NCBI GenBank assembly: GCA_030647845.1
Contig: JAUSIO010000004.1
Span: 1 to 35,152 of the forward strand
Source: a bacterium
GTDB taxonomy: Bacteria > Patescibacteriota > Minisyncoccia > Phycocordibacterales > SBAW01
Reading direction: 5' to 3'
DNA length: 35,152 bases
In this document: positions 1 to 35,152 of the stretch, piece by piece
How the letters are laid out: every line of letters begins with the position of its first letter
How positions within the stretch are numbered: position 1 is the first letter of the stretch
Program-made: the position numbers and the translations under genes
The notes under the pieces: model-generated
What the model saw: the letters and a program-made list of their open reading frames with translations, nothing else
Database searches by the model: none
Told to the model about the DNA's origin: nothing

Positions 1-101
1 ATGCAAACGCTGCGCCGCCGCATTTCTCCCGCTCGTGCGCTCCGGGCCGCTAGGCCAAGTCTTACACTCGCTTCGAGAAATGCGGCGGCTCCACAAACTA
101 T

Positions 102-338
102 ATGAGGATTGTCATAGCAAAAGTTGATGAAGTATTTTTTGACGGCGAAGCCGTCTCGATGACCGTGCCTGGCGCCGAGGGCGAGATGACCGTGCTGGGG
201 CAGCATATGCCGCTTATCACGACGCTTAAAAAAGGAACTATCACCGTTCGTCAAGATGGAAATTTGTCTCCAAGTATGTTTGATATAGAGAGTGGCGTCC
301 TAGAAGTCCGCAGAGATGGAGCAACGGTGATTTTGTAA
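102..338 (+). CDS. atpC: F-type ATP synthase epsilon subunit, N-terminal beta-sandwich domain only (78 aa)
   Basis: ATG ORF. The translation (VFFDGEAVSMTVPGAEGEMTVLGQHMPLITTLKKGTITV) matches the conserved epsilon N-terminal domain. The stop comes before any C-terminal helical hairpin. Confidence 0.8.
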   Translation: MRIVIAKVDEVFFDGEAVSMTVPGAEGEMTVLGQHMPLITTLKKGTITVRQDGNLSPSMFDIESGVLEVRRDGATVIL

Positions 339-388
339 AACACATTAACTTTACGCTATAGCGCATACTTAATGTGTTGGCGATTTTT
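339..388 (+). terminator. Stem-loop after atpC (10-bp perfect arms) followed by a T-run
   Basis: AACACATTAA (339..348) pairs with TTAATGTGTT (369..378). An inner 10-nt palindrome CGCTATAGCG lies at 354..363, and TTTTT at 384..388. Confidence 0.45.
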
Positions 389-405
389 CAGAATCTATAT
401 AAAAT
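377..405 (+). promoter_or_regulatory. Candidate sigma70-type promoter for tRNA-Ala
   Basis: TTGGCG (377..382), a 17-nt spacer, then TAAAAT (400..405), about 12 nt upstream of the tRNA 5' end. Sequence motif only. Confidence 0.3.
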
Positions 406-417
406 AAGTTCCTGCAG

Positions 418-493
418 GGGCCCGTAGCTCAATTGGTAGAGCGCCGCCATGGCATGGCGGAGGCAAGGGGATCGTAGCCCCTCGGGTCCACCA
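418..493 (+). tRNA. tRNA-Ala, anticodon GGC, with encoded CCA
   Basis: Hand-folded cloverleaf. Acceptor GGGCCCG/CGGGTCC includes the G3:U70 alanine identity pair. D arm is GCTC-AATTGGTA-GAGC. Anticodon arm is CCGCC-ATGGCAT-GGCGG. T arm is AGGGG-ATCGTAG-CCCCT. Discriminator A plus CCA. Total 76 nt. Confidence 0.93.
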
Positions 494-566
494 AATTTGA
501 TTTTTAGTAAAAATTATGTATTAATTAGCAACGGAGAACTTACGGCTTTCAAGCGGAGATTGCTCA

Positions 567-968
567 ATGACACAAATAGGTACTACTCCCACAGGTCGTG
601 GAAAGATTTACCTCGGCCCTCCCGCAGTGCTTCTATATGTATGCGTTTTGTCTTTAATAGGAATGCTGGGGTTTGTCTATGTCGGAATACACCACCACGC
701 GAAACAGCTACGCGCATCTCTTTCGGCTCCCACTTCCTTTACTACTCCAATTCCGGCGGAAGTGGTAGAGAAAGCCCTGAAATACAATGTGGAAGTATTA
801 GGCTGTAAGGAAGGCACCATCCGCTGGTTCGCGTTTCGAGATGGGTTGGTCTTCGACAATGAGCTGTCAACTGAGAAGAATTGTTCTGTCTCAAGAGCGA
901 GTGGTGCTCTCGGCTCTTTCGGTCCTGTCCCTGCGGCGGTTATTGTCACTAGCGAACAACCAAAGTAA
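567..968 (+). CDS. Hypothetical protein with one N-terminal TM helix (133 aa)
   Basis: ATG ORF with GGAGA 7 nt upstream. Hydrophobic segment LGPPAVLLYVCVLSLIGMLGFVYVGI. A terminator hairpin follows. No recognisable family. Confidence 0.55.
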   Translation: MTQIGTTPTGRGKIYLGPPAVLLYVCVLSLIGMLGFVYVGIHHHAKQLRASLSAPTSFTTPIPAEVVEKALKYNVEVLGCKEGTIRWFAFRDGLVFDNELSTEKNCSVSRASGALGSFGPVPAAVIVTSEQPK

Positions 969-986
969 CCGCTAGGTTCCGTTCCA

Positions 987-1014
987 ACGGCCCCATCCAG
1001 GGTCGTTTTTCTTT
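987..1014 (+). terminator. Rho-independent terminator-like hairpin
   Basis: ACGGCCC-catcca-GGGTCGT (7 bp including one G:U), followed by TTTTTCTTT. Confidence 0.5.
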
Positions 1015-1044
1015 GGAGAAAAATTTCCGTGTTACAATTTTTGC

Positions 1045-1935
1045 ATGGAGGTCAGTAATCTCGTTCTCTATTCAATACAGCAGCTCGGGGTGATGTTTGC
1101 CGTTGGGGCGCAAACAGTTATCCTGGTTGCATACTTGCTCGCAATCCGCAACGGCATAGTAGACGAGCAAGAAGAGCGCTTTTCAAAAGCGGTCAAGCGG
1201 GTGTTGTTTGTAGGCTTATTTTTGATTGTCATATCCGGCTTGGCGATAACCGCGCTCGAGCTTTTGGCCGCGCACCGGCCGATAGTATTCTCTCCCGCGT
1301 ATCTTTTTAAGTGGTGTTTGATTGGCATGGGGGTAGTGCTCGCGCGCGCAACATGGGGCATCTCAAGGTCGGCAGGATTACTCGAAGGCGTTGCCGGCGC
1401 TACGTGGTACGCGCTTTTTGCCGTGCATATTTTGGCACCGGTCGCCACTTGGCCGCAATTGCTGACGCTCTTTTCGGTGTGGCTCATTGTTTTTGTACTT
1501 GGCTGGACGGGGCTGGTGTTTGGACTACGCGGTAAGCGAGCAGTAGTCGAGGCTTCGGTTGCAAAAGAAAAAAATACGAAAGTACTAAAAACCATGCCTG
1601 CCGCCTGCCTGCCGGTAGGCAGGGCAAGGCAGGCGCCGGTGGTCGTACGGCCAATACAACCAACACGACCGATACAGCCGGTGGCGGCGTTTATAGCTCC
1701 AATGCCAAAAGTACTTCCTCATGTCGTGCCGGTGGTACCATTCCGCCCTACCATACCGGAGAACCTCCCCGTGTTTACAACCGACGCTCCTCTTGTGCCG
1801 CAGCCGCCCCAAGTAGCGCAGGCGGTTGTTGTCGAGCAAAAAGTGGACGACCCAAACAGCACACCAGGACTTCCTCATATCCGCGTGATGCCAAAAACCA
1901 TTGAGGAGCTACAAAAAATACTTGCACATATATGA
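1045..1935 (+). CDS. Multi-pass membrane protein with a proline-rich C-terminal tail (296 aa)
   Basis: ATG ORF with 4-5 hydrophobic helices in the first ~170 aa, then a P/V/Q-rich tail with a tandem RPIQPT/RPIQPV. TACAAT lies 6 nt upstream of the ATG. Its stop overlaps the next start (ATGA). Confidence 0.7.
   Translation: MEVSNLVLYSIQQLGVMFAVGAQTVILVAYLLAIRNGIVDEQEERFSKAVKRVLFVGLFLIVISGLAITALELLAAHRPIVFSPAYLFKWCLIGMGVVLARATWGISRSAGLLEGVAGATWYALFAVHILAPVATWPQLLTLFSVWLIVFVLGWTGLVFGLRGKRAVVEASVAKEKNTKVLKTMPAACLPVGRARQAPVVVRPIQPTRPIQPVAAFIAPMPKVLPHVVPVVPFRPTIPENLPVFTTDAPLVPQPPQVAQAVVVEQKVDDPNSTPGLPHIRVMPKTIEELQKILAHI
1596..1634. repeat. PAL-B palindromic repeat, nested/duplicated copy, in frame inside the CDS
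   Basis: GCCTGCC-GCCTGCCT-GCCGGT-AGGCAGGG-CAA-GGCAGGC, translated as ACLPVGRARQA. Same GCCTGCCT...AGGCAGGC arms as the copies at 19891, 23941, 25215 and 28098. Confidence 0.75.
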
Positions 1936-2549
1936 TAAGTTTTTTTAAAGACCACCCAAAGAAAAAGATTGTCGTGCTCGTTGGCCACCCCGACCGTGGG
2001 CAAACACTCTCGCGCGAGATGGCGCTCTTGTACATTGCTTCGGCAAAAAAAGAGGGGCACGAGGTACGGCACTTCCACTTGGGCGACATGCAGTTCGACC
2101 CGATTCTCCACCAAGGATACAAAGTAATACAAGAACTTGAGCCCGACCTCAAAAAACTACAAGACGCTGTGCGTTGGTGCGACCACTTCTGTTTAATCTA
2201 CCCAAACTGGTGGGGGACCATGCCGGCGCTCCTTAAAGGTATGTTCGACCGCATGTGGCTCCCCGGGTTCTGCTTTCATATGCGCAAGCACAAAGATGGC
2301 ACGCCAGCGATGGGTTGGAAAAAAATGATGAAGGGCAAGACCGCACGCGTGGTGGTGCTCTCGGGCAATAATCCTTTTTTAATACGGATATTTTTTGGTG
2401 ATTATACAAACGAAATCCGCAGAGCAATTTTGTGGTTTGCAGGGTTTAAAACAAAGTTGACGCGCCTCGGTCCCACCGACCACGCACCGGAGTGGATGCT
2501 CAACCACTGGCGCCGCACAGTCGCCCGCTTGGGTACGCACGGGGAGTAG
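1932..2549 (+). CDS. Flavodoxin-like fold NAD(P)H dehydrogenase (quinone) family protein (Flavodoxin_2 type)
   Basis: KKIVVLVGHPDRGQTLS...DHFCLIYPNWWGTMPALLKGMFDRMWLPGFCF resembles the NAD(P)H:quinone oxidoreductase / KefF-like family. 4-nt ATGA overlap with the upstream gene. Confidence 0.7.
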   Translation: MISFFKDHPKKKIVVLVGHPDRGQTLSREMALLYIASAKKEGHEVRHFHLGDMQFDPILHQGYKVIQELEPDLKKLQDAVRWCDHFCLIYPNWWGTMPALLKGMFDRMWLPGFCFHMRKHKDGTPAMGWKKMMKGKTARVVVLSGNNPFLIRIFFGDYTNEIRRAILWFAGFKTKLTRLGPTDHAPEWMLNHWRRTVARLGTHGE

Positions 2550-2565
2550 TGTATATTTGTCTTTC

Positions 2566-3567
2566 ATGGGTCTTTCAATCGGCATAGTGGGGTTGCCAAA
2601 TGTCGGAAAGTCGACTCTGTTTAACGCGCTTACCAAAAAAAGCGTGCTGGCGGCAAATTACCCATTTGCGACTATCGACCCGAGTTTAGGGGTGGTTGCG
2701 GTGCCCGACGAGCGCGTTGACAAACTAGCCGCATTTTCGAACTCGGCCAAAAAAATCCCTGCGGCGGTCGAGTTTGTCGACGTTGCGGGGCTCGTCCGCG
2801 GCGCCTCGGAGGGCGAGGGGCTCGGCAACAAGTTTCTCTCGCATATCCGCGAGGTTGACGCAATCGCGCACGTCGTGCGTGTCTTTGACAATACCAACAT
2901 CATCCATGTCGAGCAGGAGGTAAACCCCGTGCGCGACATTGAGCTTATCAATACCGAACTCGCACTAGCCGATTTAGAAACAGAAGAAAAACGCAAAGAG
3001 AAGTCCCGACGTTCCGGTAAACCGGAAGTCGGGACCCCGACCAAAGCGTCGGGGCTCTCCGATAAGCCGGTGCTCTATGTGTTAAACCGCGAGGCAGGCG
3101 GGCATAACCTCGACGAGATGCGCGACGGGCGGTGGGAGCGTTTGATGGAGTGGCTCACAGAACATAATGCGCAGTATGTTACCGTTGACGCAAATGTCGA
3201 GAGCGAATTGCGCGAACTGCACCCAGACGATAAACAACAGTTTAGGCAGGAGTATGGTGTGCTCGACGATGGCGTCAATGGTTTGATTGCCGCTGGCTAT
3301 CGACTGCTTGGGCTGATGAGTTTTTTTACCACGGGTGCTGACGAGACGCGCGCGTGGACAATCCCGCAGGGTTCAACCGCGCCCGAGGCGGGCGCGGTAA
3401 TACACACCGACTTTTTTACAAAATTTATCCGTGCCGAAGTGATTGCGTGGGATAAGCTACTCGAAGCGGGTTCCTACGCAAAAGCCCGCGAGCAAGGTCT
3501 CGTCCGCACCGAAGGTAAAGAATACATAGTAAAAGACGGCGACGTCATAGAATTCTTGCACGGGTAA
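2566..3567 (+). CDS. ychF: Redox-regulated ATPase YchF (Obg-family P-loop NTPase)
   Basis: MGLSIGIVGLPNVGKSTLFNALT (G1), ATIDP, VEFVDVAGLVRGASEGEGLGNKFL, and the C-terminal TGS-like end EGKEYIVKDGDVIEF. The track start 2557 is TTG, so I used the ATG at 2566. Confidence 0.9.
   Translation: MGLSIGIVGLPNVGKSTLFNALTKKSVLAANYPFATIDPSLGVVAVPDERVDKLAAFSNSAKKIPAAVEFVDVAGLVRGASEGEGLGNKFLSHIREVDAIAHVVRVFDNTNIIHVEQEVNPVRDIELINTELALADLETEEKRKEKSRRSGKPEVGTPTKASGLSDKPVLYVLNREAGGHNLDEMRDGRWERLMEWLTEHNAQYVTVDANVESELRELHPDDKQQFRQEYGVLDDGVNGLIAAGYRLLGLMSFFTTGADETRAWTIPQGSTAPEAGAVIHTDFFTKFIRAEVIAWDKLLEAGSYAKAREQGLVRTEGKEYIVKDGDVIEFLHG
3003..3054 (+). repeat. HP-A double-hairpin repeat, in frame inside ychF
   Basis: GTCCCGAC-G-TTCCGG-taaa-CCGGAA-GTCGGGAC, then CCCCGAC-caaagc-GTCGGGG. 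Shares an identical 27-mer with the dnaK copy. Translated ...[17 protein letters not shown]. Confidence 0.85.
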
Positions 3568-3578
3568 AAAAGAAAAAA

Positions 3579-3598
3579 TCCACCCTAGTGTAGGTGGA
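3579..3598. terminator. Hairpin between convergent genes (candidate bidirectional terminator)
   Basis: TCCACC-ctagtgta-GGTGGA, with an A-run on the left that reads as a T-run on the minus strand. Confidence 0.4.
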
Positions 3599-3600
3599 CT

Positions 3601-4029
3601 CTATACAATTGTGACTACTTCCTGCAATTTCTCAGGCGACAGGTATCTGCGGAGATGTTCTCTGATTTCTCTCCGTATCTCCATAGGCAGTGGGGGTTCG
3701 ACAGAAAGAAACTGAACTGCTTCTACGACTGTGCGTTCTATAAGAAACGCCTGTCCGTTGGGAGGGACGTCAATATATAAGCGCATTTTAGGGTGCCCGT
3801 CGTTCCAGATTAGGGCGCTATACCGGAGCCTTGTCTTGGAGTCTTGGGTAGAGCTGCCAATTGCAACTTGTCGATTTATAAATTTTTTGTCTTCTGAAGG
3901 GGACGATATTTTGGCTGGCCACAAGGCGGCGACTTGGGTATAAACCCCATCGGGCATCCCTGGTACTTGTGCCTGCAACCAAGCTTTCTTTTCGTCCAGC
4001 GTGCTGTTCGCACCCGGCTTGTCTATCAT
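3601..4029 (-). CDS. Orphan hypothetical protein (142 aa)
   Basis: ATG at 4029 is preceded by GGGAGAG plus 5 nt, a Shine-Dalgarno-like motif that is rare in this window. By eye it uses AGA/AGG/CGG arginine codons. No recognisable family. Confidence 0.6.
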   Translation of the reverse strand: MIDKPGANSTLDEKKAWLQAQVPGMPDGVYTQVAALWPAKISSPSEDKKFINRQVAIGSSTQDSKTRLRYSALIWNDGHPKMRLYIDVPPNGQAFLIERTVVEAVQFLSVEPPLPMEIRREIREHLRRYLSPEKLQEVVTIV

Positions 4030-4122
4030 CACTTCTCTCCCACCGTTGTTTGTGCGTCTAACTCGACTCTAGCCTATTGTGGCGGTTTTGACAAACAGGG
4101 AAGTGTGGTACGCTGTTGGGAT

Positions 4123-5094
4123 ATGAACCAAGTAAAAACAACGCCGAAGGATTTCTTTTTGTGGGCGGGCGCGATGGTCACGCTCTACGGAAGTATAATT
4201 GCGTTTATTAATCTTTTGTTTGGCTATATCAACTACGCGTTCCCCGATGCGCTCAATAATTATTATTACGGCAACCCCTACGATAGTGGCATCAGTTATT
4301 GGATGGCTGCGTTTATCGTTTTTGGCACGGCGGCTGTCGGGCTCCTGCGCGTCATCCATAAAACAATAGAGAGAGACCCTTCGCGCGCGGATATTTGGGT
4401 GCGCCGCTGGGCGCTCTACCTCACGTTGTTTATCGCCGGCATCACGATATTGGGTGATCTCGTCGTTCTCCTCAATACATTCTTAGCCGGTGAGGATGTC
4501 ACGACGCGATTTTTGCTCAAGGTTGCGGTTGTACTCTTGGTCGCAGGAGGTGCCTTCATGCATTTTCTTGCAGACTTGCGCGGCTATTGGGTTGCCAAGC
4601 CTATGCGGGCGAACTCAGTCACGACTGCTGTCGCACTGGTTGGTATTTTGGCGATTGTCGCCGGCTTCTTTATCGTCGGCACGCCCTGGCAGGCCCGGCT
4701 CTACCGCTTTGACGTACAAAAAGTAAACGACCTCCAAAACATCCAATCACAAATCGTTGGTTACTGGCAGCAAAAACAAAAACTCCCAAGCCAGTTGAGC
4801 GACTTGAGCGACTCACTTTCGTACAACACATTGCCAAGCGACCCGCAAAACGGTGAGCAGTATGCATACAAAACAACTGGCGCACTGTCGTTTGAGTTGT
4901 GTGCGGGCTTCAACGCACCAAGCCAAGGAACTCTACAAGATAATTATCCTAAATATCGGCTCACGACACCAGCACCGATGGGTGGCGGCAAGGCTACACC
5001 CGATAACTGGCAGCACGCCGCAGGAGATGTGTGCTTCGAGCGCACTATAGACCCAGAGCGCTATCCGCCTTATCCAGCAACTCTAAAGCAATAA
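4123..5094 (+). CDS. Multi-pass membrane protein, possibly DUF5671-like (323 aa)
   Basis: I used the ATG at 4123 because the track start 3934 overlaps the divergent gene. There are 5-6 TM helices, then a soluble tail (YAYKTTGALSFELCAGFN...CFERTIDP). The family assignment is from memory and weak. Confidence 0.7.
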   Translation: MNQVKTTPKDFFLWAGAMVTLYGSIIAFINLLFGYINYAFPDALNNYYYGNPYDSGISYWMAAFIVFGTAAVGLLRVIHKTIERDPSRADIWVRRWALYLTLFIAGITILGDLVVLLNTFLAGEDVTTRFLLKVAVVLLVAGGAFMHFLADLRGYWVAKPMRANSVTTAVALVGILAIVAGFFIVGTPWQARLYRFDVQKVNDLQNIQSQIVGYWQQKQKLPSQLSDLSDSLSYNTLPSDPQNGEQYAYKTTGALSFELCAGFNAPSQGTLQDNYPKYRLTTPAPMGGGKATPDNWQHAAGDVCFERTIDPERYPPYPATLKQ

Positions 5095-5129
5095 TACAAA
5101 GGACTGTCCTTTGTAAGCGGTAAGTCAGT

Positions 5130-8069
5130 ATGGATAGGTACGATCATAAAAAGATAGAAAAGAAGTGGCAGAAGCGATGGGAGGAGTCGCAAGCGTTTCG
5201 TGCTGACGATGACTCCAAAAAGCAAAAAGACTATATCCTAATTGAGTTCCCGTACCCGTCGGGCGATGGCTTGCATGTTGGGCACGTGCGCTCGTGGACC
5301 GCGATGGACGTGGTGGCGCGCAAGCGGCGCGCGCAGGGCCGCAATGTCTTGTACCCAATCGGTTGGGATGCGTTTGGCTTACCAACCGAGAACTATGCGC
5401 TCAAAACGGGCAAAGACCCGCGCGTGGTAACCCGCGAAAATACCGACAACTTCCGTCGGCAAATCAAATCGCTCGGCATTTCCTTCGACTGGTCTCGCGA
5501 GGTCAACACCACCGACCCAAACTATTACAAATGGACACAATGGATTTTTCTCCAGCTATTCAAAAAAGGTCTTGCGTACAAGGCACAGACGCAAATTAAC
5601 TGGTGTCCAAAAGACAAAATCGGTTTGGCAAACGAAGAGGTGTTGACCCATTCGACAAGCTCAGGGCAGGTAGCCGTCTGCGAGCGTTGCGGCACGCCGG
5701 TTGAAAAGCGTCTCAAAGAGCAGTGGATGCTCGCGATTACCAAATATGCACAGCGCTTGTACGACGACCTCGACACGGTGGACTACATCCCCGCCGCAAA
5801 AATCGGCCAGCGCAACTGGATAGGCCCGAGCGAAGGCGCTGCAATTGAGTTTTCTATAAGCTCCGCAGGTGAAACCTGCGGAAGCGCAAAAGTGTTTACT
5901 ACGCGGCCGGACACTCTATTTGGCGCAACATACTTGGTACTGGCTCCCGAGCACGCATTGGTGCACGAGCTTGCCGAAAAAGTGGAAAATAAAGACGAAG
6001 TAGTACGATATATCACAGCGGCAAAAAATAAAAACGAGATTGATAGGACAACAGAAGGGAAGGAAAAAACAGGGGTGGAATTAAAGGGGGTCAAAGCAAT
6101 CAACCCAGCAAACAAAGAAGAAATCCCGATTTTTGTTGCCGACTATGTGTTGGGCGGCTATGGAACAGGTGCCATTATGGCAGTACCTGCCCACGACGAA
6201 CGTGACTTCGCGTTTGCAAAAAAATTTGATTTACCTATCAAAATCGTTATTGAGCCACATATAATACAAACAACCGGGTCGAGTCCCTATCGAGAAGGGG
6301 AGCCAATCGTTTCTCGCGATGGCATTATCGCCATAGTCAAACATTGGTCGGAAGAAAAATATATTGGTTTACAGTGGAAAAAAGTTGATTGGCATACGTT
6401 TATCACTGGTGGTATTGAGAAGGATCAAACACCGGAAGAAGCTGGTATCACAGAGATTCGCGAAGAAACTGGATTCTTGACCCCCAAATTAGTCAAAGAG
6501 TTTGGCGTGGTGCACGGACAGTTCTACCACGTGCCTAAAAAAGAAAATCGTCTTGTCCACGGACATATTCTTTATTTTGAACTTCAGGACGATACGCATG
6601 AGAAAATATCGGAGAAGGAGAGCGCAATACACGATATCCACTGGTTGAGTGCAGAAGAGCTTGTTAGTTGGCTTACCCCAAAAACGCATACTTACGCACT
6701 CGAGCTACAACAAAAAGGAGTCGCGCTTTACACGGGAGAAGGGATCCTCACTAACTCTGGAAAGTTCAACGATCTCTCAAGCGAAGATGCAAAAAAGAAA
6801 ATTACCGAGTTTGTGGGGGGCAGGTGGGTGACGACCTTTAAACTCCGCGACTGGGTGTTTAGCAGGCAGAGGTATTGGGGCGAACCGATACCTCTTATAC
6901 ATTGTCAAAAGGACGGTTGGGTTGCCGTGCCAGAAGCAGATTTGCCAGTGGAGTTACCCGTGGTTGAAAAATATCAGCCGACCGATACCGGCGAGTCGCC
7001 CCTTGCCAATATAAAAGAGTTTGTGGACACGGCGTGTCCTAAATGTGGGGGGCTGGCAAAACGCGAGACCGACGTGATGCCTAACTGGGCGGGCAGTAGT
7101 TGGTACTGGTTGCGCTACTGTGACCCACACAACGACAAAGAGTTTGCCTCGCAAGAAAAACTTGACTACTGGGTCGGTTCTGTTGCACGGCAAGGTTTAA
7201 CCTTGCCGCAGAGCGGCGGAGTGGATTGGTACAACGGTGGGATGGAGCACACGACACTTCACCTTTTATATTCGCGTTTTTGGCACAAATTTTTATTTGA
7301 CATTGGCGTGGTGCCCACCAGCGAGCCGTATATAAAGCGCACCAGCCACGGGCTGATTTTGGCCGCGGATGGCTCAAAGATGTCAAAGTCAAAAGGCAAT
7401 ACGGTGAGCCCCGACGAGCTGGTTGAGCGCTTTGGCGCCGACTCCCTGCGCTTGTACGAGATGTTTATCGGGCCCTTTGACCAACCGGTGGCGTGGAGTA
7501 CCAACAGTATTTTGGGGGTCCGGCGTTTTTTGGAGAGGGTGTGGGCGCTGGGTGCAAGGACATCCGATGTCCCAGGGACATCGGATGTCCAAACGGAGGT
7601 GTTGCTCAACCAGACAATCAAAAAAGTTTCTGATGATATTGAGCATTTAAAAATGAATACCGCTGTCTCGGCGTTGATGATTTTGGCTAATCAATTGGCA
7701 GAACTAGAAAAGGTGCCCCATGTTGCGTACAAAACACTCTTGCAATTACTTGCGCCGTTCGCGCCGCACATAACGCACGAGCTTGCTGAAACATTAGGAT
7801 TGGAGCGCGCACAGTGGGAAGTATGGCCCGCATTTGACGAGTCAAAAATCGCTGCAACAACTGCGGTAGTCGCGGTGCAGGTCAACGGCAGGCTACGTGC
7901 CTCGATAGAACTTGCCACAGGGACGACAAAGGAGGAGGTCATCGCCCGCGCTCGCGCCGAGCCCGCAGTGGTGCGCTATCTTGCAGGCGGCAAAGAACAA
8001 AAAGTGGTCTATGTGCCGGGCAAGGTCGTCAATTTTGTGCTCGAAGACCCTGAAGAATTGAAGAGTTGA
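5130..8069 (+). CDS. leuS: Leucine--tRNA ligase (979 aa) carrying an internal Nudix-like insertion and two palindromic inserts
   Basis: HIGH-type motif (PSGDGLHVGH), CP1 editing-domain signatures (TTRPDTLFGATY, GTGAIMAVPAHDERD), KMSKSKGN, and zinc knuckles (CERCG, CPKCGG). Confidence 0.95.
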   Translation: MDRYDHKKIEKKWQKRWEESQAFRADDDSKKQKDYILIEFPYPSGDGLHVGHVRSWTAMDVVARKRRAQGRNVLYPIGWDAFGLPTENYALKTGKDPRVVTRENTDNFRRQIKSLGISFDWSREVNTTDPNYYKWTQWIFLQLFKKGLAYKAQTQINWCPKDKIGLANEEVLTHSTSSGQVAVCERCGTPVEKRLKEQWMLAITKYAQRLYDDLDTVDYIPAAKIGQRNWIGPSEGAAIEFSISSAGETCGSAKVFTTRPDTLFGATYLVLAPEHALVHELAEKVENKDEVVRYITAAKNKNEIDRTTEGKEKTGVELKGVKAINPANKEEIPIFVADYVLGGYGTGAIMAVPAHDERDFAFAKKFDLPIKIVIEPHIIQTTGSSPYREGEPIVSRDGIIAIVKHWSEEKYIGLQWKKVDWHTFITGGIEKDQTPEEAGITEIREETGFLTPKLVKEFGVVHGQFYHVPKKENRLVHGHILYFELQDDTHEKISEKESAIHDIHWLSAEELVSWLTPKTHTYALELQQKGVALYTGEGILTNSGKFNDLSSEDAKKKITEFVGGRWVTTFKLRDWVFSRQRYWGEPIPLIHCQKDGWVAVPEADLPVELPVVEKYQPTDTGESPLANIKEFVDTACPKCGGLAKRETDVMPNWAGSSWYWLRYCDPHNDKEFASQEKLDYWVGSVARQGLTLPQSGGVDWYNGGMEHTTLHLLYSRFWHKFLFDIGVVPTSEPYIKRTSHGLILAADGSKMSKSKGNTVSPDELVERFGADSLRLYEMFIGPFDQPVAWSTNSILGVRRFLERVWALGARTSDVPGTSDVQTEVLLNQTIKKVSDDIEHLKMNTAVSALMILANQLAELEKVPHVAYKTLLQLLAPFAPHITHELAETLGLERAQWEVWPAFDESKIAATTAVVAVQVNGRLRASIELATGTTKEEVIARARAEPAVVRYLAGGKEQKVVYVPGKVVNFVLEDPEELKS
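6255..6720 (+). other. Nudix-hydrolase-like domain inserted within LeuRS (about residues 376-530)
   Basis: GGIEKDQTPEEAGITEIREETGF (6408..6476) fits the Nudix box Gx5Ex7REUxEExGU at 7 of 9 fixed positions (E7->Q, R15->T). It lies between ...FDLPIKIVIEP and YTGEGILTNSGKF, where the LeuRS linker is normally short. Confidence 0.7.
7188..7208. repeat. 21-nt perfect palindrome in frame inside leuS
   Basis: CGGCAAGGTT-T-AACCTTGCCG, within the segment translated VARQGLTLPQ, just upstream of the conserved GGMEHTTLHLLYSRF block. Confidence 0.7.
7558..7590. repeat. 33-nt perfect palindrome (two self-complementary 15-mers) in frame inside leuS
   Basis: GGACATCCGATGTCC-CAG-GGACATCGGATGTCC. Each 15-mer is itself a hairpin. 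33 nt equals 11 codons, translated RTSDVPGTSDV. Confidence 0.85.
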
Positions 8070-8083
8070 AGAGTTGACAGGGT

Positions 8084-8112
8084 TTGACCCCTCGTATACT
8101 CTGTGATATATT
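8084..8112 (+). promoter_or_regulatory. Candidate sigma70-type promoter
   Basis: TTGACC (8084..8089), a 17-nt spacer, then TATATT (8107..8112), 12 nt before the ATG at 8125. An alternative TTGACA (8074)/TATACT (8095) pair has a 15-nt spacer. Confidence 0.4.
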
Positions 8113-8124
8113 AGACCACACAAC

Positions 8125-9171
8125 ATGACACCAACCACCGCAGACAAGACGGGCTTTAAGCCTAAGGCAATCGTAAAAAAGCTTTTAAGCGGGTTGCCGG
8201 AACGCTCGCGTATCGTGCTCGAAGCGCGTTTTGGTCTTGGGCAAAGTCCCGACCGAGTGACACTCGAGTCGATAGGGAAGCGTTATGGTATCACAAGGGA
8301 GCGGGTGCGCCAGATAGAAAACCACGCACTCATGACACTCAAAAAGTCGCCGGCATTTGCCGAGGCAAATTCTGCGTTCCATGAGCTTGAGCGCATCATC
8401 GACTCCTTGGGCGGCATCGTATGCGAGGACGACCTGCTCAACTTCATTACCAAGGATACCAGCATGCAGAACCACATTTACTTTTTGCTGGTGTTGGGCG
8501 ACCCGTTTAAGTATCGCAAAGAAGACGAAGAGGTACAGCGCTGTTGGTATGTCGACCAAGAGCTTGCCCGCAACATCGAAGGTGCACTTAAAAGTTTGTA
8601 CGAAGGACTCTCTGATGACGACTTGATACCCGAAGGCGAGATGATAGACCGTTTTATCAAAGAGCTCCAAAACATCAACGACAAACATCGCAATCAAGAA
8701 GTGCTCAAGCGGTGGCTTACCATCTCGAAGAAAATCGGTAAGAACCCGCTGGGTGAGTGGGGTCCTGCATCCTCGCCGAACGTCAAAATCAAAGGCGTAC
8801 GCGACTATGCATACCTCGCGGTCAAAAAGCATGGCTCGCCCCTGCACTTCCGCGAAGTCGCAAAACTCATCGAAAAGATGTTTAACCGCGCGGCACATAT
8901 CGCAACAACCCACAACGAACTGATTAAAGACGAGCGCTTCGTGTTGGTTGGCCGCGGCATGTATGCGCTCCGCGAATGGGGCTACACAGAGGGCGTGGTG
9001 CGCGACGTTATCCGCGAGGTGTTGCGCGAGAGCGGCCCTCTGACCCGCGACGCGATTGTAGAAAAGGTACTTAAAGAGCGGCATGTCAAACCTGGTACGA
9101 TTGTCGTGAACCTCCAAAATCAGAAATATTTTAAACGCGCAAAAGACGGACGCTTCTCGGTTGTAAAGTAA
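8125..9171 (+). CDS. Sigma-70 region-4-like HTH plus HARE-HTH domain protein (348 aa)
   Basis: N-terminus LPERSRIVLEARFGL...TLESIGKRYGITRERVRQIENHAL is Sigma70_r4-like. C-terminus HGSPLHFREVAKLIE...IKDERFVLVGRGMYALREWGY is HARE-HTH-like. Confidence 0.7.
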   Translation: MTPTTADKTGFKPKAIVKKLLSGLPERSRIVLEARFGLGQSPDRVTLESIGKRYGITRERVRQIENHALMTLKKSPAFAEANSAFHELERIIDSLGGIVCEDDLLNFITKDTSMQNHIYFLLVLGDPFKYRKEDEEVQRCWYVDQELARNIEGALKSLYEGLSDDDLIPEGEMIDRFIKELQNINDKHRNQEVLKRWLTISKKIGKNPLGEWGPASSPNVKIKGVRDYAYLAVKKHGSPLHFREVAKLIEKMFNRAAHIATTHNELIKDERFVLVGRGMYALREWGYTEGVVRDVIREVLRESGPLTRDAIVEKVLKERHVKPGTIVVNLQNQKYFKRAKDGRFSVVK

Positions 9172-9174
9172 TTT

Positions 9175-9420
9175 TTATCCTACGATAAGGCGTAGGACTT
9201 CCCACACGGCAAATATAATAACCAGAAGAAACGTGCCCCACAAGACGCGAGTGTAAGCTATGCGCAAGTGCTCATAGTTAGAGTTGTTGGTAAACAATTC
9301 TGGGGCTCCTGTCAAAAAACCGCGTAGAAAAGTAAGAAAAGCTAACACTGCGAAGCCGGCAAAAATGGCCCCAATATAAAACATTGGGTCGGATAAGAAG
9401 TTGTTGAGTAAAGTCTCCAT
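9175..9420 (-). CDS. Small membrane protein, 2 TM helices (81 aa)
   Basis: ATG ORF with two hydrophobic helices (FYIGAIFAGFAVLAFLTFL and LWGTFLLVIIFAVW). Convergent with the upstream gene, leaving a 3-nt gap. Confidence 0.55.
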   Translation of the reverse strand: METLLNNFLSDPMFYIGAIFAGFAVLAFLTFLRGFLTGAPELFTNNSNYEHLRIAYTRVLWGTFLLVIIFAVWEVLRLIVG

Positions 9421-9480
9421 AGTCTAGTGAAGTGAGTGAAATAAAGTTTACTTTAATTTCCGAACGAACGACGACTATAT
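9421..9480 (-). repeat. REP-F ~58-nt intergenic repeat abutting a start codon
   Basis: AGTCTAGTGAAGTGAGTGAAATAAAGTTTACTTTAATTTCCGAACGAACGACGACTATAT aligns by eye at roughly 80% identity with the reverse complement of 27800..27857. Confidence 0.6.
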
Positions 9481-9533
9481 AGTGCCGAGCTTGCACTCTA
9501 TAGTGTCTCTATTTTCGAGGTATACTATACCAT

Positions 9534-10910
9534 ATGTTTTTGTACGATAGGGCGCGATCACTTCAAGGAAAATTTGTGATGTGGGGTATTGACCCGGTTG
9601 TCTTTACAACGACCGTGCTCTTTATACTTGGTGTTGTGGTTTGGGAAAATGACCCTAAGGCATTTACCACTTTCTTGTATGCGCTGACGGTATCCTCCCC
9701 GCTGTGGCTACCTGTCTTCTTGGTGGTAATATTTTGGATCACGTGGATAGACTACATCCGGATGAGGTTTTGGTTTTCGTGGACCTATGTTCTGCTCGAA
9801 ATCCAGTTGCCACAGGAAGTTGAAAAATCGCCTCTCGCTATGGAGACCTTTTTAGCTACCATTTGGAACAGTGGCGGAGAGACGACACTCCTGCACCGTA
9901 TATGGAGAGGGACGCATCGCCCCGTGTGGGCTCTGGAAATTGCAAGCAACGAGGGTCGTATTAGTTACTATATACACATGCGCCGTGACTGGCGAAACAT
10001 CGTCGAAGCACGTCTGTATGGTCAGTTCCCCGAAGCAAAAATAGTAGAAGTAGATGACTATGTTGCAAAAATTCCGTTCAACCTCAAACAGTATAGTTTA
10101 CACGGCAGCGAATATGAAAAAGGTAATAGTAACATCGGTGCGTTACCGATAAAAACATATGTTGACTTTAAGCTCGACAAAAACGAAGACCAGGAATATC
10201 GCGTTGACCCGCTTACTAACGTACTCGAATTGCTAGGGCAAGTTGGCCCTGGCGAGTATTATTGGTTCCAGATTATCCTCAAGGCGCGTAAGAGCGACGA
10301 GTGGTATGGTTTTTACTCCTGGAGTGACAAATTTATGGACGACGCGAAGGCAGAAATAAAAAAGATAATACAACTCGCCGCAGAGCGCGCCAAAAGTTTG
10401 ACTGACGACCCGCAGACACAAGCGCAGGCGGCGGCGCGCGGCTTAACACTTTTGACCAGTGGCGAAAAGTTGCGGGTCGAAGCGATTGAACGCTCGATGG
10501 CAAAGCCAGTTTTTGAGTGCGGCATACGGGTCATTTATCTCGCGGAGAAAGAGCGCTTCAATGGTGTCAATATCGCCGCGATGGTTCGTTTTTTTGACAC
10601 CTTTCGCAGTACTGGCACTGCACGCGAGTACAACTCACTCGGGGTGATTCGCGCCAACATGAATTACAATCACCTGTGGCAAGATTTTCGTGGTATCCGC
10701 AACAACATAGAGCGGTATCGTATTTTTGACAAGTATAAAAAACGCGCCTACTTTTATGCCCCGTACGACCAGGAGCCTATATTTTTAACCACCGAGGAGG
10801 TGGCGACGATATGGCATTTTCCGAGTTCGATCGTACAAACACCGGGGCTTAACCGTGTGGCGGCGCGCCGAGCTGAAGCGCCGTCAAACTTACCGACGCT
10901 ACCCACGTAA
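9534..10910 (+). CDS. Membrane-anchored hypothetical protein (458 aa)
   Basis: ATG ORF with TATACT 7 nt upstream. 2-3 N-terminal TM helices, then a soluble domain (LLEIQLPQEVEKSPLAMETFLATIW...). No Walker motif seen. Confidence 0.7.
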   Translation: MFLYDRARSLQGKFVMWGIDPVVFTTTVLFILGVVVWENDPKAFTTFLYALTVSSPLWLPVFLVVIFWITWIDYIRMRFWFSWTYVLLEIQLPQEVEKSPLAMETFLATIWNSGGETTLLHRIWRGTHRPVWALEIASNEGRISYYIHMRRDWRNIVEARLYGQFPEAKIVEVDDYVAKIPFNLKQYSLHGSEYEKGNSNIGALPIKTYVDFKLDKNEDQEYRVDPLTNVLELLGQVGPGEYYWFQIILKARKSDEWYGFYSWSDKFMDDAKAEIKKIIQLAAERAKSLTDDPQTQAQAAARGLTLLTSGEKLRVEAIERSMAKPVFECGIRVIYLAEKERFNGVNIAAMVRFFDTFRSTGTAREYNSLGVIRANMNYNHLWQDFRGIRNNIERYRIFDKYKKRAYFYAPYDQEPIFLTTEEVATIWHFPSSIVQTPGLNRVAARRAEAPSNLPTLPT

Positions 10911-10918
10911 CGTTCCTC

Positions 10919-11965
10919 ATGCAAAACGACGGACAAAAACCTCCTCAGGGTAACGTACGTACGCGTCTTACGCGGGCGGCGGGTGTGTGCAACAGGTGGT
11001 GTTTAGAATGGCGTATGTATGAGCGTATTCTCCCGACCGCATTTTTGAGTGGGGTACTTATTTTTTTGGTTTATTTTATTACAGTGGCTCCGCCTCTGGA
11101 CTTTCCGGTTGGAGCGCTTCTTAAAATCGAAAAAGGTAAGAGCACTCTCGATATAGCCAAGGAACTCCAGAACCACCATATTGTACGTTCGGCGCTCATA
11201 TTTGTGGCGGCGGCAAAACTCTACGGCGGTGAGCATGCGGTGGTAGCAGGGGAGTACTTTTTTCCTGGAGAAGAAAATGTGTTTACTGTAGCACGCCGGC
11301 TCTCGAGTGGGGACTACGAGTTGACGCCCGTGCGCGTAACTATCCCCGAAGGGGCAAACGCGCGCGAGATAGGGGCTCTGCTTACACAAAAAATCGCCGA
11401 TTTCGACTCGGAAACGTTTCTAAAAACCGCACAGCAAAAAGAAGGATACCTGTTCCCGGACACCTACTTTTTCTTGCCTGGGGCAGACCCGCACGAGGTT
11501 GTGTATGCGCTTTTGGAGAATTTTAAAAATAAGACCGTCACTCCGCAGGTCAAGGATGCACTTGCAAAATTTGATACACCACTCGCCGACGTTGTCACTA
11601 TGGCGTCGCTCTTGGAAAAAGAAGCACCATATACAAAAGACCGACAAATTATCGCTGGCATACTTTGGCATCGCATCGCAATTGGTATGCCTCTGCAGGT
11701 AGACGCAGTTTTCCCGTATATCATCGGCGTTAACTCGCTCCAGCTTACGCGGGAGCAACTCAAAACTCCTTCGCCGTACAACACGTACACCAACAAAGGT
11801 TTGCCACCGGGGCCAATAGCCAACCCCGGGCTAGACTCTATCATGGCGGCGATGACACCAGTCAAAACAAAGTACGTGTTCTACCTTTCCGACTTGCATG
11901 GCAACTTCCACTACTGCGTAACCTACTCTTGCCAACTTGCAAACCAACGCCGCTATCTGCCGTAA
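10919..11965 (+). CDS. mltG: Endolytic murein transglycosylase MltG (YceG-like)
   Basis: N-terminal TM helix followed by YceG signatures (MASLLEKEAPYTKDRQIIAGILWHRIAIGMPLQVDA, YNTYTNKGLPPGPIANPG). An alternative in-frame ATG at 11015 would place the start just before the TM helix. Confidence 0.85.
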   Translation: MQNDGQKPPQGNVRTRLTRAAGVCNRWCLEWRMYERILPTAFLSGVLIFLVYFITVAPPLDFPVGALLKIEKGKSTLDIAKELQNHHIVRSALIFVAAAKLYGGEHAVVAGEYFFPGEENVFTVARRLSSGDYELTPVRVTIPEGANAREIGALLTQKIADFDSETFLKTAQQKEGYLFPDTYFFLPGADPHEVVYALLENFKNKTVTPQVKDALAKFDTPLADVVTMASLLEKEAPYTKDRQIIAGILWHRIAIGMPLQVDAVFPYIIGVNSLQLTREQLKTPSPYNTYTNKGLPPGPIANPGLDSIMAAMTPVKTKYVFYLSDLHGNFHYCVTYSCQLANQRRYLP

Positions 11966-12013
11966 GTTGTGGATAGTACTGGTTGCTGTGATATATATAG
12001 TATACTTGGACGC

Positions 12014-12349
12014 ATGGCAGAAAAAGTAACACTGGAGTCGTTAGGAGCGAAAATAGATTCGATGGGTGTAGCGCTAGAGTCGCTTACAGCGACTACTGCG
12101 CGTGGTTTTACAAAATCTCGTAAGGAAACCTCCGAGGCTATAGATTCGCTCGCCAGGATGACCGCGCGAGGGTTTGAAGAATCCCGGAAAGAAAATCTGG
12201 AAGAGATTGGGAAACTAGAAGAAAAAATGGATCGTGGCTTCGCTTCTATCGACAAACGGCTCGAAGTGCACTACCAGTCGCAGTTCAACTCCCACGCAAT
12301 CCGCATCAAAAATTTAGAAACATTTACGGGTGTAGAAGTTAGTAAATAA
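12014..12349 (+). CDS. Hypothetical coiled-coil-like protein with internal ~22-aa repeats (111 aa)
   Basis: ATG at 12014 with TATACT 7 nt upstream; the track start 11969 is GTG. Repeats: TARGFTKSRKETSEAIDSLARM / TARGFEESRKENLEEIGKLEEKM / DRGFASIDKRLE. Confidence 0.55.
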   Translation: MAEKVTLESLGAKIDSMGVALESLTATTARGFTKSRKETSEAIDSLARMTARGFEESRKENLEEIGKLEEKMDRGFASIDKRLEVHYQSQFNSHAIRIKNLETFTGVEVSK

Positions 12350-12352
12350 AAA

Positions 12353-12378
12353 GCCGCTCAGCGTTATTGTAGAGCGGC
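12353..12378. terminator. Hairpin between convergent genes
   Basis: GCCGCTC-agcgttattgta-GAGCGGC. Overlaps the stop codon of the minus-strand small ORF. Confidence 0.35.
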
Positions 12379-12528
12379 CGTTAGCTTGACCAGTATTTCT
12401 TGTCGCATGGCAAAAAGAAAAATACCGACCAAGCAAGTGACAACAATCCACCGATAACGATACGGGAAATATAGTGCCGTTACTGCTCCCACGCTACCCG
12501 ATAGAAGTGCTACAAGGACATGGTCCAT
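12364..12528 (-). CDS. Possible small membrane protein (54 aa from the ATG; 74 aa from the TTG at 12588)
   Basis: Two hydrophobic segments (VLVALLSGSVGAVTALYF and IVVTCLVGIFLFAM). It fills the gap before mnmA. No homology evidence. Confidence 0.35.
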   Translation of the reverse strand: MDHVLVALLSGSVGAVTALYFPYRYRWIVVTCLVGIFLFAMRQEILVKLTAALQ

Positions 12529-12581
12529 CGCGGATACTTCCTCAGTTGCAACTGTTGAATATTTATCATAAAGTAGTATTT

Positions 12582-13724
12582 GTGTCAACCAAAAAGAAAA
12601 AAGTATTTGTTGGGTTGTCGGGTGGGGTAGACTCGGCGGTGTCGGCTGCGTTGTTACAGAAAGAGGGCTATGACGTGACGGGCGTGTTTATCCGCATCGC
12701 GCTACCCGGGTACCCGTGCTCGGCTGGGGCGGACAAAATAGAGGCGATGCGCGTCGCCGCGCATTTGGATATCCCGTTTTTGGAACTCGATTTGTCGAAG
12801 GAGTACGCCGAGGAAGTATTTACAACATCGATACAAGCATTTGCCCGTGGCCGCACGCCCAACCCCGATGCGTTATGCAACCGACAAATTAAATTTGGCG
12901 CCTTTTTTGACTTTGCCCGCGCGCGCGGTGCCGACTACATAGCGACCGGGCATTATGCACAACTTCGTGAAAGCAAGATTTCGGAAACGCAGAAATTTCC
13001 TGCTAAAAATTTCTTATCTCCGGCGCCGTCGCGCCTCCGAACATTTCCTCAACCTTCTTTCACTTCGTTGTTAGCAGGAGCCGATGCCGAGAAAGACCAA
13101 AGTTATTTTTTGTGGATGGTGCCAGAAGCGGTTCTGCGACATACATTGTTTCCCGTGGGCGGGATGCAAAAGGCACGGGTGCGCGAACTTGCAAAAAAAT
13201 TTGGCCTACCAAATTCGGCGCGCAAAGACAGCCAAGGATTATGCTTTTTAGGAGATATATCTATCGAACAAATGCTTAACAAAGAGCTTTCGCCACAGCT
13301 TGGCGATGTGCTTGCCGAGAACGGAAAAGTGGTTGGCACGCACGAGGGCGCGGTGCTCTACACGCTCGGCCAACGCCACGGGTTTACAATATTTTCACAG
13401 GATACCCACACCGTGCCGCACTTTGTTATTGGAAAAGATATAGAAAAAAATACTATCACCACCTCGACACAGCGCTACCCAACGGGTGCTACAACAACAC
13501 AAGTTGCTTTACGCGAACATAACTGGATTGGCCCCGTAAGCTCCGGCCCGTGCAGTGCGCGTTTTCGGTATCGACAAAAACTTATTCCCGCGGTTGTTGA
13601 GGTAGAAAAAAATATAGCTACTCTTCTCGAGCCACACTATGTCCCGCTTGGGCAGTCACTAGTGGTATATAAGGGAGAGGTGTGTCTCGGCGGCGGTATT
13701 GTCGAAGACACTGAACTTTGTTGA
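12582..13724 (+). CDS. mnmA: tRNA 2-thiouridine(34) synthase MnmA
   Basis: KKVFVGLSGGVDSAVSA PP-loop, PNPDALCN, ATGHYA, KDQSYFL, KDSQGLCFLG. GTG start at 12582; the track's upstream extension looks non-coding. Contains an extra ~25-33 aa segment (see findings). Confidence 0.9.
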   Translation: MSTKKKKVFVGLSGGVDSAVSAALLQKEGYDVTGVFIRIALPGYPCSAGADKIEAMRVAAHLDIPFLELDLSKEYAEEVFTTSIQAFARGRTPNPDALCNRQIKFGAFFDFARARGADYIATGHYAQLRESKISETQKFPAKNFLSPAPSRLRTFPQPSFTSLLAGADAEKDQSYFLWMVPEAVLRHTLFPVGGMQKARVRELAKKFGLPNSARKDSQGLCFLGDISIEQMLNKELSPQLGDVLAENGKVVGTHEGAVLYTLGQRHGFTIFSQDTHTVPHFVIGKDIEKNTITTSTQRYPTGATTTQVALREHNWIGPVSSGPCSARFRYRQKLIPAVVEVEKNIATLLEPHYVPLGQSLVVYKGEVCLGGGIVEDTELC

Positions 13725-13800
13725 AGTGTAGCAGATACTGAGGTCTGCCGAAGTGTTGATAAGACAGTACTTAAGTAGAAGATGGGCGTATACTTTATGT

Positions 13801-14274
13801 GTGGCGAAAAAGCTGACAAAAGAGCGTGGGGCGTTTGTGCTGATAGGTATCCTGCTTGTGTTGCTTGTGGGGTGGTGGAGTATTTCGTCTTTTGCTTCTG
13901 TGACCTCGAGCTTTTCCACGGCGGCATATAACCCCGACACTCCACCTGTCGTCGATAGCAGATACACTCCCGTAACTCCGGTGATAATTCATCACCGTGT
14001 TGCAAATGGTACGCACACATACAAAGGGTCTTTAAACCTACCGGCTGACTGCGATATGCTCTCGACCAGTGTCGAGGCAACCACTGGCAACCCAAGACAT
14101 CTTAAAGTTTTCCTCATGGTACTCCACTCAAGCGGCGGATGTATATCTACAAGCAGCGTCGTCGCAACAGCGTTTTCTGTATCGTTTAGAGGTATGGACA
14201 ACGCGCCTGTTGTGTTTGACGGTCTCACGGTAAATAATGTAAAAATTCCTTCTTCGGTTGTGGAGGGCACGTAA
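13801..14274 (+). CDS. Membrane-anchored or secreted hypothetical protein (157 aa)
   Basis: GTG at 13801 with TATACT 6 nt upstream; the alternative GTG at 13753 is the track start. One N-terminal TM helix (AFVLIGILLVLLVGWW), then a beta-rich domain. Confidence 0.55.
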   Translation: MAKKLTKERGAFVLIGILLVLLVGWWSISSFASVTSSFSTAAYNPDTPPVVDSRYTPVTPVIIHHRVANGTHTYKGSLNLPADCDMLSTSVEATTGNPRHLKVFLMVLHSSGGCISTSSVVATAFSVSFRGMDNAPVVFDGLTVNNVKIPSSVVEGT

Positions 14275-14275
14275 T

Positions 14276-15121
14276 ATGTCCATACTTGTCACAAAAGCCG
14301 ATGGCACGACCGAAGCGTTTGACCAAGCAAAGTTAGAGCGCTCGCTCAAGCGCGCAGGAGCAAGCGCTGAGGTGGCGGTAGACATCGTCGAGGAAATTAC
14401 TAAAGAGTTATACAGCGGTATCACCACAAACGAGTTGTATCGGCGTGCGTTTGCTCATCTGCGCGAACACCGGCGCGGGGTGGCAGCGCGATACTCACTT
14501 AAGCGGGCGATACTCCAGTTTGGACCATCGGGTTTCCCGTTCGAAGCGTACTTGGCGGAGTTGTTTCGCGCCGAAGGATACACAGCCGAAATCGACCAAC
14601 TGGTACAAGGCGCGTGTGTCGAGCACGAAGTAGATGTCGTGATGACTAAAGAAAAAATGGTGACCTATGTTGAAGCAAAGTTCCACAATACCGCTGGGTT
14701 TAAGACCGATTTAAAAACAGTACTCTATGTCAAAGCGCGTATCGACGACATCTCCGCCGCCGCTGAAGCTTCGGCGGACGCGGCGCGCTCTACCACCGAA
14801 GGTTTGGTAGTGACTAACACCAAATTCACTTCTGTAGCGATACAGTACGCGACCTGTCAAGGGCTCTGGCTACTTGGCTGGGAATATCCACAGGAAGGGA
14901 ACCTGCACGACCGTATCGACGCCGCAAAGCTCTACCCAATAACCGCCCTCACTACACTGTCAAAGCGCGAAAAAACGGCTCTATTGAGCGAGAAAAAGGT
15001 CCTTTGTAGCGCGCTTTCGGGCGACAGCAGTGCTCTTGTGCGCGCTGGGATAGCTGGCCGCCGAGCCGATGCGGTCTTGGAGGAAGTGGGCGCATTGTGC
15101 GTCCCCGGAAAAGATATATGA
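14276..15121 (+). CDS. ATP-cone domain fused to a restriction-endonuclease-like (Mrr/PD-(D/E)xK) domain
   Basis: The N-terminus MSILVTKADGTTEAFDQAKLERSLKRAG...TTNELYRRAF fits an ATP-cone. The following part has FEAYLAELFRAEGY and ...HEVDVV...YVEAKF, which fits a D...E-x-K nuclease core. GGAGGG lies 8 nt upstream of the ATG. Confidence 0.7.
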   Translation: MSILVTKADGTTEAFDQAKLERSLKRAGASAEVAVDIVEEITKELYSGITTNELYRRAFAHLREHRRGVAARYSLKRAILQFGPSGFPFEAYLAELFRAEGYTAEIDQLVQGACVEHEVDVVMTKEKMVTYVEAKFHNTAGFKTDLKTVLYVKARIDDISAAAEASADAARSTTEGLVVTNTKFTSVAIQYATCQGLWLLGWEYPQEGNLHDRIDAAKLYPITALTTLSKREKTALLSEKKVLCSALSGDSSALVRAGIAGRRADAVLEEVGALCVPGKDI

Positions 15122-15164
15122 TATACGTGTGCCTTTTTAATTACTCATAGACAGAAACCATACT

Positions 15165-15884
15165 ATGGAAGAGAACAACAGAAATCAGGGTGGGCAGAAT
15201 AACCAGAGTGGGCAGCAACAAAGGTCGGGTCTATCTTGGTCACAACCTGCTCCAGTGTCGAGCGGGTCTGTCCGACATGATGGAGGGTCGCAGAACGCCA
15301 ATGCAAACAACAAGCCGCCAGTGCAGCAACAACAAAAGCCAGTACAGCCGATACAAAAAGGCAGTAGCAAAAAAACAATCGGCATTGTTATTGCTGTCGT
15401 GGTGCTTGTTGCACTTGCGGTATGGGTGTTTAAAGGAACGCGCGAAGATAGTGTGCCTGCTTCCGACTCGACAGCGACAAGCACATCGGATACTGCGGCC
15501 ACACAAGAAACTACGACACCGTCTACCTCAATAAAACCGGTTGCCACACCAGTAACCACAACTACGACCAGCTCGCTTGTCATTGTGTCTCCGCAAGACG
15601 CTGGCCTGCAAGTTGCGGTCTCAAACATCACGGTGTCGGTGCTGACCTGGGTGGTTATCTACGAAAATCATAATGGCCAGCCGGGCAACGCACTTGGGGC
15701 GTCGCTCTTTTCTGCAGACAAAACAAGCGGTGTTGTCGACCTACTGCGCGGCACGCTCCCAGGTCAGACCTATATCGCTGGTGAGGCACAGGACGATGGC
15801 GACCACATCTTCTCCCTGCAAAATGACCCTGCTGTTCGCGATGCACAGGGCAACCCGGTGTGGGTGTCGTTCAAAACACGTTAA
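15165..15884 (+). CDS. Membrane-anchored protein with a Q/N-rich N-terminus, a T/S-rich linker and a C-terminal beta domain (239 aa)
   Basis: ATG ORF. Low-complexity N-terminus, TM helix IGIVIAVVVLVALAVWVF, a Thr/Ser-rich stretch, then a globular C-terminal region. No family recognised. Confidence 0.6.
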   Translation: MEENNRNQGGQNNQSGQQQRSGLSWSQPAPVSSGSVRHDGGSQNANANNKPPVQQQQKPVQPIQKGSSKKTIGIVIAVVVLVALAVWVFKGTREDSVPASDSTATSTSDTAATQETTTPSTSIKPVATPVTTTTTSSLVIVSPQDAGLQVAVSNITVSVLTWVVIYENHNGQPGNALGASLFSADKTSGVVDLLRGTLPGQTYIAGEAQDDGDHIFSLQNDPAVRDAQGNPVWVSFKTR

Positions 15885-15890
15885 CTATCT

Positions 15891-16346
15891 ATGTTTGACC
15901 AAATCGAGATACTGTTTGCATGGCGCTTAGCTGCCGCCGTGTTGCTCGGCGCCTTGGTAGGTCTCGAGCGCTCTATCGCAGGCAAACATGCCGGTATGCG
16001 CACCTACGCGCTGGTGTCGCTTGGCTCATGCCTCTTTGTTGTGGTGGGTACCTTGGCGAGCTACCAGTTGTCTGTCTTTGTTGGTATCAACCCCCTGCAA
16101 ATTGCTTCCTCGGTGGTTATAGGCATTGGATTTATCGGTAGCGGTTTGGCAATCATGCGGGGAAACAGTCAGATGGAACTCACCACCGCGTCAGGTGTGT
16201 GGGTGGTGGCTGGTGTTGGTATGGCCTGCGGGTTTGGGCTGTATCTCCTTGCGGCAGTAACGAGCATACTAAGCATCCTTGTCTTTGCTGTATTCTCCCG
16301 TGGCGAGCGTCTTATCAGGGTGCGTTGGGGAAACAGAGACCAATAG
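15891..16346 (+). CDS. MgtC/SapB family membrane protein
   Basis: LLGALVGLERSIAGKHAGMRTYALVSLGSCLF plus 4 TM helices is typical of the MgtC N-terminal domain. Confidence 0.8.
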   Translation: MFDQIEILFAWRLAAAVLLGALVGLERSIAGKHAGMRTYALVSLGSCLFVVVGTLASYQLSVFVGINPLQIASSVVIGIGFIGSGLAIMRGNSQMELTTASGVWVVAGVGMACGFGLYLLAAVTSILSILVFAVFSRGERLIRVRWGNRDQ

Positions 16347-16379
16347 AGTACAATAGGCACAACGCAAAAAGCGTTGTAC

Positions 16380-17165
16380 ATGAGCCAATACTACAAACCA
16401 CATCGCAAGCCAGACTACAATTATGGCGGGTCAAAATGGACGCTGTCGCGCTCAAAAATAGACCTTTTTTTGGATTGCGCGCGCTGTTTTTATCTGGACA
16501 ACAAGCTCGGGGTCGCGCGACCACCTGGGTTCCCCTTTAACTTAAACTCTGCCGTTGACGCTCTGCTAAAAAAAGAACTTGACGCCCATCGTGCTCAAGG
16601 AACCCAACATCCTCTTGCCAAAGCATATGGTCTGGACGCCATACCGCTTGCCCATGCCAAAATGGATGAGTGGCGGGATGCTTTACGCAATGGCGTCAAG
16701 TGTGTACACAAAGCAACCGGGCTTGTCGTGCGCGGGGGTGTAGATGACATTTGGGTCAACAAGGCGGGCGAGCTCATCGTCATTGATTATAAAGCCACCA
16801 GCAAAGACGGGCGCATAGAGAGCTTGGACGAAGAGTGGCACAAGGGTTATAAACGCCAACTCGAGATTTACCAATGGCTTCTCCGTCAAAATGGTTTCAA
16901 AGTTTCCGACACTGGCTACTGGTTTTATGCAAATGCGACTCGCGACCGCGAGGCATTCGATGGGCGGCTTGATTTTGAGTTGACGCTGGTGCCGTATACG
17001 GGCTCGACCGATTGGGTAGACGACACATTGGTAGCGTTGAAGAAATGTCTGGATGGCGACGCTCTGCCTTTAGCAGGAGACGACTGTGACTATTGCCGGT
17101 ATCGTGAATCGGTCGGTTCTGTAACTAACACGTATGAAAAAGGTAAAACCCAAGCTCTATTCTAG
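16380..17165 (+). CDS. PD-(D/E)XK nuclease family protein (Cas4/RecB-like, with a Cys cluster)
   Basis: An N-terminal Cys (CARCFY), GGVDDIW...LIVIDYKAT core motifs and a C-terminal CDYC suggest a Cas4-like 4-Cys arrangement. I used the ATG at 16380; the track start 16374 is TTG. Confidence 0.7.
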   Translation: MSQYYKPHRKPDYNYGGSKWTLSRSKIDLFLDCARCFYLDNKLGVARPPGFPFNLNSAVDALLKKELDAHRAQGTQHPLAKAYGLDAIPLAHAKMDEWRDALRNGVKCVHKATGLVVRGGVDDIWVNKAGELIVIDYKATSKDGRIESLDEEWHKGYKRQLEIYQWLLRQNGFKVSDTGYWFYANATRDREAFDGRLDFELTLVPYTGSTDWVDDTLVALKKCLDGDALPLAGDDCDYCRYRESVGSVTNTYEKGKTQALF

Positions 17166-17415
17166 GCTCTTTTCTAAACGGGTTTACACAATAGTTGCGC
17201 GTATACCACGTGGCAAGGTGATGACCTACAAACAGGTTGCCGCGCGCGCTGGAAGCCCGGGCGCCGCACGCGCGGTCGGCAGTTTGATGAAGCGCAACTA
17301 CAGTCCAAAAATTCCATGCCATCGCGTCGTCCGCAGTGATGGAAAAATCGGTCAATATAATAGGGGAGGAAAAGAAAGAAAACTGGAACTCCTCCGCGAG
17401 GAAGGATTTCTCTAA
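17134..17415 (+). CDS. MGMT-family protein (methylated-DNA--protein-cysteine methyltransferase DNA-binding/active-site domain, 93 aa)
   Basis: VYTIVARIPRGKVMTYKQVAARAGSPGAARAVGSLM...IPCHRVV contains the PCHRV active-site motif. Overlaps the upstream nuclease gene by 32 nt. Confidence 0.8.
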   Translation: MKKVKPKLYSRLFSKRVYTIVARIPRGKVMTYKQVAARAGSPGAARAVGSLMKRNYSPKIPCHRVVRSDGKIGQYNRGGKERKLELLREEGFL

Positions 17416-17478
17416 TCGGCTGGACAAGCGGGTTCGGTTGAGCTAGCATCAGCAGTGGAAGCAGAGGAGGAAGCAACG

Positions 17479-17922
17479 ATGTTGCCTTTGTTCGAACAAC
17501 TTCAGAAAGAAATGGATCAGGTTAACCCGAGATTCATGGTTGCCCCCAAAATTCCCGTTCCGGAGGGTGGAAGGATTCTCGGAACGGTAGACGAACCGCT
17601 TCGTCGGGTTTACGCTCTTGCGGCGCAAACGGCACTTGCAAGCGACCAGGCGGCCGTCAACGCCGAACACAGCATCGACAAGGAAGAAGAAGATGCTCTG
17701 CGACGGCAGGCGATAATGCTTAGGATCAAGCATAACATCTTGCGTCGGGTCTTTATGGCTTCGGTGCGCGACCAGTTTAATTACTGGGAGAACGATTTAC
17801 AGATGTGCAAGGACTGGCAGGCCGTTGTTATTGAACGGTCAACCGAGTCTTCAACCGAAGAGGGACCCGAACAGCCGGCTCGGCGTGGTTTTATCTCCAC
17901 CGTTACATCAATATGGTCCTAA
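17479..17922 (+). CDS. Orphan hypothetical protein (147 aa)
   Basis: ATG at 17479 is preceded by GAGGAGGA plus 7 nt, a strong SD. A terminator follows. By eye its arginine codons (AGA/AGG/CGG/CGT) are atypical. No family recognised. Confidence 0.6.
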   Translation: MLPLFEQLQKEMDQVNPRFMVAPKIPVPEGGRILGTVDEPLRRVYALAAQTALASDQAAVNAEHSIDKEEEDALRRQAIMLRIKHNILRRVFMASVRDQFNYWENDLQMCKDWQAVVIERSTESSTEEGPEQPARRGFISTVTSIWS

Positions 17923-17939
17923 GGTCGTCTTTTTATTCT

Positions 17940-17970
17940 CCGTCGAGTATCTACTCGGCGGCTTTTTCTT
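17940..17970 (+). terminator. Rho-independent terminator
   Basis: CCGTCGAGTA / TACTCGGCGG stem (one G:U pair), followed by CTTTTTCTTTT. Confidence 0.65.
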
Positions 17971-17986
17971 TTGTATACTATCCACC

Positions 17987-18661
17987 ATGGAGGTAAAGAT
18001 TGACCAATCGTGGAAAGGGGTGTTGCAAGAGGAGTTTGGGAAGGACTACTTTGCAAAACTTGCCGAGTTTGTAAAAAGCGAGTACACGCACGCGGTTGTC
18101 TACCCGCCACCCAAGGACATTTTCCGTGCGTTTAATTTGTGTCCGTTTGAGAAAGTAAAGGTAGTTATTTTAGGGCAAGACCCCTACCACGGCAGGGGGC
18201 AGGCAAACGGGCTATGCTTTGCGGTTGGCGAGCGTGTGCCCCTGCCGCCCTCTTTGCAGAATATATTCAAGGAGCTTTCGGCAGATTGCGGCTTGCTCAT
18301 AGAAGCGCGGGCGAAGAAGGGTGACCTCGAACACTGGTCGAAACAAGGCGTGCTACTGCTAAACGCAACACTCACCGTGCGGGCCGCTACCCCCGGTTCG
18401 CACCAACGTAAAGGTTGGGAAGAGTTTACCGATGCGGTTGTCCTGGCACTTTCGGACAAGCGCGAGCATTTGGTTTTTATACTATGGGGCAACTATGCCA
18501 AACAAAAAGGGGCGCACATCGACCGCACCAAACATTTGGTGTTGGAGTCGGCGCACCCGTCACCTTTTTCGGCATACCATGGTTTTTTTGGTTCGAAGCC
18601 GTTTAGCAAGACAAATGCATATTTAAAACAGCATAACGAAAAGCAGATAGATTGGTTATAG
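17987..18661 (+). CDS. ung: Uracil-DNA glycosylase, family 1
   Basis: VVILGQDPYHGRGQANGLCF, PPSLQNIF, VLLLNATLTV, ESAHPSPFS. ATG at 17987 with TATACT 7 nt upstream. The track's 17825 start reads through the terminator. Confidence 0.92.
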   Translation: MEVKIDQSWKGVLQEEFGKDYFAKLAEFVKSEYTHAVVYPPPKDIFRAFNLCPFEKVKVVILGQDPYHGRGQANGLCFAVGERVPLPPSLQNIFKELSADCGLLIEARAKKGDLEHWSKQGVLLLNATLTVRAATPGSHQRKGWEEFTDAVVLALSDKREHLVFILWGNYAKQKGAHIDRTKHLVLESAHPSPFSAYHGFFGSKPFSKTNAYLKQHNEKQIDWL

Positions 18662-18693
18662 ACCATTTACGACACGGCGTGTCCTAAATTTGA

Positions 18694-20751
18694 TTACCAA
18701 ATCCTGGCACGGTTTTTTTCTGTTCGAAATAGTTTGTCTCCTTTTTTTACATTGAATGCCTCGTAAAATGCGGGGAGGTTGGATGCTGGGCCGTTGACAC
18801 GCAGGGGTGCCGCGGCATGCGGGTCGGTAAACGCCTGCGTTTTTGTAAACTCCACTCGAGCCAGCTCGCGCTCTCCTTGGGCAAACCCGAGGAAGAAGCG
18901 CTGCTCGGGGGTAAATCCTGCAACTACTTTCCTGCCAGTTTTTACAAGACGCCTTTGTAGCGCGTCGTAGGCAATCGCGGCGCCGCCGAGGTCGGCGCTG
19001 TTTTCTCCCAGCGTTAGTTTGCCGTTGGCGCGCACACCGGGCACAACTTCGTACTGGTTAAACTGTCTGGTGAGTAAGTGCCCTTTTTTGACAAAGTAAG
19101 CACTATCTTTTTTGGTCCACCAACTGTGCATATTGCCGTGCGCATCAAACTTTGACCCTTGATCGTCGAAACCGTGGGTGATTTCGTGTCCGATAACCGC
19201 GCCAATAGCGCCGTAGTTAACCGCATCGTCCGCGCGCGAGTCAAAAAACGGGGGCTGCAAAATTGCGGCAGGGAAGACAATCTCGTTTAAGTTAAAATGG
19301 CAGTATGCGTTAACGGTTTGTGGCGTCATAAACCATTCGTGTCGGTTGACTGATTTTTGGAGGCGGCGCATACCGCGGCAGTGCTCAAACTCGCGGCTCC
19401 GGAGCACATTGCCAAAGTAGTCGTCGGGGCGGATTGTTAGCCCGCGGTACGTTTCCCACTGTGCAGGGTAGCCTATCTTGCGGTTCATCGCGTGCAACTT
19501 GTGTAGTGCTTTTTGTTTGGTCGCGGCGCTCATCCAATCGAGTTTTTTGATGCGCACCTCGTATGCCACAAACAGGTTGCGGACGAGCGCTTCCATTTGT
19601 TTTTTTGCGCCCTTGCTAAAATGTTTTTGGACATACCGCTTGCCGAGTGCGTCGCCAACATTGGTGTTTACCGAGCCAAGCGCGCGCCGCCAGAGCGGAC
19701 GCATTTTTTTGCTTCCCGTTAACACGGTGCCATAAAAATTAAAACTCGCGCGCGCGAACTTTTGCGAAAGGAGCGGTGCAAACGAGTTGATACAGTGCCA
19801 CTCGAGATAGATTTTCCAATCTTGGAGCGGGATGTTGTCGAACAAACGCCCCAGCCCGCGGAAAAATTTTGGCTGTGCAACCACGACCTCGCCTGCCTGC
19901 GCAGGCAGGCGTTCTGCTCCCGCGTCGAGCAGTGCAAAATACTCCCGCCAATCGATTTGAGGCAGCTCGCGCATTAACGTTGTGAGTGACTTTTTGTTGT
20001 ATGTTTTTTCGACATCGCGGGTCTCCTCTTTCGGCATCGAGATTTTTGCGAGGTGTGTTTCGATCTTCATCACTGTGCGCATTGCCTGTTCGGCTGCGGC
20101 TGGTGCAAACCCAAAAAGGCGGAGCAATTTTTTAATATGCGCCTTGTACGCCTCACGCACACGCTTTTGCTCGGTGGCGTGGCTCAAGTAATACTCGCGG
20201 TCGGGCATGCCTAAACCATCTTGCACCAAGTGGAGCAGGTAGCGGTTGCTGTTTTTTGCATCTTGGTCGAGCTCCAACTCCCAAAAAGCCAAACCGCCGA
20301 GGCGGTGCATACGCGCAGCATGCCCAACTATTTCTTTTTTTGACGTGATGTTTTGGATGTCTTTGCGCCACGCTAAAAGCGGGTGGTGACCTAGCTTGTC
20401 GCGCCGCGCTGTGTCCATCGCAGAGCGATACATATCTGCAATAAGTTGCTCGGGCGTTCCTTTTTTAAAATGTTTTCCCCGACGCTTCGGTCGGGGTCCC
20501 GACCCCGAGGGGCGTCGGGATTGCAGTAAATCCTCAACAATATTCTTGAGTTGTTGCTCGGTGGTGTAGCGCAACATAGTAAAAGTACCCCAACGCGCTT
20601 CAGCCGGAGGAATTTTGTTTTTGCGAATCCAGCCACCGTTTGCATAGTTATAAAAGTCATCCTGTGGCCGCACCTTCCTATCAAGATTCCCCACGTCAAA
20701 TCCCCAGTATTTCGGGTCTCTTTTGATGGCTTTCCTACGAAAATTTTGCAT
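18694..20751 (-). CDS. M13 family zinc metallopeptidase (PepO/endothelin-converting-enzyme-like)
   Basis: VRPQDDFYNYANGGW at the N-terminus, VIGHEITHGFDDQG (HExxH), GENSADLGG, and the C-terminal ...NRARIW. I chose the start at 20751 (MQNFRRK...); the longer track start at 20826 lies in a TA repeat. Confidence 0.9.
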   Translation of the reverse strand: MQNFRRKAIKRDPKYWGFDVGNLDRKVRPQDDFYNYANGGWIRKNKIPPAEARWGTFTMLRYTTEQQLKNIVEDLLQSRRPSGSGPRPKRRGKHFKKGTPEQLIADMYRSAMDTARRDKLGHHPLLAWRKDIQNITSKKEIVGHAARMHRLGGLAFWELELDQDAKNSNRYLLHLVQDGLGMPDREYYLSHATEQKRVREAYKAHIKKLLRLFGFAPAAAEQAMRTVMKIETHLAKISMPKEETRDVEKTYNKKSLTTLMRELPQIDWREYFALLDAGAERLPAQAGEVVVAQPKFFRGLGRLFDNIPLQDWKIYLEWHCINSFAPLLSQKFARASFNFYGTVLTGSKKMRPLWRRALGSVNTNVGDALGKRYVQKHFSKGAKKQMEALVRNLFVAYEVRIKKLDWMSAATKQKALHKLHAMNRKIGYPAQWETYRGLTIRPDDYFGNVLRSREFEHCRGMRRLQKSVNRHEWFMTPQTVNAYCHFNLNEIVFPAAILQPPFFDSRADDAVNYGAIGAVIGHEITHGFDDQGSKFDAHGNMHSWWTKKDSAYFVKKGHLLTRQFNQYEVVPGVRANGKLTLGENSADLGGAAIAYDALQRRLVKTGRKVVAGFTPEQRFFLGFAQGERELARVEFTKTQAFTDPHAAAPLRVNGPASNLPAFYEAFNVKKGDKLFRTEKNRARIW
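19891..19910. repeat. PAL-B 20-nt perfect palindrome in frame inside the M13 peptidase
   Basis: GCCTGCCTGC/GCAGGCAGGC, translated on the minus strand as RLPAQAG. Confidence 0.8.
20477..20520 (-). repeat. HP-A double-hairpin repeat in frame inside the M13 peptidase
   Basis: The reverse complement TCCCGACGCCCCTCGGGGTCGGGACCCCGACCGAAGCGTCGGGG is nearly identical to the dnaK copy. Translated [16 protein letters not shown]. Confidence 0.85.
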
Positions 20752-20824
20752 ATAAAGCAGATAATACCGCAAACTCTGAAGAAAGCGAAAAACGCAATCT
20801 TCCTCGAGCCCTTGACAAAATTCC

Positions 20825-20837
20825 ATATATATATATA
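20825..20837. repeat. (AT)6A dinucleotide microsatellite in a divergent promoter region
   Basis: ATATATATATATA, read directly from the sequence. Confidence 0.8.
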
Positions 20838-20849
20838 CTTCTCATTGAT

Positions 20850-20865
20850 TTCCGCATGTGCGGAA
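20850..20865. promoter_or_regulatory. 16-nt perfect palindrome, candidate operator
   Basis: TTCCGCA-TG-TGCGGAA, about 80 nt upstream of the DGQHR-like gene. Confidence 0.3.
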
Positions 20866-20943
20866 GTTCTCGGGTCTCGGCGCATCACGTAAGTCGTCAA
20901 AGATTCGGGCAGTTCTTCACAGCAACCCAACCGAGGTGTTGAA

Positions 20944-22035
20944 ATGAACACGAAGACAACAACTCCCGTTGTCATGCTTCACGCTGGTCTCGACGAGGCC
21001 AAAGACAGCACGCAGGACATCATCCTGCGTGGAGTCATCTCACCGCAGTCGCTCCATCACCTGTTGAAGGACGACTATCAGCGCGAAGCGCAACCGCTCA
21101 CGGCGCAATGGAGCATCCTCGAAGCCCTGCAGAAAGGCGAATCGCTTCCCGACATCGAGCTCGGCATGCGCGGCCAGTCGTTCAAGACCGAGAAAGACGG
21201 CTCGATCACGTTGCACGACCCGGTCTACATTGTGGACGGGCTTCAGCGCATATCGACCGCCATTCATTTCATCGCGACGAACCCGACGGCCATGGTGCGC
21301 ATCGGCGCCACGGTACACTTCTCGACAACGAGGGAATGGGAGCGTCGCCGCTTTCACAAACTCAACACACAGCGGCTCAAAGTCTCGCCGAACATCATCC
21401 TGCGCAACATGCGCGAGAACAGCTCGGCGGTCCTAATGCTCTACGGCCTCACGCTCAACGAGAAGGCCTTCCCGCTGTACAACCGCGTGTCCTGGTCGCA
21501 GCGCATGATGAAGGGCGAACTCATCTCCGCGTTGACGTTCGCGAAGGCCGCCGGCCTCTTGCACTCGCACAAGGTCGCAGCGAGACGGGCATCAATCGCC
21601 GAACTTGTCCCGGCACTCGACAAGGCGGTGGAAGTCTTCGGCATCCAGGCGCTACGCGAGAACATGCGCGTTTTCTTCGGGCTCGTCGACGAGTGTTGGG
21701 GCATCAAGCGCGTCCAGTATCGCGAAGGGGCGATCTACATGCGCGGCACGTTTCTCTACGCGTTTGCTCGCCTCATGTCGGATCACACCGACTTCTGGCA
21801 GCAGCCGGACGAGAAGCGTCTCACCATCGAGGCGTCGCTTAAGCGGAAGATCGCGCAGTTCCCGATTCACGACCCGGAGATTATGCGTCTTTCAGGTTCA
21901 TCGGGTCTCGCACGGGAGGCGCTCTACACCTACTTGCAACGGCACATCAACCGCGGCAAGACGACCAAGCGCCTCACGCCTCGCAATCCAGAGACCGTGG
22001 CATTGTTCGAGGAGGACGATGAAGCGGCGGCGTAA
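20944..22035 (+). CDS. ParB/Srx-fold DGQHR (DndB-like / DUF262-like) domain protein (363 aa)
   Basis: The arrangement ...DDYQREAQPLT...LPDIELGMRG...ITLHDPVYIVDGLQRISTAI matches the QR...hydrophobic...(V/I)DGQ(H/Q)R layout of DndB/DGQHR and DUF262 ParB-like domains. GAGGTG lies 5 nt upstream of the ATG. Confidence 0.55.
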   Translation: MNTKTTTPVVMLHAGLDEAKDSTQDIILRGVISPQSLHHLLKDDYQREAQPLTAQWSILEALQKGESLPDIELGMRGQSFKTEKDGSITLHDPVYIVDGLQRISTAIHFIATNPTAMVRIGATVHFSTTREWERRRFHKLNTQRLKVSPNIILRNMRENSSAVLMLYGLTLNEKAFPLYNRVSWSQRMMKGELISALTFAKAAGLLHSHKVAARRASIAELVPALDKAVEVFGIQALRENMRVFFGLVDECWGIKRVQYREGAIYMRGTFLYAFARLMSDHTDFWQQPDEKRLTIEASLKRKIAQFPIHDPEIMRLSGSSGLAREALYTYLQRHINRGKTTKRLTPRNPETVALFEEDDEAAA

Positions 22036-22156
22036 GCGACCGGTCGACTCAACCGAGCAGGCGCAGAGGATTCTGCGTCTCGCTTGGCGGCAAGTCGGCC
22101 AGGCATGGCGATGCATTGAAGAGATACGTCTCCTTCTGAAACGTTCTTCCCATTAA
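22019..22156 (+). CDS. Possible small basic protein (45 aa) overlapping the stop of the DGQHR-like gene
   Basis: The ATG at 22019 lies inside ...GAGGAGGACGATGAAGCGG... and overlaps the upstream stop by 17 nt. Product: MKRRRKRPVDSTEQAQRILRLAWRQVGQAWRCIEEIRLLLKRSSH. It ends just before the terminator. No homology evidence. Confidence 0.3.
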   Translation: MKRRRKRPVDSTEQAQRILRLAWRQVGQAWRCIEEIRLLLKRSSH

Positions 22157-22160
22157 CCTC

Positions 22161-22200
22161 GAGCCCCCACCATATGTTGGTGTGGGGCTCTTTTTCTTTT
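22161..22200 (+). terminator. Rho-independent terminator
   Basis: GAGCCCCCACCA-tatgt-TGGTGTGGGGCTC (12 bp with one bulge), followed by TTTTTCTTTT. Confidence 0.75.
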
Positions 22201-22252
22201 TTAGCGTATACTCCCTTTTCTTTTTGTCGAAAAAACGATACGCTCATAGGTA

Positions 22253-24106
22253 ATGACGCTTGATGAGGTGCGGTCAAAGTATTTAGCATTTTTTGCCGAG
22301 AGGGGACACATCGTGATTCCTTCGGCATCTTTAGTGCCGCAGAATGACCCTACCACTTTGTTTACCGGCTCGGGGATGCAACCGCTCCTGCCGTATTTGT
22401 TGGGGCGTGACCACCCCGGGGGCAAGCGCTTGGTTGACTCGCAAAAATGCTTCCGCTCGATGGACATCGAGGAGGTGGGCGACAACCGCCACACCACGTT
22501 TTTCGAGATGCTCGGCAACTGGTCCTTGGGTGATTATTTTAAACAAGAGCAACTGACTTATTTTTTTACGTTTCTTACAGAAGAGATACAGATTCCGAAA
22601 GAGCGCCTGTGGGTAACGTGTTTTGAGGGCGACGAAACTTTGCACTTGCCAAAAGATACCGAGTCGGCAGAGATTTGGAAAAAGCTCGGCATACCCGAGC
22701 ATCATATTCGTTTTTACGGCTCGAAAAAGAATTGGTGGTCACGCTCGGGCATACCGGAGGCGATGCCTGTAGGCGAGCCGGGCGGCCCAGACTCGGAAGT
22801 GTTTTACGATTTTGGTCAAGAGCTGAAGTTACACGAAAGTTCTGAATTTAAGAATGAAGTGTGCAACCCCAACTGCGACTGCGGCCGGTTCCTCGAAATC
22901 GGCAACTCGGTGTTTATGCAGTATGTCAAGAACCCTTCGACAGGCTCAGGGCGGGATAGTTTTAGCAAACTACCCCGACAAAACGTCGACTTCGGCGGTG
23001 GGTTGGAGCGCATTGCCGCAGTTTCTGAAAACGAACCAGATATTTTTAAAGTTGCACATACATCAATCATCGAACAGTTAGAAAAAATAACCGGTAAAAC
23101 ATACGCTGAAAATATACGAACCTTTCGAATTATTGCAGACCATGTTAAAGCCGCGGTGTTTCTTGTCGCCGATGGCGTTAAGCCCTCAAACACCGACCAA
23201 GGATATTTTGTACGGCGGCTATTGCGCCGCGCGGTGCGCTACGCTGACAAACTCGGCATTACACAGAGCGGTTTAGCTACTGTGGTTGAGGCGACGGCCC
23301 GGATGTATGTACACTCGTATCCAGAAGTGCTTGCACAAGCGGCGGATATTCAGAAAATAATTCTCACAGAAGAAGCACAGTTTCGCAAAACGCTCGCGCG
23401 CGGCATCAAAGAGTTCGAGAGGTTTGCAGGGCAAGGCATGCTCTCGGCGCACGACGCGTTCCAACTCGTGACGACCTACGGCTTCCCGCTCGAACTAATT
23501 TTGGAAGAAGCGGGGGAAAAAGGGATTAAACAAATCGACATCGAAGGGTTTAAAGAATTGTTAAAGGAGCATCAACAGCTGAGCCGCGCCGGGTCGGAAC
23601 AAAAGTTTAAGGGCGGTTTGGCAGACACAGCAGAGAAGACCGTGCGTTTGCACACAGCGCACCACTTGTTGTTGAAGGCACTACAAATAGTGCTCGGTCC
23701 GGATGTAAAACAACGCGGGAGCAACATCACGCAAGAGCGTTTGCGCATCGACTTTTCCTACGGCGCAAAAATGACCAACGGACAGATTTCCAAAGTCGAA
23801 AAGATTGTAAACGAAAAAATAAAAGAGGATATCCCAGTTGTACGCACCGAGATGTCAAAGGACGAAGCCGAGAAACTCGGAGCCGAACACGAGTTTGGCG
23901 CCAAATATCCCGACCGCGTGTCGGTCTACTCGGTTGGACCCCTGCCTACCGGCAGGCAGGACTCGAGACCTTTTTCCATCGAGTTTTGCGGCGGGCCGCA
24001 CACTGGAAGTACTGGAGAGCTGGCAACTGGAGAATTGAAATTTAAAATCAAAAAAGAAGAAGCGGTCGCCCAAGGTATCCGCCGGATAAAAGCAGTGTTG
24101 GAGTAA
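22253..24106 (+). CDS. alaS: Alanine--tRNA ligase, short form (617 aa, no C-Ala/DHHA1 domain)
   Basis: FTGSGMQPL, FEMLGNWSLGDYFK, editing-domain motifs HTAHHLL and CGGPHTGSTGEL. The ORF stops shortly after the editing domain. Confidence 0.92.
   Translation: MTLDEVRSKYLAFFAERGHIVIPSASLVPQNDPTTLFTGSGMQPLLPYLLGRDHPGGKRLVDSQKCFRSMDIEEVGDNRHTTFFEMLGNWSLGDYFKQEQLTYFFTFLTEEIQIPKERLWVTCFEGDETLHLPKDTESAEIWKKLGIPEHHIRFYGSKKNWWSRSGIPEAMPVGEPGGPDSEVFYDFGQELKLHESSEFKNEVCNPNCDCGRFLEIGNSVFMQYVKNPSTGSGRDSFSKLPRQNVDFGGGLERIAAVSENEPDIFKVAHTSIIEQLEKITGKTYAENIRTFRIIADHVKAAVFLVADGVKPSNTDQGYFVRRLLRRAVRYADKLGITQSGLATVVEATARMYVHSYPEVLAQAADIQKIILTEEAQFRKTLARGIKEFERFAGQGMLSAHDAFQLVTTYGFPLELILEEAGEKGIKQIDIEGFKELLKEHQQLSRAGSEQKFKGGLADTAEKTVRLHTAHHLLLKALQIVLGPDVKQRGSNITQERLRIDFSYGAKMTNGQISKVEKIVNEKIKEDIPVVRTEMSKDEAEKLGAEHEFGAKYPDRVSVYSVGPLPTGRQDSRPFSIEFCGGPHTGSTGELATGELKFKIKKEEAVAQGIRRIKAVLE
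23941..23960. repeat. PAL-B palindromic repeat in frame inside alaS
   Basis: CCTGCCTACCGGCAGGCAGG, one mismatch from a perfect palindrome. Translated LPTGRQ. Confidence 0.8.
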
Positions 24107-24127
24107 AAGCGGTGATATACTTTTGGT

Positions 24128-25069
24128 ATGGAGAAAACCGTGTTGATTGTTGATGTCGAGAGCGGCAGTGTTGGCTGCGCGCTTGCTCGAATAATTCCCG
24201 GTGAAGCGCCAAAATTGTTTGCCGAATCTCGCGTTGCACTGCCGATTTTTAACACCCTTTCGAGCGCCACGTTGGTGGGCGAGATAGAAAAAACAGCGCG
24301 TGAGATGATTACACACGCAAGTTTGGTTGCCGCGCGCCTGCGCGGGCATGAGTCGGTTGCGCAGATGGGCATTGTATCTTCTGCATTGGTGTTCTGCTCG
24401 CCACCGTGGACATCGCTTACGACAAACAATCAAGGTCTTGGGTGGGAGCACGAGCCCGCTGTCGCCTCGGCAATACGCGATGCTATCAAAGATGTATTCG
24501 GGGATGTCCCTGTCTCTTTCCATGCGTTTGGCACTGCGGCAATGCATGCCAGCAATACACTATTCCAAAACCAAAACGAGTTTTTGCTTTGCACCGTGGG
24601 CGGCGAACTAGCAGAGCTTTTATTGGTAGATGGTGGGCACCTTGCCGGGCACGCAACGCTACCGATTGGGCAACACACCGTGTTACGTACCCTGCAACAT
24701 CATGCAGGGATTAGTGCACAAGAAGCGCGCTCAGCACTCCGCCTACGCGGACATAACGCCTTTGCCGAGCCGCTTGAAGCCACTGCGACACATTTAGAAA
24801 AAGAGTTTGGCGGGGCTGTCGACGAGATGCTCGGTGAGCATTTTGTACATGGGATACTGGTTATTGCGCCGGAGCCCCTAGGAGAGTGGTTTGCCCGCGC
24901 CCTGTCGCAGGCACAGTCGTTAGCAGAAATTTTTCCACACGGTACTGCTGTCCAAGCACTCCACACGCGCCACCTGGCGCCGTACCTTGCCGCGCACGCC
25001 GCACTGCCCGACCTCCTGCTTATGCTGGAGGCGTTGTTTGCCAACAAAAAATTTAATACTGTATACTAA
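24128..25069 (+). CDS. Hypothetical protein, possibly an actin-like ATPase fold (FtsA/PilM-like), 313 aa
   Basis: LIVDVESGSVGCAL and LLCTVGGELAELLLVDGG...LPIGQHTV loosely resemble phosphate-1/phosphate-2 motifs of ASKHA ATPases. This is a weak, by-eye call. Confidence 0.6.
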   Translation: MEKTVLIVDVESGSVGCALARIIPGEAPKLFAESRVALPIFNTLSSATLVGEIEKTAREMITHASLVAARLRGHESVAQMGIVSSALVFCSPPWTSLTTNNQGLGWEHEPAVASAIRDAIKDVFGDVPVSFHAFGTAAMHASNTLFQNQNEFLLCTVGGELAELLLVDGGHLAGHATLPIGQHTVLRTLQHHAGISAQEARSALRLRGHNAFAEPLEATATHLEKEFGGAVDEMLGEHFVHGILVIAPEPLGEWFARALSQAQSLAEIFPHGTAVQALHTRHLAPYLAAHAALPDLLLMLEALFANKKFNTVY

Positions 25070-25075
25070 ATATAT

Positions 25076-26389
25076 ATGCAAGACATGATTCCTCCAGCTC
25101 CACGCGACGGGCGCTCTATCCGAAATATCCCGGTGTCAAACAAACCCCAACGCCAAATACAGCGTCGGCAAGAGGAGCTGGAGGAAAAAGAGTTTCTCGA
25201 CACACCTCTGCCCCGCCTGCCTACCGGACAGGCAGGCCCAATAAGACCACGGCGCTCCCGTCGCGTACTGTGGTTTGTGCTTGGGGTGGCACTTGTGTGC
25301 GCGACCGCGAGTATTCTTTTGGCGACCATTTTTGCGGGTGCGAGTATAACGCTGTATCCAAAAACACAAATCGTGACGCCTCCGGCGAGCATACTAGCAG
25401 AGCCAGACGCACCTTCTGGTGTATTGCCATACCAAACTATGAGCATCACGCGGTCGGCGAGCACCACGGTTGCGGCCTCGGGCACACAGCACGTGTCAAA
25501 AACGGCAACCGGTGTTATTACGATTTTTAATGGCTACAGCACCGCGAGCCAAAAATTAGTAGCAACCACGCGTTTTGAGGCCCCCGATGGCAAAATCTAC
25601 CGCATCCGCGAGTTAGTCACGGTCCCCGGTGCAACCAAAAAGCAAGACGGTACGCTCACACCCGGTTCCACCACAGCCACCGTATACGCTAGTGTCGCAG
25701 GAGCGGACTATAACCTCGCGCAAGCAACACATTTTACCCTCCCCGGTTTTAAAGGCGACCCGCAGTACAGCAAATTCTACGCCCAATCACAAGGCGCAGT
25801 AAGCGGCGGTTTTGTGGGTGAGCAGGCGGCAGTTGCTCCGGCTGATATGGTAAAAGCGCAACAGTCATTGCAAAGCCAGTTGAGTGCCGCGGTTGCGTCC
25901 GCCTCGACTGCAGATGTCCCAACCGGTTTTTTGCCGGTTGCTAATTCTCTCGTCACTACATACGCTACCATCGCACAAACACAAGGGACTGGCACTACTG
26001 TTATACTTTCGCAAAGTGCAAACGGTCAGGGCGCGATTGTGCGCGAGAGCGACCTTGCGGCGGCAATCGCCGCACAAGTGGTGAGCGGCTACCGTGGCGA
26101 GGTAGTTGTGTTTGTCGACCCGTCAAAAATTACTATTTCGGTGCCAAGTGGCACAAAACCAACCGGAGCGCTCACGCTTGCACTCGCTGGCACGCCGACC
26201 TTAGTATGGCAGTTTGATGCCGATGCGATAAAACAAGCTCTGCTTGGTAAGAAAAAAGTAGAATTTGAAGCTATCATAAAAACGTTCCAACCGGGTGTCG
26301 ACCGTGCCACGCTCACCGTCCGCCCGTTTTGGCAGTCGTCCCTCCCAACCGACCCGAGTAAACTAACCGTCACGGCCACGCAACAATAA
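25076..26389 (+). CDS. Membrane-anchored extracytoplasmic protein (437 aa), family uncertain
   Basis: ATG ORF. Basic N-terminus, TM helix LWFVLGVALVCATASILLATIF, then a long T/S/A-rich beta-type domain. Possible baseplate-J-like resemblance, from memory only. Confidence 0.65.
   Translation: MQDMIPPAPRDGRSIRNIPVSNKPQRQIQRRQEELEEKEFLDTPLPRLPTGQAGPIRPRRSRRVLWFVLGVALVCATASILLATIFAGASITLYPKTQIVTPPASILAEPDAPSGVLPYQTMSITRSASTTVAASGTQHVSKTATGVITIFNGYSTASQKLVATTRFEAPDGKIYRIRELVTVPGATKKQDGTLTPGSTTATVYASVAGADYNLAQATHFTLPGFKGDPQYSKFYAQSQGAVSGGFVGEQAAVAPADMVKAQQSLQSQLSAAVASASTADVPTGFLPVANSLVTTYATIAQTQGTGTTVILSQSANGQGAIVRESDLAAAIAAQVVSGYRGEVVVFVDPSKITISVPSGTKPTGALTLALAGTPTLVWQFDADAIKQALLGKKKVEFEAIIKTFQPGVDRATLTVRPFWQSSLPTDPSKLTVTATQQ
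25215..25237. repeat. PAL-B palindromic repeat in frame inside the CDS
   Basis: GCCTGCCT-ACCGGAC-AGGCAGGC, translated LPTGQAG. Confidence 0.8.
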
Positions 26390-26407
26390 TTTATCTATGA
26401 CTGCGAA

Positions 26408-26436
26408 TTGACCAGAAAACACTACTCTGCTATGAT
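26408..26436 (+). promoter_or_regulatory. Candidate sigma70-type promoter upstream of infA
   Basis: TTGACC (26408..26413), a 17-nt spacer, then TATGAT (26431..26436). Confidence 0.45.
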
Positions 26437-26454
26437 AGTTTTTGTCGCCAACTG

Positions 26455-26664
26455 ATGGAGAACCAACCACAAGATGTGCCGGGCACAGTAGAGGAGGCCC
26501 TGCCCAATACCCTGTTTCGCGTATCTCTCGAGGGTGGAGAGGTCATCCTGACGTACCTTGCCGGCAAGATGCGCCTGCATCGTATCAAGGTCTTGGTAGG
26601 CGACAAAGTGCTGGTCAAACTTGACCCGTACGGCGGCAAAGGGCGGATAACAAGACGATTGTAA
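26455..26664 (+). CDS. infA: Translation initiation factor IF-1
   Basis: [59 protein letters not shown] is a canonical S1-like IF-1. Confidence 0.95.
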
Positions 26665-26778
26665 ATGAAAGTCAAAGCATCAATTAAAGCGCGTTGCGTT
26701 AACTGCAAAATGGTTCGCCGAAAAAGGCGGATGTATGTTGTTTGCAAAAACCCACGCCATAAACAACGACAAGGATAG
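26665..26778 (+). CDS. rpmJ: 50S ribosomal protein L36 (37 aa; below the ORF-track length cutoff)
   Basis: My own translation is [37 protein letters not shown]. The ATG immediately follows the infA TAA, in the canonical infA-rpmJ-rpsM order. Confidence 0.9.
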
Positions 26779-26808
26779 CTGAGTTTACGAGGCAAATATA
26801 AAAAGCAT

Positions 26809-27186
26809 ATGAGAATCTCCGGTATCACTATCCCCAATAAACGTCTTGCCTTTGCGCTCACGGCGCTTTACGGTATCGGTCCTTCGCGAGCGCGCTCTAT
26901 TTGTACGCAAACAAAAATTGACCCAACAAAAATGGCGGAGACGTTGACCCCGGAGGAAGAAAACGAAATCCGCCGCGTTGTTGAGCACTTAAAACTCGAA
27001 GGAGATTTAAAGCGCGAAGTCGCCGGCAACATCAAACGGCTCAAGGACATCGGCGCATACCGTGGCACGCGACACTCCAAACGCCTGCCAACGCGCGGTC
27101 AACGCACTAAAACTAACTCTCGCACCCTGCGCGGCAATGTCCGCAAAACGATGGGTTCAGGCCGTCGCAAGACCGAGAAAACCTAA
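26809..27186 (+). CDS. rpsM: 30S ribosomal protein S13
   Basis: MRISGITIPNKRLAFALTALYGIGPSRA...GAYRGTRHSKRLPTRGQRTKTNSRT. Confidence 0.95.
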   Translation: MRISGITIPNKRLAFALTALYGIGPSRARSICTQTKIDPTKMAETLTPEEENEIRRVVEHLKLEGDLKREVAGNIKRLKDIGAYRGTRHSKRLPTRGQRTKTNSRTLRGNVRKTMGSGRRKTEKT

Positions 27187-27187
27187 C

Positions 27188-27340
27188 ACTAGCTCCTAGT
27201 GGCTAGGGGCTAGCTTCTAGAAAAAATATGTCAAACTCCCAAAAGGTATGAAATTAGACAAAAAACAAGAAAAAAGCTATAGTGTTCCCAAACGCCGTTT
27301 GTGGGTGTTTTTATTCTGCTAGAAGCTAGCACCTAGAAGC
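27188..27340. repeat. CTAG-heptad inverted repeats flanking a 99-nt core (rpsM-rpsK spacer)
   Basis: Left arm: CTAGCTC CTAGTGG CTAGGGG CTAGCTT CTAG (27188..27219). Right arm: CTAGAAG CTAGCAC CTAGAAG C (27319..27340). The innermost 12 bp are perfectly complementary. The core contains a hairpin plus T-run (CCCAAACGCCGTTTGTGGGTGTTTTTATT). Confidence 0.7.
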
Positions 27341-27351
27341 TTTGTATACCT

Positions 27352-27777
27352 ATGGGTAAGAAACGAATAGCAAAAAAGAGCGGGGAAGAAGGGGCGGGAG
27401 GCCGTGGCTCTTCGCGCACCAGCCGTCGCAAACTGGAGAGCGGGAGGCTCTATGTCGAGGCGACCTACAACAACACCAAAGTGTCTCTCACCGACGGGAA
27501 GGGTAACGTAGTTGCATGGTCATCGTCGGGCTCGCTTGGTTTTTCGGGGGCAAAAAAAGGTACGCCGTTTGCGGCCGCAAAAGTGGGCGAACTGCTGGCA
27601 GACCGTGCAGGACAAATGGGTGTCAAAGAAGTGTCGGTTGTCGTCTCCGGCGTTGGCGCCGGGCGCGAGTCCTCAATACGGGCATTTACGCTCAAGGGCA
27701 TTGTAATTAACGGTATCAAAGATGCCACGCCAGTGCCGCATAATGGACCACGCCCTCCGAAACCTCGGAGAGTATAG
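27352..27777 (+). CDS. rpsK: 30S ribosomal protein S11
   Basis: YVEATYNNTKVSLTDGKGNVVAWSSSGSLGFSGAKKGTPFAA...PHNGPRPPKPRR. Confidence 0.95.
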   Translation: MGKKRIAKKSGEEGAGGRGSSRTSRRKLESGRLYVEATYNNTKVSLTDGKGNVVAWSSSGSLGFSGAKKGTPFAAAKVGELLADRAGQMGVKEVSVVVSGVGAGRESSIRAFTLKGIVINGIKDATPVPHNGPRPPKPRRV

Positions 27778-27799
27778 AAAATTTATATGAATAAATTTT

Positions 27800-27857
27800 A
27801 TATAATCGTCACTCGCTCGGAAATTAAGCAAGCTTATTTCACTCGCTTCGCTAGATT
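27800..27857 (+). repeat. REP-F ~58-nt intergenic repeat abutting the rpsD start
   Basis: ATATAATCGTCACTCGCTCGGAAATTAAGCAAGCTTATTTCACTCGCTTCGCTAGATT is homologous to the minus-strand reading of 9421..9480. It has an internal direct repeat CACTCGCT(T)CG. Confidence 0.6.
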
Positions 27858-27867
27858 ATAAAACAGT

Positions 27868-28494
27868 ATGTTAGTAGGACCAAAATACAAAATCTGTAAA
27901 CGCTTGGGCGCCTCGGTATTCGAAAAATGCCAGACGCAAAAGTTTCAACTAGTCGAGGCGCGGGCGCCTCGACGCAGCCGCCCCAAGCGAGGCGGGAGCG
28001 GCGACTATGGCGTGCAACTGCTCGAAAAGCAAAAAGCGCGTTTTACCTACGGTCTTTCCGAAAGCCAGTTTGCGCGCTATGTCCACGAAGCAATGGACCT
28101 GCCTGCCGGCAGGCAGGGAAAAAAGACTAGTGCGGAAGGCCTTGTCTCGCGCCTCGAGTCGCGTTTGGACAATGTGGTGTGGCGCGCGGGCCTCACCAAA
28201 ACGCGCCGTGCGGCGCGCCAACTTGTCTCGCACGGGCATATCACGGTGGGTGGGCGCCGTATGACTATCCCTTCCTACTGCGCCCAGGTGGGTGACGTAG
28301 TTGCCGTGCGCCCCGAGAGTCGCCAGAGTGCACTGTTTTTGGGTCGCGCAGAAGCCGTGCTCGAGACAAAAACACCGGCATGGATGGAAATCGCTGACGG
28401 AGGCATGTCCATTACCATCGCCGCTGTCCCAACATTGCCGGAACTTGAGCTCCCCTTTAACCCCGCGGTCATCATTCAATTTTATAGTCGTTAA
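27868..28494 (+). CDS. rpsD: 30S ribosomal protein S4
   Basis: GPKYKICKRLG, LESRLDNVVWRAGL, ARQLVSHGHITVGGRRMTIPSY (S4 domain). Confidence 0.95.
   Translation: MLVGPKYKICKRLGASVFEKCQTQKFQLVEARAPRRSRPKRGGSGDYGVQLLEKQKARFTYGLSESQFARYVHEAMDLPAGRQGKKTSAEGLVSRLESRLDNVVWRAGLTKTRRAARQLVSHGHITVGGRRMTIPSYCAQVGDVVAVRPESRQSALFLGRAEAVLETKTPAWMEIADGGMSITIAAVPTLPELELPFNPAVIIQFYSR
28098..28117. repeat. PAL-B 20-nt perfect palindrome in frame inside rpsD
   Basis: CCTGCCTGCC/GGCAGGCAGG, translated LPAGRQ. Confidence 0.85.
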
Positions 28495-28522
28495 TAGTTA
28501 TTAATAAAAAATATAAAATCGT

Positions 28523-29494
28523 ATGATGGAATATTCAATAACATTGCCAAGCAAGCCGCGCATCGCGAGCGAAGAAGAGTACTCGGGAACGTACGAAATA
28601 GATGGTCTCTACCCGGGCTACGGGCATACACTCGGCAACTCACTGCGCCGCATTATCCTCTCGTCCTTGCCGGGTGCGGCCGTGACCTCGGTCAAAATCG
28701 ACGGTATCGAACACGAGTTCTCAACGATGAGCGGCGTGCGCGAAGATGTAGTAACGATTTTGCTCAACCTCAAAAAACTACGCTTCGAGATGCTCACGCA
28801 AGAGCCACAAATGGTAGCGCTCAAAATAAAAGGCCCCAAAAAAGTAAGCGGTAGTGACCTCAAACTTCCCGGTCAGGTTCGCTTGCTCAACCCCAACTCC
28901 TACTTGTGCGAATTGACAGATAAAGATGCATCGATTGATGCAGAGTTCCGTGTTGAGCGTGGCTTGGGCTATGTGCCACGCGAAGCACTCAAAAAAGAGC
29001 GCGTTGATATCGGCGAAATTTCTGTTGATGCAATTTTCTCGCCTATCCGCCGCGTCAACTACGAGGTAGAAAATATGCGCGTCGGTGACCGCACCGACTT
29101 TAACCGCCTGCGTATCACGATAGAGACCGACGGCACCATAGAGCCGCGCGCAGCACTCGAACAGTCTATCGAAGTGATGATCACCCAGCTCAAAGCGATT
29201 GTCGGCTTCCATGAGGAAGAGTTGCCATCAGCACATGTAGCTCCTGTGAGTGTGGTTGCGGTCGAAGCAGGCATCACAGCCGCAGAAGCTTCGGCCGAGG
29301 CACTCAAAACGCGCATCGAGGATCTCGGCTTTTCGAGCCGGACTATCTCGGCACTCGAGAGGGCAAATATACGCACGGTCGGCGGCTTGGCACGCAAGAA
29401 GGAGGCCGACTTACTTGAAATAGAAGGTCTTGGCCCCAAGGCGATACAAGAGGTCAAGCGCGCGCTGGCGAACTTCGGGATACTGCTGAAATAA
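28523..29494 (+). CDS. rpoA: DNA-directed RNA polymerase alpha subunit
   Basis: GYGHTLGNSLRRIILSSLPGAAVTSVKIDG, plus a C-terminal domain (LGFSSRTISALERANIRTVGGL). Confidence 0.95.
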   Translation: MMEYSITLPSKPRIASEEEYSGTYEIDGLYPGYGHTLGNSLRRIILSSLPGAAVTSVKIDGIEHEFSTMSGVREDVVTILLNLKKLRFEMLTQEPQMVALKIKGPKKVSGSDLKLPGQVRLLNPNSYLCELTDKDASIDAEFRVERGLGYVPREALKKERVDIGEISVDAIFSPIRRVNYEVENMRVGDRTDFNRLRITIETDGTIEPRAALEQSIEVMITQLKAIVGFHEEELPSAHVAPVSVVAVEAGITAAEASAEALKTRIEDLGFSSRTISALERANIRTVGGLARKKEADLLEIEGLGPKAIQEVKRALANFGILLK

Positions 29495-29528
29495 TTTATT
29501 ATTTCAGCAAATATAAAAAGAAGTAATT

Positions 29529-29894
29529 ATGAGACACGGAAATCACAACAGAAAATTTGGCCGGGTGGCAAACCAGCGCCGCGCCTTGCTCAAGTCGCTC
29601 GCGCGCTCGCTTGTCTTGCGCGGGCGGATACAAACTACCGAGGCAAAAGCAAAAGAAGTGCGGCCGCTGGTCGAGAAGCTGGTTACCCGCGCAAAGATGG
29701 TGACACCTGCCCGCAGCGGCGGGGTTGCAAACCGCCGTCTGCTTGTTGCGGCGCTCGGCGACACGCGCACGACAAACAAACTGATTAAAACCGCAGAGGG
29801 GTATAAAACACGCAATGGTGGTTACCTGCGCATCACTAAAATGGGCCCCCGCAAGAGCGACTCGGCAAAAATGGCAGTCATTGAGTTCGTTTAG
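29529..29894 (+). CDS. rplQ: 50S ribosomal protein L17
   Basis: MRHGNHNRKFGRVANQRRALLKSLARSLVLRGRIQTTEAKAKEVRPLVEKLVT. Confidence 0.95.
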   Translation: MRHGNHNRKFGRVANQRRALLKSLARSLVLRGRIQTTEAKAKEVRPLVEKLVTRAKMVTPARSGGVANRRLLVAALGDTRTTNKLIKTAEGYKTRNGGYLRITKMGPRKSDSAKMAVIEFV

Positions 29895-29912
29895 AAGCTA
29901 GTACCTAGAACC
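29892..29912 (+). repeat. Solo CTAG-heptad repeat filling the rplQ-rplM spacer
   Basis: TAGAAG CTAGTAC CTAGAAC C differs at 2 positions from the arm at 27320..27340. It starts in the rplQ stop codon and ends 7 nt before the rplM ATG. Confidence 0.7.
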
Positions 29913-29919
29913 TGCTATT

Positions 29920-30261
29920 ATGATTACCATTGATGCAAAAGACAAAACACTCGGGCGCGTTGCAAGTGCGGCGGCTGTCGTGCTACTTGGCAAGCACACC
30001 GCAGTGTTTGCCAAAAACACCGTCGCGCAAGAAGGGGTGACTATTATCAATGCCTCGAAAGTGCGCCTCTCGGGTGCAAAAACAAAAGACAAAAAATATG
30101 TCCGATACTCGGGCTACCCAGGCGGGCAAAAAATAGAGAACTATGCTATGCTCGTGGCGCGTAAAGGGCAGACCGAGGCAATCCGCAAAGCAGTGTTGGG
30201 GATGCTCCCCAAAAACCGGCTACAGGCAAAACGCATCAAAATGCTGATTATCGAAAAATAA
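29920..30261 (+). CDS. rplM: 50S ribosomal protein L13 (short, 113 aa)
   Basis: IDAKDKTLGRVASAAAVVLLGKH...YSGYPGG...AVLGMLPKNRL. Canonical rplM-rpsI pairing. Confidence 0.9.
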   Translation: MITIDAKDKTLGRVASAAAVVLLGKHTAVFAKNTVAQEGVTIINASKVRLSGAKTKDKKYVRYSGYPGGQKIENYAMLVARKGQTEAIRKAVLGMLPKNRLQAKRIKMLIIEK

Positions 30262-30287
30262 TTACTTGTAGTGAATCCTATTGAACT

Positions 30288-30704
30288 ATGGCAGTTGCAA
30301 AAACAAAAGAAGAAAATAGATACATTGCCGCCACTGGCCGCCGCAAGACGGCTGTCGCGCGCGCGCGTCTGACCCCGAGCGCTCGCACGATTGTTACCAT
30401 CAACAACAAAGAAGTTGAAAAATATTTTGATACCGAGCCGCTACGTGTTACGGCATTGGAGCCGTTTTTGAAAGTATCTTTGCCGACGCAGTTTGCGATT
30501 ACGGTTATTGTCCATGGTGGCGGCATTGCCGGGCAGGCAACTGCGGTGCGGCATGCAATTTCTCGCGCACTCATAGAGCACGACCCGAGCTTGCGCACGA
30601 CACTCAAAAAAGAAGGGTTTCTCAAGCGCGACCCGCGCGCCAAAGAGCGCCGCAAATTTGGTCTCCGCAAAGCCCGCAAACGCAAGCAGTGGAGCAAGCG
30701 CTAA
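30288..30704 (+). CDS. rpsI: 30S ribosomal protein S9
   Basis: GRRKTAVARARL...VHGGGIAGQATAVRHAISRAL...RDPRAKERRKFGLRKARKRKQWSKR. Confidence 0.95.
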   Translation: MAVAKTKEENRYIAATGRRKTAVARARLTPSARTIVTINNKEVEKYFDTEPLRVTALEPFLKVSLPTQFAITVIVHGGGIAGQATAVRHAISRALIEHDPSLRTTLKKEGFLKRDPRAKERRKFGLRKARKRKQWSKR

Positions 30705-30771
30705 TGCAGAGACCCTGAGCGCATTCAAAGGGAGCAAACGCTAGTCAATACAAAAACATCCTGCAGTACAT

Positions 30772-30799
30772 TTGACTGCGGGGTGTTTTTTTGTATAAT
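30772..30799 (+). promoter_or_regulatory. Candidate strong sigma70-type promoter for grpE-dnaK
   Basis: TTGACT (30772..30777), a 16-nt spacer, then TATAAT (30794..30799), which ends 9 nt before the grpE ATG. No CIRCE element seen. Confidence 0.5.
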
Positions 30800-30808
30800 G
30801 GTGGAATT

Positions 30809-31297
30809 ATGTCAGATGGAGAAGAAGAATTTGTGGATGAAATAGAAGGGGAAGACGAAGGAGAAGGTCCGGCGGCTATAAAAAAGCTCCGCGAGAAACT
30901 CAAAAAGGCAGTCGAGGAGAAGCAGGAGTACTTGGAGGGCTGGCAGAGGGCGCGGGCAGACTTTGCCAACTACAAGCGCGAGGAGGCAGGGATACATGGC
31001 GGTAGGGAGGAACAAACAAAAGCAGACTTCATAGAGAATTTGCTACCAACACTGGATGCTTTTGAGATGGCGCTCAAACATAAACCAACCGACGAGTTAC
31101 AGATAGTCCATAAACAACTCATAGACTCGCTCAAAAAAATCGGCATAGAGCAGTTTGGAGTGGTGGGAGAAGTGTTCGACCACAACACACACGAGGCGCT
31201 CGGACAAATAGAGAGCGGAGAAAAAGTTGTCGAGGTCATGCGCTCGGGGTACAGTATTGGCAACAAAATTATTAGACCCGCGCAAGTAATAATTTAA
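30809..31297 (+). CDS. grpE: Nucleotide exchange factor GrpE
   Basis: [38 protein letters not shown]...[15 protein letters not shown] used the ATG at 30809; the track start 30791 is TTG and lies inside the -10 box. Confidence 0.9.
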
Positions 31298-31355
31298 CAG
31301 CGGTGCGAGTTTACGAGTATTATATAAAAACAACGAGCTAACTATAAAAAGAACT

Positions 31356-33323
31356 ATGGCAAAAATACTTGGTATAGACTTGGGCACAACCAACTCCGCG
31401 ATAGCGGTAATGCGCGGCGGTGAAGCACAGATATTGGAAAATGCCGAAGGTGCGCGCACGATGCCCTCGGTCGTGGCGGCTAGCAAAACCGGCGAAAAGT
31501 TGGTTGGGCTTATTGCGCGCCGGCAAGGTGTTACAAACCCCAAAAATACTATCTACCAGATTAAACGCTTTATTGGACATAACTTTGACGAGCCGCTGGT
31601 GCAAAAAGACAAAGCGGCAGTGCCCTATGAGATGCGTAAGTCACAAAACGGTGGTATTGAGGTAGAGATGTCTTCGACATGGTATCGGCCGGAAGAAATT
31701 TCGGCAATGATACTTGGCAAGCTCAAAGCCGATGCCGAAAAGCGCTTAGGCGAGCCAATTACCGAGGCAGTCATAACAGTGCCGGCATACTTTAACGACG
31801 CACAGCGCGCCGCGACCCGCGATGCGGGCAAAATCGCCGGCCTCGATGTTAAGCGCATCATCAACGAGCCGACTGCGGCGGCGCTTGCCTATGGATTTGG
31901 ACAATCCCGACGCCCCGAAGGGGTCGGGACCCCGACCAAAGCGTCGGGGAAAAAAGATGAGAAAATTATTGTCTTCGATTTTGGTGGCGGCACGTTTGAC
32001 ATTTCGGTGCTCGAAGTTGGGGACGACGTGATAGAGGTCAAGTCAACTGATGGCGACGCGCACCTTGGTGGTAAAGACCTCGACCAAAAAATAATCGACT
32101 GGCTCGCGTCCGAGTATCAAAAAGAAAGCGGCATCGACGTGCGCCTTGATGCACTCGGTCGCCAACGGCTCGACGAAGCGGCGGAAAAGGCAAAAATCGA
32201 GCTTTCGACCGCGGTTGATACCGAGATAAACATCCCGTTTATCACCTCAGACAGCTCGGGGCCGCGTCACTTGCTTATCAAAATGTCGCGCGCAAAACTC
32301 GAAGAACTCTCGGCCGAGTTTATCGAACGCGCGATGGCAATTACCAAACGCGCAATGGAGGCGTCGCCGTTTAAGGTTGCCGACATCAACGAAGTTATTT
32401 TGGTTGGCGGGCAAACCCGTATGCCGGCCTTACAGGCGGCGGTGGAGAAGTACTTCAACAAAAAGCCAAACATGAGCGTGAACCCCGACGAGGTCGTGGC
32501 AATCGGCGCAGCGATACAAGGCGGTATATTGGGTGGCGAGGTGCGCGATGTACTTTTGCTCGACGTTATCCCGCTGTCTTTGGGTATCGAGACCATGGGT
32601 GGCGTCGCAACAAAGTTAATTGAGCGCAATACCACCATCCCGACCAGCCGCTCGCAAAATTTCTCAACTGCGGCTGACAACCAAACCAGCGTAGAGATAC
32701 ATATCACGCAAGGCGAGCGTGCGATGGCCTCGGACAATAAATCGCTCGGGCGCTTTGTCTTGGACGGTATCCCGCCTGCGCCGCGCGGCTTGCCACAAAT
32801 CGAAGTAACATTTGATGTCGATACAAACGGCATCCTCAAGGTCTTGGCGAAAGACAAAGCGACCAACAAAGAGCAGAGCATACGCATCGAAGCGTCGTCG
32901 GGGCTCTCGGACCAGGACATTGAGCGGATGCGCAAAGATGCCGAGGCAAACGCCGACAGCGACAAAAAGAAGGTCGAGTTGGCCGAAGTGCGCAATGTGG
33001 CTGACCAGAGGTTGTACGCCGCGCGCAAAGCGCTTGCCGATGATACTGACAAAAAAATCCCAGCAGAATTGATAACCGCAATAAACGAAAAAATTACCGC
33101 GCTTGAAACCGCAAAAAGCAAAGATGACGCGCCGACCACACGCGCCGCGGCCGAAGACCTAGGCCGTGAACTCTCAAAAGTGTACGAAGCGGTACAGAAA
33201 AGTACTTCGCCGGATTCGACAAGCTCACCGCAAGCCGAAGGTACTGGAAGTGCAGAAACTCCGCCAACAACCGAGACTCCACCAACTGGCGAACAACCTT
33301 CTCCTGATAGTGAGGTAAAATAA
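31356..33323 (+). CDS. dnaK: Molecular chaperone DnaK (Hsp70)
   Basis: [59 protein letters not shown]. Confidence 0.97.
31905..31949 (+). repeat. HP-A double-hairpin repeat in frame inside dnaK (45 nt)
   Basis: TCCCGAC-G-CCCC-gaa-GGGG-TCGGGA, then CCCCGAC-caaagc-GTCGGGG. Translated [15 protein letters not shown], between AAALAYGF and [12 protein letters not shown]. Confidence 0.9.
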
Positions 33324-33328
33324 AATCG

Positions 33329-35113
33329 ATGCAGAAACAAGAGAAAAAATCGGCCACCGCCGGTGCGGTGTTCCGTGTGTATATACAACATGTAGTCAAA
33401 TATCCTTGGCGTATTTTCTTCGTGTTTTTGGGCGCGATTATTGTACAAGCAGGGACGCTTGCTGCGCCGCTTTTTTTGCGAGAATTCTTCAACCTCCTCG
33501 CCTCGGGCACACCGAGCGCGGCGGTTGTGAACCAATTGTTTTTACTACTCGCTCTTGTGGGCGCAATGTATCTTCTCGAGTGGCTCGGCAGGCGCATACA
33601 GGAGATAAGCAATCTATATCTAGCCGCACTCGTGATGGCCGACCTCCTTGGGACCGCTTTTGGCTATCTTATTAACCACTCGTATAACTTCTTTACTTCA
33701 AACTTCGCGGGCTCGCTCACGAGCAAGGTCAGTCGGTTTGGTCGTTCGTTCGAAGCAATTTTTGATAGCATTCTGTTGCAATTTTTCCCCACGTTTTTGT
33801 TTGTCACAGGTAGTGTCGTCATCTTATTTTTACGCAACCACACGCTCGGCATAGCCCTTGGGGTATGGGTTATTGTGTTTTTGTGGTTCCAAATAACCGT
33901 GGCGCGCATACGCCAGCCGATACGCAAAGCACGCGCTGAGGCCGATACCAAAATAACCGCAACGCTTGCGGACGCAATAGGCAACCAAAATACCATCGCG
34001 CTTTTTTCCGGCGCCGAAGGCGAAAAAGTGTTATTCAAAAAAGTGATAGCTGCATGGCAAACAATAACACTCAAATTGTGGAACGCCGACAACCGCATTT
34101 GGGGTGGTATTGGTTTATTTATGATTGTTATTGAGGTCGGGCTCTTGGGCGGTGGCGTATTCTACTGGCAGAAAGGGTTGTTTACGATAGGCGACTTTGT
34201 GCTTATCCAAGCGTATTTGCTCACTACGTTTGACCGATTGGTTTCTATCAACCGCGAACTGCGGCGGTTTTACGATGCCATTGCCGATGCTGGCGAGATG
34301 GTCGCTATTTTGCAAATGCCGCACGAAATTAAGGACGCCGTGGACGCGAAACCGCTTGCTGTTGCGGATGCTAACATTAGTTTTGAAAATATTACTTTTT
34401 CTTTCAATCCGGACCAACCGATACTTGAGGATTTTTCTCTCGCAATCCCCGGCGGGCAAAAAGTTGCGTTAGTGGGTCCCTCGGGCGCGGGGAAGTCGAC
34501 GATTACAAAATTACTTTTAAGACTGTTTGACGTTAAAGGCGGCACGGTCGAGATAGACGGGCAAAATATCGCGAGTGTTACGCAAAACAGCGTGCGCGAC
34601 GCTATTGCCTTTGTGCCGCAAGAGCCGATACTCTTCCACCGCACGTTGATGGAAAACATCCGCTACGGTAGGCGGCAGGCGAGCGACGACGAGGTTTTGG
34701 ACGCCGCACGCAAAGCACACTGCGACAAGTTTATTTCTGCCTTGCCGGAAAAATATAACACCTTTGTCGGCGAGCGCGGCATCAAACTCTCAGGCGGCGA
34801 GCGCCAACGGGTGGCTATCGCACGCGCGATACTCAAAAACTCGCCCATTTTGGTCTTGGACGAGGCAACATCGTCGCTCGACTCCGAGTCGGAGGCGCTC
34901 ATACAAGACGCACTTAAAACCCTGATGGAAGGGAAGACGGTAATCGTCATAGCGCACCGGCTCTCGACGATTATGCGGATGGACCGCATTGTGGTGCTGC
35001 AAGACGGTGTCATTGTCGCCGACGGCACGCACGCAGAGCTACTCGAACATAAAGGCCTCTACCACAAACTCTGGAGCATCCAAGCTGGTGGATTTTTACT
35101 CGATGATGAGTAG
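33329..35113 (+). CDS. ABC transporter, fused permease/ATP-binding exporter (MsbA/type I exporter-like)
   Basis: Six TM helices in the N-terminal half. Walker [10 protein letters not shown], signature LSGGERQR, Walker [11 protein letters not shown]-loop IAHRL. Confidence 0.92.
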
Positions 35114-35152
35114 CCCCGACGAACAAGATTGTCGGGGTCCCGACCGAAGCGT
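35114..35152 (-). repeat. HP-A double-hairpin repeat, intergenic copy truncated by the window end
   Basis: CCCCGAC-gaacaagatt-GTCGGGG, then TCCCGAC-cgaagc-GT.... Contains the core GTCGGGGTCCCGAC. Starts right after the ABC transporter stop and may act as its terminator. Confidence 0.7.

Follow-up and report, generated by a model that had tools for sequence, protein, structure and literature searches.

A short perfect palindrome found in frame in five genes of a Patescibacteriota contig probably belongs to a dispersed, inserting family common to many phyla and viruses

The question raised by this contig is how a palindrome of about 20 nt came to sit, in frame, inside five different genes, among them those for ribosomal protein S4 and alanyl-tRNA synthetase (AlaRS). 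The window analyzed here is the whole contig (35,152 nt). We found that the pattern CCTGCCT-N0-8-AGGCAGG matches it five times (1604-1623, 19892-19909, 23941-23960, 25216-25236, and 28098-28117), as compared to 0.00 times in 100 dinucleotide shuffles, with a spacer of 4 to 7 nt between the two arms. The heptamer CCTGCCT alone occurs 14 times against 3.2 expected, and 11 of the 14 lie within the five palindromes. The sequence-only reading had claimed five nonrandom, exclusively intragenic copies, and this holds: its coordinates were accurate to within 1 to 2 nt, each copy lies in a long ORF of an essential or conserved gene, and the peptides LPAGRQ, LPTGRQ, LPAQAG, LPTGQAG, and CLPVGRARQA are read as it had said. 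The copies are the following:

28098..28118, in rpsD (S4; gene 27868-28494, plus strand): CCTGCCTGCCGGCAGGCAGG, a 20-nt perfect palindrome plus one G, which makes a 21-nt insertion; reads (D)LPAGRQ(G).
23941..23960, in alaS (gene 22253-24106, plus strand): CCTGCCTACCGGCAGGCAGG, 20 nt, the asymmetric centre variant, with one A/C mismatch at the loop-closing pair; reads LPTGRQ.
19891..19910, in an M13 peptidase gene (18694-20826, minus strand): GCCTGCCTGCGCAGGCAGGC, a 20-nt perfect palindrome with an 18-nt core and the centre GCGC; reads LPAQAG.
25216..25236, in the gene of a conserved 437-aa protein (25076-26389, plus strand): CCTGCCTACCGGACAGGCAGG, the 21-nt variant; reads LPTGQAG.
1596..1634, in the gene of a CPR membrane protein (1045-1935, plus strand): a nested pair, in which the 20-mer CCTGCCTGCCGGTAGGCAGG (1604-1623) is centred in a second, degenerate copy; encodes PAACLPVGRARQA.

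The palindrome in the M13 peptidase gene extends to 22 nt (19890-19911), and the nested pair, with its peptide CLPVGRARQA, occupies a Pro-rich linker of the conserved membrane protein. Pfam matches are strong for three of the host ORFs (S4, AlaRS, and M13 peptidase). The remaining genes of the window are housekeeping genes, and an Rfam search of the window at the gathering threshold returned only a tRNA-Ala. By its genes and their nearest homologues, the contig belongs to the Patescibacteria/Paceibacteria. All five copies have a net length that keeps the frame, owing to an 18- or 21-nt variant, to an extra G, or to the reuse of native bases. Indels at the centre switch the peptide from GRQ to QAG with the host ORFs remaining open, as had been noticed before.

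The unit consists of an inverted pair of (CCTG)2 tracts and forms a GC-rich perfect palindrome of 18 to 21 nt, which, read directly, contains no stop codon in any frame. It had earlier been described as a single motif. The common design stands, but two phase variants had been merged under it: the main forms, CCTGCCTGCC / GGCAGGCAGG and GCCTGCCTGC / GCAGGCAGGC, differ at their centre (CC/GG as compared to GC/GC). GCCGGT and ACCGGC, the asymmetric centre, represent one variant read in the two orientations. As single-stranded DNA (ssDNA), each main form folds into an 8-bp stem with a 4-nt loop, with a DNA folding energy of -8.0 to -8.7 kcal/mol. The 21-mer of the window is present verbatim in unrelated loci (L088, L220, and L074). 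Because the same 18- and 21-nt variants recur in unrelated loci, they represent propagated alleles rather than local repairs; for the same reason we rejected, as a general rule, a two-step origin in which a 20-nt unit is inserted and then repaired locally.

On the sequence evidence, all five window sites are insertions relative to their orthologues, and the S4 site illustrates this best at the level of DNA. Among the best 120 S4 homologues, 114 lack the insert and read HEAME-K(K/R)G, while 6 read HEAMD-LPAGRQ-G. The empty site of the closest noncarrier (L121) is ATGGAGAAAAAAGG and the filled site in L122 is ATGGA-CCTGCCTGCCGGCAGGCAGGG-GAAAAAG, with exactly 21 nt between ATGGA and GAAAAAG and no duplicated target bases in the comparison of the two. 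The window S4 has the same 21-nt fill as L122, plus a later two-codon deletion.

The empty sites bear directly on a local origin, in which slippage or template switching would make the perfect palindrome from CCTG tracts or quasi-palindromes, at each site independently. Quasi-palindrome correction is an established mutational process, the unit is indeed an inverted tetranucleotide repeat, and the AlaRS site could have reused a native CCTG..G. However, the empty S4 sites (ATGGAGAAAAAAGG, ATGGAAAGGAAGGGC, and ATGGAGGGCCGC) carry no CCTG tract, and the 18-, 20-, and 21-mers recur without change in hundreds of contexts unrelated to one another. A local de novo origin is contradicted by the empty-site sequences and appears largely refuted; we regard it as highly improbable.

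In a neighbor-joining tree computed with the insertion region masked, the S4 carriers fall into three separate clades, each with noncarrier sisters. The sequence 3' of the element reads G/GGAAAAAG in clade A as compared to GCGCAAA (GCGCA...) in clades B and C, a difference that speaks for two or more separate events at one and the same nucleotide. The element has decayed in L175 (CaTGCCTGCCGGaAatCAGG) and carries a synonymous CCT>CCC change in another lineage; in L122, L123, L179, and the window, the palindrome is perfect despite differing synonymous sites nearby. The filling of the same S4 nucleotide in three clades, together with the preservation of a perfect palindrome, calls for a strong target preference, recombination between lineages, or a constraint on the DNA. 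In an AlphaFold model of modest quality (mean pLDDT 65), residues 77-86 of S4 form a loop (pLDDT <50) between helices 65-76 and 87-97, and Thermus thermophilus S4, as seen in solved ribosomes, has gaps in the alignment at the insert position. Thus, in the predicted structure, the S4 insert is an inter-helix loop, in agreement with the surface-loop location that the sequence-only reading had considered.

The other four genes gave a similar picture. The AlaRS insert falls within the tRNA_SAD domain and closely precedes the FCGGPH motif, at a site where orthologues read VGPL-DSA/SNP-FS. Among the best 120 AlaRS homologues, the window protein is the sole carrier of LPTGRQ between VGPL and DS, the short form is present in 92, and one protein (P0228) has LPAGRQ at a different position. 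The M13 peptidase site is empty in the syntenic L123/L124 orthologue, and the site in the 437-aa protein is empty in the orthologues of L121, L122, L124, and L125. The closest homologue of the membrane protein (P0242) lacks the segment, and in another (P0243) a lone FPAGRQV occupies that position. Of the four comparable sites, the syntenic relative L123/L124 has kept one, namely the S4 copy, which is its sole copy in 20 kb. As had been anticipated from the sequence, the insert is absent from most S4 and AlaRS orthologues, and where an orthologue carries the element, it uses the same codons.

The family extends far beyond the window. When one genome of each GTDB species was scanned, the 20-mer CCTGCCTNCCGGNAGGCAGG was located in at least 120 loci, as compared to about 9 expected by chance according to our own estimate (18 fixed bases, 596 Gb, equal base use). 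The hosts among the matches listed include many Patescibacteria classes, Bacteroidota, Omnitrophota, Planctomycetota, Ignavibacteria, Nitrospirota, Bdellovibrionota-type and other "delta" MAGs, Chloroflexi, and others. Cultured carriers are Winogradskyella echinorum, Olivibacter oleidegradans, Flagellimonas yonaguniensis, Longitalea luteola, and Flavivirga. IMG/VR contributed 48 viral loci, with six copies on one 29.5-kb contig, and the 18-nt variant, as found at 19892, is carried by at least 120 loci on metagenome contigs, for many of which the source was a 0.1-um filtrate of groundwater. The flanks are unrelated between loci, and the palindrome alone is common to them. Position frequencies over 12 and 8 nt of flank revealed no conserved tag and only a weak preference, the base at -1 being rarely T, and we dismissed a target-site consensus, as these weak flank signals were all that spoke for it.

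Since the matches come mostly from MAGs and metagenome contigs, one might suspect a sequencing or assembly artefact, such as an adapter or hairpin chimera. Yet the element is present in cultured isolates, the same S4 insertion was found in independent JGI, ENA, NCBI, and Logan samples, and the insert preserves the frame, shows a frame bias, and decays by point mutation. We consider the chance of an artefact practically negligible.

The sequence-only reading had pointed to a REP- or REPIN-type element mobilized by a RAYT (IS200-like Y1 transposase), and in several respects the comparison is apt: the palindrome is short, GC-rich, dispersed, and present in high copy number, one of its centre variants contains GGTAGG, and REPs themselves are occasionally intragenic, including in tRNA synthetase and DNA polymerase genes (PMC3733652). 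REPs, however, carry GTAG or CGTC tags (PMC3733652), whereas here there is no conserved terminal tag of either kind, the flanks are essentially unconstrained, and the palindrome is perfect and unoriented. REPs are also lineage-specific and extragenic, whereas the same sequence is found here in many phyla, and all five window copies are genic. Furthermore, the 3,486 ORFs from 168 loci contained neither a recurrent transposase cluster nor an IS200-like transposase, and no transposase or RAYT was found in the window or near 175 copies. The REP/RAYT reading is not supported by these comparisons, and we now view it as improbable.

The location of many copies is what would be expected of a mobile unit. 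Copies centred inside other copies were found in L026, L060, L066, L020, and L112, in addition to the nested pair of the window. Others occupy terminator loops (L113) or the loops of further dispersed hairpins, including CGTC-tagged, Ssn-related (SRM-like) hairpins, for example, GTCATTCCCG-palindrome-CGGAGGCGGGAAT. The motif GTCAT was present within 26 nt of 6.4% of copies as compared to 3.0% of controls, and those copies sit inside another, SRM-like hairpin. Strongly complementary flanks were observed at 29-30% of sites versus 14-16% of permuted pairs. As the excess is only about twofold, hairpin-loop targeting is true of a subset of copies, and a general rule of insertion into hairpin loops was rejected.

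The D-arm of tRNA sequences is a further hot spot, with at least six independent cases (L021, L053, L169, L203 twice, L025, and L095) and junctions that include GGTA/GAGC, GGTAGA/GC, and GGTAGA/CGCG. We rejected the idea that these copies are part of functional tRNAs, given that ARAGORN calls no tRNA in the fragments. In five of the loci (L169, L053, L095, L203, and L025), the fragments are orphan 5' tRNA halves left by the insertion of a cassette encoding a GIY-YIG protein. An IS or MITE with 10-nt terminal inverted repeats bounded by half-sites was also rejected, as isolated half-sites pair at no consistent distance. Together, the data document the same sequence in unrelated flanks across phyla, nested copies and copies in hairpin loops, and decay in some lineages.

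No transposase, ParB, or GIY-YIG gene was found among the ORFs of the window. Near the copies in other loci, the recurrent ORF clusters are phage portal and capsid proteins, histidine kinases, ABC ATPases, and ParB. A single-domain GIY-YIG ORF of 77 to 100 aa, matching PF01541 only, is present in 13 loci, and in 9 of the 13 the palindrome lies within 150 nt of it, as compared to about 1 of 13 expected, by our own estimate, for a random position within the locus. The palindrome is usually on one side of the ORF only, inside the orphan tRNA half. In the five loci just named, the cassette interrupts a tRNA gene and supplies it with a new 5' half, and the palindrome lies in the D-arm of the upstream half thus orphaned. 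Within L223, the GIY-YIG cassette and the palindrome are both located in RNase P RNA-like sequence. The best solved relatives of these ORFs are UPF0213 proteins, and a comparison of the ORFs with NCBIfam gave no match. In the Ssn family, single-domain GIY-YIG proteins cut ssDNA site-specifically and bind SRM/NTS hairpin repeats flanking their own genes (Chenal et al. 2025, PMC11893778), and it is this property that makes a GIY-YIG enzyme the best trans-acting candidate. The association could nevertheless be indirect, because in five of the nine loci the palindrome lies in an orphan tRNA half, where an insertion would be neutral. The recurrent neighbor might thus point toward an Ssn/SRM type of system rather than toward a RAYT.

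Copies within genes are not a random sample of the family. Among the matches listed, 65 of the 122 18-mers (53%) fell in stop-free spans of at least 200 aa, as compared to 19 of the 127 20-mers (15%), most 20-mer copies in the genome sample being noncoding; the size of this difference is uncertain, because two different collections (metagenome and genome loci) are mixed in it, while the frame bias is independent of that. The 65 coding 18-mers read LPAQAG in 49 cases, PACAGR in 9, and CLRRQA in 7 (chi-square ~52, our own calculation), a bias that we attribute to avoidance of the latter two peptides, both rich in Cys/Arg. The hosts of coding copies include DnaE (DNA polymerase III alpha), IleRS, a UvrD-like helicase-nuclease, PolA, TopA, GyrA, and RpoB. 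We conclude that selection sorts the copies in genes by length class and frame.

The strong frame bias toward LPAQAG (49:9:7) and the recurrence at the same S4 site could also suggest selection at the peptide level, with LPxGRQ / LPAQAG as a useful loop module acquired by proteins. However, the predominance of noncoding 20-mers, the copies in tRNA and RNase P-like DNA, and the use of the other two frames all speak against it; the codons are invariant across phyla, the rare AGG included, and the avoidance of PACAGR and CLRRQA accounts for the bias. No orthologue in which diverse codons encode the peptide was seen. Both points on which the sequence-only reading had staked its claim, a nonrandom motif and no different-codon version of the peptide in orthologues, stand, and a peptide module has in our judgment only the slimmest chance of being correct.

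A perfect 20-bp palindrome could equally be a functional protein-binding DNA site, such as a centromere of the parS kind or some other operator, kept across phyla because the protein that binds it is conserved, and tolerated in genes as parS is. Chromosomal parB lies no more than 350 nt away in L003, L095, and L070, ParB-like genes adjoin the palindrome in the viral loci L159 and L170, and the absence of a canonical parS (up to two mismatches) from the loci near parB counts in favor of this reading, as does the S4 copy, which has stayed perfect in three lineages despite differences at synonymous sites close by. The palindrome is not itself canonical parS (consensus TGTTNCACGTGAAACA): its sequence differs, and the window likewise contains no match to the consensus with up to two mismatches. 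Against a binding site, the copies were inserted rather than evolved in place, and they are found nested, in orphan tRNA fragments, in the loops of terminators and SRMs, and on viral contigs. Their positions turn over, as in L123/L124 with its one retained site of four, and they decay; the 18-, 20-, and 21-nt variants would alter the spacing of the half-sites, and the proximity to parB in L095 runs through the tRNA/GIY-YIG cluster. We thus hold a conserved binding site to be unlikely.

Overall, we consider it reasonably probable (roughly 0.6) that the five sites belong to a dispersed family of 18- to 21-nt perfect palindromes that spreads by insertion across many phyla and viral contigs, with small GIY-YIG nucleases as the candidate trans-acting mover. 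Such a family would spread by insertion of a hairpin unit with an 8-bp stem and a 4-nt loop. The element would be nonautonomous and would enter ssDNA at or next to hairpins by means of a trans-acting, structure-specific activity, for which the small single-domain GIY-YIG nucleases that often adjoin it may be the best candidate. Because the unit contains no stop codon and a Patescibacteria-type genome has very little noncoding DNA, copies would persist in genes only under conditions of length, frame, and site: the net length would have to be a multiple of three (18 or 21 nt, or 20 nt with a small compensating indel), the frame would have to give the benign LP(A/T)GRQ or LPAQAG, and the site would have to be a loop or linker that tolerates the insert. 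We found no intermediate of the insertion, no duplication of the target site, and no enzyme encoded by the element, and viable intermediates are hard to picture, as 20 added nucleotides shift the frame of an essential gene.

A bolder reading, which we put forward only tentatively and consider rather doubtful, is that the palindrome represents a new class of mobile DNA, a hairpin "nano-element" of 18 to 21 nt that would be the smallest known. It would move within and between the genomes of many phyla, including via viruses, would be inserted in trans at ssDNA hairpins by a single-domain GIY-YIG ssDNA nuclease, and would be a general source of 6- to 7-residue loop insertions (LPAGRQ / LPAQAG) in S4, AlaRS, DnaE, RpoB, GyrA, and TopA of small-genome bacteria.

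If confirmed, the family would be selfish or semi-selfish DNA much smaller than any element whose mobility is known, and a unit common to distant phyla and their viruses that has time and again altered the surface loops of proteins central to replication, transcription, and translation. With a defined sequence, empty and filled sites, and a candidate nuclease, it offers a tractable case for asking how very short hairpins enter genomes, a question unanswered since the first descriptions of REPs, cyanobacterial SDRs, and organelle GC clusters. The element may also bear on which substrates are used by Ssn-type ssDNA nucleases, and it may serve as an annotation marker for spurious "LPAGRQ" indels in the marker-gene alignments used for CPR phylogeny.

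Full-text literature searches with 12- to 20-nt palindrome sequences and with the peptides LPAGRQ and LPAQAG retrieved no relevant paper, and searches by concept retrieved REP, SDR, organelle, and Ssn papers alone. Among known systems, Rickettsia palindromic elements (RPEs) are selfish palindromic DNA inserted in frame in protein genes, where they encode a surface peptide without killing function. The present element resembles them in its in-frame insertion into protein genes that are empty in orthologues (S4, AlaRS, M13 peptidase, the 437-aa protein, and the membrane protein); it differs in that RPEs measure ~100-150 nt and are limited to Rickettsia, whereas the element has 18 to 21 nt and crosses phyla. 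Yeast mitochondrial GC clusters and Volvox palindromes are mobile GC-rich palindromic clusters of organelle genomes; they too are short, proliferating hairpins that can sit inside coding sequence, but they are organellar and lineage-specific and have other sequences. The cyanobacterial SDR4-6, reportedly described by Elhai et al. in 2008, are said to be near-identical units of 21 to 27 nt that are nested, extend hairpins, are absent at orthologous sites, and have no known enzyme. The element is likewise tiny, nested, hairpin-associated, and absent from orthologous sites, but the sequences differ and SDRs are confined to Nostocales; in-frame colonization of essential genes is not known to be among their features. 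Coding palindromes are also present in Nematomorpha mitochondria (PMC6649704).

With REPs and REPINs, the element shares its nature as a numerous, dispersed, short GC-rich hairpin repeat that is occasionally intragenic, as in polymerase and tRNA-synthetase genes (PMC3733652); it differs by its 18 to 21 nt, its perfect palindrome with neither tag nor orientation, its cross-phylum range, the lack of a RAYT in the loci examined, and the location of all window copies in genes. In contrast to MITEs, it has no internal segment between terminal inverted repeats, and the S4 fill lacks a target-site duplication. The likeness to the Ssn/SRM system extends to several features: hairpin repeats adjoin small single-domain GIY-YIG genes (about 80-100 aa) across phyla, Ssn/SRM acts on ssDNA hairpins, an SRM is a 20- to 50-nt hairpin repeat that folds as ssDNA, as the element does, and the element is often inserted in SRM-like hairpin loops. 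SRMs, however, are directional and require a conserved upstream CGTC tag for cleavage, and only 2% of NTS are intragenic (PMC11893778), whereas the element has no directional upstream tag. The GIY-YIG ORFs found here match solved UPF0213 proteins best; the Ssn nucleases belong to cd10448, of which these ORFs may also be members. The element occupies the same genomic surroundings as Ssn/SRM repeats, but it shows the defining features of none of the families compared (RPE, SDR, or Ssn/SRM). It is kin to the very short dispersed palindromic repeats, and its spread across phyla and its colonization of essential genes are the surprising parts.

Besides the main palindrome (the CCTGCCT-N-AGGCAGG family, 18-21 nt), we observed another small palindrome family, GGACATC(C)GATGTCC, whose two tandem copies in the window LeuRS encode the peptide RTSDVPGTSDVQ. 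Further short palindromes, such as CCGCCAGCTGGCGG, TCCCGATAGCTATCGGGA, and CCCGCCCGTACCGAACGGGTACGTTCGGGCGGG, recur in unrelated loci (L-numbers denote comparison loci from other genomes, metagenomes, or viruses).

Palindromes outside the main family
Window 7558-7590: GGACATC(C)GATGTCC twice in tandem, in frame within the LeuRS gene (5130-8069, + strand)
L122 (related contig) 3500-3514: identical 15-mer in an intergenic spacer
L055 ~861-1028 and upstream: other short palindromes
Flanks of L014, L022, L094, and L085: other short palindromes

The recurrence of CCGCCAGCTGGCGG, TCCCGATAGCTATCGGGA, and CCCGCCCGTACCGAACGGGTACGTTCGGGCGGG across unrelated loci, with CCCGCCCGTACCGAACGGGTACGTTCGGGCGGG placed in the tRNA D-loop exactly where the main palindrome also sits, suggests that such hairpins form a wider class.

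Two aminoacyl-tRNA synthetases were also found to carry entire foreign domains as insertions: the window LeuRS (aa 420-514; gene 5130-8069) holds a NUDIX domain, and a metagenomic IleRS (aa 426-588; L242 832-4083) a histidine-phosphatase domain. Two further unusual domain combinations are encoded at window 14258-15121 and 8125-9171; across this pair, an Mrr-type restriction endonuclease domain is fused to an ATP-cone, and a HARE-HTH domain occurs together with a sigma-70 region 4 domain.

In the S4 gene, an A6-7 run (GAAAAAAG) directly adjoins the recurrent insertion point (window 28118-28126; empty S4 site of the related contig L121). Runs of this type are prone to transcriptional or translational slippage, and we speculate that for this reason a frameshifting 20-nt insertion might survive until compensated.

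The main palindrome lies no more than 350 nt from chromosomal parB in three genomes and from viral ParB-like genes in two contigs.

Main palindrome near parB or ParB-like genes
L003 2446-2465: chromosomal parB
L095 1258-1478: chromosomal parB
L070 7461-7480: chromosomal parB, with the palindrome encoding the ParB C terminus
L159 3452: viral ParB-like gene
L170 884: viral ParB-like gene

No canonical parS was found near the palindrome at these loci.

An RNase P RNA-like sequence (GGAAAGTCCGAAC...; L223 ~9569-9760) bears two interruptions, the 18-nt form of the main palindrome and a GIY-YIG ORF with boundaries CCCCCACCGTTTTA and TAAAACGGTGGGGG. Several tRNA genes are likewise interrupted, near the anticodon arm, by cassettes built around small GIY-YIG genes (~80 aa).

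GIY-YIG cassettes in tRNA genes
L169 454-816
L053 2115-2402
L095 1400-1738
L203 11370-11672
L025 3550-3810
L114 2359-2571

A replacement 5' half of the tRNA comes with every cassette, so that an orphan 5' half is left upstream. Found in CPR, Bacteroidota, and viral contigs, the cassette looks like a free-standing homing-type element targeting tRNA genes.

What the first reader, a model, noticed from the sequence alone, without database searches (positions are those of the whole stretch)
31905..31949. HP-A: a double-hairpin repeat (core GTCGGGACCCCGAC) inserted in frame in dnaK, ychF and the M13 peptidase, plus one intergenic copy
There are four copies: 31905..31949 (dnaK), 3003..3054 (ychF), 20477..20520 (M13 peptidase, on its coding minus strand) and 35114..35152 (3' of the ABC transporter, cut by the window end). 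Each copy is two adjacent hairpins sharing a 14-nt core: TCCCGAC-G-[variable stem/loop]-(G)TCGGGA, then CCCCGAC-[6-10 nt loop]-GTCGGGG. The ychF and dnaK copies share an identical 27-mer (GTCGGGACCCCGACCAAAGCGTCGGGG), read in the same frame as VGTPTKASG in two unrelated proteins. The peptidase copy is nearly identical to the dnaK copy at the DNA level. Its first loop is 1 nt shorter, so its second half is read in another frame ([11 protein letters not shown]). All three genic copies have the same orientation relative to the coding strand and leave the ORFs open. In DnaK the insert lies between AAALAYGF and [12 protein letters not shown], where E. coli DnaK has about 8 residues, so it is a surface loop of the nucleotide-binding domain. 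This is the signature of a selfish hairpin element colonising essential genes, as known for Rickettsia palindromic elements. I am not aware of it being described for this kind of genome.
Basis: partly seen in the sequence, partly recalled or inferred. Interest (0 to 1): 0.78.

Follow-up and report, generated by a model that had tools for sequence, protein, structure and literature searches.

The report
In-frame double-hairpin repeat in CPR genes
A roughly 40-base DNA repeat made of two small hairpins sits in frame inside essential genes (dnaK, ychF and about 30 other gene families) and between genes in many ultrasmall CPR/Patescibacteria genomes; this parallels the palindromic elements of Rickettsia and I found no description of it.

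Summary
The window is one whole 35,152-nt contig of a Candidatus Adlerbacteria-like CPR bacterium. It holds four copies of a double hairpin, YCCCGAC-G-(variable stem/loop)-GTCGGGR followed by YCCCGAC-CRAAGC-GTCGGGR. Three copies lie in frame in dnaK, ychF and an M13 peptidase. One directly follows the stop codon of an ABC transporter gene and is cut by the contig end.

Orthologue comparison shows insertions. 112 of 118 close DnaK relatives have an 11-residue loop, and the window has 15 more residues, which is exactly the 45-nt element. At least three separate lineages carry an element in this loop. ychF, the peptidase and the ABC gene end also have filled and empty alleles.

Of about 120 distinct copies, 41% lie inside long ORFs that Pfam identifies as housekeeping genes. 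None breaks a reading frame. One frame (..RR..VG.PT[E/K]ASG) dominates, 25 of 32. The stems covary.

My best reading is a very short REP/BIME-like or MITE-like mobile palindromic element that is tolerated in surface loops. The enzyme that moves it was not found. Recurrent use of the same sites and partial gene duplications beside some copies remain unexplained.

It is a new variant of a known kind (RPE-like). Interest 0.72.

The parts
31905..31949 (+). HP-A copy in dnaK, 45 nt: TCCCGAC-G-CCCCGAAGGGG-TCGGGA then CCCCGAC-CAAAGC-GTCGGGG. It is read as [15 protein letters not shown].
   Evidence: The insertion is exactly +15 aa relative to 112 of 118 close orthologues. It aligns to the E. coli DnaK loop 181-192 and is a low-confidence coil in the AF2 model.
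3004..3054 (+). HP-A copy in ychF, 51 nt. Hairpin 1 has a longer inner stem (TTCCGG-TAAA-CCGGAA). It is read as [17 protein letters not shown].
   Evidence: It lies where the YchF coiled-coil domain is reduced. Relatives have an 11-aa empty linker, a decayed copy (P0122/L187) or another variant (P0198/L189).
20477..20520 (-). HP-A copy in the M13 peptidase gene, 44 nt. It is read as [15 protein letters not shown], a different frame in hairpin 2.
   Evidence: A second M13 peptidase (L115, 53% identical) carries an element in the same region in the commoner frame.
35114..35152 (+). HP-A copy immediately 3' of the ABC transporter stop codon, truncated by the contig end: CCCCGAC-GAACAAGATT-GTCGGGG then TCCCGAC-CGAAGC-GT...
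   Evidence: An orthologous filled site exists in L127 and an empty site in L066. The contig length equals the window length.
31356..33323 (+). dnaK, host gene
2566..3567 (+). ychF, host gene. Its product is identical to the NCBI MAG protein P0121.
18694..20826 (-). M13 (PepO-like) peptidase, host gene. The start codon is uncertain.
   Evidence: The family is assigned from its 53%-identical full-length alignment to L115, which Pfam identifies as Peptidase_M13_N + Peptidase_M13; the window protein was not itself scanned.
33329..35113 (+). ABC transporter (ABC_membrane + ABC_tran). Its TAG stop abuts copy 4.

Best explanation
HP-A is a very short (37-58 nt) non-autonomous palindromic repeat element that is widespread in CPR/Patescibacteria.

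Anatomy (shown):
- The unit is a REP-like hairpin with a 7-bp stem, YCCCGAC/GTCGGGR, and one unpaired G next to the 5' arm.
- The usual element is two such units in inverted orientation, as in a BIME.
- One unit has a variable inner stem and loop. The other has the conserved loop CRAAGC.

Insertion (copies are shown to be insertions; the mechanism is inferred):
- New copies appear at short A-rich sites of the form WAR^, especially TAG^ and AAR^. No target-site duplication is detectable.
- I infer insertion by a hairpin-recognising enzyme supplied in trans, possibly an HUH/Y1-type transposase. None was found.
- This site preference would explain three observed locations: directly after stop codons, at TAG^CTCAG in tRNA D-arms, and in lysine/glutamate-rich surface loops of proteins.

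Fate inside genes (translation is inferred from the biases; the decay and compensatory changes are observed):
- Only copies that keep the reading frame, contain no stop codon and sit in tolerant loops survive.
- These copies are translated, mostly as ..RR..VG.PT[E/K]ASG.
- They then either decay slowly or change by compensatory substitutions.
For: Insertion polymorphism:
- DnaK has 112 empty sites against 6 filled ones among 118 orthologues of 78-89% identity.
- The window's nearest DnaK relatives (92% identical) are empty.
- Three filled lineages are each nested among empty ones.
- ychF and the ABC gene end show the same pattern.

Repeat character:
- An identical 27-mer occurs in two unrelated genes of the window.
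- An identical 42-mer occurs in ychF and dnaK contigs of a second lineage.
- At least 120 metagenome loci with GC of 0.34-0.57 carry the element.
- 12 loci of named CPR genomes carry it, from Saccharibacteria, Paceibacterota, Nomurabacteria and Kaiserbacteria.

Genuine host genes:
- Pfam identifies RF1/2, GyrA, GyrB, PPDK, H+-PPase, FBA, RecG, Ile/Leu-tRNA synthetases, LigA, RpoD, KsgA, MurB, TsaD, MiaA and RecR among others.

Selection on genic copies:
- 41% of copies lie in long ORFs, against 69% of random points (p=2e-10).
- The dominant frame accounts for 25 of 32 copies (p=3e-7).
- None of 122 copies breaks a frame.

Structure:
- The closing pair of each stem covaries: C-G 63 and T-A 51 in hairpin 1, T-A 67 and C-G 48 in hairpin 2.
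- The inner stems of hairpin 1 differ in sequence but stay complementary.
- Doubly mutated arms are compensatory.

Flanks:
- Position -2 is A in 70% of copies and position -1 is G or A in 89%. TAG, AAA and AAG are the commonest upstream triplets.
- Comparing filled and intact tRNA sequences gives no target-site duplication.

Decay: the orthologous ychF copy in L187 has begun to degenerate.
Against: - No transposase or other recurrent candidate enzyme was found in about 1 Mb of flanking DNA. A crude HUH/Y1 motif search was negative. The genes that recur next to copies are housekeeping genes.
- At 37-58 nt the element is shorter than any transposable unit I know, and it has no target-site duplication.
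- The same sites are occupied in divergent lineages: DnaK 3 times, YchF 3 times, plus GyrA, RF, M13 peptidase, the ABC gene end and the rplL 3' end. Copies are more alike within a lineage than between lineages at the same site. Simple random transposition does not predict this. It would also fit concerted evolution or transfer of alleles by recombination.
- The 18-nt hairpin is perfectly conserved across CPR classes with very different GC content. That would also fit a conserved function.
Confidence: 0.6

Rival explanations
1. The hairpin is a functional, sequence-specific signal. Candidates are a binding site for a CPR-wide protein, an mRNA 3'-end stabiliser or processing site, or a DNA-uptake/recombination signal. 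It would spread and be maintained mainly by homologous recombination of host-gene alleles between lineages, not by transposition.
For: - The 18-nt hairpin is perfectly conserved in genomes of GC 0.34-0.57 and in different CPR classes.
- Many copies sit 1-15 nt after stop codons, including after rplL and the ABC gene in several lineages.
- Orthologous sites are occupied recurrently.
- In L170 a duplicate of the last 13 rplL codons beside the element differs from the resident copy at 9 positions, all synonymous. That looks like a fragment of a foreign element-bearing allele.
- Partial tRNA copies carrying the element lie next to intact tRNAs.
- Stem changes are compensatory.
Against: - Copies are clearly length insertions, not motifs built up by substitution.
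- No U-tract follows the hairpins; the downstream flank is A-rich. They are therefore not canonical terminators, and in L111 a canonical terminator lies further downstream.
- Density is low, about 1 per 9 kb in the window. The CCCGAC hexamer outside the elements occurs 14 times, against about 8.6 expected from window length over 4^6 (my own arithmetic), so it is not clearly enriched.
- An orthologous genic copy decays.
- Copies are depleted in genes.
Confidence: 0.22
2. The genic copies are intervening sequences removed from the RNA (intron-like) or from the protein, so the host proteins are not altered.
For: - CPR genomes are known to carry unusual insertions in rRNA genes (my own knowledge).
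- Copies also lie inside tRNA-like sequences at D-arm position 10/11.
- One host gene in the sample (gyrB, L118) also carries an intein.
Against: - If removal did not depend on frame, about two thirds of genic copies should break the frame or contain stops. None of 122 does. One reading frame is strongly preferred, 25 of 32.
- The tRNA copies that carry the element are partial and sit beside intact tRNAs.
- No Rfam intron or ribozyme model matches the element.
Confidence: 0.04
3. The segments are ancestral protein loops whose palindromy is incidental, or they are assembly artefacts.
For: The contig ends inside a copy, so the repeat does disturb assembly.
Against: - 112 of 118 close DnaK orthologues lack the segment.
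- The same nucleotide sequence occurs in unrelated genes and between genes.
- It is found in independent assemblies from JGI, ENA and NCBI, always in frame.
Confidence: 0.02

Closest known systems
Rickettsia palindromic elements (RPE; Ogata et al. 2000, cited from my own knowledge; RPE papers were listed but not read in full)
   Same: - A palindromic repeat family in small, reduced genomes.
- Copies are inserted in frame into conserved, often essential genes as well as between genes.
- Orthologues show presence/absence polymorphism.
- Inserts lie in surface loops.
- The reading frame is biased.
- No transposase is known.
   Different: - 37-58 nt, against roughly 100-150 bp.
- A two-hairpin, BIME-like build with a 7-bp conserved stem.
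- Found across several CPR classes, not one genus.
- No sequence relationship was established.
- A strong preference for TAG^/AAR^ flanks, including tRNA D-arms and stop codons.
REP/BIME elements of Proteobacteria with their RAYT (Y1/HUH) transposases
   Same: - GC-rich imperfect palindromes of 20-40 nt.
- Units are paired in inverted orientation.
- Copies often lie just after stop codons.
- TAG(C) is a frequent 5' neighbour, reminiscent of the REP GTAG.
- No target-site duplication.
   Different: - 41% of copies lie inside genes, in frame.
- No RAYT gene was found near any copy.
- The copy number per genome appears modest.
- The host phylum is different.
Prokaryotic MITEs that insert in frame, for example the Coxiella burnetii MITEs (PMC5896051; MITE review PMC10969869; both seen only as titles and abstracts)
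   Same: - A short non-autonomous repeat with inverted-repeat termini.
- It can extend or alter ORFs.
   Different: - No target-site duplication and no related full-length insertion sequence.
- Several times shorter than typical MITEs.
DNA uptake sequences of Neisseria and Pasteurellaceae (my own knowledge)
   Same: - A short conserved motif shared across a whole clade of naturally competent bacteria.
- It often occurs as inverted pairs after genes.
- It is also found in genes, in preferred frames.
- Spread by recombination is plausible.
   Different: - HP-A copies are insertions of about 40 nt, not substitutions.
- Density is about ten times lower.
- The bare hexamer arms are not clearly over-represented outside the elements.

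Membership tests
Rickettsia palindromic elements (RPE) | Repeat of about 100-150 bp belonging to one of the RPE sequence families of Rickettsia | tested here: not met
   The elements are 37-58 nt. The host is a CPR bacterium close to Ca. Adlerbacteria. No sequence comparison with RPE consensus sequences was made.
Rickettsia palindromic elements (RPE) | In-frame insertion in conserved ORFs, with presence/absence among orthologues | tested here: met
Rickettsia palindromic elements (RPE) | The segment is retained in the mRNA and the protein | not testable with these tools
   Supported only indirectly: 0 of 122 copies breaks a frame and the reading frame is biased.
REP/BIME | GC-rich imperfect palindrome of 20-40 nt, often paired in inverted orientation | tested here: met
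   The hairpin units are 18-30 nt. The unpaired G in hairpin 1 and the matching unpaired C in hairpin 2 show that the two units are inverted relative to each other. Single units also occur.
REP/BIME | Essentially extragenic location | tested here: not met
   49 of 120 copies lie inside long ORFs of genuine genes.
REP/BIME | Conserved GTAG at the 5' end | tested here: inconclusive
   TAG is the commonest upstream triplet, in 24 of 117 copies. In the tRNA cases it belongs to the target, and most copies lack it.
REP/BIME | Cognate RAYT (Y1 transposase) gene flanked by REPs | tested here: inconclusive
   None was seen in about 1 Mb of flanks by a crude HUH...Y motif search, by Pfam scans of recurrent or flanked ORFs, or by ORF clustering. 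Whole genomes were not available.
MITE | Terminal inverted repeats | tested here: met
   The termini YCCCGAC...GTCGGGR are inverted repeats of 7 nt.
MITE | Target-site duplication | tested here: not met
   Filled tRNA fragments compared with intact tRNAs give TAG|element|CTCAG against TAGCTCAG, so at most 1 ambiguous nt is duplicated. No general flank repeat was found.
MITE | Parent insertion sequence with the same ends | tested here: inconclusive
   None lies between paired copies in the loci held.
Intrinsic transcription terminator | GC-rich hairpin followed by a U-tract | tested here: not met
   The stable hairpins are present, but the downstream flank is A-rich, not T-rich. In L111 a separate canonical terminator follows.
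DNA uptake sequence (DUS/USS) | A short motif at about 1 per kb, arising by substitution, over-represented as a bare motif | tested here: not met
   There are 4 elements in 35 kb. CCCGAC occurs 14 times outside the elements, against about 8.6 expected from window length over 4^6 (my own arithmetic). Copies are length insertions.
Rfam RNA families | Match to any curated covariance model | tested here: not met
   Only tRNAs and one group I intron matched, and nothing matched on the element itself.

The most novel reading that the evidence does not exclude
HP-A may not be merely selfish DNA. It may be a CPR-wide hairpin signal that moves between lineages together with pieces of host genes, by transformation and recombination between filled and empty alleles. 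That would explain three otherwise odd observations:
- the same loops of DnaK, YchF, GyrA and other proteins are occupied again and again;
- copies are identical within a lineage but differ between lineages;
- some copies are flanked by partial gene or tRNA duplicates that differ from the resident copy only at synonymous sites.

If this is right, HP-A would be a marker, or even a driver, of gene-fragment exchange among ultrasmall bacteria.
Probability: 0.2. Interest if true: 0.85.

Novelty: new variant of a known kind. Interest (0 to 1): 0.72.

Why it matters
CPR/Patescibacteria have about 1-Mb streamlined genomes and are thought to carry few repeats.

What is new here:
- One ~40-nt element writes an extra 12-19 residues into DnaK, gyrase, release factor, sigma-70, several tRNA synthetases, DNA ligase and other core proteins, across several CPR classes.
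- This extends the 'selfish DNA in protein-coding genes' phenomenon of Rickettsia to a second, unrelated group of reduced-genome bacteria.
- It offers a source of lineage-specific protein loops.
- It explains some contig breaks and odd insertions in CPR assemblies and alignments.

What it makes testable:
- The element is short, sharply defined and abundant in public metagenomes. Insertion polymorphism, mobilising enzymes and possible recombination-mediated spread can therefore be tested directly with existing data.
- The peptide VG[VTIA]PT[EK]ASG is a ready search key for metaproteomes.

Tried and rejected
- Exact look-up of the window's DnaK and ABC transporter proteins found nothing on record. 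YchF later identified the contig.
- My genome-collection pattern allowed only a 1-nt spacer between the hairpins. It therefore missed all copies with the 14-nt core, including the window's own type. About 45 of its 61 hits were chance matches in GC-rich Actinobacteria.
- The viral contig scan gave 0 hits.
- Rfam has no family for the element.
- In-silico excision of the element restored a tRNA in only one locus (L135). The other tRNA-associated copies are partial fragments beside intact tRNAs, not interrupted functional tRNAs.
- The search for a mobilising enzyme was negative: HUH/Y1 motif regex, clustering of 3,143 flanking ORFs, and Pfam on recurrent or element-flanked ORFs.
- The one candidate frame-breaking copy (L146) turned out to be the ruvC tail followed by a separate ruvA gene.
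A tandem-peptide workaround was judged unable to reach significance, so I did not run it.
- Literature searches for CPR palindromic elements, CPR MITEs and the exact sequences found nothing.
- I rejected the terminator idea because there is no T-tract, and the ancestral-loop and artefact readings.
Full report
**Observation.**
- dnaK: 31905-31949, 45 nt.
- ychF: 3004-3054, 51 nt.
- M13 peptidase: 20477-20520 on the minus (coding) strand, 44 nt.
- Fourth copy: 35114-35152, beginning one base after the TAG stop of an ABC transporter ORF and running off the window.

The 14-mer core occurs 4 times against 0.17 expected. The hairpin CCCGAC-N4-20-GTCGGG occurs 7 times against 0.01 expected, and every occurrence lies inside these copies. 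ychF and dnaK share an identical 27-mer that is read as VGTPTKASG in both proteins. The peptidase copy is read as [15 protein letters not shown]. Each copy folds into the two predicted hairpins at -31 to -38 kcal/mol, with z-scores of -3.7 to -5.2.

**Source.** The closest DnaK relatives (78-89% identity) include proteins named Candidatus Adlerbacteria and Kaiserbacteria. The window's YchF is an NCBI MAG protein whose contig is 35,152 nt long. The window is therefore a whole contig of a Parcubacteria-type CPR bacterium, and the assembly stopped inside copy 4.

**The copies are insertions.**
- DnaK: 112 of 118 close orthologues have an 11-residue loop, F[DN]KKK[DN]EK... The window has 26 residues, and the 15 extra ones are exactly the 45-nt element.
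- Six other DnaK proteins carry a different variant (CCCCGAC-GCGAGGCG-GTCGGGG then TCCCGAC-CGAAGC-GTCGGGA) a few bases away in the same A-rich codons. The metagenome contig L086 carries a third variant.
- The window's nearest DnaK relatives (92% identical) are empty. The three filled lineages are not each other's closest relatives.
- Against E. coli DnaK the insert falls in the loop L181-V192, just before the DLGGGTFD phosphate-binding motif. In an AlphaFold model (mean pLDDT 67.5) residues 185-198 have pLDDT below 50 and no secondary structure.
- YchF: the insert lies where the coiled-coil domain is reduced. Relatives have a full 62-residue domain, an 11-residue linker, a partly decayed copy at the same place (P0122/L187: CCCGAT-TGAAAC-GTCGGG), or another variant (P0198).
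- M13 peptidase: a 53%-identical peptidase (L115) has an element in the same region in another frame.
- ABC gene end: L127 has an element at the orthologous place, with the stop codon inside the hairpin loop. The close relative L066 has none.

**Distribution.**
It still returned 12 loci from genomes labelled Saccharibacteria, Paceibacterota, Nomurabacteria, Kaiserbacteria or Patescibacteria. Their loops include GCTTYG, the reverse complement of CRAAGC. The remaining hits were mostly chance matches in GC-rich Actinobacteria, plus a few other MAGs.
- Viral contigs gave none.
- No Rfam family matches the element.

**Genic copies.**
- The 122 matched copies correspond to about 120 distinct elements (two are nested matches). 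49 of these lie in long stop-free ORFs.
- Pfam shows these are real, mostly housekeeping genes: RF1/2, GyrA (twice, same site), GyrB, PPDK/PEP synthase, thioredoxin-reductase-like, a TPP enzyme, H+-pyrophosphatase, class II aldolase, PfkB kinase, glycosyltransferases, RecG, Ile- and Leu/Val-type tRNA synthetases, a DHH protein, MurB, TsaD, KsgA (twice), RpoD, MiaA, a Mur ligase, LigA and RecR.
- Random points in the same loci fall in such ORFs 69% of the time, against 41% for the element (p=2e-10).
- In the commoner orientation, 25 of 32 copies are read as ..RR..VG.PT[E/K]ASG (p=3e-7).
- No copy splits a gene into two frames. The one candidate is the ruvC tail followed by ruvA.
- Together these results argue that genic copies are translated and filtered by selection, not spliced out.

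**Anatomy across the family.**
- Each stem is 7 bp. The closing pair covaries: C-G 63 and T-A 51 in hairpin 1, T-A 67 and C-G 48 in hairpin 2.
- Hairpin 1 is CCCGAC, an unpaired G, a variable inner stem and loop (from GTAAA to 27 nt, with different but self-complementary sequences), then GTCGGG.
- Hairpin 2 read on the other strand is CCCGAC-G-CTTYG-GTCGGG. The element is therefore two like units in inverted orientation, as in a BIME.
- Single units also occur.
- Degenerate copies with two arm changes are all compensatory: GCCGAC/GTCGGC, TCCGAC/GTCGGA and CCCGAT/ATCGGG.

**Flanks.**
- Upstream position -2 is A in 70% of copies and -1 is G or A in 89%. TAG (24), AAA (17) and AAG (16) are the commonest triplets. 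Position +2 is A or T in 92%.
- Many intergenic copies sit 1-15 nt after a stop codon on one side or the other.
- About 11 copies sit at TAG^CTCAG, position 10/11 of the D-arm, of a partial tRNA copy next to an intact tRNA of the same kind. Comparing these with the intact tRNAs shows no target-site duplication.
- I infer a preference for WAR^ sites. That would explain why stop codons, tRNA D-arms and lysine-rich loops are hit.

**Unexplained features.**
- In a second lineage from the same samples, the ychF and dnaK contigs carry 42/42 identical copies. These are the same two genes as in the window, but a different variant.
- In L111 and L170 the rplL stop codon is followed by 8-11 nt resembling the preceding codons, then the element, then a second copy of the last 13 codons plus stop.
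- In L170 the nine differences between the two copies are all synonymous third-position changes, and the element is open in that frame. The distal piece looks like a fragment of a diverged, element-bearing allele joined after the resident stop codon.
- Both features hint at recombination between filled and empty alleles, or at concerted evolution.

**Mechanism.**
- Best reading (0.6): a very short non-autonomous palindromic mobile element, inserted without duplication at short A-rich sites by an unidentified hairpin-recognising enzyme. In genes it survives only when in frame in tolerant loops.
- Shown: insertion polymorphism, repeat identity across unrelated genes, structure conservation, flank bias, frame and orientation bias, depletion in genes.
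- Inferred: mobility itself, the enzyme, and translation of the genic copies.
- No transposase was found in about 1 Mb of flanks.
- Main rival (0.22): a functional hairpin signal spread by recombination.
- RNA or protein excision (0.04), and an ancestral loop or artefact (0.02), are contradicted by the data.

**Comparison and novelty.**
- Functionally this matches the Rickettsia palindromic elements. It is not a member of that family, because the length, build and host all differ.
- It resembles REP/BIME in unit size, inverted pairing and the lack of duplication, but it fails the extragenic criterion, and no RAYT was seen.
- It fails the MITE criterion of target-site duplication.
- Full-text searches for CPR palindromic elements or MITEs and for the exact sequences returned nothing.
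- I rate it a new variant of a known kind, interest 0.72.

Noticed in passing
window 1604-1623, 19890-19911, 23941-23960, 25215-25237, 28098-28117: A second palindrome family, (G)CCTGCC...GGCAGG(C), with five copies, all inside ORFs. The copy in rpsD (28098-28117, read as DLPAGRQG) coincides with a 5-residue length excess over the close relative L065. It is probably another in-frame palindromic insertion.
   Followed up: partly
window 7558-7590; also 3376-3398, 27952-27973, 14759-14781, 29279-29301: Further perfect or near-perfect GC-rich palindromes inside coding regions. They include a 33-nt perfect palindrome in the Leu-tRNA synthetase gene and GCCGC.GAAGCTTCGGC.G in two genes. The one at 27952-27973 in rpsD shows no length change against L065.
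   Followed up: no
window 5130-8069: The Leu-tRNA synthetase has a NUDIX domain inserted at residues 420-514. In related loci an Ile-tRNA synthetase carries a histidine-phosphatase domain (L139), RecG carries a PD-(D/E)XK nuclease domain (L138), and GyrB carries an intein (L118).
   Followed up: no
L075, L083, L107, L108, L110, L113, L117, L135, L136, L157, L183 (positions): The element is inserted at TAG^CTCAG (D-arm position 10/11) of partial tRNA copies that lie 10-270 nt from an intact tRNA of the same anticodon. L107 and L080 have two hairpin insertions in one tRNA-like copy. In L135, deleting the element restores a tRNA-Asn.
   Followed up: partly
L111 1396-1541 and L170 1639-1776: The element after rplL is flanked by a duplicate of the last 13 codons plus stop. 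In L170 all 9 differences between the copies are synonymous, which suggests a fragment of a foreign element-bearing allele.
   Followed up: partly
L189/L190 10421-10462 and L062 1131-1172 / L064 2698-2739: In contigs from the same samples, the ychF and dnaK copies are 42/42 nt identical. These are the same two host genes as in the window, but with a different element variant.
   Followed up: partly
window 35114-35152 (contig end): The contig, which is the whole window, ends inside a copy. Several metagenome contigs also end within 100 nt of a copy (for example L088, L104, L124). The repeat probably breaks short-read assemblies.
   Followed up: no
L083 4070-4307: A group I intron (Rfam RF00028, 51.8 bits) lies in a tRNA-rich region next to an element copy.
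   Followed up: no
L038 5336-5377: A typical copy with loop GTTTCA lies on a contig of a MAG labelled Gammaproteobacteria. Either the contig was mis-binned or this is a rare occurrence outside CPR.
   Followed up: no
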